A stretch of DNA of 64,000 nucleotides from the NCBI GenBank assembly GCA_036172245.1, contig JAYWIR010000007.1, positions 2,170,001 to 2,234,000 on the forward strand. Direction: 5' to 3'. The notes beneath the pieces were generated by a model. That model was not told the DNA's origin, did no database searches, and saw only the letters and a program-made list of their open reading frames with translations. A program made the translations under genes and the position numbers. This DNA is from Raillietiella orientalis (lineage: Eukaryota). Within the stretch, counting starts at the first letter, position 1. Every line of letters starts with the position of its first letter. Shown piece by piece: positions 1 through 64,000 of this stretch.

Positions 1-3000
1 AACCACGCGGAGGGAGGGAGGGGGTAAGGAATTGAGCCCTTCCTTACTGCGGACGCGCACGACTACTCCCCTCGCCATCGGACCGGAAACACGTCTCCAA
101 AGCTCTGCCCTTGAAGCAGCCAGGGGTGCCTTCGCAGTCGCGGCCGTGAAAACGGCGCTTTCCCACGGTAGTCGCAGCCATGGTAACGCCCGCTCGTCCG
201 ACCGACCGACCGCTGTCGTCTCGCTACGGAAACAACCCGCCAACAACTCCCAGTCCTTACGTTAGGCCCCCCCCTCCCCCTCAACTATCATCGTAAGAAT
301 GGCATCCCGCGTCCTCGTCTCTTGCCCGCCCTCATCGCGGGCGTCCACCCATCACGCAAGCGCGTCTGCTCTGCTCAGGAAGGACACCAAATCCGAGGTT
401 CACAGCAAGGTCAGAAGAGGGCCACGTCTCCCGGCTCCGTGCCCGGACTCACGCGTTCCGACTTTGCCGGGCTCCCCGCGCGCCACCCGCCGCTGCTCGA
501 AATCCTCTGGGTGCCGCCGGAGCCGCGGGCTGCCACCCATCCCGTGCTATGGCAGACCGAGGCAGCGTAGTGGAGAGGGACGAACGAACCGAGCCCTCGC
601 GCACCACGTGCCGATGACCCCATCCGCGCGAAGGATGGACCCGTCGTGTCTTCTCCCACGGGAAACGGTGAGACGCGAGGCGCTCGGTGGCCGCCATCCT
701 GGAGGAAGGAGAGCAGCCGCAGATCATGGGGAGGAGGAGGGAAGGTCACAGCACGAACCACGCGCGCACAATCCTCCTCCTCTTCCACCTCTACTGCTGC
801 GTCCCCCTCCCTTCCCCCCGCTGCGCCTGTGACTCGGAAAGTGGCGCACACGCGGCGGGTTGTTTCGAAGCCAGCAGGGTGCGCGGAGCACACGCTCCAG
901 AGGTGTTGTCTTGCGGCGAAGAGCGCCTCCGAGGAAGATGCCCTCTCTGTTCCCTTTCACGTCTCTGCCAAACAAAACCATCCGAATGCTGAGTGACCTC
1001 CAGGCTCGCCCCCTCCCCCCCCCCCCACTCGCACCCCGAGCTTCCCATCCCAGCCGAGGCGCAAGGGCCTTTCTGAGCTTCCTCCAAGAGACGGCGACCG
1101 CTCCGAGACCCGCTCACTCAAGCCGCGTCCATAGCAACGGCGAAGTCCCGAGGATCCCCGCGATCCAAGCATCAAAGAGAGCTCAGGTGGCGCCTTTCCC
1201 AGGACAAACTTTGCGCGGGGGTGGAAGGGGGTGGAGAGCCAGGCGTCCGCTGCCCGCCCTTCCGAGGGTCCACGTACAGAGTCCTCCAGGTCGGCGACGG
1301 TCGCGCCAGCCGGGTCGGCGCCAGGTCGCGCGGACAGTGCGGGGGGCAGAGGGAGCGAGGCGGCAGCTCGAAGTCTGCAGAGCCCGCGGCGGAGCTTGCG
1401 CGCGTGCGAGTGGGCCGATCCATGTCTCTCCGGTCTGGTCGAGGGAGGAAGAGGGCGGAGGGGATATAGGGAAGCCGGCCGTGGGGGCGACGAAGAGCAG
1501 AGAGCAGACCGGCCGCTGCAGACCTGCGGAGGGCCATGCCCGCTCGGGCACGAAGCTCATGCGTGCGCGCCTAGATCCGAGACGCGAGACAGCGCCGTTC
1601 CTCTCCCGCCGCCGCGGAGGTACCAGGCCGCGACCCGGGAGGTCACCGTCCGAAGAGAAACGTGCGAGAGATGCCTCCACACCGAGGACGAGACGGCCCG
1701 GTCACCTCCACCCCCACCTAGCCTCGCACACTTCTCTCAGCCAGGAGGAAGGGGGGAGCAGGAAGAAGCCCGAGGGCAAAAGAGGATCGGACAGGGATGG
1801 TCCGACGGAGGCGACTTTGCTCGCCTCTCCTCCCACGACGGCGCGCGCAGAGCAGAAGGGCGCGCCTTTCTGCGACAGAGCGCGAGAGGGAGCGGCGGAC
1901 GGCGCCCAGCGACGGGCTGACGACGACACGGAGAGAGGTCGGCATGGCCGCAGCAGGCGGAACCTGGGGGCGGAAGGCCTTCGGCGCCCCTCCCGGCAAC
2001 ACGCTTCCTCCCCCCTTCCTTTCCTCGCGAGTGACGTTGGTCGGACCCACCTGAGGCACCGTTGCTAGGCACCTTCCCGAGCTGGGACAAGACAAAAGCG
2101 AGGGTCGGCACCCGCTGTTCCGTGCGGCGATGCCCCTTCCCCCTGCCCACTCGAAAACCCCGCTGAGGTGTGAAGGGAGGGAATCCCCTTGAGGAGAGGA
2201 GGAAGCGAAGGGAACTCCCATCCCGGGAGGACCCGTGCGCGCCTCATCAAAGGAGGGAGCGGTGGAGGCGGTAACCTCCCACCTCGCATCCGCTCCGGCC
2301 GAGCGCTCCCTCGAAGTCGTTGGTTCGCGTCATCCTCTCAGGCTGGGTCTCCGGCCAACAGAAAGCCTGTGCTTCCCGGTCCGCGGCTTATCTGCGGCGG
2401 GCGGGAGGGGGAAGGGGGAGGAGTGACGGGGGCGAAGCGATCCCGGTCGTCCAGGACGTCCCCAGTCCCCCGCCGCCCCAGGGAGGTCGTCGGAAGGAAG
2501 GGACGACTCCTCTCGGACGCTCCACCGCGCGTCGGACGCCGAGCGAAGGATCGAACGGAGATAGAGGCGCCCTCTTCCTGCTCTCCCTTCCACGACGCTC
2601 GCCACCATCAGCAGTGCCCACCCCCTCCGAGTCGACCGACGGGACAGTCGGTGCGATCCCTACCTCCCTCTGGTCCCGGAAACACAGCGAGCTCCCCGGA
2701 GAGCGCGCGCTTACCTCGGCAGCGTCGCCGGGCAACTCGCGGTGCCGACATGGAGGGATGGAGCGCGCGAGCGTCCCTCCCTTCCGTTTCCTCGCTTCCG
2801 TCCCGACCTGTCGGGAGAGCCTCGCTCCTCCCACCCCTTCCAGAGGTCTCGCAACACGCGAGAGAGCGCGGCGGCAGTCACTGCTGCGCCCTGCAGTGGG
2901 GGAGAGGGAGAAGTTAGGTCGTTCGTCTCCTCCTCCTCTTCCTGTCGCTCTCCCCCCTTTCCCCTCAGCTCGTCTTCCCGGAGAACCCATCCCCGTAGCA

Positions 3001-4822
3001 ATCTCCTGAGGGAAAACGCGTCCTTTCTTCCCCCCTTCCAAGCTCCTCCCCTCCGCGTGGCAGTGAGAGCAGAAGGCACGCTCCCGAGGATTCCCGGGAG
3101 GGAGGCTGGCACCTCTCCCGCTCCCGCTCACCAAGGGAATGCACGCGCTCTCCGCGAGAGCGAAAAAAACGGAGGACCCAGCTCCCTCCCGGCCCCAGCC
3201 TCGGGGATGGAGTGGAGGGTGGGTCAAGGACTCCGCACCCCAACCCACGGGTCGCCGAGTCCCTGCCCCGCCGCCGGGGAACGGGGGAGGCGAGCGCAGA
3301 TGCCGCCGACCGGAGGCGGCGCCGGGGAACCGCAAGGTCCGCGTCGTACACTCAGGGGAAGGGGGGGGGGGGGGAAGCGGGCGGTCCTCCCGTGGGCGGC
3401 GCCTCCGCCCCCTCCGCCGCAGCCGGGCGAGCGACCTTCGCAGATCCCGCGAGGCGCGCGCGCGATCCTCGCGGCGGCGCCGGCGCGCACCTCGGACGGA
3501 GAGCCGTCGACGGTAACGGGAAAGAAAAGGAGGGAGGGGCCGAGGGGCTGGAGGCGGGGGCAGACCTCGCCGCGGGCGCAGGACTTGCCTCCTCCGCCGC
3601 TGCCGCGCCCTCCCATCACGAAGGGAACGAGGGCCGGGTGCGCCAGAGCGGGTTCCATCCCGCCCTGGCGCACAGCACGCGGCACGCAGTCGGCTGGAAC
3701 CGGGCTGTCGGAGCAGAGAAGAACCTGGGGTGAAAGGCAGAAGGGTCGGGAGGGAGCGGTTTCGAGGCGACGTAACACGCTCCCGGTCACGTGGGGCTCG
3801 CACCGGGATCCTTGCATTCCGAGAGCGCTCTCGCGCCAACCTGCAGTCCCTCCCCCGCGTGCGCGCATTCCAACGGTTGTTAGGTGCGCGCTCTCCCGGA
3901 GCCGCCCCGCGCCTCCCCCTCCTCTTCGTACCAGGTCGCATCCCACTTTTGCGAGGAAGACAGGCGGAGGTGAGGAAGAGGGGACGAGGAAGGCAGGAGC
4001 GAATGAGGGAGAGGAGATGCCGCCGACCAGTGCCGACGGTGCGCGCGCGGGGAGCTGCAGCGTATGCGGGGGAGGAAGGGGGACCACAAAAAAAAAAAAA
4101 AACGGAAAGAAGGGGAGAGGAAGGTCGCGGCAGGCACCGCCGCACGAGCGGGATGAGCAGCGGCGACGACGGCATGAAGGGGATAGGAAAAGAAAACAGG
4201 GAACCGCGGGCCGAAAAGGGGGGGGGGGCACTGCCTCCGGACGAAGACGGTCGTGTCCGCCTCCGCGTGGAGCTGCTGCTGCTGCTGCGCGCCCATGGCA
4301 ACGAGCCGGTCGTCGAAGAGGAGAGGGGGGAGAGGGAGAGAGGAAGATGCGAAAGAAGAGGAAAAGGGGAGGGGGAGGAGGCATCCTCGTCCGTCAGTGA
4401 TTTACGAAGGGTGGGAGACAAAGACGACCCGAGGCTACAGAAGCCATGCGAACCAACATTTGATCTCCCGACAGCTGTCGTCCGAGAGGAGGGACGAGAC
4501 GGGAAGGGGGAGGAGGATGAGGAGAGAGGAGAGGCGGAAAAGAAGGGGAGGAAAGAAAAGGGGAGGAAGAAAAGAAAGAAAGAAGAAAAAAAAGGCAGAG
4601 GGAGGAGAGCCTGAGGGGAGAGAGGCGAAAGGCCGGTGCACGGGCGCTGCTGGGAAATTCTCGCAGCATCTGGTCAGAGCCAGGCGACGCGGAGAGCGCG
4701 TGGCCTCCCGCGCATGCGCTGCCTCGCACTCCGAGTAGCGTCGTCGTCGTCGTCGTCTGCGATCGCCGCCGCAAATTCGGGGCTCCCGCTCCCCCCTCTT
4801 CCCCCCATCAATCCAGCGATCA

Positions 4823-4878
4823 GGGAGCGCGCGGCGGGAAAGCGGAAAAGGGGAGCGCGCGGCGGGAAAGCGGAAAAG
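4823..4878. repeat. Perfect 28-bp tandem duplication
   Basis: gggagcgcgcggcgggaaagcggaaaag x2. Confidence 0.9.
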
Positions 4879-7435
4879 GGGAGCGAGCGAGCGGACGCTC
4901 GCTCGTTCGTGCGCCTCTTCCAGGATGATGAGGAAAGGGAAACGAGGGGGAGCGGTTCCAGCGTTCTTTCCCCCCCCCCCTCCCCCCCCTTTCCTTTCCG
5001 GCCGCCGCTCGATCCCTCCCTCTTCGTCCTTCTGGAAAGGAGTGGACGCGTGGGAGGGAGCAGTTCCTCCGCGCGAGCAGGCGCGCGCGAGGAAAGGGGT
5101 GGGTGGTGTGTGCCTACGTTGCCGCCAGCGTCGCCATAATCCAGCACCGCTGGCAGCGCTCCCGCTGCCGTCCCATCGCCAGCGGCGCCGTTGCCATTGG
5201 CGTCGCCACCCTCCCCGTTACCACGACTCCCTCTGCCACTACCGCGATCGCTGCTATTCTTAGTAGCGGTACTTCGGAAACCGCTGCTTCCCTCCCTCCA
5301 CGAGTCTTCCACTACCGTCTAACGCCTCGAACGCCGCTGCCATTGGCAACGTCTGCCATCGCAGGAAACGTTGCTGCCCCCAGCCAGGCCCCACCCCCAT
5401 CTCGATATCTACCACTGGCGCCTGCCTTTACTAGCGCTGAGGCCGTACCACGTGTTCCGGCGGAGCGCATCCCCCCCCCTCCTCCTCCCCGCAGCAATCG
5501 CTCGTCTCCCGGCTCCAGGAATAGCGAGGAGAAAGGCGGCGGCCGCCCGGGAGCCTGCCGACGGACCGGGGGTGAAGGGAAGAGGGAAAAGCACGAGAGG
5601 GGGATCTTCGAGGAAACGGAGAGCTCTCGCCCTCCTCCCCTCCCACCTGCCGGCAGACGTCTCTTCCCGGACAAGCGAGGAGGGCGGGAAGCGGGGGATG
5701 CGGAAGCACTCCCGAGGGGGACAACTCGCGACGGGCGTCCCTCGTACAGGGGAGGAGGGGGGTGGGATGGACGGGAGAGGAGTGTTCCGATGCGCCCTCT
5801 TACGGAGGCGGTGATGGTCGAGCGATATACGCCTTTCCGGCGTCTCCGAGGCAACCGCGAAACGGACGTTCGCCACGAGGGAGTCTGTTCCTTCCGCCGC
5901 CCCGCCGGACGATCCGGAGGGGCGGGACGGCCAGTGAGGACTCTGCGGCGTGCCGGGAGAATGTGACCCACCCGCTTCCCTCAACCTTCCTCGCGGGATG
6001 GGTGGTGGGGGGGACATCCACCCCAAAAACGCCTTCGCGCGCGCGCACACTCCGAGCAGGCGCAGAAGGACTCACCCGGGCGCTTCCCGAAGACCACGGC
6101 CACCAGGACGATCCACAGGCACCTGCGGGGGAGGAGCAGGGCAGTCGCGGGTTCCATGCCGCTGGGGCGTCGACGCCTGCGCGGAATCTTCGCACTTCCT
6201 TCCTGCGCGCGACTCCCGGGATCTCCCGCGGAGAGGCGATGGGGGACTCTGGGGGAACGAGGGGTGGGCGCGGGCGGAGAGCCGGCGGACGACCGAAGAG
6301 AGGGAGGAGGAGCGGAGAAAAACGCACGGGGTGGCACTGGGCGTTCAGCTGCTGCGTGGGTCAAGGAACTAGGAAAGGGGGAGAGACAGATTACGTCACG
6401 GGCATGCGCGAGGGGGCACGCCTCCCCGACGCCCCTGTCGCGGTGGAGGCGCCCCTTCCCCCTTCCCTCGATTCCCGTCCCGACCCCTTCTTCGGGAGCG
6501 CGCCTCCCTGCCCTCCGACCCTCTACCCCCTTCCCCACTCCCTCCCGGACGACCCTCCGTGATTTGGGAGGCAGGGGAGGTCAGCGTGCCGCAGCGCGGC
6601 GGCGGCGGCGAGAGCCGCGTGGTTCCTCCTCCCACCAGCTCGCTCTCTCGCGCGCTCCTTTCTCCTCCTCCGTTTTCGTTCCGCGGGGAAAAGAATTCCC
6701 CTCTTTTCCCGGATGCTGGCTGGCAAGGTCCTCGTCAGCCCGTCTGGGCGCAGCGCAGGGAGCTACGGGATGGCGCACGCTGCAGCGTGTGGAAGGCGGG
6801 AGAGGGAGGAGGGCAGTCGCAGCGATGAGCCGGGGAAGAAGGTGGCGGTGGTCCCGGTGGGCGGAGTTCCTCGGGAACCCGCGCACGGTGGCGGAGGGGG
6901 GGGTCGATGCGAGGGGTGGCGAGAGGGCGCGGATGGGGGAGGAGGCGAGCGGAGGGAGGGGAAGGGAGCACAGGGAGAAGGGGGGTGGGGGCAGAGGCGA
7001 AACAGCTGCTGCGGGCGCAGCCTGAGGGGTCGGAGGGGGCGATCCACCAGCACCACCAGCACCACCTGCGTGTCCCGCGCGCGAGACACGCGCGCGCGAG
7101 CACCACACGGGAAAAAGGGGGAGGGGAAGGGAAGGACGAACACGAAAGAGCAGCAACAGCCAGCCAGCCGCCCGGGCTGGAGAAGCGCGCGCGCGACGGC
7201 GTTGCTGCCGCAGCCGTCCGCGCCGACGCGCACCCAGCGCAAGGCAACGCGACTGAGCGGCGAGAGCGACTCCCAGCAACTCGCCAATCCGCCACCGCGG
7301 CTTCGCTTCCTCCTTTCTTCTTCCTCCCTCCCTCCCTCCCCCCCCCCTCTCCTCCTCCTCCTCCGTACTCCTCCCCTTCCTCTCGATCTTGCCGACCGAG
7401 AGACGCCCCGCTCCCGGCAAGCGCAGGCTGCCGCC

Positions 7436-7458
7436 GCTGCTGCTGCTGCTGCTGCTGC
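7436..7458. repeat. (GCT)n microsatellite
   Basis: Seven perfect GCT units. Confidence 0.85.
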
Positions 7459-10400
7459 AACAGCGGAGGCAGTAAGCGTTGGGTGACGCCATCGGGAGGA
7501 AAGGAGGGCGACTGGCGCTCACTCGCGCGGTGGCAGCTGGAACCTCGGAAGCTTCCTCTCTTTGCCGCATGCGGCATGGGCGAACCTTTCGAGAGGTTCT
7601 CCGGAAGCTCTGGCAGACCCCTCTGAGACCACCCCGAAAGGGATCGTGGGATGGAGGAGAGGGAGTGAGAGGTGCCACGTGGATGTAAATCCAGGATAAG
7701 CCTTCTTTTCCCTGATGCTTTCCGGAGTGGCGGTCTCGTTTCCCGACAAAGGGAGAGAAGCTCCGTATGTCAGAAATACGACGCGAGATGGCGGCGGAGC
7801 GGGCGAACGGCTTGCTGCGAGACGACGAACTTTTCGACCGCAACGTGTGGGGAGAAAGTGGGGAAGGGAAGCGCGGAGAATGTTGGCTGCTTTCCTAGCC
7901 TTCCTATGCGCGGTCCGGCAATGCGGAACTGCTCCCCCTCCCAGAGGAGGGAAACGCAACTCTGGAGCTGGAAACCCTTGGTCCAGGACCTCCCCTTCCC
8001 CCTTCCCTCCCTCGCTTGTTCCGTCCCCGTCGAAGAGCCGACTGCTGCTCCCCGGAGGCGGACGGGAGGATCCGCGGGGAAGCGACGGCAACCTTCCACA
8101 CGGACACTGGAAACCTTCGAGGGCAAACGGAGCTTTCGCTTCCTGCTTCCCCTTTCTTCCAGGATCCCTTCTACCCCGAAAACCACCGATCGAAAGAACC
8201 GTCGAAATCGAAGAACCCCCCGATCGCCTCCTTATCAACCCCCACCCTGGTGAGATCGCGCCGTCTCCTTCCGGCTTACGGGAGGCACTGGCACGGCCGT
8301 CCTGGAACCGGACGTCTCTTCAACAATGGTTCCAGTGGGAACGGCGCGCCTGCCATACCTCCCCTCCCTCCTCCCCTTTCGGCGCACGTTCCCGAACCCG
8401 AGTGAGGGAAGCGAAGATGACGCGCCCTCACTCCGCTGTCCTCGTCCTTCTGCTTCGAGCCAAGGAGAGGAGGAACGACATCTTTCCGAGAGTGCAGCTT
8501 CCCGTCGAAGAGATGGGTACCTCTCTGGAGGTTCCGAAACATCCCTCCTGCATCCAGCCCCTCTCCAACCCGGAGTCCCTCAGTCGCCTTTCCATCGTTG
8601 GTTCTGTCTGATTCCGTAGCCCTTACTTGTCCAGAGAAGCGAAGCGCGCTTGTGCCGTGCCCCGAATCCCCCTGGACCATCAGCAACGGGACCCGAGCCA
8701 GCTCGTGGGGCGTAGAGGTGGGTCCCTGCGGAGCGCACGTTCCCCTGGATTTTATCCTTCTCTCTGTCTCTGTCTCTCTCTCTCTCTCACCCTCCCCTCT
8801 CCCTTTCAAGAGAACCAAGGAAAGAGGACACGGAGCTTCCGTCTCTCAAGGCTCTCTCTGCCTTCCCCGATATCCCGGAAAGACCGCTGATTGGGATGAA
8901 GGAAGATGTTCAGCATCCCTGCGCCTGCATCCGCAGCGGCGCATGCGACCCAGGAGGTACCTCGGGACACTTCCCTAGGAAGAGGGAAGAGGAAGAGTCC
9001 CGGAATGGGGAAAAGAGAGGGACAGGATACTCCGTGCCCCCTAGCCAATGTCGTCGCTACACCCGCTTGGAAGGAAGTTCCGTTGTCGGGGCGACGGCAA
9101 CGGGTCACTTTCGGAGCAGAAACCTCCCCCGTATCCCTCCCTGCTCTCTCCCATGGAAGTCCACCCTTCCTGCTCCTGCTCTTCCCGAAGGGGCGATGAA
9201 AGGAGAATGGGGGGTTCGCTCCCGATGCTTTCTCTGCTCCTTCCTCCTCCCCCACCCCCCCAACCGCCGCTGCCGTCCCTGTTCCTGGAGACAGTTTGGC
9301 TGGTAAAACCTTTCCCGGAAGGTGTACCCTGTGTCCAAGGGCCTTAGAGAGCTGTCCATTTCCTCCCCCCCCCCCACTTCCGTCTTTCCCGCCCTTCCTT
9401 CCAGGAGTCAGTACCGACTCCTCCCGGCTGTGCCTCCGCGCCTCCAAGAAGGTCGTTTTTCCCGACGTCCAGGGCGACCCGCCGTCAAGGTACAAAGCGC
9501 GCCGGAGCGAACCCGAGGAAAGGGAAGCCTTCCATCAGCCCATCTCCATCTTCCCTCCATCTCTTCTCACCCGGCCCCACCCCGACAACGAGTCCGCGCG
9601 CTCCGCCTTCGACGACCGAACACGCGGGATTTCCCGTGCGCGCGAGTCCGACCGACGAGGTTTCCAGGCAACTCCCCCGCTCCAGCTTGGGTGCGCCCGC
9701 GCGCATCCTCCACGGAAGGGGGTAAAGTAGGGGGTCCGATCGTGCTTCCTCGCGATCCCCCTTTTGTCGGAAATGGGGAGGCGCGTCCCAAGTCATCTGG
9801 CTGACGCCCCCGCAGGCCTTCGCAAATGGGTGGAAGAAGGGCACGCAAAAGGAGGGCTTGACAAGCTTTTGGAGAGGTCACGGGACAACCAGGACCCTCA
9901 TTCTACACCCTTTCTCCCCCCTTCCCTCGACACCACCTCGAATGCGGCGAGAAAGCGCGCGCCGCCGATGTCATCCTCTCGACTCGGTCGGTCGGTAGCG
10001 GAGCACGGATTTTCCTTTCAGGTCAACTTCCTCTTCCCCTCCTCTTGTGACCTCATGCGGGGGGATACGGGGAAGGGTCACAGACGCGAGGAGGTCAGGG
10101 ATTCTAGCCCACTACCTTGGACAGAACCAACCTGCAACCGCACGCCGAGGCGCGCGTTTCGCTTCCCGACTCTCCCCCCTCCCTTTCCCCCTCCTCCCTG
10201 TCCCCATTCTCATCAAAAAAAAATGAAAAAAGGCTTGTGCGCTTGCGTGGCTTTCTGACGCTCTCGCGAGTCGCATGGTCTCCACGCACCGGGAGCATGC
10301 GCTTCCCCGCTCTCGCAAGCTCAGGAATGGGAAGCAGGCGAGCGAGGAACGAGGAGGGGGGTAGAGGCTGGAAGGGTACTCCCAGCAGCAACAAAGGGGT

Positions 10401-11154
10401 TCCTATCCAGAGGAACCCCGCGTCCTTGAGCTGCAGTAGGAAGAAGGTGACTCTTCCCCTGCTATTCGCGCTCGCCGCCAGGCAACGGGATGCCACCCTG
10501 ATCACCCCTTCGCCAGCTTGGCCATAAGCGCGAAGGTAGCAAGGCGAGGAAACCATCCTCGCCGCAGGGCAGAGGTCTCCACATGCAGGTCGAGCTGACG
10601 CCGACCTCAGCCGTGGGCGCCGGCCTCACCAGCGCGCAGGAAAGATGCGAGAGTCTGAGGTCTCTGCAACAAAAACTGAAGACCGGAGCCGTGAGCTTTC
10701 TCCTCTTTCCCGTTCTCCATCTTCCCTCGTCCTCTTCCCTTCGGCTTCAGGGGCGCTCAGTGGGAAACGTGTTGGGACCATTTTCCCGAACTTCCCGCTC
10801 CGCGCGCGCGCTCCTCTCCCTGGAATGGCCCAGTCCCAAGAAAAGAGTGCAGGAAGGCGAGGTGCATGTCTGGGAAAGTTCCTGCGCCATCCGCGCGAAC
10901 CACCCGCGTGGCCACCATTAGCCGAGGTCAAAGAAGACATCTGTGACCCTTCGGATGAGCTGGCTGCCAGTTAGCTGTTTCCTCTTGTCTTACGCGAGGT
11001 AGGCTGGTTGGCAGCCCCCAGCGCGGGACAAGAGGTTGGCCCGCATAAGGCAAGAGGTTTCTATTTTCACAACCCGAGAGGAGCCGCGAAGGGAACCGGT
11101 GCTCCTTGATTCCCAGAATGACCGCGGAAGGTCAAACCTTCAATGCCAGCCAGT

Positions 11155-11358
11155 CAATGGCATCATCCTGTTTCCACCAGTGCCGCACCTATGCCAACCG
11201 AAGCCAACCAGCATCATCTTACAGGAGAGGGGGAGGACTCGAAACCCACGACGACGCACACTCCATTCTCGGAGTCGATCCTTCCTTGGGAGGGATTCGA
11301 ACCTGCAACGCTTAGTACAACGTGTGGAGACTGCAGCCGCACGGCTGTCAGAGCGGGC
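11155..11358 (-). mobile_element. tRNA-derived SINE-like repeat
   Basis: B box GGTTCGAATCC (11293-11303, reverse complement) plus a second B-box-like GTTTCGAGTCC; alignable over about 200 bp to 12932-13119. Confidence 0.6.
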
Positions 11359-11364
11359 TGGTGC

Positions 11365-12320
11365 GCCAGCTCTTTTCCGTTCTTCACTCTTTAGAAGGCA
11401 CGGACCACCTCCCGGGTTCTGCAATGACCTCGCCTGGTTCGTGGCTCTCGTCCCAGAACGCGCCGACCTTATCGCTCCGCAGGAGAGACCAAAGAGCGGT
11501 AGGGCAACGAGCGAGCTGGTGGACGCCGGCATCCTCGTTCCCAGGCGAAGGGACTACTTCGGGGAAGCGAACTTCTGGGTGTTCCCTCCCACGAAATCGT
11601 GGTTCCTCCCCTTATGTTTGAACACTTCTGTGTTTTTCCTTAAGCTGGAGACAGGCTGTTCTGCTGCTGCTGTTTCTGCACCGGGGATTCCCTTGCAATC
11701 TGCGTTTGTACCTCGTGTCCGGAGGAGCCGCTTCTCCGGACTGCTCCAAGTGCAGCTCGGTGGAATCGATCCTGCACCTGCTTTTGGACTGGGAAGACCT
11801 CCGAGAACACTGGAGAAGCCAGACTGCGGTGCTCCACAGCCAGGGAGTTTCCCTGTCCGTGGTCTGAGCGGCGATTCTTTGAGAACGGCGGAGCTCTCAA
11901 CAGGAGCAGCGATCGCGGCGAGACACCGCCGCCACAGTGCGCCACATCTTAGAGAAGGAAGGACAGGGATGGGAGGTCACTCTCATGGCAGCTGTCAGCA
12001 TGAAAACGGTTGCTAAGTGGCCTAACCTAGGAGAGAAAGTCAAGGCGGAGATCGCCGGCATCCAGCGACGGTTCTAGGAGGAAGGAACGGTCCCTGCCCC
12101 CTCCCTTCCGTTTCGGAATTTTCCGGTGCTGGAGAAGGAACGGGAGAAGCCAAAAAACTTGCCTCTGCCATCCTATCTTTCTTTCTTTATCATACTCTCC
12201 CACCTGTTGTGGACTTCCGGAGTGACCGACCTACGTGTCGGTGCTCCCTGCTTTTGAGCTCGTTATTATTCAGGAACTGGCTTGTACCTTCCCGAATCAA
12301 TGACGGAAGTGAAAATCCTT
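11365..12320 (+). mobile_element. Decayed LINE 3' fragment, second subfamily
   Basis: TSELVDA..KGLLRGSELLGVP; FLHRGFPCN...CSKCSSVESILHLLLD; 3' UTR ttccggagtgaccgacctacgtgtcggtg. Confidence 0.78.
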
Positions 12321-12931
12321 TGGGGGCTCTCTTCTGTCTCCGCTGTTTTCCTTCCAGCTTTTTTTTTTGTTTTTGGTTCGCTGGGTACCTCAAGAGCCGT
12401 CGCGTCACAGGCGGCGGCTCACGCATCTCTTTGACACTGTTTCACCTAACCCGAAGGTGCGTGTAATTCTTCAAGATAGAGGGTACTTGGGAGAAGACCC
12501 CCCTATGAATCCAGGAGGGGCTCGGAGTCCTTTCTTCTCACGCCTGGGGAGGGATCTCCGAAGGGAACCTCCACCCTGGTTGTCTCTGAAAGGAACCCCG
12601 AAGGAATCTCCATCTTTATTCTCTCCGAGAGACCCCGGAGGGGTCCTCTTCATTTTCATTTTAGGAGAGAAACCGCGAGGAAATTGCTCCTGTTTACTTC
12701 TCTGAAGTGAACCCCGAAAAGACGCTTCCCAAATCCAGAAGGACGCTCCCCAAACGGAGCAGCACTCTTGTCTGCACTCTCTGGAGAGGTGGCGGCACAC
12801 CTATTCCATGGAACGACACGGAGGATCTTCCTAGAAGGAAGGATCTGCTCCTTCACAGCCTGGGGGCAGCTTCCACTCCTTGATTCCTGGAAGGACCCGA
12901 AGGTCGACTCCCATTGTCCCGGCCGTCATCG

Positions 12932-13119
12932 GGGGCATCCGGGTTTAACCGCTCCCAGTACCGCATCCGGATGAATGTATGCCAACCAGCGTCATCTTGC
13001 AGGAGGAACTCGAACCCACGACGCACCCATCTCTCGGCATCGACTCTTTCAGGGAATTCGAACCCGCGACAACTGGTGTCACGGGAGGAGACCGCAATCA
13101 CGTGGCCTCCGACGCGGGC
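12932..13119 (-). mobile_element. tRNA-derived SINE-like repeat
   Basis: GGTTCGAATTCC and GGTTCGAGTTCC boxes; homologous to 11155-11358. Confidence 0.6.
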
Positions 13120-15662
13120 AAGGTTGTTCCCAGGCTGTGGGTAACAGCTGACATCCTCAGACCAAACTTCTTGCAGCCCGGGGCAATTGCTCATTCCTTT
13201 CCTCTCTCCTATTCCATCCATTCCATCCTCGAAGTTTCGCATACAAAGAATTGTGGGTCCTTCCAAGGTCAGCGCGGCAGCACCACTGAGCTTTCAATGG
13301 AGCAGCTCCGTTTTCTGAGGACGAGCCACTCTGACTCCACTGTCGAAGCAGCTTCTGGAATCTCAGTCTTTGAAATATGAGGTCGATCCTGAATACGCAC
13401 CAGCTCGGTCTCAGACACGTCGATGGATAGATCTTCGCGGACCCCTCGTCCCTCGTCGGAAAAGCAGCGAGACGAGGGACATGGCCATACTTCTCGTGCC
13501 GCTGTCTTTCCTGCAACATACGAGGCAAAATGGTAAGGAGCGATGCCGAGGAAGGATGTCCGCTGGAGTCAGCTTCGGTCCTCGCATGGGGTGACCGGCA
13601 CTCGGTTGGCATACGACGGTTTCAGACTGCCGAATGCCATGGCTACACACATCTGCATTAGCATCCCGTGCACTCCTCTTAGGCGCTTTACTTCCGTTTC
13701 AGGGTGAGTCCCCTCCACGAACTGTTTTAAGGCGTGAGCGCCAACAGGCCGAAGTCCACAGTCGTTCCGGTTGGTTCCACGTGGGAGGGTCAGTCCGACT
13801 GGATCCTCCTGGGCATATACATCCCAGTGTGCCATTTCCGAATGGACGGAAGAGCTTGTGATGTCTTCCGCAATTTCAAACGTGATCATTATTTCCCGGA
13901 CTGTCCGGTTCCTGATAGGGGAAGCATCACAGTGTTCATGAAGTTTCATAGGAAAAGCCATTTTCTTTGAAAGAAGCGTGGTTGACTGCATCCTTGCAAG
14001 CTATATATGCACGCTCTTGACGAATCCTTTTTTGCACTCCAAAGGAATTTTTTTTTTATCTTTCCACAGACTGTTTTTTTTTTGGCAGAATGTAGTTTCC
14101 AATTTGTTCTCTGGTATTTTTCGTTTTATATCCATGAAACTAGGTTCCTCTGTGAATCCTTTAGAATAGGGAACACGAAGTAATGAATAGGCAGGATGCT
14201 TTCCGAGCAAACCGTGGAAGTTGAAACTTATCATCAGGATGCTCCTCGTAGGATCGACAATTATGTCACATTGTGATCGTAGGGCTGTGATCGTAGTCTC
14301 ATCGCCATCTCATTTAGGGGGTTTTAATTTTATTCATGCTTGCCATCATACAAATATGACAGCGCTATTTGTGTCAGATCCATCACATTGTCCATTCATA
14401 TGAACGCAAAGCAAGCAATTTAAAACCTTCAAATATCACCCTAAAATAAATGTAGCTTCAAGTAAAAAACAGGGTTCCACAAATTTTCTGTTCCTTTCAT
14501 GGCAACGATTGCAGTGTCAATTGTGATCTTTACTAGCAAACTTATGCCGTCATTAAGCACATATAAACTATACGAACATACATTACATCGTCTGCAAAAA
14601 AATGAGTTTTCTTCTTCGTGTTTACTAGATTCCGATGCATAGAAATCATATGCATCAAATGTTTAGGTTTGGCATGTCTTTCCACTTTCATTAAGGTTAC
14701 TCCTAGAAACCGAATGAAAAGAAGGATTGCATTTGTTTTCTCTTTATAAAGTGACTACTTATCAGAATCCCTTCTCTCTACTCAGATGAGGGTGAGCTCC
14801 AGATATTTTGAAAGTCGCTTGATATTCTTACGAAATGAAAACTACGTGTCACCACAGCCATCTCCAGAAGATTGCTGAGACAGTACTACACCGTGAGGTT
14901 CATTTTCACTATCACTCGGTAATCCTGGAAGAGGGAGGTTTCTCTTCATGATAAGTATCCTTTTTCCTTGACGATAACCAACTCATGGTGACGAAAATAA
15001 CCGACTTTTATTTTCCTCTTGCATCCAATTTTTTGCTCGTATCATCAAGCAGAAAGGAGATATCCACTCGGAATTCGAATTGCCGGCCTTGGTATAATTT
15101 GATGGTACGTTATCCGAAGAAGGTCCCGGAGGAAAAATTTCCATTCCCAGGCAGCCTTTTCCTCTCTTTTCAAAGTGATCCAATCGAAGTTGTCGACGAG
15201 CTCACTTCTTTGCCACGAGAAGGAGTCCGTTGCTTTCCGTTGCATCCGAAAGACTCTGTGCGTTCATCGGAAAGACTCTTTTGAGCGCTTTCTGTATTGG
15301 GATGGGCTTCTGCTGACATTCCCAAAGCACCTTGGCAGGATGGGAAGAGTGAAGCACTTTCCGAGTTGGGTTTGCGTTTGCTTGACCATCGCCGGGTTTT
15401 CCTGGAAGTCCCCGCACCATTTTGAACTTCCTTCAAGTACACGCCCTTAGGGATCACACAGCTCCGTTTTTCTCCCTGTCTTTAGTGGAGGAGATGCTGC
15501 ACGGAAGGGAAAACGATCTCCATTTGTTTTTCTTTTTATGATGATTCCCGTGTTCGGCTGAAATCGTTCGGAGCCGACATCGTTCGACCCCGCAGAGAGC
15601 TTCGTTGACCCGTGCGCTCCGATTCCTTTTCGCGCCCTCGGGCGAAGCCTGGAAACTGCGCT

Positions 15663-15670
15663 CCGGAAGT
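15663..15670. promoter_or_regulatory. ETS/GABP-type site CCGGAAGT upstream of MRE11
   Basis: CCGGAAGT in the CpG-rich patch about 260 bp upstream of the MRE11 ATG. Confidence 0.35.
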
Positions 15671-15928
15671 CCGGTGCAGTGGGGTGTCAATCTTGCGACA
15701 CGGGTAAAGTTGCCACAGTTCATTCTGTGTTTATCAGTGAATCGGGATTATCCGACTGAACACGAAAAGGGAAGACAGGAGTGAAAGAGGGAGGAAACGG
15801 AAACGGAGCTCTCCGTGCGTTGGAGGATGAGGTGATTGTTTCCAAAGCGACGAAAACCAGGCAGCAGAGGTGCCCGTCATTTGTGACCTGTAGGAGAGCA
15901 TGATATCGAAATCCCAAGATTCGTATTC

Positions 15929-16007
15929 ATGGAGGACGTAAATACTTTTAAGATTCTTCTGGCAAGTGATTGCCATCTGGGATACTTGGAAAAACATGGT
16001 GAAAGAG
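15929..16007 (+). CDS. MRE11: MRE11 coding exon 1
   Basis: [26 protein letters not shown]; donor GT at 16008. In-frame stop upstream at 15884; a possible acceptor at 15893 leaves an upstream exon open. Confidence 0.9.
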
Positions 16008-19000
16008 GTAAAATACATGAAAAGATTTTGCTTTCAAGTCGAATCTCCGCTTATGCGTTCGGTTATCAATAAAGTGCAGCACTCCTCTTCATTGGGACTC
16101 AGATTGAATCTAAGGACTTCCATTCTTGACTTTCCGGATTGAGAATGATTTGGAACTTGCCATGTGAGCGTGCAGATGTTTTTGATAATCGGTGCATACA
16201 GAGCAGTATTGTAATTTGCTCGAGGCACTGAATTGTAATCCATTGAAAGAAACATATCAGTTCAAGAATGTTTTTGCTTACTGCCAAACTTGAGTGCTCC
16301 TTAGATAAATGCATGTCAATTTGATTCGAAAATGTTTTTGAAAGCGGGATCAATCTCCATGATCAGCTAATAACGTATCGAAAATTCTAGGAAATGATTC
16401 CTTCTTAGCATTTGAAGAAATCCTCTCTCTCGCCAAGTTGCATGGTGTGGATTTTATTTTACTTGGAGGAGATTTATTCCATGAAAATAAGCCATCTTTA
16501 AATTCAAGAATCAAGTGCATGAAGTTATTAAGAAAATATTGTTTTGGGAACAAGTAAGGAAATGTAGTTTAGAGTTTCCCTTTGCAATGTGAAATTGCCA
16601 AATGTTGAATGGATGTATTTTGTTTCCCACTGTTGCAGGAATTGTTGGTTTTGTGATCTCAGTTGCCTGTTAGTAACTTTCGGGCGAATATTTCCTGTTT
16701 GGAATACCTCCGTTTCCATTTGCTTAGCAATAGGACTTTTATAGTTAGAAGCATGGAATAATTATTGAATTGCATGCAACTTGCTTCCTTGTTCTTTGGA
16801 ATCTTCTTTTTCCCATTTATTGAAAGCACATACACCACACACACACACAATTGGAGTAATACTTTAAGGGATCAGTTGTCCATTTTATTTTCTGATTTTT
16901 GTATTTGGAAGTGCACACTATGCTTTATGCTATCATCTCTTGAGCATTGTTCTAGCCCTGTTCAGTTGAGCACAGTTGATCAGAGTTCTGGAGTATGGCT
17001 CTTACTTCGTACTCAGATTCGGTAAGGAGTATTGCATTCATAAGAGCTCATTCAAATATCAGGTATTTCCTAGAATCGTAAGTAAGATGCAAACGAGGCT
17101 CATCTATTAACATAGTTTTCTTTAATGAGATTCTGGATTTGCTTTATGAGAGAAACTTCAGTGCAAACAGATATACAGAGTGATCAATTGAATGATTGTC
17201 AAATTACAGTTAGGAAACAAATCCTTGTCTATAAGATAGATGTAAATAAGGCATCATTTGCAAGTCATCAGTGATGCCTATTCAAAAGTATCCGATGAAA
17301 GTGCTGGTTGTTTTCGAAATATTGGAATAGTACAATGGTTTCCTTACCTAACAAGGTTCCAAGAAACCATTTGTTGCAATTGTACAAGTTGCATTCAATC
17401 AGTGCATTTTATTTTTACATGTGTGCATAATTTTTGTTACTAAAATTTGCAGTTCGTAAGAACATATGTGTGAATGAAACACATATGTTCGAGTTAGCCA
17501 TGTTGTTACTTTTTACTGGGTTGATACAGAAGCTCCTAATAAGTAGTATCATATGGTTGTTATAAATCCGATCGTTTAGGAAAATGATAATTGATCTTAT
17601 TGGCAAAATAATAGCAAACCACTTATTTATTTAAATAAGGTGATAATGCATTTTAAACATGATGCATACTTTTATAAATTGTTGATCTGTTAAAAGAAAA
17701 AACATTTCCAATATGAAAGCACTTGTGGAAGCATGAGCATTTTTGGAAGATAATTTTTGTACACATGCTCATGGTACGAAATGGAAACTTGTATGGAAAT
17801 ATTAACGGAAGTGATCATCTTGCCATGTAGAGAATCACATGGAATGCTTTGTTTGAGTGTAAATGGAGAAGAAAACGACGTTAGGCAAATTGAGTTTTTA
17901 GTTACTGGACGTTTAAAGGTGATTGAAAATTTAATAAGTAGCTTTTTCTGAAACATATTCTCTACAAAGGTTTCTCTCATAATTTCAAGAAATTTAAGGA
18001 ATATGTTTTAATTTTGTGGATTATGTATTGAAGTTGTTTGGAAAAGATTTCTTGGAGAAATTGAGTTTATCAAGGTTGCAATTCAAAAAATAAATTGTCC
18101 TATGCAGCAAAATACACTTCCGATCCTTTTTCGAAGTCTTGAAATCAAATAATGTGGAATAATGGTCTTGAAAGTGTTAATATCTGGGATTTTGGATTTG
18201 TTTGTTTTTTATCCATGCATCATGGTTTTACAAATTCTGGTGCATTATTTGTAAATGTAGTTGTTTATGATAATGACATCAAATGAAGATCTCCAGCACT
18301 TGTGATCTTTATTCAAAATTAAAGGAATACAGTCTGTTACAAGAATATTGGTTTTGTATTGAGAATGTGGTGTTTTCATTGGTTTTGCTTAATTACTATA
18401 GGCATCCTTGTGATAAGTTTCTTTCCTCTCTCTATCTGATGTGTTTTCTGTGAAATACTGGTGTCTTATTTTCCTCTTGGATCCTTTGAACTTGCATCTT
18501 TTTTTGTTTTTCTCTTTTATTTGGGCATACTGTTTTATCCAAAACATAGCTGATAAGGATGTTGTTCCTTTCCACTTTGAAATGTGGTAGGGGAATCCCT
18601 TATGCTATATAAATTGTCAATGCTGCAATGATTTCTAGATTCTTGGTACCGAAATTGATTCATTGCTTTAGACTTTGGAGGACAATGTAGGGTTGTCATG
18701 TTTTTTTGTACAAAGAGTTTTTTGATGCTTTTCAGACCAGTTGAAGTTGAATTTTTGAGTGATCCCTCAGAAAATTTCAGCCATTACTGTACAGAACCAA
18801 TTGTTAACTATGAAGACCCTAATTTGAATATTGCCATCCCTGTGTTTTCCATTCATGGGAATCATGATGACCCATGTGGTAAGTGCATACAAGTTCATGA
18901 TCCAAAATTGAGCTTAAATAACTGAATAGAAGTGAAAATGTCGTGTTCTGATTTTGAAGGTTCTGAATAAAATGCATTTTGCTAGTTGTAGTTAATAAAG

Positions 19001-22000
19001 AAAACGAAATGCTTACATTTTAGTGTTCTCTGAAGGTTTGGTTTTAGTTTTCGTCTTCATGAGTTGATATTGCATTCTTCTGAAACAATGCAATTTGGAG
19101 AGTACATATCAAGGATTGATTTTTTCTTTCCTTTTTTTCCATGTCTGGGGGTAATGGGATTGAATCTATCGAACTTCTGATTCAAATTGCATTTTATAAC
19201 CTTCACGATAAGTCCATTATTTCGAATTCTAGAGGAACGAATACTGTTGACGATTAACGAATCACAATGCTGGTACCTTGAAGAAATGAATGTGCAATTT
19301 TTGCATACGGTCAGATAAATATTCACTTGTGCTGAGTTTTGCCTGATCTGAACAAAATTACGAAACGTCAGTTACCTCCAAAAATTTCATTTTGAAATGC
19401 ATAAAGGCTAACTCTTTTGTAGCTGCGAAGTTTGTATGCATGAGTTTGCATGCAGAAATTGGTAAATTTAAATCGACTGGTGCTGCAAGTGCATGGAGGC
19501 ATTAAAAGTGTCTATTTTGCTCCATATGGCAATTGAATGGAAAAAACTTGCTTACTACATGTTGTTTCTGCTCTTGAATCTGTGTGCTATACTGAGAGAT
19601 ATATAGTGAGATTACCGAGTGAGATTAAGTCATTCAGCTCGTTAAAGTGCTTATCAGAAACCATCAGCAAGCAAAATCTCTAATTTTGGGTGGTGGTGTG
19701 AAAGTTGTTTTGTTTACTGTATGTGTTGTTCAGTTAATCTCATGTTCATAATGAATTGACCTAGATTGTAACAAAGAAATGATACTTTGTGCAATGCTAT
19801 GTATGGCCTGATACCAAACTATTAGTATTTAGATTACTTCTAGTGATTTTTGAAACAGAATTGGGATATTAGGACTTTGCTTCATGTGCCTTACTTTGAA
19901 CCCAGAAATGGATTCAAAACAACTGTTAATTAATGTATCGCATTGACATAGTTTTGATCCAGATTTAAACTGAGTTATATTTTCTAAGAAATTTTTTTAG
20001 CATTTAGTGATGTTTCTTTGAATCAGAGTTGTAAAATTCTTTGTGACAATTATACAGCTGCCTAAAGTAATCTAAGCCCAATTTTCTAAGGCATTGGACA
20101 ATTTTGTATTCTGGATGAATTCAGCACAGCAGGAATAATTAATTTCTTTGGAAAATGGACCAATCTGAAAGAAGTAGTCATATCACCCATATTATTAAAA
20201 AAAGGTTCCACAAGATTAGCCCTTTATGGCTTGGGTTGCATGAAAGATGAGAGATTATTCCGACTATTCCGTGAACATAAGGTAAGAAATATTTGTCTTG
20301 TTGCAAATATTTGCATGATTGGGCATGCAATCTGAGGTATAGATTTCAGTTTTCAGTAAACCTAGGACATTTCAGTAATTCTTAAAGTATTATGCTAAAT
20401 TGTTTTTTTGCTATTAGGCAATGACTTATTTTGAATTTTATGCTATTGCGGAATTTGCCAAACTTATAAGATTCATGGAGTTTAAAATCTTTTGGACATG
20501 GCTCTTAAATGATCTTTTTCATCTTGTTCAATTAAGCGCCTTTATTGAGAAAGTATATTTGATTTCCATATGAGACACATAAAGCTTTAAAAGAGGCTAA
20601 ATCTTTTAGAAATCTATTTTTCTTCTCTTTAATAGTAATTTTAGTTTTCATCCTTGGAAGCATTACAAAGTGCTATAGAGCTTGATGGGTTAAGCAATAA
20701 ACAATAGTGTCATGATTATCTGGGAAACATTACCCAAGGAGATTTATTGACGAAAAAGTATCCCTTGTTTTTGCGGTTTTGTGTGTTATGCGAAAATGTT
20801 TTCTTCATCTACATGCCACGGAACATGGATATGTCATTGGGAAACATTACACAGTTTTAAAACAAAAGAAATTTCTACTCATTTTTTTAATCTATTGTTA
20901 TATTTTTTTGGCTTCAGCAGATGCATAATGCATGTGCTGAAGAAACATGGAAAAAAACATGCCAAATGCATGCATATTTTTTTCTGTGCATGTAGGTAAA
21001 ACCTTGTTCTTCCCTGTAAGTTGTAATTGACAATTGTGCAGTTTTGATTGAATCTGGGGACATGCTGAAATTTTACTTTTATATCAAAAATTCGAAGATG
21101 ATTTTTTGACTAAGATTTTTTGATTCTAAGTTGACTAAGATGTTTCTAAGGAGATTCTAAGATAATTGATATCTTTTAAAGGTTAAAATGCTTTGTCCAA
21201 AAGAAGATTCAGATACTTGGTTCAATCTGTTTGTGTTACATCAAAATAGGAACAGACGAGGAACCACTAATTACATACCAGACAAATTTTTCAATGACTT
21301 CTTAGATCTGGTTATTTGGGGACATGAACATGAATGCAGGATAACTCCAGAATGGAGCGAATCAAAGAATTTTTATATTTCACAGCCAGGTGCAGAGCAA
21401 AAATTCACCCATTGAAAATGTATTACAATTTTGAAATTTTACTGTATCTTAAACAAAAATCTTTCACAAAATTAGTATTACTAATGGAATTAAACCATGC
21501 AAAATTACTTATTTTTCTGCAATGCCTTTGAAAAAATTTACGTGCAAATGCATGTTCAATACAGAGATTTTAGAATTTCTAAAAATTGATGAATAGTTTT
21601 GTTGAAATTATGGCACTGCATTTTTTTGTGTGAACCAAAAGTTCACTTTATATTTATAATTTCACGATTAATACATTATAGGTAGTTCGGTTGTTACTTC
21701 ATTGTGCCCTGGTGAAGCTGTACCCAAAAAAGTGGGTATTCTTAATATATGTGGAAAACAATTCAAGATAGAAGAAATACAATTAAAAACTTGCCGTCCA
21801 TTTGTCTACAAAGAAGTTGTTCTTTCAGACCTTGATTTGGATTTTGATGTGTTGAAACCCTCTTCAGTAGTTGAAAAGTTTGCTGAAGATTTCATAAATG
21901 AATTAATACTTGAAGCAAAATCTCTACATACAGGTTTTAAGTTTTTGGAAATCTTTGTGAGTGCATGTTTGTTGTGTGCTTGTATATTAGGGTGTATAAC

Positions 22001-23295
22001 CTGTAGATTTTGAATTTGTTTTTGCTTAAAACTGCTGTAAAGTAGTGCATCAATGGTGCAGTTATCATTAATGTGCTGCATATTCTGAAAGATTTAATTG
22101 CATTTCTAATGTGGTCTTTAAGGTAACCCAAAGCAACCAAGTCTTCCACTAATACGCTTGCGCATTGATTATAAAAGTGAACATCATTTATTCAATACTT
22201 GTCGGTTTGGACAGAAGTTTGCAAATTTAATCGCAAACCCCGAAGATGTAATTTTGCTTAGAAAAGAAAAATATCGAAATCCTATTTCTGGAAATTTTTT
22301 TGATAGAGATGCAGCAAACTTAAAAGAGGTGATGCTTTTCTTAGTTTTCTGGTCTTATTGCTTGCAGGTATGCTCATTATCTTAGGTCACAATAAGTCCT
22401 AAGTAGATAATGCCATGCCAAGCATAGTTTGAATCGGTTGCTAAACTGAAACCATGTAAAAAATATAATTAAGTTTGCCACAAACTCATTAATTTGCGAA
22501 ATACAAAAGTTTAACTTTTGTGTCAAACAAGTATCATTTTTGTTCCATTACAATCGTCCCATGATTTATTTCAATGATTTTGTGACAAAATGCAATATCA
22601 GTCAGCACAAATGGTTTCGGATTATTTTAAACTTTTCTGGTGTTGCAGGTGTTCTGTGAGAAAGAAAGCATGGAACAATTGATTGAGGAGTACTTTAAAT
22701 CTATTCCTGAAACAAAAAAGCTACAGATGTTGAGTGAACGTGGCATGAGAGAGGCAATGTTGAGATTTGTCAATAAGGACGATTCTGATTCTATTTTGAA
22801 AATCATAAGGTTAGTTAGCATGAACAATAGATATGTTATCAAACTCAGTGTATTTACAGACATCAACGTCAATATGTTTGTAAGCATATCTGTAATTTGA
22901 AGATTACAAGTGAAAGTGATATTGCAGAAGAGGTATCCAGATTTCAAAAAAACAGAAATCTGCAAAAAGAGGAGGAAGAATTAGAAGTAAACACCCAAAA
23001 TTTGTGTGCATTCTACTAAGCTTTTGTTTTTTTAGAAAGTCTTAGATCATCATCTGCTGACTAATACTGAAACTTTAAAACTGAAATCTGAAAGCAGTAT
23101 TATCATTAAGGAACATGAGTGAGTATATCTTATGAAAGTAAAATTGTCTAAAGTGAAATGCAACACTTTTCCTTCTCTTTCTTTTTTTCTGCTTAAAAAA
23201 ATAGAAACCATACACCAGTTGCAGATGCAAATTGTTACCAGAGAGGAAGAGCAAGAGGGAGAGGGAGGGGAAGAACAAGAGCAAGAAAACTTTGA
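15929..23295 (+). CDS. MRE11: Double-strand break repair nuclease MRE11, spliced gene model (11 coding exons, 1704 nt, 567 aa)
   Basis: Exons 15929-16007, 16391-16553, 18736-18878, 20091-20281, 21182-21389, 21682-21933, 22123-22328, 22649-22809, 22860-22986, 23036-23118, 23205-23295. All introns are GT-AG with compatible phases. Phosphoesterase motifs are intact ([32 protein letters not shown]), as are [28 protein letters not shown] and a C-terminal GAR tract. Confidence 0.95.
16391..16553 (+). CDS. MRE11: MRE11 coding exon 2
   Basis: [54 protein letters not shown]; ttctag acceptor, gtaagg donor. Confidence 0.95.
18736..18878 (+). CDS. MRE11: MRE11 coding exon 3
   Basis: [14 protein letters not shown]...[25 protein letters not shown]; tttcag acceptor, gtaagt donor. 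Confidence 0.95.
20091..20281 (+). CDS. MRE11: MRE11 coding exon 4
   Basis: [22 protein letters not shown]...[34 protein letters not shown]; gtaaga donor. Confidence 0.95.
21182..21389 (+). CDS. MRE11: MRE11 coding exon 5
   Basis: [23 protein letters not shown]...[14 protein letters not shown]...FYISQP. Confidence 0.95.
21682..21933 (+). CDS. MRE11: MRE11 coding exon 6
   Basis: [21 protein letters not shown]...LKTCRPF...EAKSLHT (capping domain). Confidence 0.93.
22123..22328 (+). CDS. MRE11: MRE11 coding exon 7
   Basis: [17 protein letters not shown]...[17 protein letters not shown]. Confidence 0.92.
22649..22809 (+). CDS. MRE11: MRE11 coding exon 8
   Basis: MEQLIEEYF...[25 protein letters not shown] (Rad50-binding helical region); ttgcag acceptor, gttagt donor. 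Confidence 0.9.
22860..22986 (+). CDS. MRE11: MRE11 coding exon 9
   Basis: [10 protein letters not shown]...[23 protein letters not shown], resembling the vertebrate IDEEVRRF region; follows a 50-nt intron. Confidence 0.8.
23036..23118 (+). CDS. MRE11: MRE11 coding exon 10
   Basis: Open frame KVLDHHLL...KEH between a ttttttag acceptor and gtgagt donor; phase fits the neighbouring exons; low sequence conservation. Confidence 0.65.
23205..23295 (+). CDS. MRE11: MRE11 terminal coding exon with GAR motif
   Basis: [29 protein letters not shown]; pyrimidine tract upstream of the acceptor; AATAAA about 40 nt after the stop. Confidence 0.75.
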
Positions 23296-23953
23296 ATGCA
23301 TGTTTTTAGTTATATTGTATCATACTATTTAAGTAAATAAAAATGCTCAAAAATTGATCAAATATTTGGTTACAGAAACTAAAACCAAGAATCATAAACA
23401 TTTTCATGCTGTAAATAGTTATAAAATTGAAAGCAATATTTTAATGAGCTTTCCTTGGTATTCTCTGTTGCTTATACCATCAACTACAGATATATGTTAG
23501 GACACTCCAGAAAAAAAACTAAGTTTACTCAAAAAGCTTATACCAAAAATAGAATAAAGATTTCTAGAATAAAGATTCAAAACAAACATACGTTGCTGGT
23601 ACATCACAAGTTTACCTGAGGTTTTTTAAGAAAATTTATTGAAGTAAGATTTTTCTACAAGAACTTTCAAAAGACTGTTCCTCATTCTGGTTGTTACAGA
23701 AACTTCACACCATGTACATGTTTTATATATCCTAGATAACTGAATGCACAATCAATGTAAACTTAATAATCAATGTGATTGATTCGTGTGGAACACAAGC
23801 TGGTGCCTTTCCACACTTAATCCCTAAAAGTTTCAAACTGAAAATTTGGCACAATGACATTTTTGGCTAGCAATCTCAGACTGATACAAATGCAACATCC
23901 TACCTGAAATGATGCAAAAAGAATAACAAATAGATAACAATCAAAAAATATTA

Positions 23954-24480
<527 letters not shown>

Positions 24481-24560
24481 TTTTATCTTTTTTTGTTTAT
24501 TATGTGTTATCCTTAAGCAACTACTGTACACAGTGTACACTTCACTGCACTTCGCCAAGC

Positions 24561-24568
24561 CCGGAAGT
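24561..24568. promoter_or_regulatory. ETS/GABP-type site CCGGAAGT upstream of RpL30
   Basis: Exact CCGGAAGT about 80 bp upstream of the RpL30 ATG in otherwise CpG-poor DNA; this motif is known in ribosomal protein and housekeeping promoters. Confidence 0.45.
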
Positions 24569-27500
24569 GCCACAAGATTACACAAGCGATCTCAATTTTT
24601 CACTGAAGAAGCATTCCTGATGATCAAACAATGTACAAAATTTTGTTTCCTGCTTATCTGGGTAAAAAATTATTTATTCTTAACATGAAAACGAAAAAAA
24701 TCTTGAAAATCATTTAGTAAAGAAATGTTCCGATTTTACGAAAATTATAATCAGTATATTTCTTCATTAATATTTTTTATGATTTTAAACGATTTCTTGT
24801 GTTTGGGCTCAGCGATAAATATTATTGATCTCGTAACACAAACAGGAATTTCTTCGCCTACAAAATCAGTTTTTATTCTTTTCAAGGATAGGAGAATCAA
24901 AACTTCCAAAAATTTGTAATGCGTGAATTCAGAAGTGATCCTTCAATTGTTACAAATTTTAGTTGAAAGAGAGTAATCTTGATTATGGATTTCCGTTGAT
25001 TCTGATTTTGAACATCATCTATGGGGATTTCTGTTGTAAAAACAACTAGAATGGTGCAACTTTTGGAAAACTGGAGACTGCATATCTAAGAAATGAAACT
25101 GGGTGTTTCACTTTTTTCAAGTATGCGGTCATCATATTCTTCGATAAATATCACCGGTAGAAGGTAACAATTTAGTGTATCAAATTCTTATTGTTATACG
25201 AATAAATCATGAAGGAAAACTGAAAATTAATGCTGTTGGTGGGACTTAGAATATTTGTTCCTTCACAAACTACAAACCCTGTGAAATCTGACGGAGAAAT
25301 GGTTCACAAATTTCCCCTTTGGTCTCTGAATCGAAACAGGAAGACATGATAATGAAGAAATGGGATCTTTCTGAGGAATACTGAAGAAATTCAAAATCTG
25401 GATCTGAATGATATGAGAGGATTTTCTTCAGACCTACGTTACAAATCTTTGCAACGTATATCATTCGGTTTTATGAAGAAATACGTCCTTCTTTACGTAA
25501 GAGCGTCTTCATTTCAAATCAAGACAATAATTACTGATTTATGAAAACTTATTTTCATTTACAGTCCAAATTTCATCACCTTGAACTAGGAAAGATGATA
25601 GTTCGAAAAATTCCTTAACTTCTGGAAGAATTTCCCCTATTAAGATTCTGGATCCATAGCTTAAGTAGTTATAAAAGTGATTCCGATTGCAAGGAAAATT
25701 ACCTGAGCTTCAGGGATAATTGATGAGCTACAACATTTGTCTTGAGGGGAAACATCTTTAGGCTTTCCATCTCTTTAGGACTGACGTCTTAAAAAGCAAT
25801 GAATCTGGTCTCGAGTGAGCAAGTGATTTTGGAGATTTTTTTTTGATTGAAACTCGATATCCACTGCGTGACAAGAAGCACAGGGATCTCCAAATATAAA
25901 TCCTGTTCAGTCCACACACATTCTGATAGTGAAATGCTGTGTTTCCCTTATTGATATTCAAAATTAAATATGTTATGCATGTTCCTTGATTTGTGATTAC
26001 ATAAATGAGTACCTTCCCTGCAATAACAAAGGAATTGCAATTCTTTTGATCATCTACTAGGGTAGAGACTAAAAAAAGAATGTGATCATCGAGCAATAAG
26101 ATAAATTCGAACTCGATAAATCAAAAAGTTTCAGCAAGTATATTTGAACACATTCATAATTAAAATACAGTGATGGTCTTTCAACGAGTGTTGAGGGGAA
26201 AAAAGAGCTTCTGAAATATATCGAATATCCACTTGCAAACTTTTAGGGTATTTTGGGTCATTCTCCGGCTTTTCAGAGACCAATGAAACCAAAGAAATAA
26301 GCTGAAGAATATAAGTAGGGTTGGTCTGAAAAGTGTTATTGAAAGCAACCTTCACGGATATATTCAAAAAGCTCTTGCGGGAGAAACCATGAAATGGATA
26401 GATGTATTGGATCTGTTTCGCAAATTCGAAAACTGCTGAGTTTCTCCTTAAGAGATAAACCACAAGCTAATCATACTTCATGGCAGTGAACTAAAGCCTG
26501 CGAACGAATGATAAGATGCTGAGTCGAAATGCTTCTGTACAGTCGAGTAAGCTAATAACAGCTGTTGGCACAGTACAGTTGACAGGAGACTCACCATCCT
26601 TACAAATGGAAACACTCAACGAACGCCTTCACAGATTGCAGACCTATTCCAAGAAACGCCATAAACACAATGGAATGATTTGCTGAAACGATTGCCATGG
26701 AAACGAAAGACATTTCATTAGGTCAGCACAGCAAACGTCATCTTTGAATTGCGGAAGTGCACAAGTCCGATTCCAATCATTAATGAAGCAAATGATTGTA
26801 ACATCGCGCGAATCGTACCGGGTCAAATGCTATTCTCCATGGTTTTTGGCATGCAGGCATGCAGGGATGTTTCTGTGACATGCCCTCGAGCTTACGAAAA
26901 TGGCTGTTAGAGTCTCATGCACTGAGAAAATAACGAGTATTGCATGCAACAGATGAGGATGTCTGGAATACGATCTGTCTCCCGCATCTGCTTGCAAGAC
27001 TGTGGCGGCAAAAAGCCAAGGATTTCTTCACGCTCCTGGTACATCAATCATGATACCAATTCTCACGGCCACTTATGGGCTTTTAGAGGAGCGTTGAGAA
27101 AGGAAACCAGCTTCTGAAAGTGTGGTCACGCTGTTTTTGATTTGACGACGAATGGGTTGCACCGTATTGGTGGAAAACATGCTTCCGATTTTAAAAACAG
27201 GACATGAAGGTAACGTCCACTGATTTCTCGCAAATCTAGCCCGAACGAAGTTCCCACATTCACCAAGCCTGCCTCTTCAAGAAAGTTTGCAATCGCAAAG
27301 GTTCGCTGATGGGCTCCGGTGATTCACAGCTGGCTCGTTCGCATGAAAAGTGCACATCTAGGATGGGAAACTGACTGATTGCCAAGGCATCCCCGATGTC
27401 AATAGAACACCAGAAGCTTGAAAATCTTTCTTCTTCCTTTCAAGGTGCAACTTTATAGCGACATGATGACGTAATGAGCTCCTGGATGTAGCCAGAACAC

Positions 27501-28229
27501 AGCTCCGTTTAACTGAATGGACACAAAATTTCCTATACCTGACATGGACACCCACGAATGCTGCAAGTGTTACTGGGTCTAGGAAAAGGAAAGCACATAT
27601 CAACCTTTATGGGACCTTTGGAGCTCTACTTTGAAACCTTCATGTGAGCGACACCACTCTACAGTGGTCAGCACGTCGCTAAGCAGAAGTATTAATAGTG
27701 CGACGACGGTGTAGCACGCATGGTAGCTGAAAATGAAAGTCATCTGATTCCTTATTTCCCGTTCGAGGACCGTGCCAAGCCCTGGAAGGTTACCTGAGAG
27801 CTGAAACGCTCGAGGGATGGCCTACACACAGAGAGAGATCTTCCTCACTCACTGGCAATGGCTCCATGAGCAAATCTTTCCGATATATTTCTTGTGCCAG
27901 ATTTCACTCGGATGCAGGAAATTTATTGTTTACTTACTTCCATTTCTAATGGAATAGATGGAATGATACTCTTCTAGCTCGTGGTTTCGTAGATGGAACC
28001 CACAAGATGGATGCTAGCAAAACTGGAGAAGTTCTTGTATCTTTGAGAGCTTAGTCGGTATCTGGCTGGCTCCCCTTTCGAGAAAGGTCCCATCGAACCC
28101 ACACAGCGATCTGCTCCTCAGCACGAAATTCCACATCGCCGAGACTGACGCTAATGCACAAAAAATCTCCGGGATGTCGTGCTCGACGAGTTGCCTCTGT
28201 TTTCGCGTGCCCCATCAGTGCGCGGGTCA

Positions 28230-29827
28230 CGGGATCTGCATTCCAACCAAAGAGCCATTAGGGGACTATTCCCTGGCGGACACATGGTCTAGCTGCCTCC
28301 AGAAGGCAGAGTGGGCGATCGTCTCGCTCCAGGATGGCAAGTTCCTCGTGCCGGAACGGGCCGCGGTGTGGAACACGTTCGTGGCCCTCCTCTTCCTCAC
28401 CCTTCTTTTTGTTTGCCACTTCACAGAGTGGTAATAAAAGGTGGACGGAGGACCTCAGAATCGCCCCCTGGGACACAGGGAGGATTTGTGGACCCCGCGT
28501 CACGACAGAGGTCTCGGCCTCCAGATGCTGGTGCACCTGAAGCGGCAGCTCCAGTGGAGGACAGTCTCCCTAGTGGCAAAGATGAGGAGCACTAACTGGT
28601 GCGAGCCCGCACGATACCTAGTCAAGCGAGCCACCGGTTACGCGGGACTGTCTCCGTTCCTGGCGTGGCGGCGCAGACGTAACGTGTCCAGCTGCGGACT
28701 GAGCTCAGGCGAATAGCCAAGCTGATCAGGACCAACAACTGGATCTTCTGCCGGACAGAGAACGGCAGTGCCTGGCTGCAGGAAACCGTTCGAACATGGG
28801 CCAAGAACAATGAAACGAGCCCGGAGATGCTTCTGCTACACTCCTGTTACAACAACCGTTCGCTGCAGGACATCATCGTGCAGCCCACCACGTGTGCATG
28901 GGCTGAAAGCATCTCCCTGGCCACGACTCTATCCTATCTCAAAGAGAACCTGGGCAGTAGTCAGCCGGCCAAATGGGAGGTCCGTTGTGAAATTCTTCGG
29001 CAAAGAGAAGGAATCAGGTGATTGGACCACGAGGCAGCTAACCGACGCTGCAACTCCAAGTGTTCCACCGAAGGGACTATTGAGCTGGGGTAAACTGCTG
29101 GGAATCCCATAGTAGGACCTCGAGTAGCCCCCAGCGCAGAAGAACAACCGGGATCTCCCCCTAAAGTAGCAGGAGTAGCACTTCTGCTGTTGCACTGGGG
29201 TCTCCCGTACAGCGCCCGCCGGTGTCACTGGACTCGGAGGGCTGTGGACCTCAACTGTTGCAGGTGTGGGCAGCGGGAATTCCTCCCACACCTGATTGTA
29301 GACTGTGTTGCCCTCCGCCCCCTGTGACTGCGTTAGACAACGGCCCTTGGTGCACTGACGGATAGGCCCAGGGACGTGACCGTGTGCCTCTTCGTGCGCG
29401 ATGCCCTTTCGCCTGCCGCATCCTCAGAAGCTCTTTGCTGCTACCTACGCGGGATCGGGGCGGCCTGGAGCTACGCGAGAGGTGGACGACGCGATAGGGA
29501 CGCCATGTGTTTCTCGTTGCGCTTCATGAGGACGGCAGCTGGATGGCCTTATCTGGGACATACTCAGAAGGAACTTACCGATATTCTGGAAAGGACGCAG
29601 AGGAAGTCCTCTAGAGGAATGTGATCCTTCCCTAACCATCCAATTTTTCATATATCCTTTCTTGTTTTGTTTTTCTTTTCGTTTGCCCCTTCCTCTGACG
29701 AGACGAGCCCTGCCGGCCTGCGTGCCAGTTACCCGGCAGGTTCCGAGCATTTTCGGACAATATTGCGCCGATGGCCCTACACATGTATGTTTATTTTCTA
29801 TAATAAACGTCTTGGCATGACTGGATG
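28230..29827 (+). mobile_element. Decayed LINE 3' fragment - copy A
   Basis: GKFLVPERAAVWNTF and SAWLQET, zinc finger CCRCG...PHLIVDC, GWPYLG..ELTDILER, and 3' UTR, all homologous to copy E. Confidence 0.88.
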
Positions 29828-31369
29828 ATAAATCAACCAAAGAGCTTAGTTTGTTCTTTTCTTTCTTCGTATCCTGGGAACTACTTGTTTCCTGGGAATC
29901 TACGGAGATCGCCTACCGATGCTCCTCGATGACTTCCAGGGAGTCATTTCACCCACAGCTTTCGGTCCACAAGGGTATGTGGAAGGCGGGGAAGTACCAT
30001 CCTCTCGTGCCACTGGTATGATAAGGTCACTAAGGACAGGAAAGGTACCATGGATTCCGTGCATTTGCTATGATGTCGACGCGTCCCAGGCATTATTGGG
30101 GGGAAAAAATGTGTGTTGCCAAGGCTCTTTCGTTGCTCTGAAAGAGGAGAGGTAACATCGCTCTGGTTGTCCTCCCACGAATGATTTTATTTTCGTGTTC
30201 ATCCCATCGATCCTGAAGTGATCTAAGGAGAAGACAAGGACTATCGACCATTCATAGAATAGAAGAAAGGCAACTACTAGTTACAATCTACACGGCTGGC
30301 TCCAGATGTGCATCCGGCTGAGGCACCCGTTTAACAGTCCGGAAAAACGAACCGTTTCAAGATGACCCCTCTCTCTCTATTACATTTGGAATGATTTGAC
30401 TGCTGCCACCTGCGTCTTCCCACTCTTCTTCCATCTATTCGGCAGCCTTCATTTGCCTCCTGCTGCTTCTAACTCGAGCTCTCTTTTTGGTCCATTCAAT
30501 TAATTTGACTTTTCAAACGCCCCAGGCGAGTTTAGTTGTGGAATCGGTCTTTTGCATGTCCCACCTCCGTCGGACGACATTTCCACCTGGCTGCCCCGAG
30601 AGATGGATCTAGGAATCGGTAGGGAAGCTCCTAATGTGATTTTCACCCGGAAGAGTCATCTCCGAGAGGCCAGAAGCCAACTACCTACCCGTCCATCATT
30701 TGTCAGAAGCATGCCCTGGAGCACGCTTAGCAATCATTTACTTGTTCCACCTAAAACGACTGCGATTCGATGATGTGAACCGCCGGTCTGGAAGCTCACT
30801 GATTACTCGGATTCCACCAAGAGTTGTGACTCCATGAATTGCTGTGCAGGCAGGAATTGAATCCTGCCTACACTTTCGTAGAATCCGAGGGGGCAAGGAG
30901 AAGATAAGAAACAATGAGAAGAGACCAGCAACTCCGAAAAATATCAGGAGAAAGAAAGGGGAAGCACTACAGTTCATAAGGAACAGTAGGCGAAGCCTTA
31001 ATTCAGTTAAAAGACAGCCGAACGAGCGGAAGAAAGCCTTCACAGGCGAGAAAAAATGAAAGCGAAACCTCCAAAAATCAGATGGTCAGAAGAGACCAAG
31101 TGAAAGGCCAGATGAGTTGAACGGATCCAAAAGAGAGAGCGGATTAGAAACAGCAGGAGGCAAAAAGACGACCGCCGAGGAAACGGGAAAATACAATGAG
31201 TGGGCAGAAGCTGAATAACGCCGAGTCAAATAGCAAGGGAAATGTCCTGGGAAAGAGGAAATAGGAGATATCACTGCGTTTATGGGACAACGGCACTTTC
31301 TCGCCTTCATTGAGAGATTTAGCAGGAGAGGTGTAAATAGCCGAAGAAAACAGGAATAAAGGACGAAGC

Positions 31370-32346
31370 ACAACTCTTGCATTCGTTTCACGTTCTGAAG
31401 TGGCGGCTTCGGGCCGTCTCAGTTTCCATGGTTCTGCGAGCACCCTCATTGGCAAATAAAAGAGAATCTACCCTGGATGGCTTCCACGAGAAACCCAAGG
31501 CCTTCAAACCCAAGCAGTGGGAGATCCTCTACACGCTTGCTGGAGAGACAAGACCGTTTATCGGCTGGAAGACGAGCGAGCTGGCAGACGCTGTCACTCC
31601 TCGTAGTTGTGCGGAGGGACTCCTTCGGTGGTGCGAACTCTTGAGTGTACCTCCCGAAGAACTTGTCGTACCTCTTTCGTTTTTTGGACTCCTCTGTGTT
31701 CCTCCTTCGGTGGCAACACGACGTGCTCCTGCGGTTGCATTGAGGTTTCCATTGCAATCAGCGCGCGAACCTCGTTTCCGGAGGAGTTGTGTCACGGAAA
31801 TGCGGAAAGTGCGGAGCAGTAGAATCGCCCCCGCACCTGCCCTTCGACTGCGGTGCCCTCCAAGGACTGTGGCGGGGGCCGCCTTCAACGCTCCTTCTCC
31901 AGGGGGACACCGCAATGGACGTCATGCGCCGCTTCCTCACGTGCGGCCGCCTCTCGCTATCTGCGGTCATCGCAACTGCCTCTTGCATCCGCGCCATCGT
32001 CATGGCCCGCCACCTGTTGGAGTCGCGAGCGGTACCTAGCGAGGTCAACAGGATTGCAGACGTCAACATGAGGACGGCTCATCTAAAGGAAGTGAGGAAG
32101 GCGCTCGCCGGCATTTAGGGTCGGTTCTGAAGAAGAGGAACAACGGAAACCAAAGACCCCGATCCCCTCCGCCCGACCCCATATCTTTTTTTGTATTTTT
32201 TCATTACATTCATGGTCGTGTCCCCCTCGTTCCGGACTTTCAAAGTTCCCAACCTGCTTGTCGGGAACCCCTTCCCTTGAACTTCTTCCCCGTTGGGAAC
32301 TTTATTCCCTGCTGTGAGCGAATAAATGCCGCTGCGCAACCGGGTG
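31370..32346 (+). mobile_element. Decayed LINE 3' fragment, second subfamily - copy B
   Basis: GWKTSELADAVTP..GLLRWCELLSVP; CGKCGAVESPPHLPFDCGALQGLW; AATAAA terminal motif. Confidence 0.8.
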
Positions 32347-33718
32347 ATAAAGGACAAACGCAACCTTCCTTGCTGACGAAGTGCAAAGGATGAGAAACAG
32401 CGTGCACACTTCCTGTCCGTAAAGTCCGCGAGCGGGAGGCAGGAGGGGAAAACTGGAAATGTGCTCGCAAGACGCCACGCCGAGAGGCGGTGACCCCCAC
32501 GTGCCAACCAGTCTCGGTGACCTGCGGACGAAGAGTGCGCCCATTCAGACGGAGAGGCTGTGAACGTCCGCGCATACTCTCGGCGACCAGTAAGGCAATC
32601 TTGGAAGATTTGCATGGAAAGCAGGGTTATGCCCCGAATTCCTGGGCTCCTGCAAGGCGCGTTTCGATCCACAGAGGACAGAGTGAAGAGTCTCCGTCTG
32701 TGTGTCTCTCTTTCACGTTGCACCCTTGCCGCCGGTGCGATGCAGTCTGTCCAAGTCGGTTTGCGGCGGAAGAGTGAGTTGCTACCCTCTATGTCGGAAG
32801 ACATGGAATTGCTTGGCGATACGGAATGTCCCGCATCCGCATGCGACGTATCACGCCGGAGCGGAGACGAACCTCAACGCCGAGAGGTCCGAAACGAAGT
32901 GGTGAAAATCTCCTCCTCCTTTTTGGCAACACTGTCTGCTTGCGTTCCACTTGAAGACTCGGAGGTTCGAGTGTTGACCCGCGAGGGATCGCGTTTCGCT
33001 GATCCCCATGGATTAATCGAAATCTGCATCGAGAAGAGCTGTTGCTCGGAGGATCAAGTGGGGGAAACAGAACGGATATGGATGGAGCAGAGATTTCATT
33101 CGGTTTCCTGTTCCGCCGCTCTCGAATCAAGACGTCGGCTACAGAGCGTGTGCTTGTAAGAAGGCGAATCATCACGTACGATTCACCCGCCTGCAGTCAA
33201 CCCGGGGCAGAGCCCGAGTGCCAGTCGAAAGGAATTCGCGGGGTGCCGTACGGGCCTGAATGAAAGGATTCGGATGGTCTCCTCCGATGCAAGGCGAAGA
33301 AGGCTCACGGTGAGATTCACACATCCTCGGATTCACAGCAGCTCATGACGCAGCGACGGATCCTCTCTGAGAGAAAGACGAAGCCGTGCAGCGAACTCAC
33401 GGGTCTGAGTGAGGCATCCTGCACTTGCAGGGCGCTTCAGCTGCTGCCACCTACGTCTTCCCACTCGTTTGGCTTTTTGTGTTTCCTCGTCGGTCGTCGC
33501 TTGCCTCCTGAGCCAAGAAGAATAGCAGTTGTCCTGGTACGATTCGCTCCGGATTTCGTCATTCTTCCGTATTTCCGGAGACTGTGACAGCAGCGCCACC
33601 AACGGCATGAGTGCGAATTGCACCTAGTGTGCAAATTGGATTTTTAATCTTCTCCTAATCTCTGCTTCGTAGCATGCCAGCATGTGTCGAGATTCACATG
33701 GAAAGTAGACAGGCTCGA

Positions 33719-34690
33719 CATCCACTTGTACCGGGTCATTTATTCATAAAAACAAACACACAAGGCAATGACAGGACGTTTGGTCCCGTCGCGTTACATG
33801 CATATACGAAAACAAACCTGCCGGGAACCGACGCTCAAGCTGGCGAGGTTTCGCTTCGACAGCAGAGTGGAAGAGGAAACAAACGAAAAGAAAAATATAA
33901 CAAAAAAACGCATTCAGAAGAAAAATTGGCAGGGTTCGGGAAGAGATCACCGGCTGCTGGACGGAATCCTCTGCCTCCTTTTAAGGATGCCGACAAGTTT
34001 CTGTTTTATGATCCCAAGATGGGACCATCTCAACGATATTCTCATGAAGAGGACGGTAAAGTATATGGCGTCCCTGCCATCGTGGCCTCCTCTGGTGTTG
34101 CTTTATGCAGCCACGATCCCGCGTAGGCAGCAAACTGCTGCTAGAGATGCATTCGGCTTGAGGGTTCCGCGAAGGAAGAGGCACTTCAGAACGTCTCTGC
34201 GCTTGCCCTCGAGGATCCGCAGGGACGCGGAAAAGTGTGTCCACAGGCGTCAGAGGGCAACGCAATTCATGAGCAGATGCGGTAGGGACACTCCTTCTCC
34301 AAAACTGCTGCAGTTGGGGCTAGCACTCCCCCGGGTCCAGTGGTGTCGACGGGCCTTTCACGGGAGGCCCCAATGCAACAGTAGGATCGCCGAATCCTGT
34401 CACTTGAAGGGGAGGATAGCACTGCTGCAGCACGCTGCGGGGCACTGTATTTCTTACCGAGGAATTTGTTGTAGTAGTTCTTCCAGCGTAACAGCCCTTT
34501 TGGAGGGACACTCGGGGTGGCAGCGTCCGCCAGCTCCCGAGTTCTCCGCGTTCCCAGATGTTTCCTTTTCTTGTCTACAATGCAAGTCAGCTCCCACCTT
34601 GCCGGAAGGCCACTGTCTCTTGCTTACCGTAGGAAGGACAACACTGGGGCAAGGGAGGTGAACGACGCTCAATGCAGATTCCCGGTTTTA
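33719..34690 (-). mobile_element. Decayed LINE 3' fragment - copy C
   Basis: The minus strand carries LHWGLP, the zinc-finger region and the 3' UTR stem CTGCT...CCCGGCAGG, with AATAAA at 33739-33744. Confidence 0.8.
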
Positions 34691-35130
34691 ACAAGGATCT
34701 TCCTCAACGACTGACGAGCGTATCCACTGTTTCCTAGGCAGATGCACTCTGCTTCGCTCGTGTCGTTGATTTTTCCCCATGCGAACAGTGACTCTTGCAG
34801 GCAAACAGCTCAGTTAGCAGAGATGACAGAGATCCAGGGATTCTTTCGGAACAAGGCAACTGTGTGTCAAAGCTGCGATGGCTCTAACTTCGATCGGTGG
34901 CCATGTCGGACGAAGTCAGTCCCTAGTGGTCAGTTGCTTTCTTGTCAAGGATGCGCTCTGGAGAGCACCAAGGTGTATCCCACAGCTTTGACAACAGTGC
35001 GATTCTTCAGTGCGCCTTTGACCAAGGACGGGAAAGGCACCAAGGTACGCCTGGAGCCCGTGTGGTCACGGTAAATCTTCGTAAAGCTTTCGTATGAGCA
35101 GACCAGGAAATTCTTCTGAAGTCTTTCTGG

Positions 35131-36249
35131 AACGTCTCTGGGCTTTCCACCATCCGGTATCCCGAGGGCCGTTCCAAGACGATCCCAAAGAATCCGGAGG
35201 GCAGGGCAGTCAACTAGAAGGTGGGGGAGGGACTCCCGCTCCTCACACCTGGCACACGCAGGATTTACTCTTCCCCGCGTCCAGTGGAAGCGGCGCGCGT
35301 TGCAGGGTAGACCCCAATGCAGCCACAGAAGCGCCGACTCTTGCCACTTCAGGGGAAGAATCCTGGATACACTAATAACCGGGGGCCACTTCAGGTCATC
35401 TGACCGGATGCCGAGCAGCTCGCCCCATCTTTTTAGTCCTCTCGGCTGGACACTAGGGATCGTAGCGTCTGGCAGCTTTCCCATGGTCCAGCCGCTCATC
35501 ATCTTCTCTCTGCCTGCGATACGCCAGCAGACTTGCCACCTCGGTTATTATGGATCCAGGATTCTTCCCCTGAAGTGGCAAGAGTCGGCGCTTTTGTGGC
35601 TGCATTGGGGTCTACCCTGCAACGCGCGCCGCTTCCACTGGACGCGGGGAAGTGTAAATCCTGCGTGTGCCAGGTGTGGGGAGAGGGAGTCCCTCCCCCA
35701 CCTCTTAGTTGACTGCCCTGCCCTCCGGATTCTTTGGGATCGTCTTGGAACGGCCCTCGGGATACCGGTTCCAGGTAACCCCAGGAATGTTTACAGTCTT
35801 CGTGCGGGACTCCCTGAAGCCAGCCGCAGCCCTGGCAGCACTTTGCTGCATTCGTGGTATTGTGGCGGCCTGGAGTGATGCCGAAGATGAAGATTGCAAC
35901 GTAACGGACGTCATCCCGTATGCTGTTCGCTTCCTGCAGAGAGCTACCGGATGGCCCCAGCTGGGCAGAATGAAGGAAGACCTCGAGGGCATCCTGCAAA
36001 GGATGGGCCCTCCCCTCAGTGGAATTTGATCCCTTCCCGTTCCTCCAAACACTTTTTGTTTTTGTTTTTCTTATTTTATTTTTATTTTTGTTTTTTCCCC
36101 CATCCCCATCCACTGCCGAGGGGAGTCACACCGAGCTGCGTCCCGGCGTCCCGGCAGGTCCCTTGTTGTGTAGCCGTTAGTGGGGTCTTGTACCACGTAT
36201 GTTGTTGACCAATGCGAAGTTTTAATAAACGTCCCGGGGTACCCGGGTG
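35131..36249. mobile_element. LINE 3' fragment with inverted 5' part (35131-35546 minus; 35554-36249 plus) - copy D
   Basis: CARCGERESLPHLLVDC zinc finger present on both strands; 3' UTR homologous to copy E. Confidence 0.9.
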
Positions 36250-36262
36250 GCATCTCCGAATC

Positions 36263-39200
36263 TCTTCGCCAATTCCTGAGAGGCGTCACCCTCCAGAGTC
36301 TCGACGACTGGGACCTTTTTAAGGACTCGGTCCGCGAGTTCTGCCAGCAGTTCCCCATGGACCACCTGCTTCGGGGATTTGGCGAGGGGGCTCGCAACGA
36401 GCACGCGTATTTACATGCGCACCGTCACGAGAGGACCCCCAATGTCCGTCGGTTGGCCGAATACCGAGCCGGGGCCGAGCGCCAAGCCTGGCGATCCGGG
36501 TTGGCCAGCTTGCTGGACGATCTGGAACGGGAACGTTCGTCCCCGGCTGCGGTACGGAATCTCGTGCAGTGTTTTTATTCCTCCCTTTACGCCAAAACAC
36601 CGCCAGAACGAGACGCCTCGCGGCGCTTGCTCTCGAATGGTGCCGTGGCGATAGAGGAGGAAGAGAGGGAAAGCCTCGATGAGCCTTTCACGACCGGCGA
36701 AATTCACGCCGGAATTGAAAGGCACAAGAGGCGTAAGGCGCCAGGGGAGGACGGCCTGCCCGCGGAGTTTTTCCAATGCTTCGCGGCAGAGCTGGCACCC
36801 CTGGTGCTCGAGTTGACGAGACTGATCCGAGACGAAGGCGATGTTCCTGCCTCGTTTCGGTCAGCCAGGGTGAGGCTCCTTCCAAAGGGAGGAGACCTCA
36901 GAAAGTTAAGCAACTGGCGTCCGATCACAATTGCGAACACGGATGCCAAGCTGATTGCCGGACTGTGGGCATCGCGTTTGGGGCAGGTGGCAGACTCCAT
37001 AATTAGCCCGGAGCAGACTTATGCTGTTCCCGGGCGAAGTATGGAGGCCAACCTCTTCTTCGCGAGCACATGGTTTCACGTGCAGCGGAGTGAAAAGAGA
37101 GAAAACGGGAAGATCGGCAACCCCACTTTGGGGCCGCCAGTCGGGCAAGGAAGGGACAGTCGGGTGTCGAAGAGAGCCCTAGCGATCGCAGTCGATCTGC
37201 ATAAGGTGTTCGACTGCGTGGACCAGGAACTCCTGGAGCTCCTTGTTCTCGTGGGCTTCCCACCCTCCCTTCTGACCTACCTGCGCTCTTGTTGGCGCAG
37301 TGTGATCATAAACGTTTTTTTCAGCAGTCAAAACGTGCCGGTGCGCCACGGGATAAGGCAGGGCGATAGCCTGAGTCCTCTGCTCTTTAGCACCTACTTG
37401 GAGTTGGTGCTGAGAGCGTACAGGGCGACTTTGGCTGCCTGGCCGAGCTCGTGCCCCGGCACGCCCGCAGTAGCAGCGTACACCAACGATCTTCTGCTTT
37501 TGCTCCCCATGTCCGCTCCGGCAGAGGCAATCGAGGGTTTCTTCGATCTGCTAGGCCGCGGGACGGGACTGCAGGTGAAGAAGGCAAAGTCCGAAGTCGT
37601 CGGTGGTGTCGGTTGGCGCGACGTGGGTTGGACGGCCTGACTGGATCCGCTTGGGGATCCCCACGGCCAGGTACCTGAAGTACCTTGGCGTTCCGTTGGG
37701 AGACTTCTGTCCGTCAGAAGCGTGGTCAGGTCTTCTCCTGAAAGTAGAGATGGCGATGGGCCCATTCCTAGAAGGCAAGTTCCTCTTGCGGTATGGAACG
37801 GGCCGCGGTATGGAACGCGTTTGCGGCTTCCATCCTCCGCCCCCTGCTTTTTGTTTGCCCCGTCCTCCTACTTTTGAAAAAGAGGACGAAGGACCTCCTA
37901 CACATCGCCCTTTGGGGCGGCGGGAGGCCTCGTGTGCCTCTGGAGGATTTGCACGCTCCACGTCGGGACGGAGGTCTTAGCGTCCTGACGCTGGAGCGCG
38001 TGGAAACACAGCTGCGGTGGCGTACCCTAGCCATCGCGGCGAAGATGTGGAGCACCCCTTGGTGCGTTCCGGCCCGCCTCCTCGCCAGACGTGTGTCCGG
38101 GACTGAAGGACTCGCGTCTTTTCTTCTGTGCCCCGGCCGAAAAATAAGAAGATGCAGCCTTCTCCTAGGACGCATGCCCACCCTGGACAAGAAGAACGGC
38201 TGGATGGTCTGCAACCCCGCCAACTCCAGCGCATGGCTGCAAGAAACAGTTGGCACGTGGGCAAAGCTCAACTAGTCCGGAGGTGAATCCTGGAACCGCC
38301 TGCGACCTGGCATCTATACCCCCTGCACGCTGCGGAACATGATCGAGTGTCCCACCAGAAGCATGGGCGGAGACGACCCCACTGACCACGGCGCTGCCTT
38401 TCCTGAGAAGGGCGCTTCATAACAGCCGGAAGCCGAGGTGGCAAGTCACCTGCCGGATAGCGGGCAAGGAGAAGGAGTTAAGTGGGTGGACCATGAGGGA
38501 ACTGCTTGACGCCGCGAAACCAAGCGTTCTCCCGCGAGGAATCCAAAGATGGGGCGAGCTTCTTGGCATCCCGTTGGATGACCTAAAGTGACCCCCGGTA
38601 TTCAGAGACGCATCCACCCTCCCCCTCAATTGGCAGGAAACGGCGCTGCTGCTGCTGCACCGGGGTCTTCCCTGCAACGCACGCCGCCACCACTGGACGT
38701 TGGGGAACGTGGGACAGAACTGTGCAGTGTGCGGGAAGAAGGAATCCCTCCCCCATCTGTTAGTGGACTGCGCTGCCCTCCAGCCCTTGTGGGAACATTT
38801 TGCTACGACCCTCCGGATGCCGGTCGGCAGTCCCCCCAGAGACGTTGTCACTCTTCGTGCAAGACGCCCTGCAACCAGTCTCAGCCCTTGCAGCGCTCTG
38901 CTGCCTATGAGGGATTGTGGCTGCGCTCCACGCAGCCAGCAGAGGAAGCAGCGATAGGGACCCCATCGTACACGCAGGTCGCTATCTGCGAATCGCGATC
39001 GGCTGGTCCCATCTGGGAGCCATGCAGAGGGACCTCGAGGGCATCCTGGAAAGGATGGTCTCTTCTTCCAGCGGGATGTGATCCCTTCCCGGCCCTCCAA
39101 ACTCTTTTATTTTTTTTTTCTCAATTTTATTTTTATTTTTGTTTTCTCCCCCATCCCCTTCCCCTGCCGAGGAGAGTCACAGTCGGGCTGTGTCTCGGCG

Positions 39201-39308
39201 TCCTGGCAGGTCCGATGTTACGTGGCCGTTAGTCGGGCCTTGTACCACGTTTTTTTTTGTATTGACCATGCTAGAAATTTTAAATAAACGTTCCGGAGTC
39301 TCCGGGTG
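36263..39308 (+). mobile_element. L1/Tx1-like non-LTR retrotransposon, 5'-truncated, inactive (RT, zinc finger, 3' UTR) - copy E
   Basis: RT motifs FYSSLY, KAPGEDGLPAEFF, LLPKGGD..NWRPITIANTDAK, EQTYAVPGRS, DLHKVFD, GIRQGDSLSPLLF, YTND (YADD position mutated), GLQVKKAKS, KYLGV; CAVCGKKESLPHLLVDC; several frameshifts; flanked by a 13-bp duplication. Confidence 0.95.
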
Positions 39309-40250
39309 GCTTCTCCGAATCCTGGGGGAAGACGGTGCATCGGGAACTGTTCTCAGAACTGGTGGACTAAGCGTTACAACCGGTCTCAGTCCTCAAGATT
39401 CTGCCCTCACACTGGAGCCTTGCAAGAACACACGACTCTAAGGAGGCTCACCCAGTCACCTGGAAAACACCATCCGCTATTCGTGGAACCCTTATCGCGC
39501 GGACAAATTTCCAGCTCCAGCCGTTAGTGGTACGACAGCGCCGACCGCACCATGCCTCGCCTTCCCACCCGTGCCCACAGGTGGCTGTCGAGGAAGACAT
39601 GATGGAGGCTGTCCTCCATCACGGCCTCACTAGCCAACCAGTTGCGCGAGTGTACAGACGAGCACGACCCGTACGCCAAGTTACCCTTTCCGTTCGAGGC
39701 CCCTGATGGCAAGCGGAGATTAAAATCTCCGGCCACCAGGTGGGTTTTTTGCATGTCTCCTTCGGACAGCCAGTAGCGCCGCAGGCTTACGAACATCTTT
39801 CGCTCAGGAGGAATGCCTCAGCCGCTAAGGGCGCGAACATTCGTGATCATGAGGTCGATCAAGTCGGACAACCTGAATGTCAGTTAACTGACCAGACCTT
39901 CCTTCTCGAAGCGCACGCCCTTCACAGAGTCAGTGAACGCTGCACTCTGGAGAGGTGACACCCCCGCTTCATGGTACGAGGAGGAGGGTCCTCCCCGAAA
40001 GCACAGGAGCTTCGACCCTTTGCACAACCGGAGGGAAAGTCCCACTCCTTCATTATGTTTCCTAGAAGCACCCGGAGCTCGACTCCCAATTCTGACCGTT
40101 CATCGGGGCATCTGGTTTTCTCAGCTAAAAATGCCGCACACGAATATAGCACGACCAGCGTCAGCACGCAGGAAAACCTCCAACACCGGACGCACCCATC
40201 CCTCGCCATCGATTCTTTCTGAGAATTCAAACTCACGCTTAGAGTCACGC
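39309..40250 (-). mobile_element. Decayed LINE ORF2 N-terminus (APE endonuclease plus linker)
   Basis: NVRAL (NVYAP-like), LVAGDFN, LHHVFLD (RLDRIF-like), LSYH (SDH-like); linker LED*DRL*RLVHQF*EQFPMHRLPPGFGE aligns to copy E LDDWDLFKDSVREFCQQFPMDHLLRGFGE. Confidence 0.8.
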
Positions 40251-40645
40251 GCGCAGACCGTGACTACGTCGTCTCCGAGGCGAACGAAAAGCAATAAGAC
40301 AATACACACAAAGCAGCAGTCATGTCGTTGGTGCTGAAGAGAGCACGAGCCGGGGAAGAAGACTCTCCGAACAAGCAAACAGCCACGCGACAGGGTGCAA
40401 AGGTTTAGCACCGCAGACGTGAACGTCCACGGCTCACAAGCAGACTGAGGAGGTTCCCTGGAGAGAGAGCGCCTTTCGCTTAGCAGCCACCCACTCCTTG
40501 CCTACCCTTCGCTACTATCTCTGGAACTCCGTTTCGTTCAACCCGTTCCCACGAGGTACAGAGTCGTTCACTGTTGCAAAAGTCTCCGGGCTGGGGACTC
40601 GTGAGAAAGACTGTCTTGTGGCCGCTCAATGCTTTCGATGACTCT

Positions 40646-41560
40646 CTCGCTGTTATGCCGGGGCAATTATTTTGTAGACTGATGGCGCTAGATTTTTGTG
40701 TGGAGTCCTAGGTAATGCCACGTGCAACGAACCTGCCTAAGACCGATGCACAGAGTCCCACTTCGGCAGCTTGGGTGCAGGGAAAGAAAGAAAGAAAAAA
40801 AAAAAAAACAATAGTAGACACGAAGGGGAAATTATACACGAGGGAGGGAGGAACCGATGAAGGGATCATAGAACATTGCAAGGAGAACTCTGCATCCTGT
40901 TCACGAAGCTGGGCGTGTTTCCTTGGCATTGCAACCCAGTGCCGCCATATCGAGGAGGTCTTCAGCAAGATCCGTGGACAGCCGATGCCATTTCGAACTC
41001 TTCTGGTATTCCAGGCTGCTACAATTCCACAAAGACAGCAGGGAACTGCGAGCGAAGTTGCTGCAGCAGAGCAGAGCGGCACACACGAAGAGGACTTTTC
41101 AAATGGCCGCGGTTGGCGCCAGCCGGGAGTCCTAGGATGGTCGCGAAAAGATCCCAAAGAGGTCGGAGGGCAGCACAGTCCAACGGCAGCTGCGAGAATA
41201 TCTCTTTCTTCCAACACCTATCGCACTCGGCGTCCACGCTCCCCCGTACCCAGTGGTGAAGGCGCGCTTCGTTCGGGATTCCCCATGCACCAACAGCAAC
41301 GCCAACTCCTGCCGCTTCGGGAGCAATGCGCCAATGTTCCAGCAATCTCGCGGACACTTGACGACTTTCAAAGGGATTTCGAGCAGCTCTACCCAACCTA
41401 GAGGTGCCTGGAGTGGGCCACTCGCGGTCGCGTCATCCTTCGCTTTCCGAGCAGTTAGCGCCTCCAATACCTTCTACCTTGTTGCTATGAGGAAAGTCAC
41501 TTCCCTCCTTCCCTCCTCACGCTGTCCCTTGCGTCCCTGAGGGAGGGCAGCGCAGAGGAA
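40646..41560 (-). mobile_element. Decayed LINE 3' fragment - copy F
   Basis: WGIPNEARLHHWVRGSVDAECDRCWKKEIFSQLPLDCAALRPLWDLFATILG; 3' UTR homologous to D/E. Confidence 0.82.
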
Positions 41561-43048
41561 GTAGTCCGTTTCCCTTCCGTTTGCTAGGGAACGCTCAATG
41601 TAGCCCTGGCCCGGGTTGTCTACGAAAGATGCCTTGAAGGGAATCACTAATTTACAGTCTTCAGAGCGGCTACCCAAAGGGGGTTTCTCCTCGTTTCTTC
41701 CCGTGAGGGATCACTCAAGGAAATCGCTTCTGTTTGCCCCGCGCGCTTCTAGATCTCCGGAACGGCAATCCCCTAGGTCCATGTTTGTCACCGAGCGTGC
41801 CCCACAAGAAGGGGGAACGCGTTATCATAACCAGTAGGGACGGGCTCCTTGATTCCTATGTGGTACCTGGAGGGTCGAATTCCATTCCCGGCCAGAAAAC
41901 AGGTACATCCGCGGGTTTGCGGCTTCCTCCAGTGCCGCTCCCGAAGCTTAAAGGCCAACCTTCGTCATCCTGCGGCAGAGGGTGGGCACTGGAAAGGCAC
42001 GACGCATCCCCTGTTGTTGGCAGCGAGACTTCCCCTGGTTTGATTGGAACCCGGAGCTCTCGGTGCCACGTACGAAGGCCGTTGCCAAGCGGCTGCCGAC
42101 GCGGGCTGGCCGCTCGCTGCCGTCCACCGCAACCAGGAAGCAGGGCGACGGGTCAGTTCATGGCATTAAGTATGCGACAAACCTTCACAATGGTTGCAGA
42201 TAGTCTGTTCCACACCCGAGGTGTGCTTCAAGAGGTGAATGGGGACCCAGAAAGCACCACTCCCGATTCCCATGGCTGCTAGCGATGGAAAAAGCGCGCT
42301 GTGTTGTACCTGTCGGAGGACATTCGTTGCCCCGAGTTATTGCAGCGTCGTCTGGCGAAAGCAATCGGTCAAACCCACGGCATCGATGCTCTCTGAGGGT
42401 GTTGGCACCCGCAACAGCAGATGCTGCGTGCGAAACACCGCTGCACCGCTGCTTCCAACGCGAGCTCCGAAACGCGGACTTTCGTAACCGTGGAAATGTT
42501 ATGACATGGGATGGCGGTTTCTTGGTGTTCACCTGTGTGCAACACAGGTCTCTGGACCCACACTTTCCACATTTCCTAAAAAGTGGACGCGAGTTCCCGT
42601 TTCGAGGTTTCGTGAGCGTGCATTTCCGTCTGGATGTCCGAGAGTCAGGATGCAGGCGGCTGGCACCGCAGCCGCTAGGAATACGCGCCATGTTCGAAGC
42701 AAGGAGCAGCACTGCAAACCCCGTGCGCCGTCAACAGCCATGCTCGGATTCCGAATCCGCTACAGATGGGGATTTCCACAGACCAGAACCAGCAACACGG
42801 AAAAGAAGAAATCGGACCGCAAAGGGAGTCCTTCCCTTCCTCTGCAGACAGTGAATCCAGTGGGTTAGGATCAAGGGTTCCTACTTATCAGGATGCCTAT
42901 TACTGCTTTCGTAATTTCCTTTGGCTGAGACCGACCAGCTGTTCAAACAGATCCGGGAGGTATATGTAGACACCACCTCGTTCGGTGCTAGCAGAAGATT
43001 GCTTCGGCTTGGGAACCCACCACGGACCCAGGTTCCCCGACCAACAAC

Positions 43049-43165
43049 ATGGCTCGTTCGCAGTGGCTCACTTTGCTCCTGTTCTTCTGCACAAGCCTGA
43101 ACATCTCCCTTGCTGGGTCTGATGCCGTCCCCCGAGCTCGTGAGGAAGACGGGACGATAGAAAAG
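43049..43165 (+). CDS. Candidate first exon of a secreted protein (signal peptide)
   Basis: CAAC-ATG-G context; MARSQWLTLLLFFCTSLNISLA is signal-peptide-like; consensus donor AAG|GTGAGT at 43166, phase 0. Confidence 0.5.
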
Positions 43166-44590
43166 GTGAGTCGATTTGCAGTCCGTGCTCGGGAATCGCG
43201 AGCCGTGCCCTCCATTCCGTCCCGAAGAATACGGTCAGTCCATCGTGCTTCGCGTGTACGGCGGGGTCCGTTCGAACCTGCAGGACAGGGTGTCCCGCCT
43301 GATGCGCACACGGTTCAGCGTGCGTTGGAGGCAGCGGGCGCGTTGACGTGCGCTCGCCTCTTCGGAGGGACGCCGTACTGTCCGGACGTCGTGCTTGGCT
43401 CCTCTCCTCGTGCTCAGCTTTCCATTGGCTACGCTGCGACGGACACCAACACCGCCGGAGGAACGTTTCCGCCGTTCCCTTCGAGCGACGTCGCACGCGT
43501 TGCGTTTCCGGTCTGCGTGCGCGCGTCGCAGACCATGGTCCGAAACCTTGCACGAGCTCCTAAGGAAGACTTTCCGGAGGAAAAGCCGCGCCGCTGACGT
43601 CAAAGTGGTCGGTGGGGAGATCACTGCTCCCGCGTCTCTGCGTTACAGACGTCCTTGCGATCGGCATCGCAACTTCGGCTTCGAACCTTCCCACTCAGTC
43701 AAGGGGTCGGCTGTCGCCAGCGCAGGACAGGACTCCCCCACCAGAGACGTCTCTCTCTGATTACGAACATCCCCGCTAGCCAGAGGCTACTTCTCTGCCG
43801 GAACTCGGAGTTTTTCTTTGTTTTTGGTTCGCAAAGTGCTCATGAACCGTCCGCCTCCTCATGGAGGGGGAGGAGGAATGTCAGGGAGCTCTTTAAGACT
43901 CTTCCATGACGCTTAAAAGTGCGTGGGCGTCCGACTCTTCGAACCATTGGGAGTCATCGCGTAGGGGACGCCCTATGACTCCAGGAAGGCTTCAGACGAA
44001 GGAGTCCCTTCCTCTGGAGTCGCTTATGACGAAATCCGGAAGAGAACACTTCCGGATTCCCTCCCATCTTTCTTTCCGTAGGGACTCATCGTGGGGGAGC
44101 CAATCCTCGTTTCATCTCCAGTGGGAGACGCGAGGGATCCGCTCCTTTTTTTTTCCTCCTCTGAAGTGCACCGCGGAGGGACGCTTCGCATTTTCTCTGA
44201 ATGGCGCTTATATAGGGGCCGCGTAGAGTCTAAAGTGCTTCGTAAGGAGGTCGTCGGATTTTCAGGACTTCTTGAGGACCAAAAAAAAAAAATGCTGGAA
44301 GGAAAGCAGGGAAAGAGAAGAACCCCAAACAAATCCCATGATCCCCGGCTGCTCCCGCCGGACGCTCGTCCTCTCGAAGACAATCCTTGGGCGATCGCGT
44401 ATTTTCCGTCCCTTCATCTTCCCGTCCTGCCACGCGCGGTGGTGGGAATAGACGCCGTTCTCAGCTGGGGAGGCGCTTTCCGCCCCGCTGATCTCACCGT
44501 TTGCTCAGCGGCTCTTCCGCGTCGGAAAACGCTGCCGATGGTCCATCCAACATTCAACGGAAATCCGTTCATCGCAGCGTTTCTTTCCAG

Positions 44591-45094
44591 GTGAATCGTA
44601 GGGCAATAAAAGAGAAGGTCGGACACCCACCGCCCACGGAGGAATGGTCTAGGGATGAAGCTGTCAAGCGTTTGGGACCTAGGTATGAACCTACTTCGCG
44701 TGGACTTACTAAACCTTCGCCTACTTGGTATTCACGTCCTAGGTATTGGCCAACTACCACGAGCTGGAATACAGAAACTTGGCCAACAGATTCTACGTAT
44801 TGGACTCGTACGTATGGACCTACTACGCGGAGACCTACTTGGTATACACGTTCTACGGGAAGACCTACCACGAGATGGCATACTCGGCCTACACGACCTA
44901 CGAATTCGCGTCCTATTACGAACACTGCTACACGTAGAACTACGTGGCATCCACAGCCAACCAAAAATAGGGACCCTGACCGTGACGTGCCAAAGGTTCG
45001 TATTACGAACGTGCGCAATGCTGCCCGCGACGCGTTCCATGGCCTTCGTTTCCGTCCAGAACCTCGCCAGGGCGGTCCCAGAGCGAGAGGCTAA
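44591..45094 (+). CDS. Candidate exon of a Thr/Arg/Pro/Trp-rich repetitive protein
   Basis: Acceptor tttctttccag at 44590, phase 0; degenerate peptide repeats PTWYSRP, PTWYTRS, PTTRWHTRP, TTWHPQP. The frame either stops at 45094 or splices 44996-45059 into NLARAVPEREAKSFLKT* (45060-45113). Confidence 0.55.
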   Translation: MNRRAIKEKVGHPPPTEEWSRDEAVKRLGPRYEPTSRGLTKPSPTWYSRPRYWPTTTSWNTETWPTDSTYWTRTYGPTTRRPTWYTRSTGRPTTRWHTRPTRPTNSRPITNTATRRTTWHPQPTKNRDPDRDVPKVRITNVRNAARDAFHGLRFRPEPRQGGPRARG

Positions 45095-45499
45095 AAGTTT
45101 CCTCAAAACTTAGGTGTAGAGGGAGGGAGAACGAATAGGGAGCGTTTGAGTCCCATAATTCATACAGACGGCCCCCCTTGCACAAGGGAACACACTGGGA
45201 GCAGCTGACCCTTGGTGCTCTCTCTCCCCGTACCTAGAGGTAGCACTCCGGGTGACTCTCAAGGGATACGGGACGAGAGGCTTCCACCTCACTCTAAAGC
45301 GGACACCGAAGCAAGATGGGGTGTTTCGTTACCCGGTGACAGAGATACATTCCTTGGCTACGCCCGTTCTTTCGGTTGCCGACTCGTTACGGGAAGTGCC
45401 CATCCATCTCTTCATTTCTGCTCCCTCTTCGTTTTCACGATTGCGAGCAGACGACCGGCCCTCCACGCCTCCGACGCGTTGGAATGCTTACCTGCGCTA

Positions 45500-47200
45500 A
45501 AGAGAAAGGTAGCGGGGAAGGTGAAGGAGAGATCGCCAGACCTGAACCCGAAGGTGCCGCAAGAAATCTCGGTCCTCGGGGCGTCTTTGGGAATCCGGGC
45601 GCATCCCCTCGCCTTCGAGAACCTCGGGCGCCGAGCGACGCTCAGGAGGGCGGTCTGCTACCAGGGAAGAGCGACGGACTCTCTGCCTGTCGAAGTGGTG
45701 GACCCTCTCTGTCGACCGACCGTGGATGCGAACCCAAGCCCAACCGGCGCACTCCCTGTCCGCGCGCGCCTCCCTCTCGCACCGAGACGCCTGGCGGCTG
45801 TGGAACGAAGGAGGCCGCATCGCCGCGCAAAATGCTCTCTCATCTCCTCCATCTCTCTCCGTCAAAGATCTTTGAATACTTCTTCCAGAGAGATCTAGGA
45901 GGTTTTGTGTCCCTATTCCTCGAATGGGATCGACACTTTTAGCGTCTAGCTGCGCCGACGGGCTCCAGAGCTGCGGCCGATTCACCATGAAGGCAATAAA
46001 CGTGCTGACCGTGACGTTCAATGCTGTTGAGAGGAAGAAGGGAAAGAAAGGAGAGGGGGAAGGAAAGTAATTTTCCTGGTGCACCCATTAACTTGACGAC
46101 CTCTTCGCCCTTCACATGCCGAAGGCCCCGATTCCGAATGACGCTCCCGTGCGACGGAAGCGCCCTCTTCCTCGATATTGGAGAAGCATCTTTGCTCTCG
46201 CACGTCGAAGGGAATCTCCAGGGAAGGGGCATCTGGCAACCCTGACAAAGAAAGCGTTGTTTCGAGATGTCTCCACAGCGCACCGTTAGGGATCCGGAGC
46301 GGCCTCCGAGATCAGCTTCGCATCCCCGGTGCAGCTTCTAGGTTGTCCCTGCACGAGAAGCACCCCTGCTGTCCCGCGGCAATTGCGTTTTTCCAGAAGC
46401 CTTCCTCAGCAGAAGTGGCGACGATCAGCGTTTCGGGGGACACCCCCCGCACGACGGCAGGAAGGCCGAAAGACATACGGTGCCGGCAAGGAAGTCTGGA
46501 AAGTCGAGGTTTCAGGAAAGTCGAACCTCCTTTGGGAGCACTGGACAAAGGTTTTGGGACCCAACTTGGCGCGACAGGAGGCACTCCTACCCTCAGGCGA
46601 TAGGCTAGGCAAGCCCTTTGGCCCGACCAGTGTCCTCCGACCGCTGCTGGATACCTCTTCTCCCTGTCGGACGGGCAACCACTGAGTGATCAGGTCATAT
46701 CCTCCTCTCGCGGCCGCTTGGAGCTCACCTACCGCTGCGATAGCAGCGAAGCGTGCGGAGAACGCGGATGGAAGGGACCTCTTTGTGGCCGAAGCATTCG
46801 GCGTCCTCAATGACAGTACGGGGTTGCCCAGGAGGCCCTGGGCACCAGCCCACCCTCTGTGAAAGATGGGGAGTCCCGTCCTCAGCACACCAACCTCTGC
46901 ACGAACATTTCAAGCACGCGAGAACCTGCCTCAACGCGGATCTGAAATCCCTCTCGCGCTCCTGTCCTGAAGGAGACATCGGCAGATCGGACCAAGGAGG
47001 AATGAGGAGTGAACCGCTGCGCATGCAAGCATGGTGTCGACCCAGTGTTCCTAAGACTGCCTCGTAGCCGACCACACCTGCTCCTGCAGGATGGTCTCGC
47101 ATGCCGGCATTCGCAGTTGACCTCCAACGCAGCCTCCGATCGCGTGCACGAGCATGCCGACCTGGATGCCTACTCCCCAAATGTTACGAAGAGACGGCCA
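45500..47200 (-). mobile_element. Very old LINE RT remnant
   Basis: Degenerate motifs in the expected order across frames: PKGGS, GQQGCFSCRDNLEA, GDISK..F, NRGLRH. Confidence 0.4.
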
Positions 47201-49690
47201 GGACAACACCGGCGGCCATCGCTGCAGACGCTTCGCCTGCTTCGCGGGAGGTCAGCATGACTGGCTGCGGCTGGTGGAGCCTTTCTCCCTGGGGGAGGAG
47301 AGGAGGGAGCGACCTGAATGGACCTCGCCCACTCGTCCAAGGACCCTCCAGCACGCTGCCCTGTACAACAGATCCATCTGCCACGTACGCGAGCGAACGC
47401 GGGACCGCACCCACGTGTCCGCGCGCTCGTATGCTTCGACCGAGCGGGCGACTGGGCATGCGCCCGTCCTATCGTCCTTGCGAGGTAGGACCTCAGCCCG
47501 CACGACCTTTGACACCCGATTGCTCCGAGTCATTTATTGCTGCTTCAATCAAAAAATTCAAGCAAAAGAAAAGAAATCAAAGTTGAACAGTGCACTCCGG
47601 TTCACTGATTCCCACGAAATTCACCGGGACGCAGCTCCAGGGAGAAACCTGATGACTTGCCGTTCAAGACCAACCCGGAGTAGGAGGGGGCATGGTTCCA
47701 AAAATATCAATCAACAAAGAAACCTTCGTAGTGGGTTCGGCCGGAAGAGAGGGAGGACCGTCGGTGATCCCTGGAGCTGCTCGGCATCCTGTGCGGGTTT
47801 GTTGGAGCGCCATGCAGAAGCCCGCAGACCCTGGAAGATGGGGTGTGGGACGGATGTGCGATTGCAGCCCCGGACACGTCACTAACAGCGAAACCCATCC
47901 CAGCAAGGAACGACGCAACCTACTCGGACGTCAGCGGATCGCGAGGCGTCCGGCGTTCTCGTCCTCTGTCTCCTATATTGGGAGGCACGTATGCCGTCTC
48001 GGGTTCATGTACTTAGAGGTCAGCGTCGTAAGTTCCCCGAGCAACGAGAAGGTCACGCTCAGCACGGAGCTCCACCCCGCGTTTCCCCACATTCCGTCTT
48101 TCGGAGGATTCCATGGATTTTCAGACTGTGGACTTCCGCCTGCCTCTCGACCAAACCTCGGCCGACCACACCGGGAGTGTCCAGAAGACAAGGTAAAGAT
48201 GGGGTGTACAGTGTGCGGGCCTCTTGGATCGAGATGCATTCCACACGGATGCTAGAAGCATTCACCCCAACCCGCACGGCGAACGTAGTCGTGAAAGCAG
48301 CACGCGCGAAAGACGGGAAGTCGCCTACCGGTTCTTCTAGTCCGTGTGGTTCTTTTCTCAGGAAGAAACTGTTGCCCTCGACGCGTAGTGTTCCCTCCGT
48401 GTACACCGTGGAAACGGGACGAAGTCGTCTGGGGAGGACGAAGAGGGTAGGCGCCGCGGTACCTCTCCCCAGATGTCCTCCCAGAAGATCGCAGAACCCG
48501 TGAGCACACTCGTGTCGTGAGGTCTCCGTGACCGCGCGGGATCGGGAGGAAGATTTAAGGATAGGCGATCCGGGGACCGTCCCTACGGCAACCGCACGAT
48601 GGAAATTTCCGAAGCCCTCTGGTTTCAGATGCCTCGAAAAGGAAAGAAACTAAAATCCACTGGACGCGCGTTCCGTACCATTGCACTCCGGACGAACCCG
48701 AAAATCAGCGTGTCCACCTCCATCCAGATGGGGAAGGAGGAGATCCGTTCGAGGGGAGCGTGCGCCCCTCGCGACGCGCAAGCGCGCGCCCCAGTGGAAG
48801 TCGATTCGCATGGGTTGCGCCGGAACGCGACCGGTCCGCCCCACCGGACCCTCCGCTCATCTCCTAAGAAGGTCCCTTGCAGAGCCCTTGCATCCCTTCC
48901 CCTCCTCCTTTTCCTCGCGGCGAGATCTGCCGAACCCGCTCGTGCCTGGCTCCAAATTTGCCCTGCCGCACGGCAACCGCCGGCTCCCGATCCCCAGCTC
49001 GTCCGCGACCAGCTTTCCGCTTATCTCCCGCAATTCGCTCAACGAGGCGCTCCGGAAACCGCCCCCCCCCATCCGCTCCTGGCAACCGTTGCCTGCTTGC
49101 TCACCAGGACCGGCATCCCGCGCAGCGGTCCGCGAGCTCGCAAACGCGCAGGAATCGGCTCGGTCGCTTCCCTCGAAACGATGCAACGGAGTCCCACTTG
49201 CTTCCTGAGGGAATCCCAGGCTTCGATTGGAAGGACGGAACAGGGGCTGTGTGCGGATGGAAGCGCGGCCGGCGAGACAGCTGGCAGAGAAAGCCGAAGC
49301 CTTCAAAGGAAAGAGAAAAACATCATCCGAGCTTATTGAAAATGTGGGGAAAGCTGGTCGATGGCTTTCGCTCGACATGCGTCGAAAGCCACCTTCTCGA
49401 GCAAAGTTATCCAAGGAGTACATAATAAATTCAACATAATTGCATACCACGAAAACGAAATCGGAAGATCGATTAATGCTTCCTTCGTATTTATAGCATT
49501 TATTTTTCTGTATTTTCGGGTGTTCGTCTTCCTGTCGTTAGGGATAGCCATCCGCGTTTGTTTCCTGATCGGAATAATCTTTAACGAAGCATTGCCCAAT
49601 CTGAAATGGCTTGCGGGAGGCGACTTTTCGCTGTGTCCCAGGAGCGCAGTACTCGCTCGCTGTGGCTTATCCAGGAGCGCAGGAAAGTGT

Positions 49691-50450
49691 CACCCGGGTG
49701 CGCCAGTTCATTTTTCAGGCAAGGAAAACTCTACAATTTTTGTGGAAGTGGCGGTGGTCCAGCCACGTTTATTTCAAATGGAATCTGCCGGGTTGCCGGT
49801 ACGCCGAGTGGTGAGGTTCGCATCGGTGGCAGAGGGAAGGAGGCATAGAAAAACTCCCGAAAGGAACAAAAATAAAAATGAATACATAAACCTGGGACGG
49901 TGCAGGATGGGATGACGTTCTGCTGGGGGTGGTTCTTATGCATCCTTATGAGAATGCCGGTAAATTCACGCTGTGTATTGTTCAGGTGGGGCCATTTTGT
50001 TGCTATCCTCAAGAAGTGGAGGGTTATGTGGATGGCATTCCTGTTGCTTTGTCCTCCTCTTTCATCTGTCCAGTCCACTGCAGTCCCACGCAGTCAGCAG
50101 AGAGCTGCTGGCGAGGCTGACAGCCGAAGGCTGTCGCGTACGAGGAGTGGTCTTAATGCATCTCTGGAGTTGCCGCAGGGGGTTCCTAGGATTGCGGCAA
50201 GGCAGGCAGGGGAGCAAAGCACGACCGTGTGGTTCAGCAGAACGCAGCTTCACCCAGAGGAGGACCACTGAAGCATTCCGTGCACTTTTTCTATGGCATC
50301 TGAGAATCTTTAAGGTCAGGTCTGGGAAGTCAAACTGGGAGCCTGAAAACACGACAAAAAGGTTAGCTGACTTCCTCGTGATCCAGTTATCACAAATTCC
50401 CTCGACATCCAGGCGCAACGGTCCGAGTTCTTTGCGTTAGGATCTCGCGG
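49691..50450 (-). mobile_element. Decayed LINE 3' fragment - copy G
   Basis: TKWPHLNNTQREFTGILIRM aligns to GWPQLGRMKEDLEGILQRM; 3' UTR CTGCC...CCCGGCAG. Confidence 0.75.
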
Positions 50451-51899
50451 CTTCGGATTGTCAATGGCGGCCTCTCTGTCCACTCCGAAAGAGGATTGTA
50501 GGACCAATGCCACAAGGAATCTGTACAGAATGTTCACGCGGAAACCCACGTCAGGATGTTATCGTTCCCCTGTGTCAGACTCTGGGGTAAGAAAACCTGC
50601 TCTTTTACACATGTTCTGTGTTGTTGTGTCGGGAAGAAACCCAAAGGAGCACCTACTTTCTACTGACAGTGGCAGTTCTCCCATACACCCAGTTGCAAGT
50701 GGGTCACTCCGTTAATAAATATGCATCAGCTGTAAGTACACGCATTGTACCACAGCGTGCTTTTACATTACGCCAGGCTTGAAATATATTCGAAGTAATA
50801 TCTGTGAGAGAGGATTTAGAACATGCTTTCATTCGATGAACACCAATAATGTTGAGTAGATTAATAAATATGTAGTATTCTATAGTATGATTAGGGGAAA
50901 CTGGAATGTAACCAAAAAAAAAAAGGCAATTCGTCAGTTGGCCGAGGATGGTCAGGTTATACTTTTAAAAGAATGATCAGCTGAAATCATGTGGAATGAA
51001 ATCAAACTGATATTCTGCTTTTTTCATTTTTCTTTTTTCAATTCTGGTCTGCAAAGTTCTCAAAAACGGTTGCTTTTCCCCAGAGGCGCCTGGAAGCGGC
51101 TCAACAACGCCGCCACGTGGGTGGTTCACGAAACTCTTCCACTGCCGCGCGAGCCCTGCCTGCTCTCCCACAGGCGCGTGCAATGACGAGAGGGGACCAG
51201 GCAGGGATAGCATCCCAATTCCCAGCTGCCAATCAGTAGGGCGCCCGGCGGTGGACTGAAGCACCTCCTGCCGGAAGCAGGAGCACCCGGAAGTCTGGAT
51301 TGTCCCCACGTCCGACAAGTGGCGGGGTGAATATTCGGAAGCCTGGAACTACCCCCATGCGTGGGTGGTGGAAATTCCACTGCGTGGGTATTTAAACCCC
51401 TCGACGCTCGGTGCCGCGCGCGAACGCCCCGTCCTCACGGACGCCGTCGCGGCGTCTGTGCTTCAAAATGTCTACCTGACCATCGGGGATGCGGTTTTCA
51501 ATTTTTTTTTCGTGCGTAACCTTTCAAGCAGCATCGAGGTAGTTTCCTTCCTGCGCTTTCGCAGGGAGCTAGCCGGTCCAAGAGCTAGGCGATGCCCATC
51601 TCCCGGTTCACCCAAAGAAGCACTTGTAGCGCGCACTTCCCCGCGAGCTGGCGCTCCCTCCGTCAGCGGCGGCGCATCGAGAAAAAGGTCAGAAGCATGC
51701 CAAGGGAGGAGGCTCGGAAAAAAAGGCCTTCGCGGAAGGATTGGCGGGGAGTAGGAAGAGAGGAGGGAGGGGCGGGGAGCATCGAATGCAGGATCTGAAG
51801 CACACCGTGCGCCGCGGGGAATCTGCGAACGCTCCTTGGAAGGAGACAGCCGCTATCCGCTTTTGTCTACCGGGTGGCACTGACGGGGCCGCTGGTCGT

Positions 51900-54688
51900 C
51901 GATCCTTCATGCTGTTCATGTGGCGTCCAGTACTGGCGGATCGAAGCTTTCGCGCGAACACGGCAAGGAGGGTTGCCATGGATACTGCGAACGAAATCTG
52001 GCGCGGGCATCGCTTTCTGCTGGGTCCTTCGTTCCGTCCTTCCGCGCCGAAGGAAACATCGCTCGCGCTGCCATCTTTCCCGAGCGGAAGTGCCGAAAAC
52101 CCGAACCTCGTGCACATGGATCAGATGCTGAGTCCTTGCTAGCGTTGATCCGGCCCTGATGTTCATTTTTCGTAACCTTGATGATTCGGTGGAGCAACGG
52201 GTCTGCCAAGGCTGTCGACGCATTTGGAAGAGCGCAATCTGAGTCACTGCGCTCTTCCAGACACACTGATCTCCGCCGCCCGTTTGTTTGTTTGTCTTGG
52301 TGGGTGTGGCTTGAACGGCTGGATTACAACGGGAAGGGCTGCTGGAAAATTGAGAATCCGGCACCAACGCGAGGGATAGGGAAGTTATTCACCTCTGACC
52401 TACGCACGATGCAACTCCAGGCCGCACGGGCATCCCGCGTCACGAGGTTCCCAGATGGAGGGAAGATCGCGTCCTGCACCGGGCAGGTCGTTCGTCGGGA
52501 TGTTCCCTGCCCGATCCAAAGGCAAACCTCCATTTGCGGACTGCAGATCTCTTCGTGCGGAGCGACTTGATTTGACGTAGTCCACCAGGAGGCTCTTTGA
52601 GAAGAGAGAGTGTCCTTAGGGCAGTACTTAGTCTCCAGTCGCTGCTTCGATAACCCAACCATGGCTGCTGGAGGAGGTGGTGGCGAACTGGCGTCCCAGA
52701 GGGGAAAGTCAGAAGCACCGGGAGATAATCGCCTCCGAGCAGTCTGTCCCGGGAACAGACCCGAAGCTCTCCATCCAGATCTGTTGTCCAGGGAAGAGAG
52801 AGGGGACTCACTCACCAGTTGGGTGTGGCAGCAAACGGAACCTGAAGAGGCGAGGCGGTGGAAGGATAGTGCGGCTGCTTCCGCAGCAATGCGTTGGAAG
52901 CGGGCTCTGCCCTCCGGCAACAAGGAAACACCAGCGTCGGCGAGGGCGGCCCGTCGTAGGTTCTCCGGGAACTCGAGATCCCCGGGATGGAGGAAGTCTT
53001 CAGCCCTGGGGCTGAAGACCTCCTCCATCCTGAAGAAATCGGCGTGCACGCTGGAAGAAGAAATACTGCCCTCGAACATCCATCCAGTATTCTCGGTATC
53101 CACATTGGAAGCTTCGGATTCGGGCACCTACAGTGCTCAAAAGGGAACGCCTCAACAGTCACGGCTCCGTGATGGCGGCGAATTGAAAAAAACAGACCGA
53201 AAAGATGGTGAGATCCCCCTCCCCCCTCCTACCGCTCCTTCTCTCTTCTCATTTGTCTGAACTCTCTACTGGCATGCACCGTAAAAACATCGAGACGTGA
53301 ACGCGTGCGCAGTTGTCTCGCGGCTCGGGCTGATGGCGTGCGTTCACCCGTTCGCGGGGACGCTCACACCGTGCGTGTTCACGCTTGTTTTCCTCACGCT
53401 TGTGCACAGCCGGTTACGCCAGGGTGAACTCATCCTCCCCCGGACGGATGCAGACGCATCCACCAGACGGTCGCGGCGAGGCTGTGGAACCTTCACGAAG
53501 GGGTGGTGCCTCCCTTCGCGCGTCCTCCTGAAAAATGTGGGAAGCTCCGGGGAAGATTCGCGACCGTCCTTCCACGCAGCAGCCGGCGGGGTCAAGGTCT
53601 GGGTCAGCCGCGCAGCCGATCGCCGTGCTGATGGAGGAACACGAATGGCCATCCTACCACCCACTCAACAGGAATGCTTGGCGGCAGGGACCGCTGGGAA
53701 CGTGGATAGAAAGTCGAACCTTCCCGAACAGCAGCGCCGTTGGTCATCTGGGGTAACTTCCCCTCCCCCCCCTAGGGGGTGCTGGACGAGTTGAACCTGC
53801 TTCCCAGATTTCAGCGTGTGACAGCGTCCACCACTTCATCTTTGGGATCAGGAGGAAGAAGACGCTCCTGAAGAGTGGGAGGTGACGTGCTGCATCTCTA
53901 GGGTCACCAGGTCTATTGACCAAACGGAAAACTCTCGTCTAAGGAACGAAGACACTCCCCAAGTTCCAGCTAAGGGTCCCCAAAGACGGATGGAATCCCT
54001 GGAGATTCCACGGGAGAGCTTCGAGATCGGGGGCTTTCCCGGTCGACATCTCCGTCCTTTCTCTCCGGTGCCAGCAGACCTCCATCCTGGGGATGCATCG
54101 GAGATGGGGAGGGTCGCCCAAGAAAAGTCCCCACTGCGGAACAGTGGGAACGCTCCTGCGCGTACTGCTGGAATGCGGAGGGATGGGAGCGCATGGCTGA
54201 AAGCACTTCAGAGTGCCTTTCCAGAAGACTCTTTATAGAGATGTCCACGCCTCCGGGCTTGCCGGTAGCCTCGTCGCTGACGATGCGCCGCCACGCACGC
54301 GCCACAGTGGCTGTCAAAACGGAGGGAGAAGAAATGGGGCCGACATCCCGGAGAGCCATTGGCAATCGCCGTCGCTCGAATGCGCAAGGCGATGAAGTGG
54401 CCCAATCCGGGAAGTGAGGTACGGGGGAGTCTTCGAACGCTTGTGGGCAGGCTGACTTCAAACCGGAAGAGCGCATCCCCTTTCCCTGCCCGATGCAGAC
54501 CCTCGAGAATCAAGCGGAATACCGTGAGGCCGGTTCATACCATTCCCTTTATCTTCATTGTCCCTCCACCCTCGTCTCCCTCCAGTCCTCCTCCCCAGTT
54601 CTGCCCCCTGCGAGGGCATTCCCTTTGCGTGTGGTCCATAAAAGTATAATTCGATTTTTGAATAAATGGGGAGACGTCGCAGGAGGTG
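51900..54688 (+). mobile_element. Old, heavily decayed LINE (linker, RT N-terminus, C-terminus, 3' UTR) - copy J
   Basis: GKGCWKIEN (GxWKLN-like); ETPASARAARRRF aligns to DVPASFRSARVRLL; WCLPSRVLL; WEVTCCIS...TPQVPAKG; degenerate zinc finger; AATAAATG at 54661. May be more than one insertion. Confidence 0.55.
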
Positions 54689-54689
54689 T

Positions 54690-55450
54690 TCTGACGCTTG
54701 TCAGGGATTTCTGCCAGCCCCCTGGTAGATATCACGCGACCCCCTTGTCCGACCCCAGGCACGATCCGGTAATGCCGTTCGTCTCTTGACTCGGTCGCCG
54801 ACCTGCGAGCGCGGGTGGTCGTCGAGGAAGACGCGATCGATCCTTCTTCCCATCCCAGGTACTCCGACCTGTTGGTCTTCACGGAGCCGCGGTCGCGCGT
54901 GACCCGTCGACCGGAACGAGCTGTCCGCCGCTGCCGGGAGCGACAGAATGTTGAATTCTCCGGCCACTGGAAGAGTCCTCCTGCACTCCAGCCGCTCGCG
55001 CTTCCGGAATTCAAAGAAACGGCGCACCTGACCCCGCACGCGCAGGAGGTACTCGGTGAGCAGGCGTTCGTGACGACAAGGTCGATCGGACTCGGATGCC
55101 ACCTGACCCCAGCTGCCCGACTTTGCTGTCGAACCGAACATCCTCCACAACACGCCCCGAGTCCCAGGAGGCCGTCAGTCCCACATGACCGCACGAGACC
55201 GCCATGACATCATTCCCACCTGTAACCCGTTCCATCAAGGAGACCTCCCCTACCGAGATGCTGCGGATCCCCTCCCTGCAGGGGCGCCGATCGAAGAACC
55301 AAGGGACGCAGAGCGCCTCGCCGACTCTCAACCCGACTCTCAACCCGTTAACGTTCCAGTGAGCAAATCCAGGCGATCGCCCTGCATCCCTGCCTTGAAG
55401 ATGACGTCGACGTTCCCACTTGGCTTCCGAGCGGGACGCGTACGAAAGGA
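54690..55450 (-). mobile_element. Decayed LINE APE endonuclease fragment
   Basis: VAGEFN, GRRIDRVFLDDH, RTALPDR, colinear with the 39.3-40.2 kb endonuclease remnant. Confidence 0.65.
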
Positions 55451-57039
55451 CGTGGCTGCCTCTCCCCCAATTTCGGAGGTCGATGCATATCCACCTTGTG
55501 AGGATCGTCTCGTGCCTTTGGTCCGCCTTCCCGATGGGGAGGGGGGGGGGGGTTCGTGTGTTTTCCCCGCAGCCGCGACGAGCGTTTTCAGTTCAAGCTC
55601 GGACGCCTCGAGACCTTTTTCCTTCTGACGTCCTCGGGCGCATGCTTCACTGCTGCCAGATCCTTGGTGATTTCTCAGAGGGCTTTTCCACTTGGTCGCG
55701 CCGGAGCGTTGGAAGAAGCAATGAACATGCAAATCTGATAGGGTCCGAGGTGCTGCAAAGGCCAAACATTCAGGGTGCGGAAACGCCGGTAACCAAGGCC
55801 GGTTAACCAACCAGGTTTCTCATGCTGCGCTTATCGTAAACAACAAAATGTGAGCGCATGCGCAGTCAGTTCACGGCTGTAGGGATGGTGGTGTATGCAT
55901 TGCCCTGCCCGCAAGTGCACACCTGCGGGCATGAAAAGTCCAATTGAAGTAGATTGCTCTCAGGCAGGCGCACCCGATAAAGGAATGACGGCCCCACCTT
56001 GTGATGTTCCTGGATTCGATGGTCGAAGCGAGAGAAACGCATACCACTGACAGCGACGAGCGTTTTGGAGACTTCGAAAAAATAGCTTGGGAGAGGCGGG
56101 CCTGCGGACAACCCACTCATACCAGTCATGGTTGTCGCTCCGTCAAGTGTTGCTGCTGATGTCGATTTATTCCAGTTCAGTTGTAACACTTATCGTCTCA
56201 TCCGTGCGGTTGACTGTCAACGGTTACAGATGAGCGTAGGTGCTGGTTTGAGGTACACAGCAACGGAGCTGGAAGAGGACGCAACGGACACATGGACGAC
56301 CGAAGACGCCCAAGAGCTGCAAGAGAACGCCTGAGGCAACTGACGCGCGAACAACTTCAGTTGGTGACGGTCGTAGCAAACGGTGCTGTCGTTATCTTGT
56401 GGTGTTCCTACGTCAGTGCGTCTAGTTTGGAAATCAGTGCGGCTTGCTTGGAGTTTATCTTGGTCAAACGAGTCGTCACCTCAGATGAGTCAAACAGCGC
56501 CCGATGACACTCATTGGAACAAAGACTCAGTGGCCCTCTCGGCATCTGTTTCTCGAATTTCGAAACCTTATCACCATGCTCTCCTCTTCCTGGAAAGGGA
56601 GTAGCATTTCGGAAACGCCATTTTTGTGGAGGAGCCTTCATTCCTACGCATCTGAAGCCCCTATTCTTCCCGACGACGGAGATGAAATTCCAGCACATCA
56701 TCGTTCACAAGGAAAGCGGTTCCAGAGATGCTGCCTTTGGAGTCAAACCGGCATTCGTCTGTCTTCCCCACTTCTCTTACGCACGAAGGAATGTAGGGGA
56801 ATGTTCAGTAGGAAAACCATGCTCTCACTGGCCGGCAGAGATAACCCACGAAACCTGGGCGACCTACTCGCACAATTCGACCACGGAGTATTAGAACGTG
56901 ACGAAGAAATGCTTCGCGATGGAAACGAAATCCTCACATCAGATTTTGGAAGGAAGGACGAAACGTGAAAACCACCACACGTTCCCCAACGAGTCACGCA
57001 CAATCTCGAATTATCCACCGGTTTTCCAGCTGCCCACCT

Positions 57040-57128
57040 CCATCCATCCTTCTATCCACCTATCCGTCTATCCTTCCATACTCCTATCCATTCATCCATC
57101 TATGCATCCGTCTATTCATCCATCCAAC
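57040..57128. repeat. Degenerate (ATCC)n microsatellite
   Basis: catc/tatc tetramer array. Confidence 0.8.
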
Positions 57129-57999
57129 CTTCCAATTATCTTCGGGCATTCAGGAGTTTAACTTTCCCTCTTGCAGCAAGGTTTCCATCACGCAATGGAG
57201 GCTGAGAAAATTGGAAAACTTTTAAAGAACCAATAGACGCTTTCACTTCCAGCATGATCAGCATTCCACATCTTCCTTTGAAGCCATTCAGCCTTTGAAA
57301 AAATGGAGCTTCATTGCATTCCAGAAAAGCAATGTCGCTTCAGAATGTTATTCTTCCCGCTGAGCCAAGCGACAGAGAATGCGGTTGGTGTCGGGGAACT
57401 TTCAATCTCTCGAAAGGAGCCGAGACTGCTGACTGTGGAAAACTCTTGCGAGTCTTCTATGGGACACCACCGGATGACCAGCCACCTTGGGCTTGATCAC
57501 GGATTCGCGTCCAGGGTTTCTCGATCTCTTTATGCACAGAAGACACCTCCGGTTCATGAATGACCAGATCCCTCGAGGCGAAATTCTGGAAGAACTTCCA
57601 TCCACGGAGGTGCGAATGATTCGAAAAACAGCATCCTCTAATTTTGTTTCCCGGAACCCTGCGCTTGCAAAGGACTTTTCGTACGACCCGCAGTTTGAAG
57701 GATTTCGCTTTCCTCGTCTTATCTAACACAGCTCACGTTCCGAAGTCCGTACTCTCCCAAAGGTCAGGCAGATTCGACTCAGCTGCAACACTGCAGAGCC
57801 GGAGGCACGCGGAGCCGGCTCTGCAGTGCTTCTAACCAACCTAGCTCGTTTGCAGGTCACGGTGGATTCCTACCCCTGAATCAAGGATATTTGGAAACTC
57901 TCGCTCTCATGAGAGGAAGCAAAAAGGCCTATTCCCCTGGGAACGAAATCCCTTATCGGAACTCGGAACATTTTAGGCATACGAAGTGGCCAAGCGTGA

Positions 58000-58925
58000 A
58001 GAAGAGTTGCGGTTCATGCGGGATCTTCCAAGTGGATTCCGGAGCGGTGGGTTCTGTGGCTACGTACCCCGGTCCACACACCGAGTAGCAGCACCCCTGG
58101 ATGGACTGCTCCCCTGCCTCGTGCCGGGTTTCCGCCGTTATGCCCTCCGTTTCTCAAATTTGGCTCTCCTGGAACCTTCAGCGACGCCCCAGTCTTCCAG
58201 CGATGGAGGCGCAGGTCCGCTGCCTCATTCCGGACGATGCTCCCCCGAACTGGAGGAAGGCTACCCAGCCCTTCCAAGGTCGCGCCACCGCGTCTGCGTA
58301 GAAACTCTCGTTGGCCAGATCCATCCGAGCAGCTCCGTTCGAGGTCCCTCCTCCGGAGTCTTCCCAGCTCCTCTCGCGCTGCTTCTTAAAGGCAAGGTTC
58401 CACCTCAGCCCTTCTTTGGTGCACCGTGCGGCCGGGATGATTCTCTTGCGCGCGGCCTCGGCAGGCTGCAGTTCCCTCGGAGAACTGCGGCGGAGGTTGG
58501 ATTTGGAGCTACTGCGCCCTGGGGACAGCACCCGCCGCCGAGGACTCGCCGCGGCAACCCTTGGCGCACGGCGGACTCCATGGCAGACACCATGATCGCA
58601 ACGACGGCTCGCGTCCGCCCGTCACCGCAGCCCCTGGAGTCGTGGGCGCGGCGAAGGGAGGTCACCAGCGTGGCAGCCACCTGCACGAGGACGGCTGCGA
58701 CCGGACGGCCTCGCCTGGAGGAAGACGAGTCGCCGACATTCCGCGCCGGTCAGACGATCCATATCTCCACTCTTCCTCGTTTATTTATTCATTTTTCCCT
58801 CCCTCCCGTTCCGGAGTGACCGACCTGCTTGTCGGTGAATCCTCTTCTTGAACTTGCTGTTTTTCTCTGGGAACCACCGACATTTTCGTTCATTTTCTGA
58901 ATAAACGCCTCAGCGTGACCGAGTC
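58000..58925 (+). mobile_element. Decayed LINE 3' fragment, second subfamily - copy I
   Basis: 3' UTR ttccggagtgaccgacctgcttgtcggtg shared with copies at 12.2 and 32.2 kb; AATAAACG at 58900; degenerate zinc finger. Confidence 0.7.
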
Positions 58926-59122
58926 ACAAACCACTCGCCTCGACCACCGGTCAAGGTTCGGAGCCAAGTGCACCGGGACCGGGTTGTTGCAAGCCACCAG
59001 CAACCATTGTTTTCGGAGAGGGTCAGCCCTCTCCACCAACCCATGATGGAGGCCGTGTGACCCAGGCTCCCGCGAAAGAACACCAAGCGTACACCAAGCG
59101 TAAGCTCAGCCCTCCTCGATCA

Positions 59123-59200
59123 GCCTGCGCCGGAGTTCGTGCGTCTGCCTTCTCCCCGCGCTTGGCGCCAGACGTCGCGAGTTCGAATCCCGCCCGGGAA
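59123..59200 (+). mobile_element. tRNA-like SINE head, third copy
   Basis: gcctgcgccggag...gtcgcgaGTTCGAATCCc aligns to the 5' head of the two copies above. Confidence 0.45.
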
Positions 59201-60346
59201 AATTCCAGGAGCGGATCCTTTCCAGGTTCCCTCCGGAGGAGAAACGAGGAAAGATGCCCGCCGTGTGGTCCTTCTGGAAAGAAAGAGGAAGAGGTTCTCT
59301 TCGAGATTTCCTCCGAAGCGCAAGAGGAACGGACTCCTCCCTCCGGGTCTTCCTGGATTCGTATGGTGGTCCCTCTGAGGTGACTCCCTTTAGCTTGAAG
59401 AGTTAACATACACCCTCGGGTGACATGGAGCAGTGTTAAAGAGCTTCATGATCTCCTTCCCCTCCCCTTCCCCCCCCCCTTCTAAGGAGGTGGACGGTTC
59501 TTCAGCACTTTGCGTCCCCCCCCCCGCCCTCTCCCCCCCCCCCCCAAAAAAAAAGAGAGAGAAAGCGGATGCAGTTCATTGTGATGACGTCACTCACGAG
59601 GCTGGATTACCCTTGGGAAGGCGGACTTTCGGAGTACGCTGGAGCAGCAGCATCACCTTCCAGCGCCATAGTTCGAAGGTGATGCTGGGGTCACGTGCCG
59701 ATCCGGACGACAGACTTCGACGGAAACGATCCCCCCTCTTGTCCACTCTCATCGGGAGATCGTCTTCCCGTTCTCCCTGAGTCTTCCTTTGATCTGCAAC
59801 AAGGAACGAAGCAGGGTCAGATTCGTCCCGTGTAGGGCTCCCGTTCGTCCAATAGCAGGTCTTCATGTGGCACGTCTCTTCTGGGAGAGCGCGAACGTCC
59901 AGGAGAAACGGAACACCTCCGCACCCTCGTGCTTGCATCGCGTCCGCATCCCGAGGCGGCGTGCATCAGCCAGTTTCCCAGAAAGTTTACGAGCTGCAGA
60001 CTGTGGCAATCGTGATCCCGATCTCGTCTGTGGCGCCTCCATACTTCCAGGAAGTAAAAAAAAAAAAAAAAAAAAAAAATGAAAAGGAGAGGGGAAAAAA
60101 GGGGAAGAGAAGGAAGTGTCCTTGAAACTCAGAATCTGATTTGCAAGTTCCTCTAGGGGAAATACCTTTCGAAAGAGGAGAGAGGAAAGCACGTTGTTAA
60201 CTCGAGCGCAAGAAACTTCCTCGTGTTGCAGCGCATCCCGACGCGGAAGTTCCCGCGCGTCGGCGCAGCAGACCGCTTGGTGCGCAGGTGCGCGCCAAGG
60301 GAGGCGGCCAAGGGAGCCGTAACCGTTGCGACAGGGAGGCGCACGG

Positions 60347-61100
60347 CACTCGGACCAGCGCTCGGGGCGTTTCTTTCATATAGAACAAAGATAAACAGCC
60401 ATAGTCTCTGTGGTTGGACCTGTGGCTCCAACCACGTGCAATTCAAGGGAGCCTGCCCGGGTTGCCGGTACTCAGCAGACGGGTGAAGTCTGCCGTGGCA
60501 GCAGGGAGGAAGGGGGGCAAATAAAAAGAAAAGAAACAAAGAAATAATAGACAAATTTGAGGGAGGGGGGCGGAGGAGCGTGAAGGGATCACGTTCTTCT
60601 GGGGATGGCTCCTTTGCATCCTCTGCAGGATGCCGGCAACCTCTTGCTGCACAGAGTTGTTCAGGTGGGGCGATCCCGTTGACATCATCATGAAACGGAC
60701 GGCGAAGTGGATGTGGCACCTCTTTCTCCGCCCTTCCCTCGCATCGATCCGGGCAGCGACGATCCAGCGGAGGCATCAGACTGCTAGCGAGACTGCCGGC
60801 CGAAAGGTGTCGCCAACGAAAAGGGGGTCTTAATGACGTGGAATGGAGTTACCACCGGGGGTAGCCGCATCCCTGGATGCCCGTCGGCAGAAATCGCAGG
60901 AAAAAGCTCCAGGAAGCTGGAAGCGGAACACGAGTCCCCATCGAGGAAACCATGCGCCATGCGACGGCCGGCTCGCCGCTCGAGTTTCACCCGGGTGTGC
61001 CAGGGCGTTTATTTTTCAACAAACCTATTACAGAAAAAACTGTGGTTGGACTTGTGGTCCAACCACGCCCTATTTAAAAGAAAACTGCCAGGTCAAACTG
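60347..61100 (-). mobile_element. Decayed LINE 3' fragment - copy H
   Basis: TGSPHLNNSVQQEVAGILQRM; 3' UTR very similar to copy G. Confidence 0.75.
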
Positions 61101-61149
61101 CTCGAAGTCACGCAACAGAGCCCTCGCCCACTGGTCATCCCGGAAGTGA

Positions 61150-63300
61150 CCAAGGTTTCGGGGAAGTCATCGGCAAAAACTCGGAACTTGGAGATTTCTT
61201 GCAGGGTCGTGACGGAGGCATCACTTGCGTGAGATTCGTACGGGGGGACCAGAGCAGCCGTGACCTTGAATTCGGTCCATAGGCTACGCAATGCAGTCTA
61301 CAAGAGCGGCATCCAGGAGGAAAGAGCGTCTGACAAAAAAACATCCTCGGAAAGCGATATGAACTTTGGTACAGGAGAACCATTTTGATCTGGACGGAGT
61401 CCACGGCTTCTGAATAGAGCACGGCGAAGGCTTCGAGTGGACAAAACTTCGCGTTCGCGGGTATCCGCTCCCCTGGATTCTTTTGAGAATGGGGTCGGCG
61501 AATGCAAAATCCACACCGGCCTCTATCCTCCTCCTCTGTGAAATTTGGGATTGCCAATTCGGCGTCGAACGCTTCCCCAGCGGGCACCCTCTCCAGGATA
61601 TTCGCTCCAGTATAGATGGCATCTCCAGGATGGACCCTCAGCGACTGCATCTCCTGAGCAGCATCCACAAGGGGGGCGTCTCCAACTGCATCCAAGACAA
61701 AAGCGAAATCCTCCACAGCAGATGAAGACGAGAGCAGCATCAGCGCTGATCAAACCACCCCCCAACAAAGACCGCGAACAAGAGTTGCAGCCCAGGGGAA
61801 TCCACTGCTGTGGCTCCGATAGCAGCATCCACTCTTCGGTAAGATCAAACACCGAGAGGAGGCTGACAGCGAGCGCTTCTCCTCCGTTGGAACCTCCAGC
61901 TCAAAGACTCCACGCCAGCATAGTGCGCGAAGCAGCAGCTGCTCAGCGAAATCCAGCTGGATGGCAGGTAAGTGGGCTGTACCACTACCGAATAGTGAAA
62001 TCTGCATCCGCTCGGCGTCCATGGCGACGAACATCCGTGACAGTCCTCGACTCAGTCCACAGCGTCCACGGGAACGAAACACGTTCCCGCGAAATCGACC
62101 ACAAAGCCTCCCAGCGAACCCGGGAACAGAGGTTAGCACCCCTGCAGGAATGGGAGCGACGGTGCGCGCATCGGAGAAACCAACAGAGGCGATTTCAGGG
62201 ACGAAGGGACTCGCAAAAGATGACGCTGCTGCCAAACGGCGAGGACTTCGCCGAAATCAACCGCCTCGAGAAGCTGCGCCACGCAGCCCGCAATGGCAGA
62301 GACGCCTGTCGTCTTGGGATCGCCCCAGGCTCCTCCCTCCTGAGCGCGTTTCTGTCCGTTTCCGGCGGTTTCCCACTCGAGGACGCCAGCACGTTGTCCA
62401 TCGCGCCCCCCGTGAGAGGGAAGGAGCCATTCTTCGCTCCCTTCGCTACTCCTGGAAATGCCGGTGCTCCCGGAGGATTTCCGTTCGGTCCTGATGCGGT
62501 CGCTTTGCAGATCAGATGCTCCGAGCACCTTCCCGTTCAGACCTCCAAGTGAGCGTCCAGCCAACGTCTGCACAGTGTGGATGGCACTTCCCTGTACACT
62601 GCCAGGTGCAGACAGCGCCAGGAGGGTCCACACTTCCTCGGGAACGCAACCCAAAGTCCTCGGGGAGCCCAAACTCTTGCCTGACCTCCAAGAAAAAGTC
62701 CCCAAGATTGGATTCTCTTTCCCCCTTCCACCTCGCAGTTTGAGAACCTCGCGCGAAGACCGGGCCTCGTGCCGAATCCAAGATCCAGGAATGCCGAGGC
62801 TTCAGTAAGGAGCCCGGAGACTCGGAGGCCACCCTTCCAAACACGGAGGCGGAAATGCGATTTCTCTCACGGCTTTCGCTTCCCGCTTCTCCGCCCTGGT
62901 TGCTGGGGTAACCGCCAGCCGAGCGCCACCACACGGTGGACGGGATCCTCTGGGATCGAAGTGTGGCCGAAGCGCTCCGCCTTCCCGTGAAACTTCAGCC
63001 CACGCTGAGAGGCGGAAAAGGCGTGGAGGTATCTCTGGGGATAGGAACCGCAAGTCGCCATCAGGCGCCGCACGGGAACTTCGAAAAGCCCGAAGCTCCC
63101 CATCCCGGCCGAACAGCAGCTCCGATCTGGATCGCCGCCAGCCTTCGCAGCCAACAAAACTTTCCCGTCTCGGTGGGTCCTGTGGGCAGCAACGTTCCGT
63201 ATTCTTCTTGAAGACAATTCTCAGCTGTTCTCTTTTGGGGGGCCGAATTCTCATCCAGAATTATTCTTCACCCATCCCAGGCATCCTCATCGTCGTAAAT
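61150..63300 (+). mobile_element. Very old LINE remnant (RT C-terminal half to zinc-finger region)
   Basis: GRLQLHP/DKSEIL (GLxVNxxKS-like), WMAGKW, ILWDRSVAEALRLPV aligning to ILWDRLGTALGIPV. Confidence 0.45.
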
Positions 63301-63447
63301 TATTGGAAGTGTGCTTTGTCTTCCTCCTCTTTATCTTCTGACATCTCGAAAGCTCGGCAACTGCGCTTTTCTCTGACTTTTCGGTAGGGTCCCTGGGGCC
63401 GGTGCTTATCAAAATCCAGAAAGATTATAAAAAACAAGTGCTTTTAT

Positions 63448-63536
<89 letters not shown>

Positions 63537-63668
63537 ATATACATATACATATAGTGCATGTTTTTATTATATGTGTATATATATATATATACATATACAT
63601 ATATGTATATATATACATATACACATATAATAAAAACATGCACTTGTTATATATATATATATATATAC
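63448..63668. repeat. (ATATGT)n / (AT)n microsatellite block with inverted repeats
   Basis: Perfect ATATGT array at about 63448-63535; 28-bp perfect inverted repeat 63553-63580 / 63617-63644. Confidence 0.9.
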
Positions 63669-64000
63669 AGATTTATTCTAACATATATATTTATTAATGT
63701 AATTATTGATGTATGCTGATACATTATAAATATATGTATTCAAGCTTATAAAAATATATGTGTGTATGTTTATTATATATATTTATGCATATACTAAATA
63801 TGTATGAAATGAATATTGAAATATCGAATTATAAACACGAATATTTTTGTCAAAGGATCAAAATCCTGAATATGCAATTCGTCATTTCCTGCTGGAAGTT
63901 TCATTTATTGATTGTTGGAAATGACAGAAAAATGAAATACCAGATACCCTTTTGTTTTTTCATTTGTTTGCTTTTTTATGTTTATTTTTTTACCACTATT

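Follow-up and report, generated by a model that had tools for sequence, protein, structure and literature searches.

Two LINE copies, termed here D and E, lie head to tail at a single nucleotide of an older antisense copy, F, in a stretch of Raillietiella orientalis DNA analysed over its full length of 64,000 nucleotides (the window), and the question raised by this arrangement is whether such stacking reflects the specificity of the insertion machinery or homology between the incoming element and the 3′ end of the resident one. A sequence-only reading of the window had proposed that two separate insertions hit the same nucleotide of an antisense host, and this proposal is supported (Table 1). 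With an identity of only 74%, D and E are not a tandem duplication. The two copies very probably arose by separate insertion events of an L1/Tx1-like family without poly(A) whose endonuclease is likely to recognise CCYTC^NCCRAAWCC (the caret marking the insertion point), with each insertion leaving a reusable site.

Table 1. Features of the stacked-insertion locus, in window coordinates
Feature	Position	Strand	Remarks
C, old LINE 3′ part	33714..35003	-	ORF2 C-terminus and 3′ UTR; outer end approximate
C, ORF2 C-terminus match	35003-33977		tblastn
Inverted remnant from the missing middle of the host	35022..35109	+	88 nt; 80% to L140 6510-6423; orientation opposite to C
Inverted D-subfamily piece	35131..35544	-	ORF2 C-terminal region; 6 bases at 35539-35544 common to piece and D
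D	35539..36254	+	5′-truncated L1/Tx1-like LINE, no poly(A)
Target-site duplication, left copy	36255..36262	+	TCCGAATC; spacer between D and E
E	36263..39313	+	5′-truncated LINE: ORF2 linker, RT, zinc-binding region, 3′ UTR
Target-site duplication, right copy	39314..39321	+	TCCGAATC; antisense of host GFG codons
F	39314..39964	-	older antisense host, endonuclease-to-linker part of ORF2; outer end is the tblastn match end, and the copy may extend

The 3′ end of D is composed, in order, of AATAAA (36224), a CCCGG-loop-CCGGG hairpin, TG and the tail GCATC (36250-36254). E, in which homology to the family begins at 36263, carries stops and frameshifts together with an RVT_1 match, ends in the tail GCTTC (39309-39313) and is a mosaic, with about 37900-39200 nearer to a sister family with RRAAC tails. 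The host copy F is cut exactly after GFG, contains 7 stops within its aligned part and is 72% identical to its closest long relative. On the other side of the stack, C ends in a degenerate AATAAATG at 33744 and finds its best nucleotide match (72%) at the locus, L140/L098, that is also the best match of F, which points to C as the left arm of the same antisense host. The inverted piece preceding D overlaps the first 246 nt of D at 94%, and the two together suggest a twin-priming-like 5′ inversion. This complex 5′ junction would have cost the host its middle 1.6 kb and D its left duplication; no match to the duplication adjoins the 5′ end of D, and the best candidate (33653) is imperfect and 2.6 kb off. 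These irregularities, with the mosaic structure of E, are what might be expected if the stack were a product of duplication, recombination or assembly, or a composite element copied as a unit. Such an origin is nevertheless highly improbable given the low identity of D and E, junctions that are base-exact for both family end and target, the presence of the exact 20-mer junction at other loci in different hosts, and the lack of a second D-E pair among the genomic matches of D and E.

The stack had been recognised from two 13-mers, GCATCTCCGAATC at 36250-36262 and GCTTCTCCGAATC at 39309-39321, which are indeed the sole exact matches to GCWTCTCCGAATC in the window. Each directly follows an AATAAAYG...CCGGGTG end, of which the window holds 5 and 100 shuffles none, and the right-hand one continues, as described, into a minus-strand ORF2 linker reading ...HRLPPGFG. 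Their interpretation as a 13-bp target duplication does not hold, as the family's own 3′ end supplies the first five bases (GCATC) and the real duplication, TCCGAATC, is 8 bp long, or 9 bp with an ambiguous C counted. GCATC, or GTATC/TCATC, follows CCGGGTG in 29 of the 30 best genomic matches of D, while none of the 18 isolated copies with a readable duplication carries GCATC in the left-hand duplication, where only 0-2 bases are in common with it; 36250-36254 and 39309-39313 are thus element end. The lone mismatch between the 13-mers falls in the tail of E, outside the duplication. The further suggestion that the duplication might run into CCGGGTG is refuted by the occurrence of AATAAAYG-N9-14-CCGGGTG on 2,935 element ends genome-wide (control 3), and a 20-bp duplication is ruled out along with the 13-bp one, CCGGGTG and GCATC both belonging to the element. 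The claim that the 13-mer is target rather than element end was accordingly correct for its last 8 bases and incorrect for its first five; the converse, that the whole 13-mer is element end, is ruled out by the last 8 bases changing with the host. Likewise, in the GFGEA codons assigned to the older copy, GFG belongs to the host and the rest to the tail of E, and empty relatives read GFGEG. Across the 18 isolated copies, duplications measure 8-17 bases (median 12, typically 8-13), the longest perhaps including 5′ microhomology.

The preference for one insertion site that had been suspected is strongly supported genome-wide. The site is CCYTC^NCC, used best when RAAWCC follows; in the opposite orientation it encodes GFG^EG in the ORF2 of sister L1/Tx1-like LINEs. 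Element ends of the form GGGTGNNAWC^NCCRAAWCC number 212 genome-wide against 0 for the control, and the site in its native context accounts for 612 of 203,101 CCYTCNCC occurrences (0.3%). NCCRAA follows CCGGGTGGYATC in 79 of 245 cases, compared with a background of 4,456/203,101 (2.2%), and these 79 junctions stand against about 150 true ends genome-wide. The left context of the 18 duplications is CCYTC-like (C13 C15 Y18 T12 C16). Empty hosts read CCTTC^TCCGAATCC and are hit at the same base: among relatives of F, searched with the host and not the junction, 5 of 15 evaluable loci contain an insertion there, with three different tails, and families with other tails (GCAAC, ACAAC, ATAAC, GAAAC) use this base as well. 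The differing hosts and truncation points indicate independent events. The counts include some loci duplicated segmentally or in the assembly (L107/L108, L103/L104).

For an unselected sample, 60 of the 100 listed CCGGGTGGYATC matches were taken and the 23 that were not element ends dropped, leaving 37 copies. Eight of these lie at the GFG site; the other 29 occupy looser sites resembling CCYTC^NCC, which makes the specificity a graded one. This majority off the GFG site might instead indicate that the family reads only a loose CCYTC^NCC motif and is attracted to, or survives in, LINE-only chromatin, where the GFG codons would be the commonest such motif; 112 of the 212 junctions do lie in contigs after C72 (409 kb and smaller), with many more near contig ends. 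This explanation is quite unlikely, however, since RAA continues just 57 of 1,062 CCYTCNCC sites even in LINE-rich loci, is over-used at non-LINE targets too (4/29), and the matches are strand-specific at one ORF2 base. The sites cluster in small contigs, so part of the enrichment may come from regional or survival bias.

The probable recognition of the extended site by the endonuclease also bears on how copies come to be stacked. Further stacks were found in contigs C37 (three copies) and C24, and two in sister families. Full-length 5′ ends that start with the right half of the target number 87 genome-wide, and another element end abuts 26 of them (30%), a proportion close to 212/(212+612) = 26% and as expected if stacking is mere re-use of the site. 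It had been suggested that the priming of E may have relied on homology with the 3′ end of its own family, in which case the RNA end (CCGGGTG-GCATC) would pair with the 3′ end of D and stacking would follow from self-homology and not from nuclease specificity. The terminal 12 bases of D and E are indeed in common, and the C24 stack suggests that later copies used the 3′ junction of an older one. Such priming is not needed to account for the locus, though, and is unlikely: it is unsupported because isolated copies use the same base in empty hosts lacking an upstream CCGGGTG, and it fits poorly with microhomology of so few bases, with the other tails found at this base, with a stacking frequency close to plain site occupancy and with the younger appearance of D.

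E may have inserted at the 3′ junction of D, as originally suggested, but the reverse is somewhat more likely here, with E probably entering first and D second. D has closer relatives (92.6% in the ORF part, 95.5% in the UTR) than E (89-92%, with 89% for the best genomic relative of its 3′ end), although the gap is modest and the best match of E is lowered by its mosaic structure, and the loss of the left junction of D means that the order in the window is not shown. The T in the tail of E agrees with the native target T, but among 149 ends GCTTC occurs twice, and the second instance lacks a target T, making it weak evidence of order, and it was dropped as proof. In the C24 stack, the left duplication fits the host type over ~18 bases, the spacers are 12 and 15, and the older copy is 92% identical to its nearest relative vs 97.6%, which suggests the opposite order, with later copies entering the 3′ junction of the older one. 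A search for the far end of the third element of this stack did not find it, and 14 head-to-tail loci compared for order gave no clear left duplication.

The family is related to the L1 group by several features. Natural open frames of relatives match Exo_endo_phos (3.7e-14) and RVT_1 (1.3e-21), with zf-RVT below cut-off, so that ORF2 follows the L1-group plan of an N-terminal APE endonuclease, RT and a C-terminal zinc-binding region, and 5′ truncation and target-site duplications are likewise those of this group. The best solved-structure match is human L1 ORF2p (2e-47, vs 1e-15 for R2). ORF1, absent from D and E, is present in relatives as a 584-aa frame with a zinc knuckle, downstream of the 5′ motif. 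Protein homologues are 22-30% identical and mostly unnamed, the exceptions being one unnamed 78% match and one entry named 'Transposon TX1 putative 149 kDa'. Family ends consist of AATAAA-hairpin-TG-NNAWY without the A-run typical of the L1 group. The case for the hairpin rests on a stem conserved across ends, because, taken alone, the hairpins of D and E are no more stable than shuffled sequences (z -1.1 and -0.4); Rfam over 33500-41000 gave two chance-level matches and no known RNA for this hairpin.

Insertion would proceed by target-primed reverse transcription, starting at a nick in the bottom strand at the caret, with 0-2 bases of microhomology. The site re-used by the second element may be the left copy of the duplication, in its native CCTTC context, or the 3′ junction, whose GCATC context is alike in 3 of 5 bases; the most likely course is that E inserted into F and D then inserted into the left copy. 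The resemblance of the 5′ end to the target would aid priming of the second strand and would turn every full-length copy into a fresh landing site.

The stack can thus be regarded as an expected by-product of target-specific insertion, and its interest lies in the target itself: the antisense strand of conserved sister-LINE codons, at which each family uses a base of its own. No precedent for a target in sister-LINE codons was found in the literature searched. Such a set of APE endonucleases, closely related and with readable specificities that differ, offers a natural series on the gain of LINE nuclease specificity, while the 3′ end, a hairpin with a 5-base tail that is independent of poly(A), and the target-like 5′ end provide handles on priming and second-strand synthesis. 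Antisense insertion destroys competitors and spares host genes, and may explain LINE-only regions of the genome. A more speculative and rather doubtful extension is that animal L1/Tx1-like LINEs form a guild, in which each endonuclease would read a different conserved antisense coding motif of its sisters (GFG^EG here; the HWxLG, LQEIH, AENAQE and KAF^D regions in others), a target hard for the host element to mutate away; 5′ ends with the right target half would make new landing sites, and the guild might build LINE-only domains, possibly centromeres.

Tandem insertion at one site had been described as a known trait of target-specific elements, and precedents do exist in Tx1-Mar/SINEU-3 and Zepp. 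The reported target-specific Tx1-clade LINEs include Tx1L in Tx1D, Tx1-Mar and SINEU-3 in Mariner-N4_AMi, and Tx1-8_Crp/Tx1-4_AMi in LTR elements (PMC4494074; PMC1950540). In common with the present family, these are described there as animal APE-RT LINEs with a preference for a site within another transposon and with tandem copies around one duplication that are read as sequential insertions; the 8 of 37 unselected ends likewise exceed the 20% of flanks in one sequence type taken as target specificity in PMC4494074. In contrast to the Tx1 targets given in these accounts (DNA transposon, LTR element, snRNA gene, microsatellite), the present family targets sister LINEs of its own group at the conserved GFG^EG codons, on the antisense strand; several sister families insert at other codons, and the end is a hairpin with a 5-base tail. 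An element RNA 5′ end with target-like sequence, thought to aid the 5′ junction, is also described for R2 and Zorro3 (PMC6895275; PMC3956500). According to these sources, R2 retains upstream 28S sequence and cuts with a restriction-like nuclease, and Zorro3 makes no duplication and carries poly(A) at each end, whereas the 5′ end of the present family reproduces the downstream half of its target, a site of mixed sequence from which the duplication is formed. With Zepp (Coccomyxa/Chlorella) and ZeppL (Chlamydomonas), as reported, the family shares L1-type insertion into existing copies, nested clusters that are mostly 5′-truncated, and clusters at assembly breaks (PMC8226300; PMC3446292). It differs from them in its animal host, in the one defined base and strand, in cross-family antisense insertion and in its many dispersed copies: nested insertion into its own kind is found, but instead of one cluster per chromosome and none elsewhere, copies are spread along all large contigs, with GFG junctions enriched in small contigs.

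Both 13-mers that the sequence-only reading placed at the 3′ junctions of D and E, two stacked 5′-truncated L1/Tx1-like LINE copies, are present where it put them, and they are the sole exact matches to GCWTCTCCGAATC within the window. D and E are colinear across their last 700 bases with only 74% identity, and are therefore separate copies. F, an older minus-strand LINE copy, adjoins E on the right and is interrupted after the codons HRLPPGFG. Open frames of relatives encode an APE endonuclease, a reverse transcriptase (RT), a weak zinc-binding match and an ORF1 with a zinc knuckle, and the nearest solved protein is human L1 ORF2p. The organism's HSP70 matches arthropod, mollusc and vertebrate proteins at 87-90%, which puts it within the animals. 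Elsewhere in the window, overlapping long open frames in GC-rich sequence lack a Pfam match (833-10258), and a short local repeat lies near the right end (63430-63805).

LINE copies and older superfamily 3′ ends in the window
Feature	Position	Strand	Description
D	35539-36254	+	LINE copy
E	36263-39313	+	LINE copy with RT domain
Older superfamily end	32321-32351	+	Window
Older superfamily end	47513-47538	-	Window
Older superfamily end	60988-61013	-	Window
Older superfamily end	29802	+	Window
Older superfamily end	33744	-	Window

Ends of the form AATAAAYG-N9-14-CCGGGTG occur 2,935 times genome-wide (reversed control, 3), most with a CCCGG-N5-CCGGG stem, and no poly(A) tail was seen among those read. 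After the TG comes a short tail particular to each family: GCATC, GTATC or TCATC in 29 of the 30 best matches of D, with AATAAA and GCATC both present at 147 ends genome-wide. In 71 ends of other families, A occupies the third tail position 68 times and the fourth 66 times. Every family shares AATAAA with no gap before a 5-bp stem, whose 5-base loop varies, then TG and an NNAA(Y) tail of 4-5 bases. The geometry is reminiscent of a histone mRNA end; Rfam returned no match for this shared poly(A)-less end. At one locus (C6:3675232-3675260), two GCATC ends of opposite orientation meet tail to tail around a short palindrome.

The tail bears directly on the target-site duplication, whose length had been mis-measured as 13 bp. 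Among the first 60 of 245 CCGGGTGGYATC matches, on the 13 largest contigs, 37 are true ends, and a plausible 5′-side duplication is readable in 18 of these. The 18 duplications span 8-17 bases (median 12) and always start after the tail; none of the left duplications contains GCATC, and only 0-2 bases are in common with the tail. The window duplication is therefore TCCGAATC, 8 bases long or 9 counting an ambiguous C, and the mismatch between the 13-mers belongs to E's tail.

The suggestion of a site preference proved correct. Immediately before the 18 duplications, the five positions favor C (13), C (15), C/T (18), T (12) and C (16), and beyond the cut the sequence at the 37 ends is N, C (28), C (35), G (20), A (19) and A (17). 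Empty relatives of F carry CCTTC^TCCGAATCC, which the coding strand reads as GFG^EG (^, insertion point). A search with F yielded 25 loci, and the site is readable in 15 of them besides F, of which 10 are empty and 5 occupied at that very base (two of the five are mutual duplicates), with GCATC, GCAAC and GTAAC tails. CCYTCNCC occurs 203,101 times genome-wide, continuing with RAA in 4,456 cases and with RAAWCC in 612 (control, 52). Element ends are followed by NCCRAAWCC at 212 positions, against none in the control, and NCCRAA comes next after 79 of the 245 CCGGGTGGYATC matches. In the unselected sample of 37 ends, 7 adjoin antisense ORF2 exactly at GFG, D being an eighth, and 29 lie elsewhere. 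Because host codons at the junctions vary (PPGFG, PAGFG, PRGFG, PWGFG, PSGFG, KRFG), as do truncation points, many of these events are independent, although duplicate loci are left uncollapsed in the genome-wide counts. LINEs of sister families insert antisense at other positions of LINE ORF2, each family at its own: immediately past HWxLG, close to LQEIH, beyond AENAQEIE..GGR or at KAF^D (L075, L085, L089, L090 and L092, with RRAAC tails; L001, L004; L005, L024, L128, L166; L126, L199).

In APE LINEs, reverse transcription is primed by a bottom-strand nick, and the duplication arises from a staggered second nick. The nuclease of the GCATC family, D and E's own, would read about 11-14 bases with graded stringency, and insertion would not need long pairing with the RNA end. 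The Tx1L nuclease is itself described as sequence-specific in part of PMC1950540. The family is Tx1-like in targeting, a label given by likeness rather than by phylogenetic placement. Passages of PMC4494074 describe Tx1 families whose targets are Mariner, Harbinger and LTR elements, microsatellites or snRNA genes, as well as SINEU-3 tandems with a duplication sandwiched between; excerpts of PMC8226300 and PMC3446292 have Zepp nesting into existing copies, one cluster per chromosome, and sections of PMC3956500 report poly(A)-less Zorro1/2 ends and target-like Zorro3 ends. No LINE aimed at conserved codons of sister LINEs appeared in the literature searched, which was mostly open-access and chiefly titles, with the original Tx1/Zepp papers and Repbase reports outside it.

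Full-length copies start with CCRAAWCC followed by a run specific to the family; the genome has 87 5′ ends of this kind (control, 0), and another element's end adjoins 26 of them. Forty 5′ ends were read, 20 picked for the prefix and 20 not: 24 lie in antisense GFG^EG hosts, 5 follow the end of an element, 2 occupy CCTTC^ sites outside host DNA, and the remaining 9 come from other families. The prefix is partly element-borne, since it occurs in a non-LINE flank (L225) and, at L232, behind a 7-base repeat distinct from it, and departs from the host's native run past about 6 bases (L234, L229). By analogy with R2 (part of PMC6895275), it may anneal to the top-strand overhang. Fetched loci include same-site stacks of three copies with spacers of 10 and 17 (C37) and with a spacer of 15 followed by a full-length copy (C24), as well as stacks in two sister families. 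With a stacking rate (30%) close to the share of occupied sites (26%), repeated use of the site suffices to explain the stacks, though the comparison is rough since the 612 count takes in 5′ ends as well as left duplications.

On its 5′ side, D is joined via 6 common bases to an inverted piece, 414 bases long, that derives from its own subfamily, and beyond which lie an 88-base inverted host remnant and then C, a minus-strand copy. C and F have the same best match (L098/L140, 72%) and would be arms of one host, with about 1.6 kb of host sequence absent between them. Across 35022-35544, which holds the remnant and the inverted piece, the latter overlaps D by 246 bases at 94%, long for simple twin priming. 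The best relatives match D at 96% across the final 370 bases and E at no more than 89% (by segment, 92.6-95.5% and 82-92%), a divergence clock weakened by E's mosaic make-up, drawn from two families. From 37900 to 39200 (+), E is colinear with the RRAAC-tailed sister family at 84-94%, and on both sides the GCATC family is nearer; gene conversion or template switching could account for this. E's GCTTC tail matches the native CTTC, yet is found in only 2 of 149 ends. On balance these sequences lean towards E having inserted first and D second. The C24 stack indicates the reverse order, so both copies of the target site seem usable for later insertions; 14 further head-to-tail loci gave no clear sign of order.

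GFG-site junctions and full-length 5′ ends accumulate on small contigs and at contig ends (C33 start, C51, C53, C72 and later). More than half of the NCCRAAWCC junctions (112/212) fall on contigs listed after C72 (409 kb) and many others close to contig ends, a pile-up that suggests LINE-only domains at assembly breaks.
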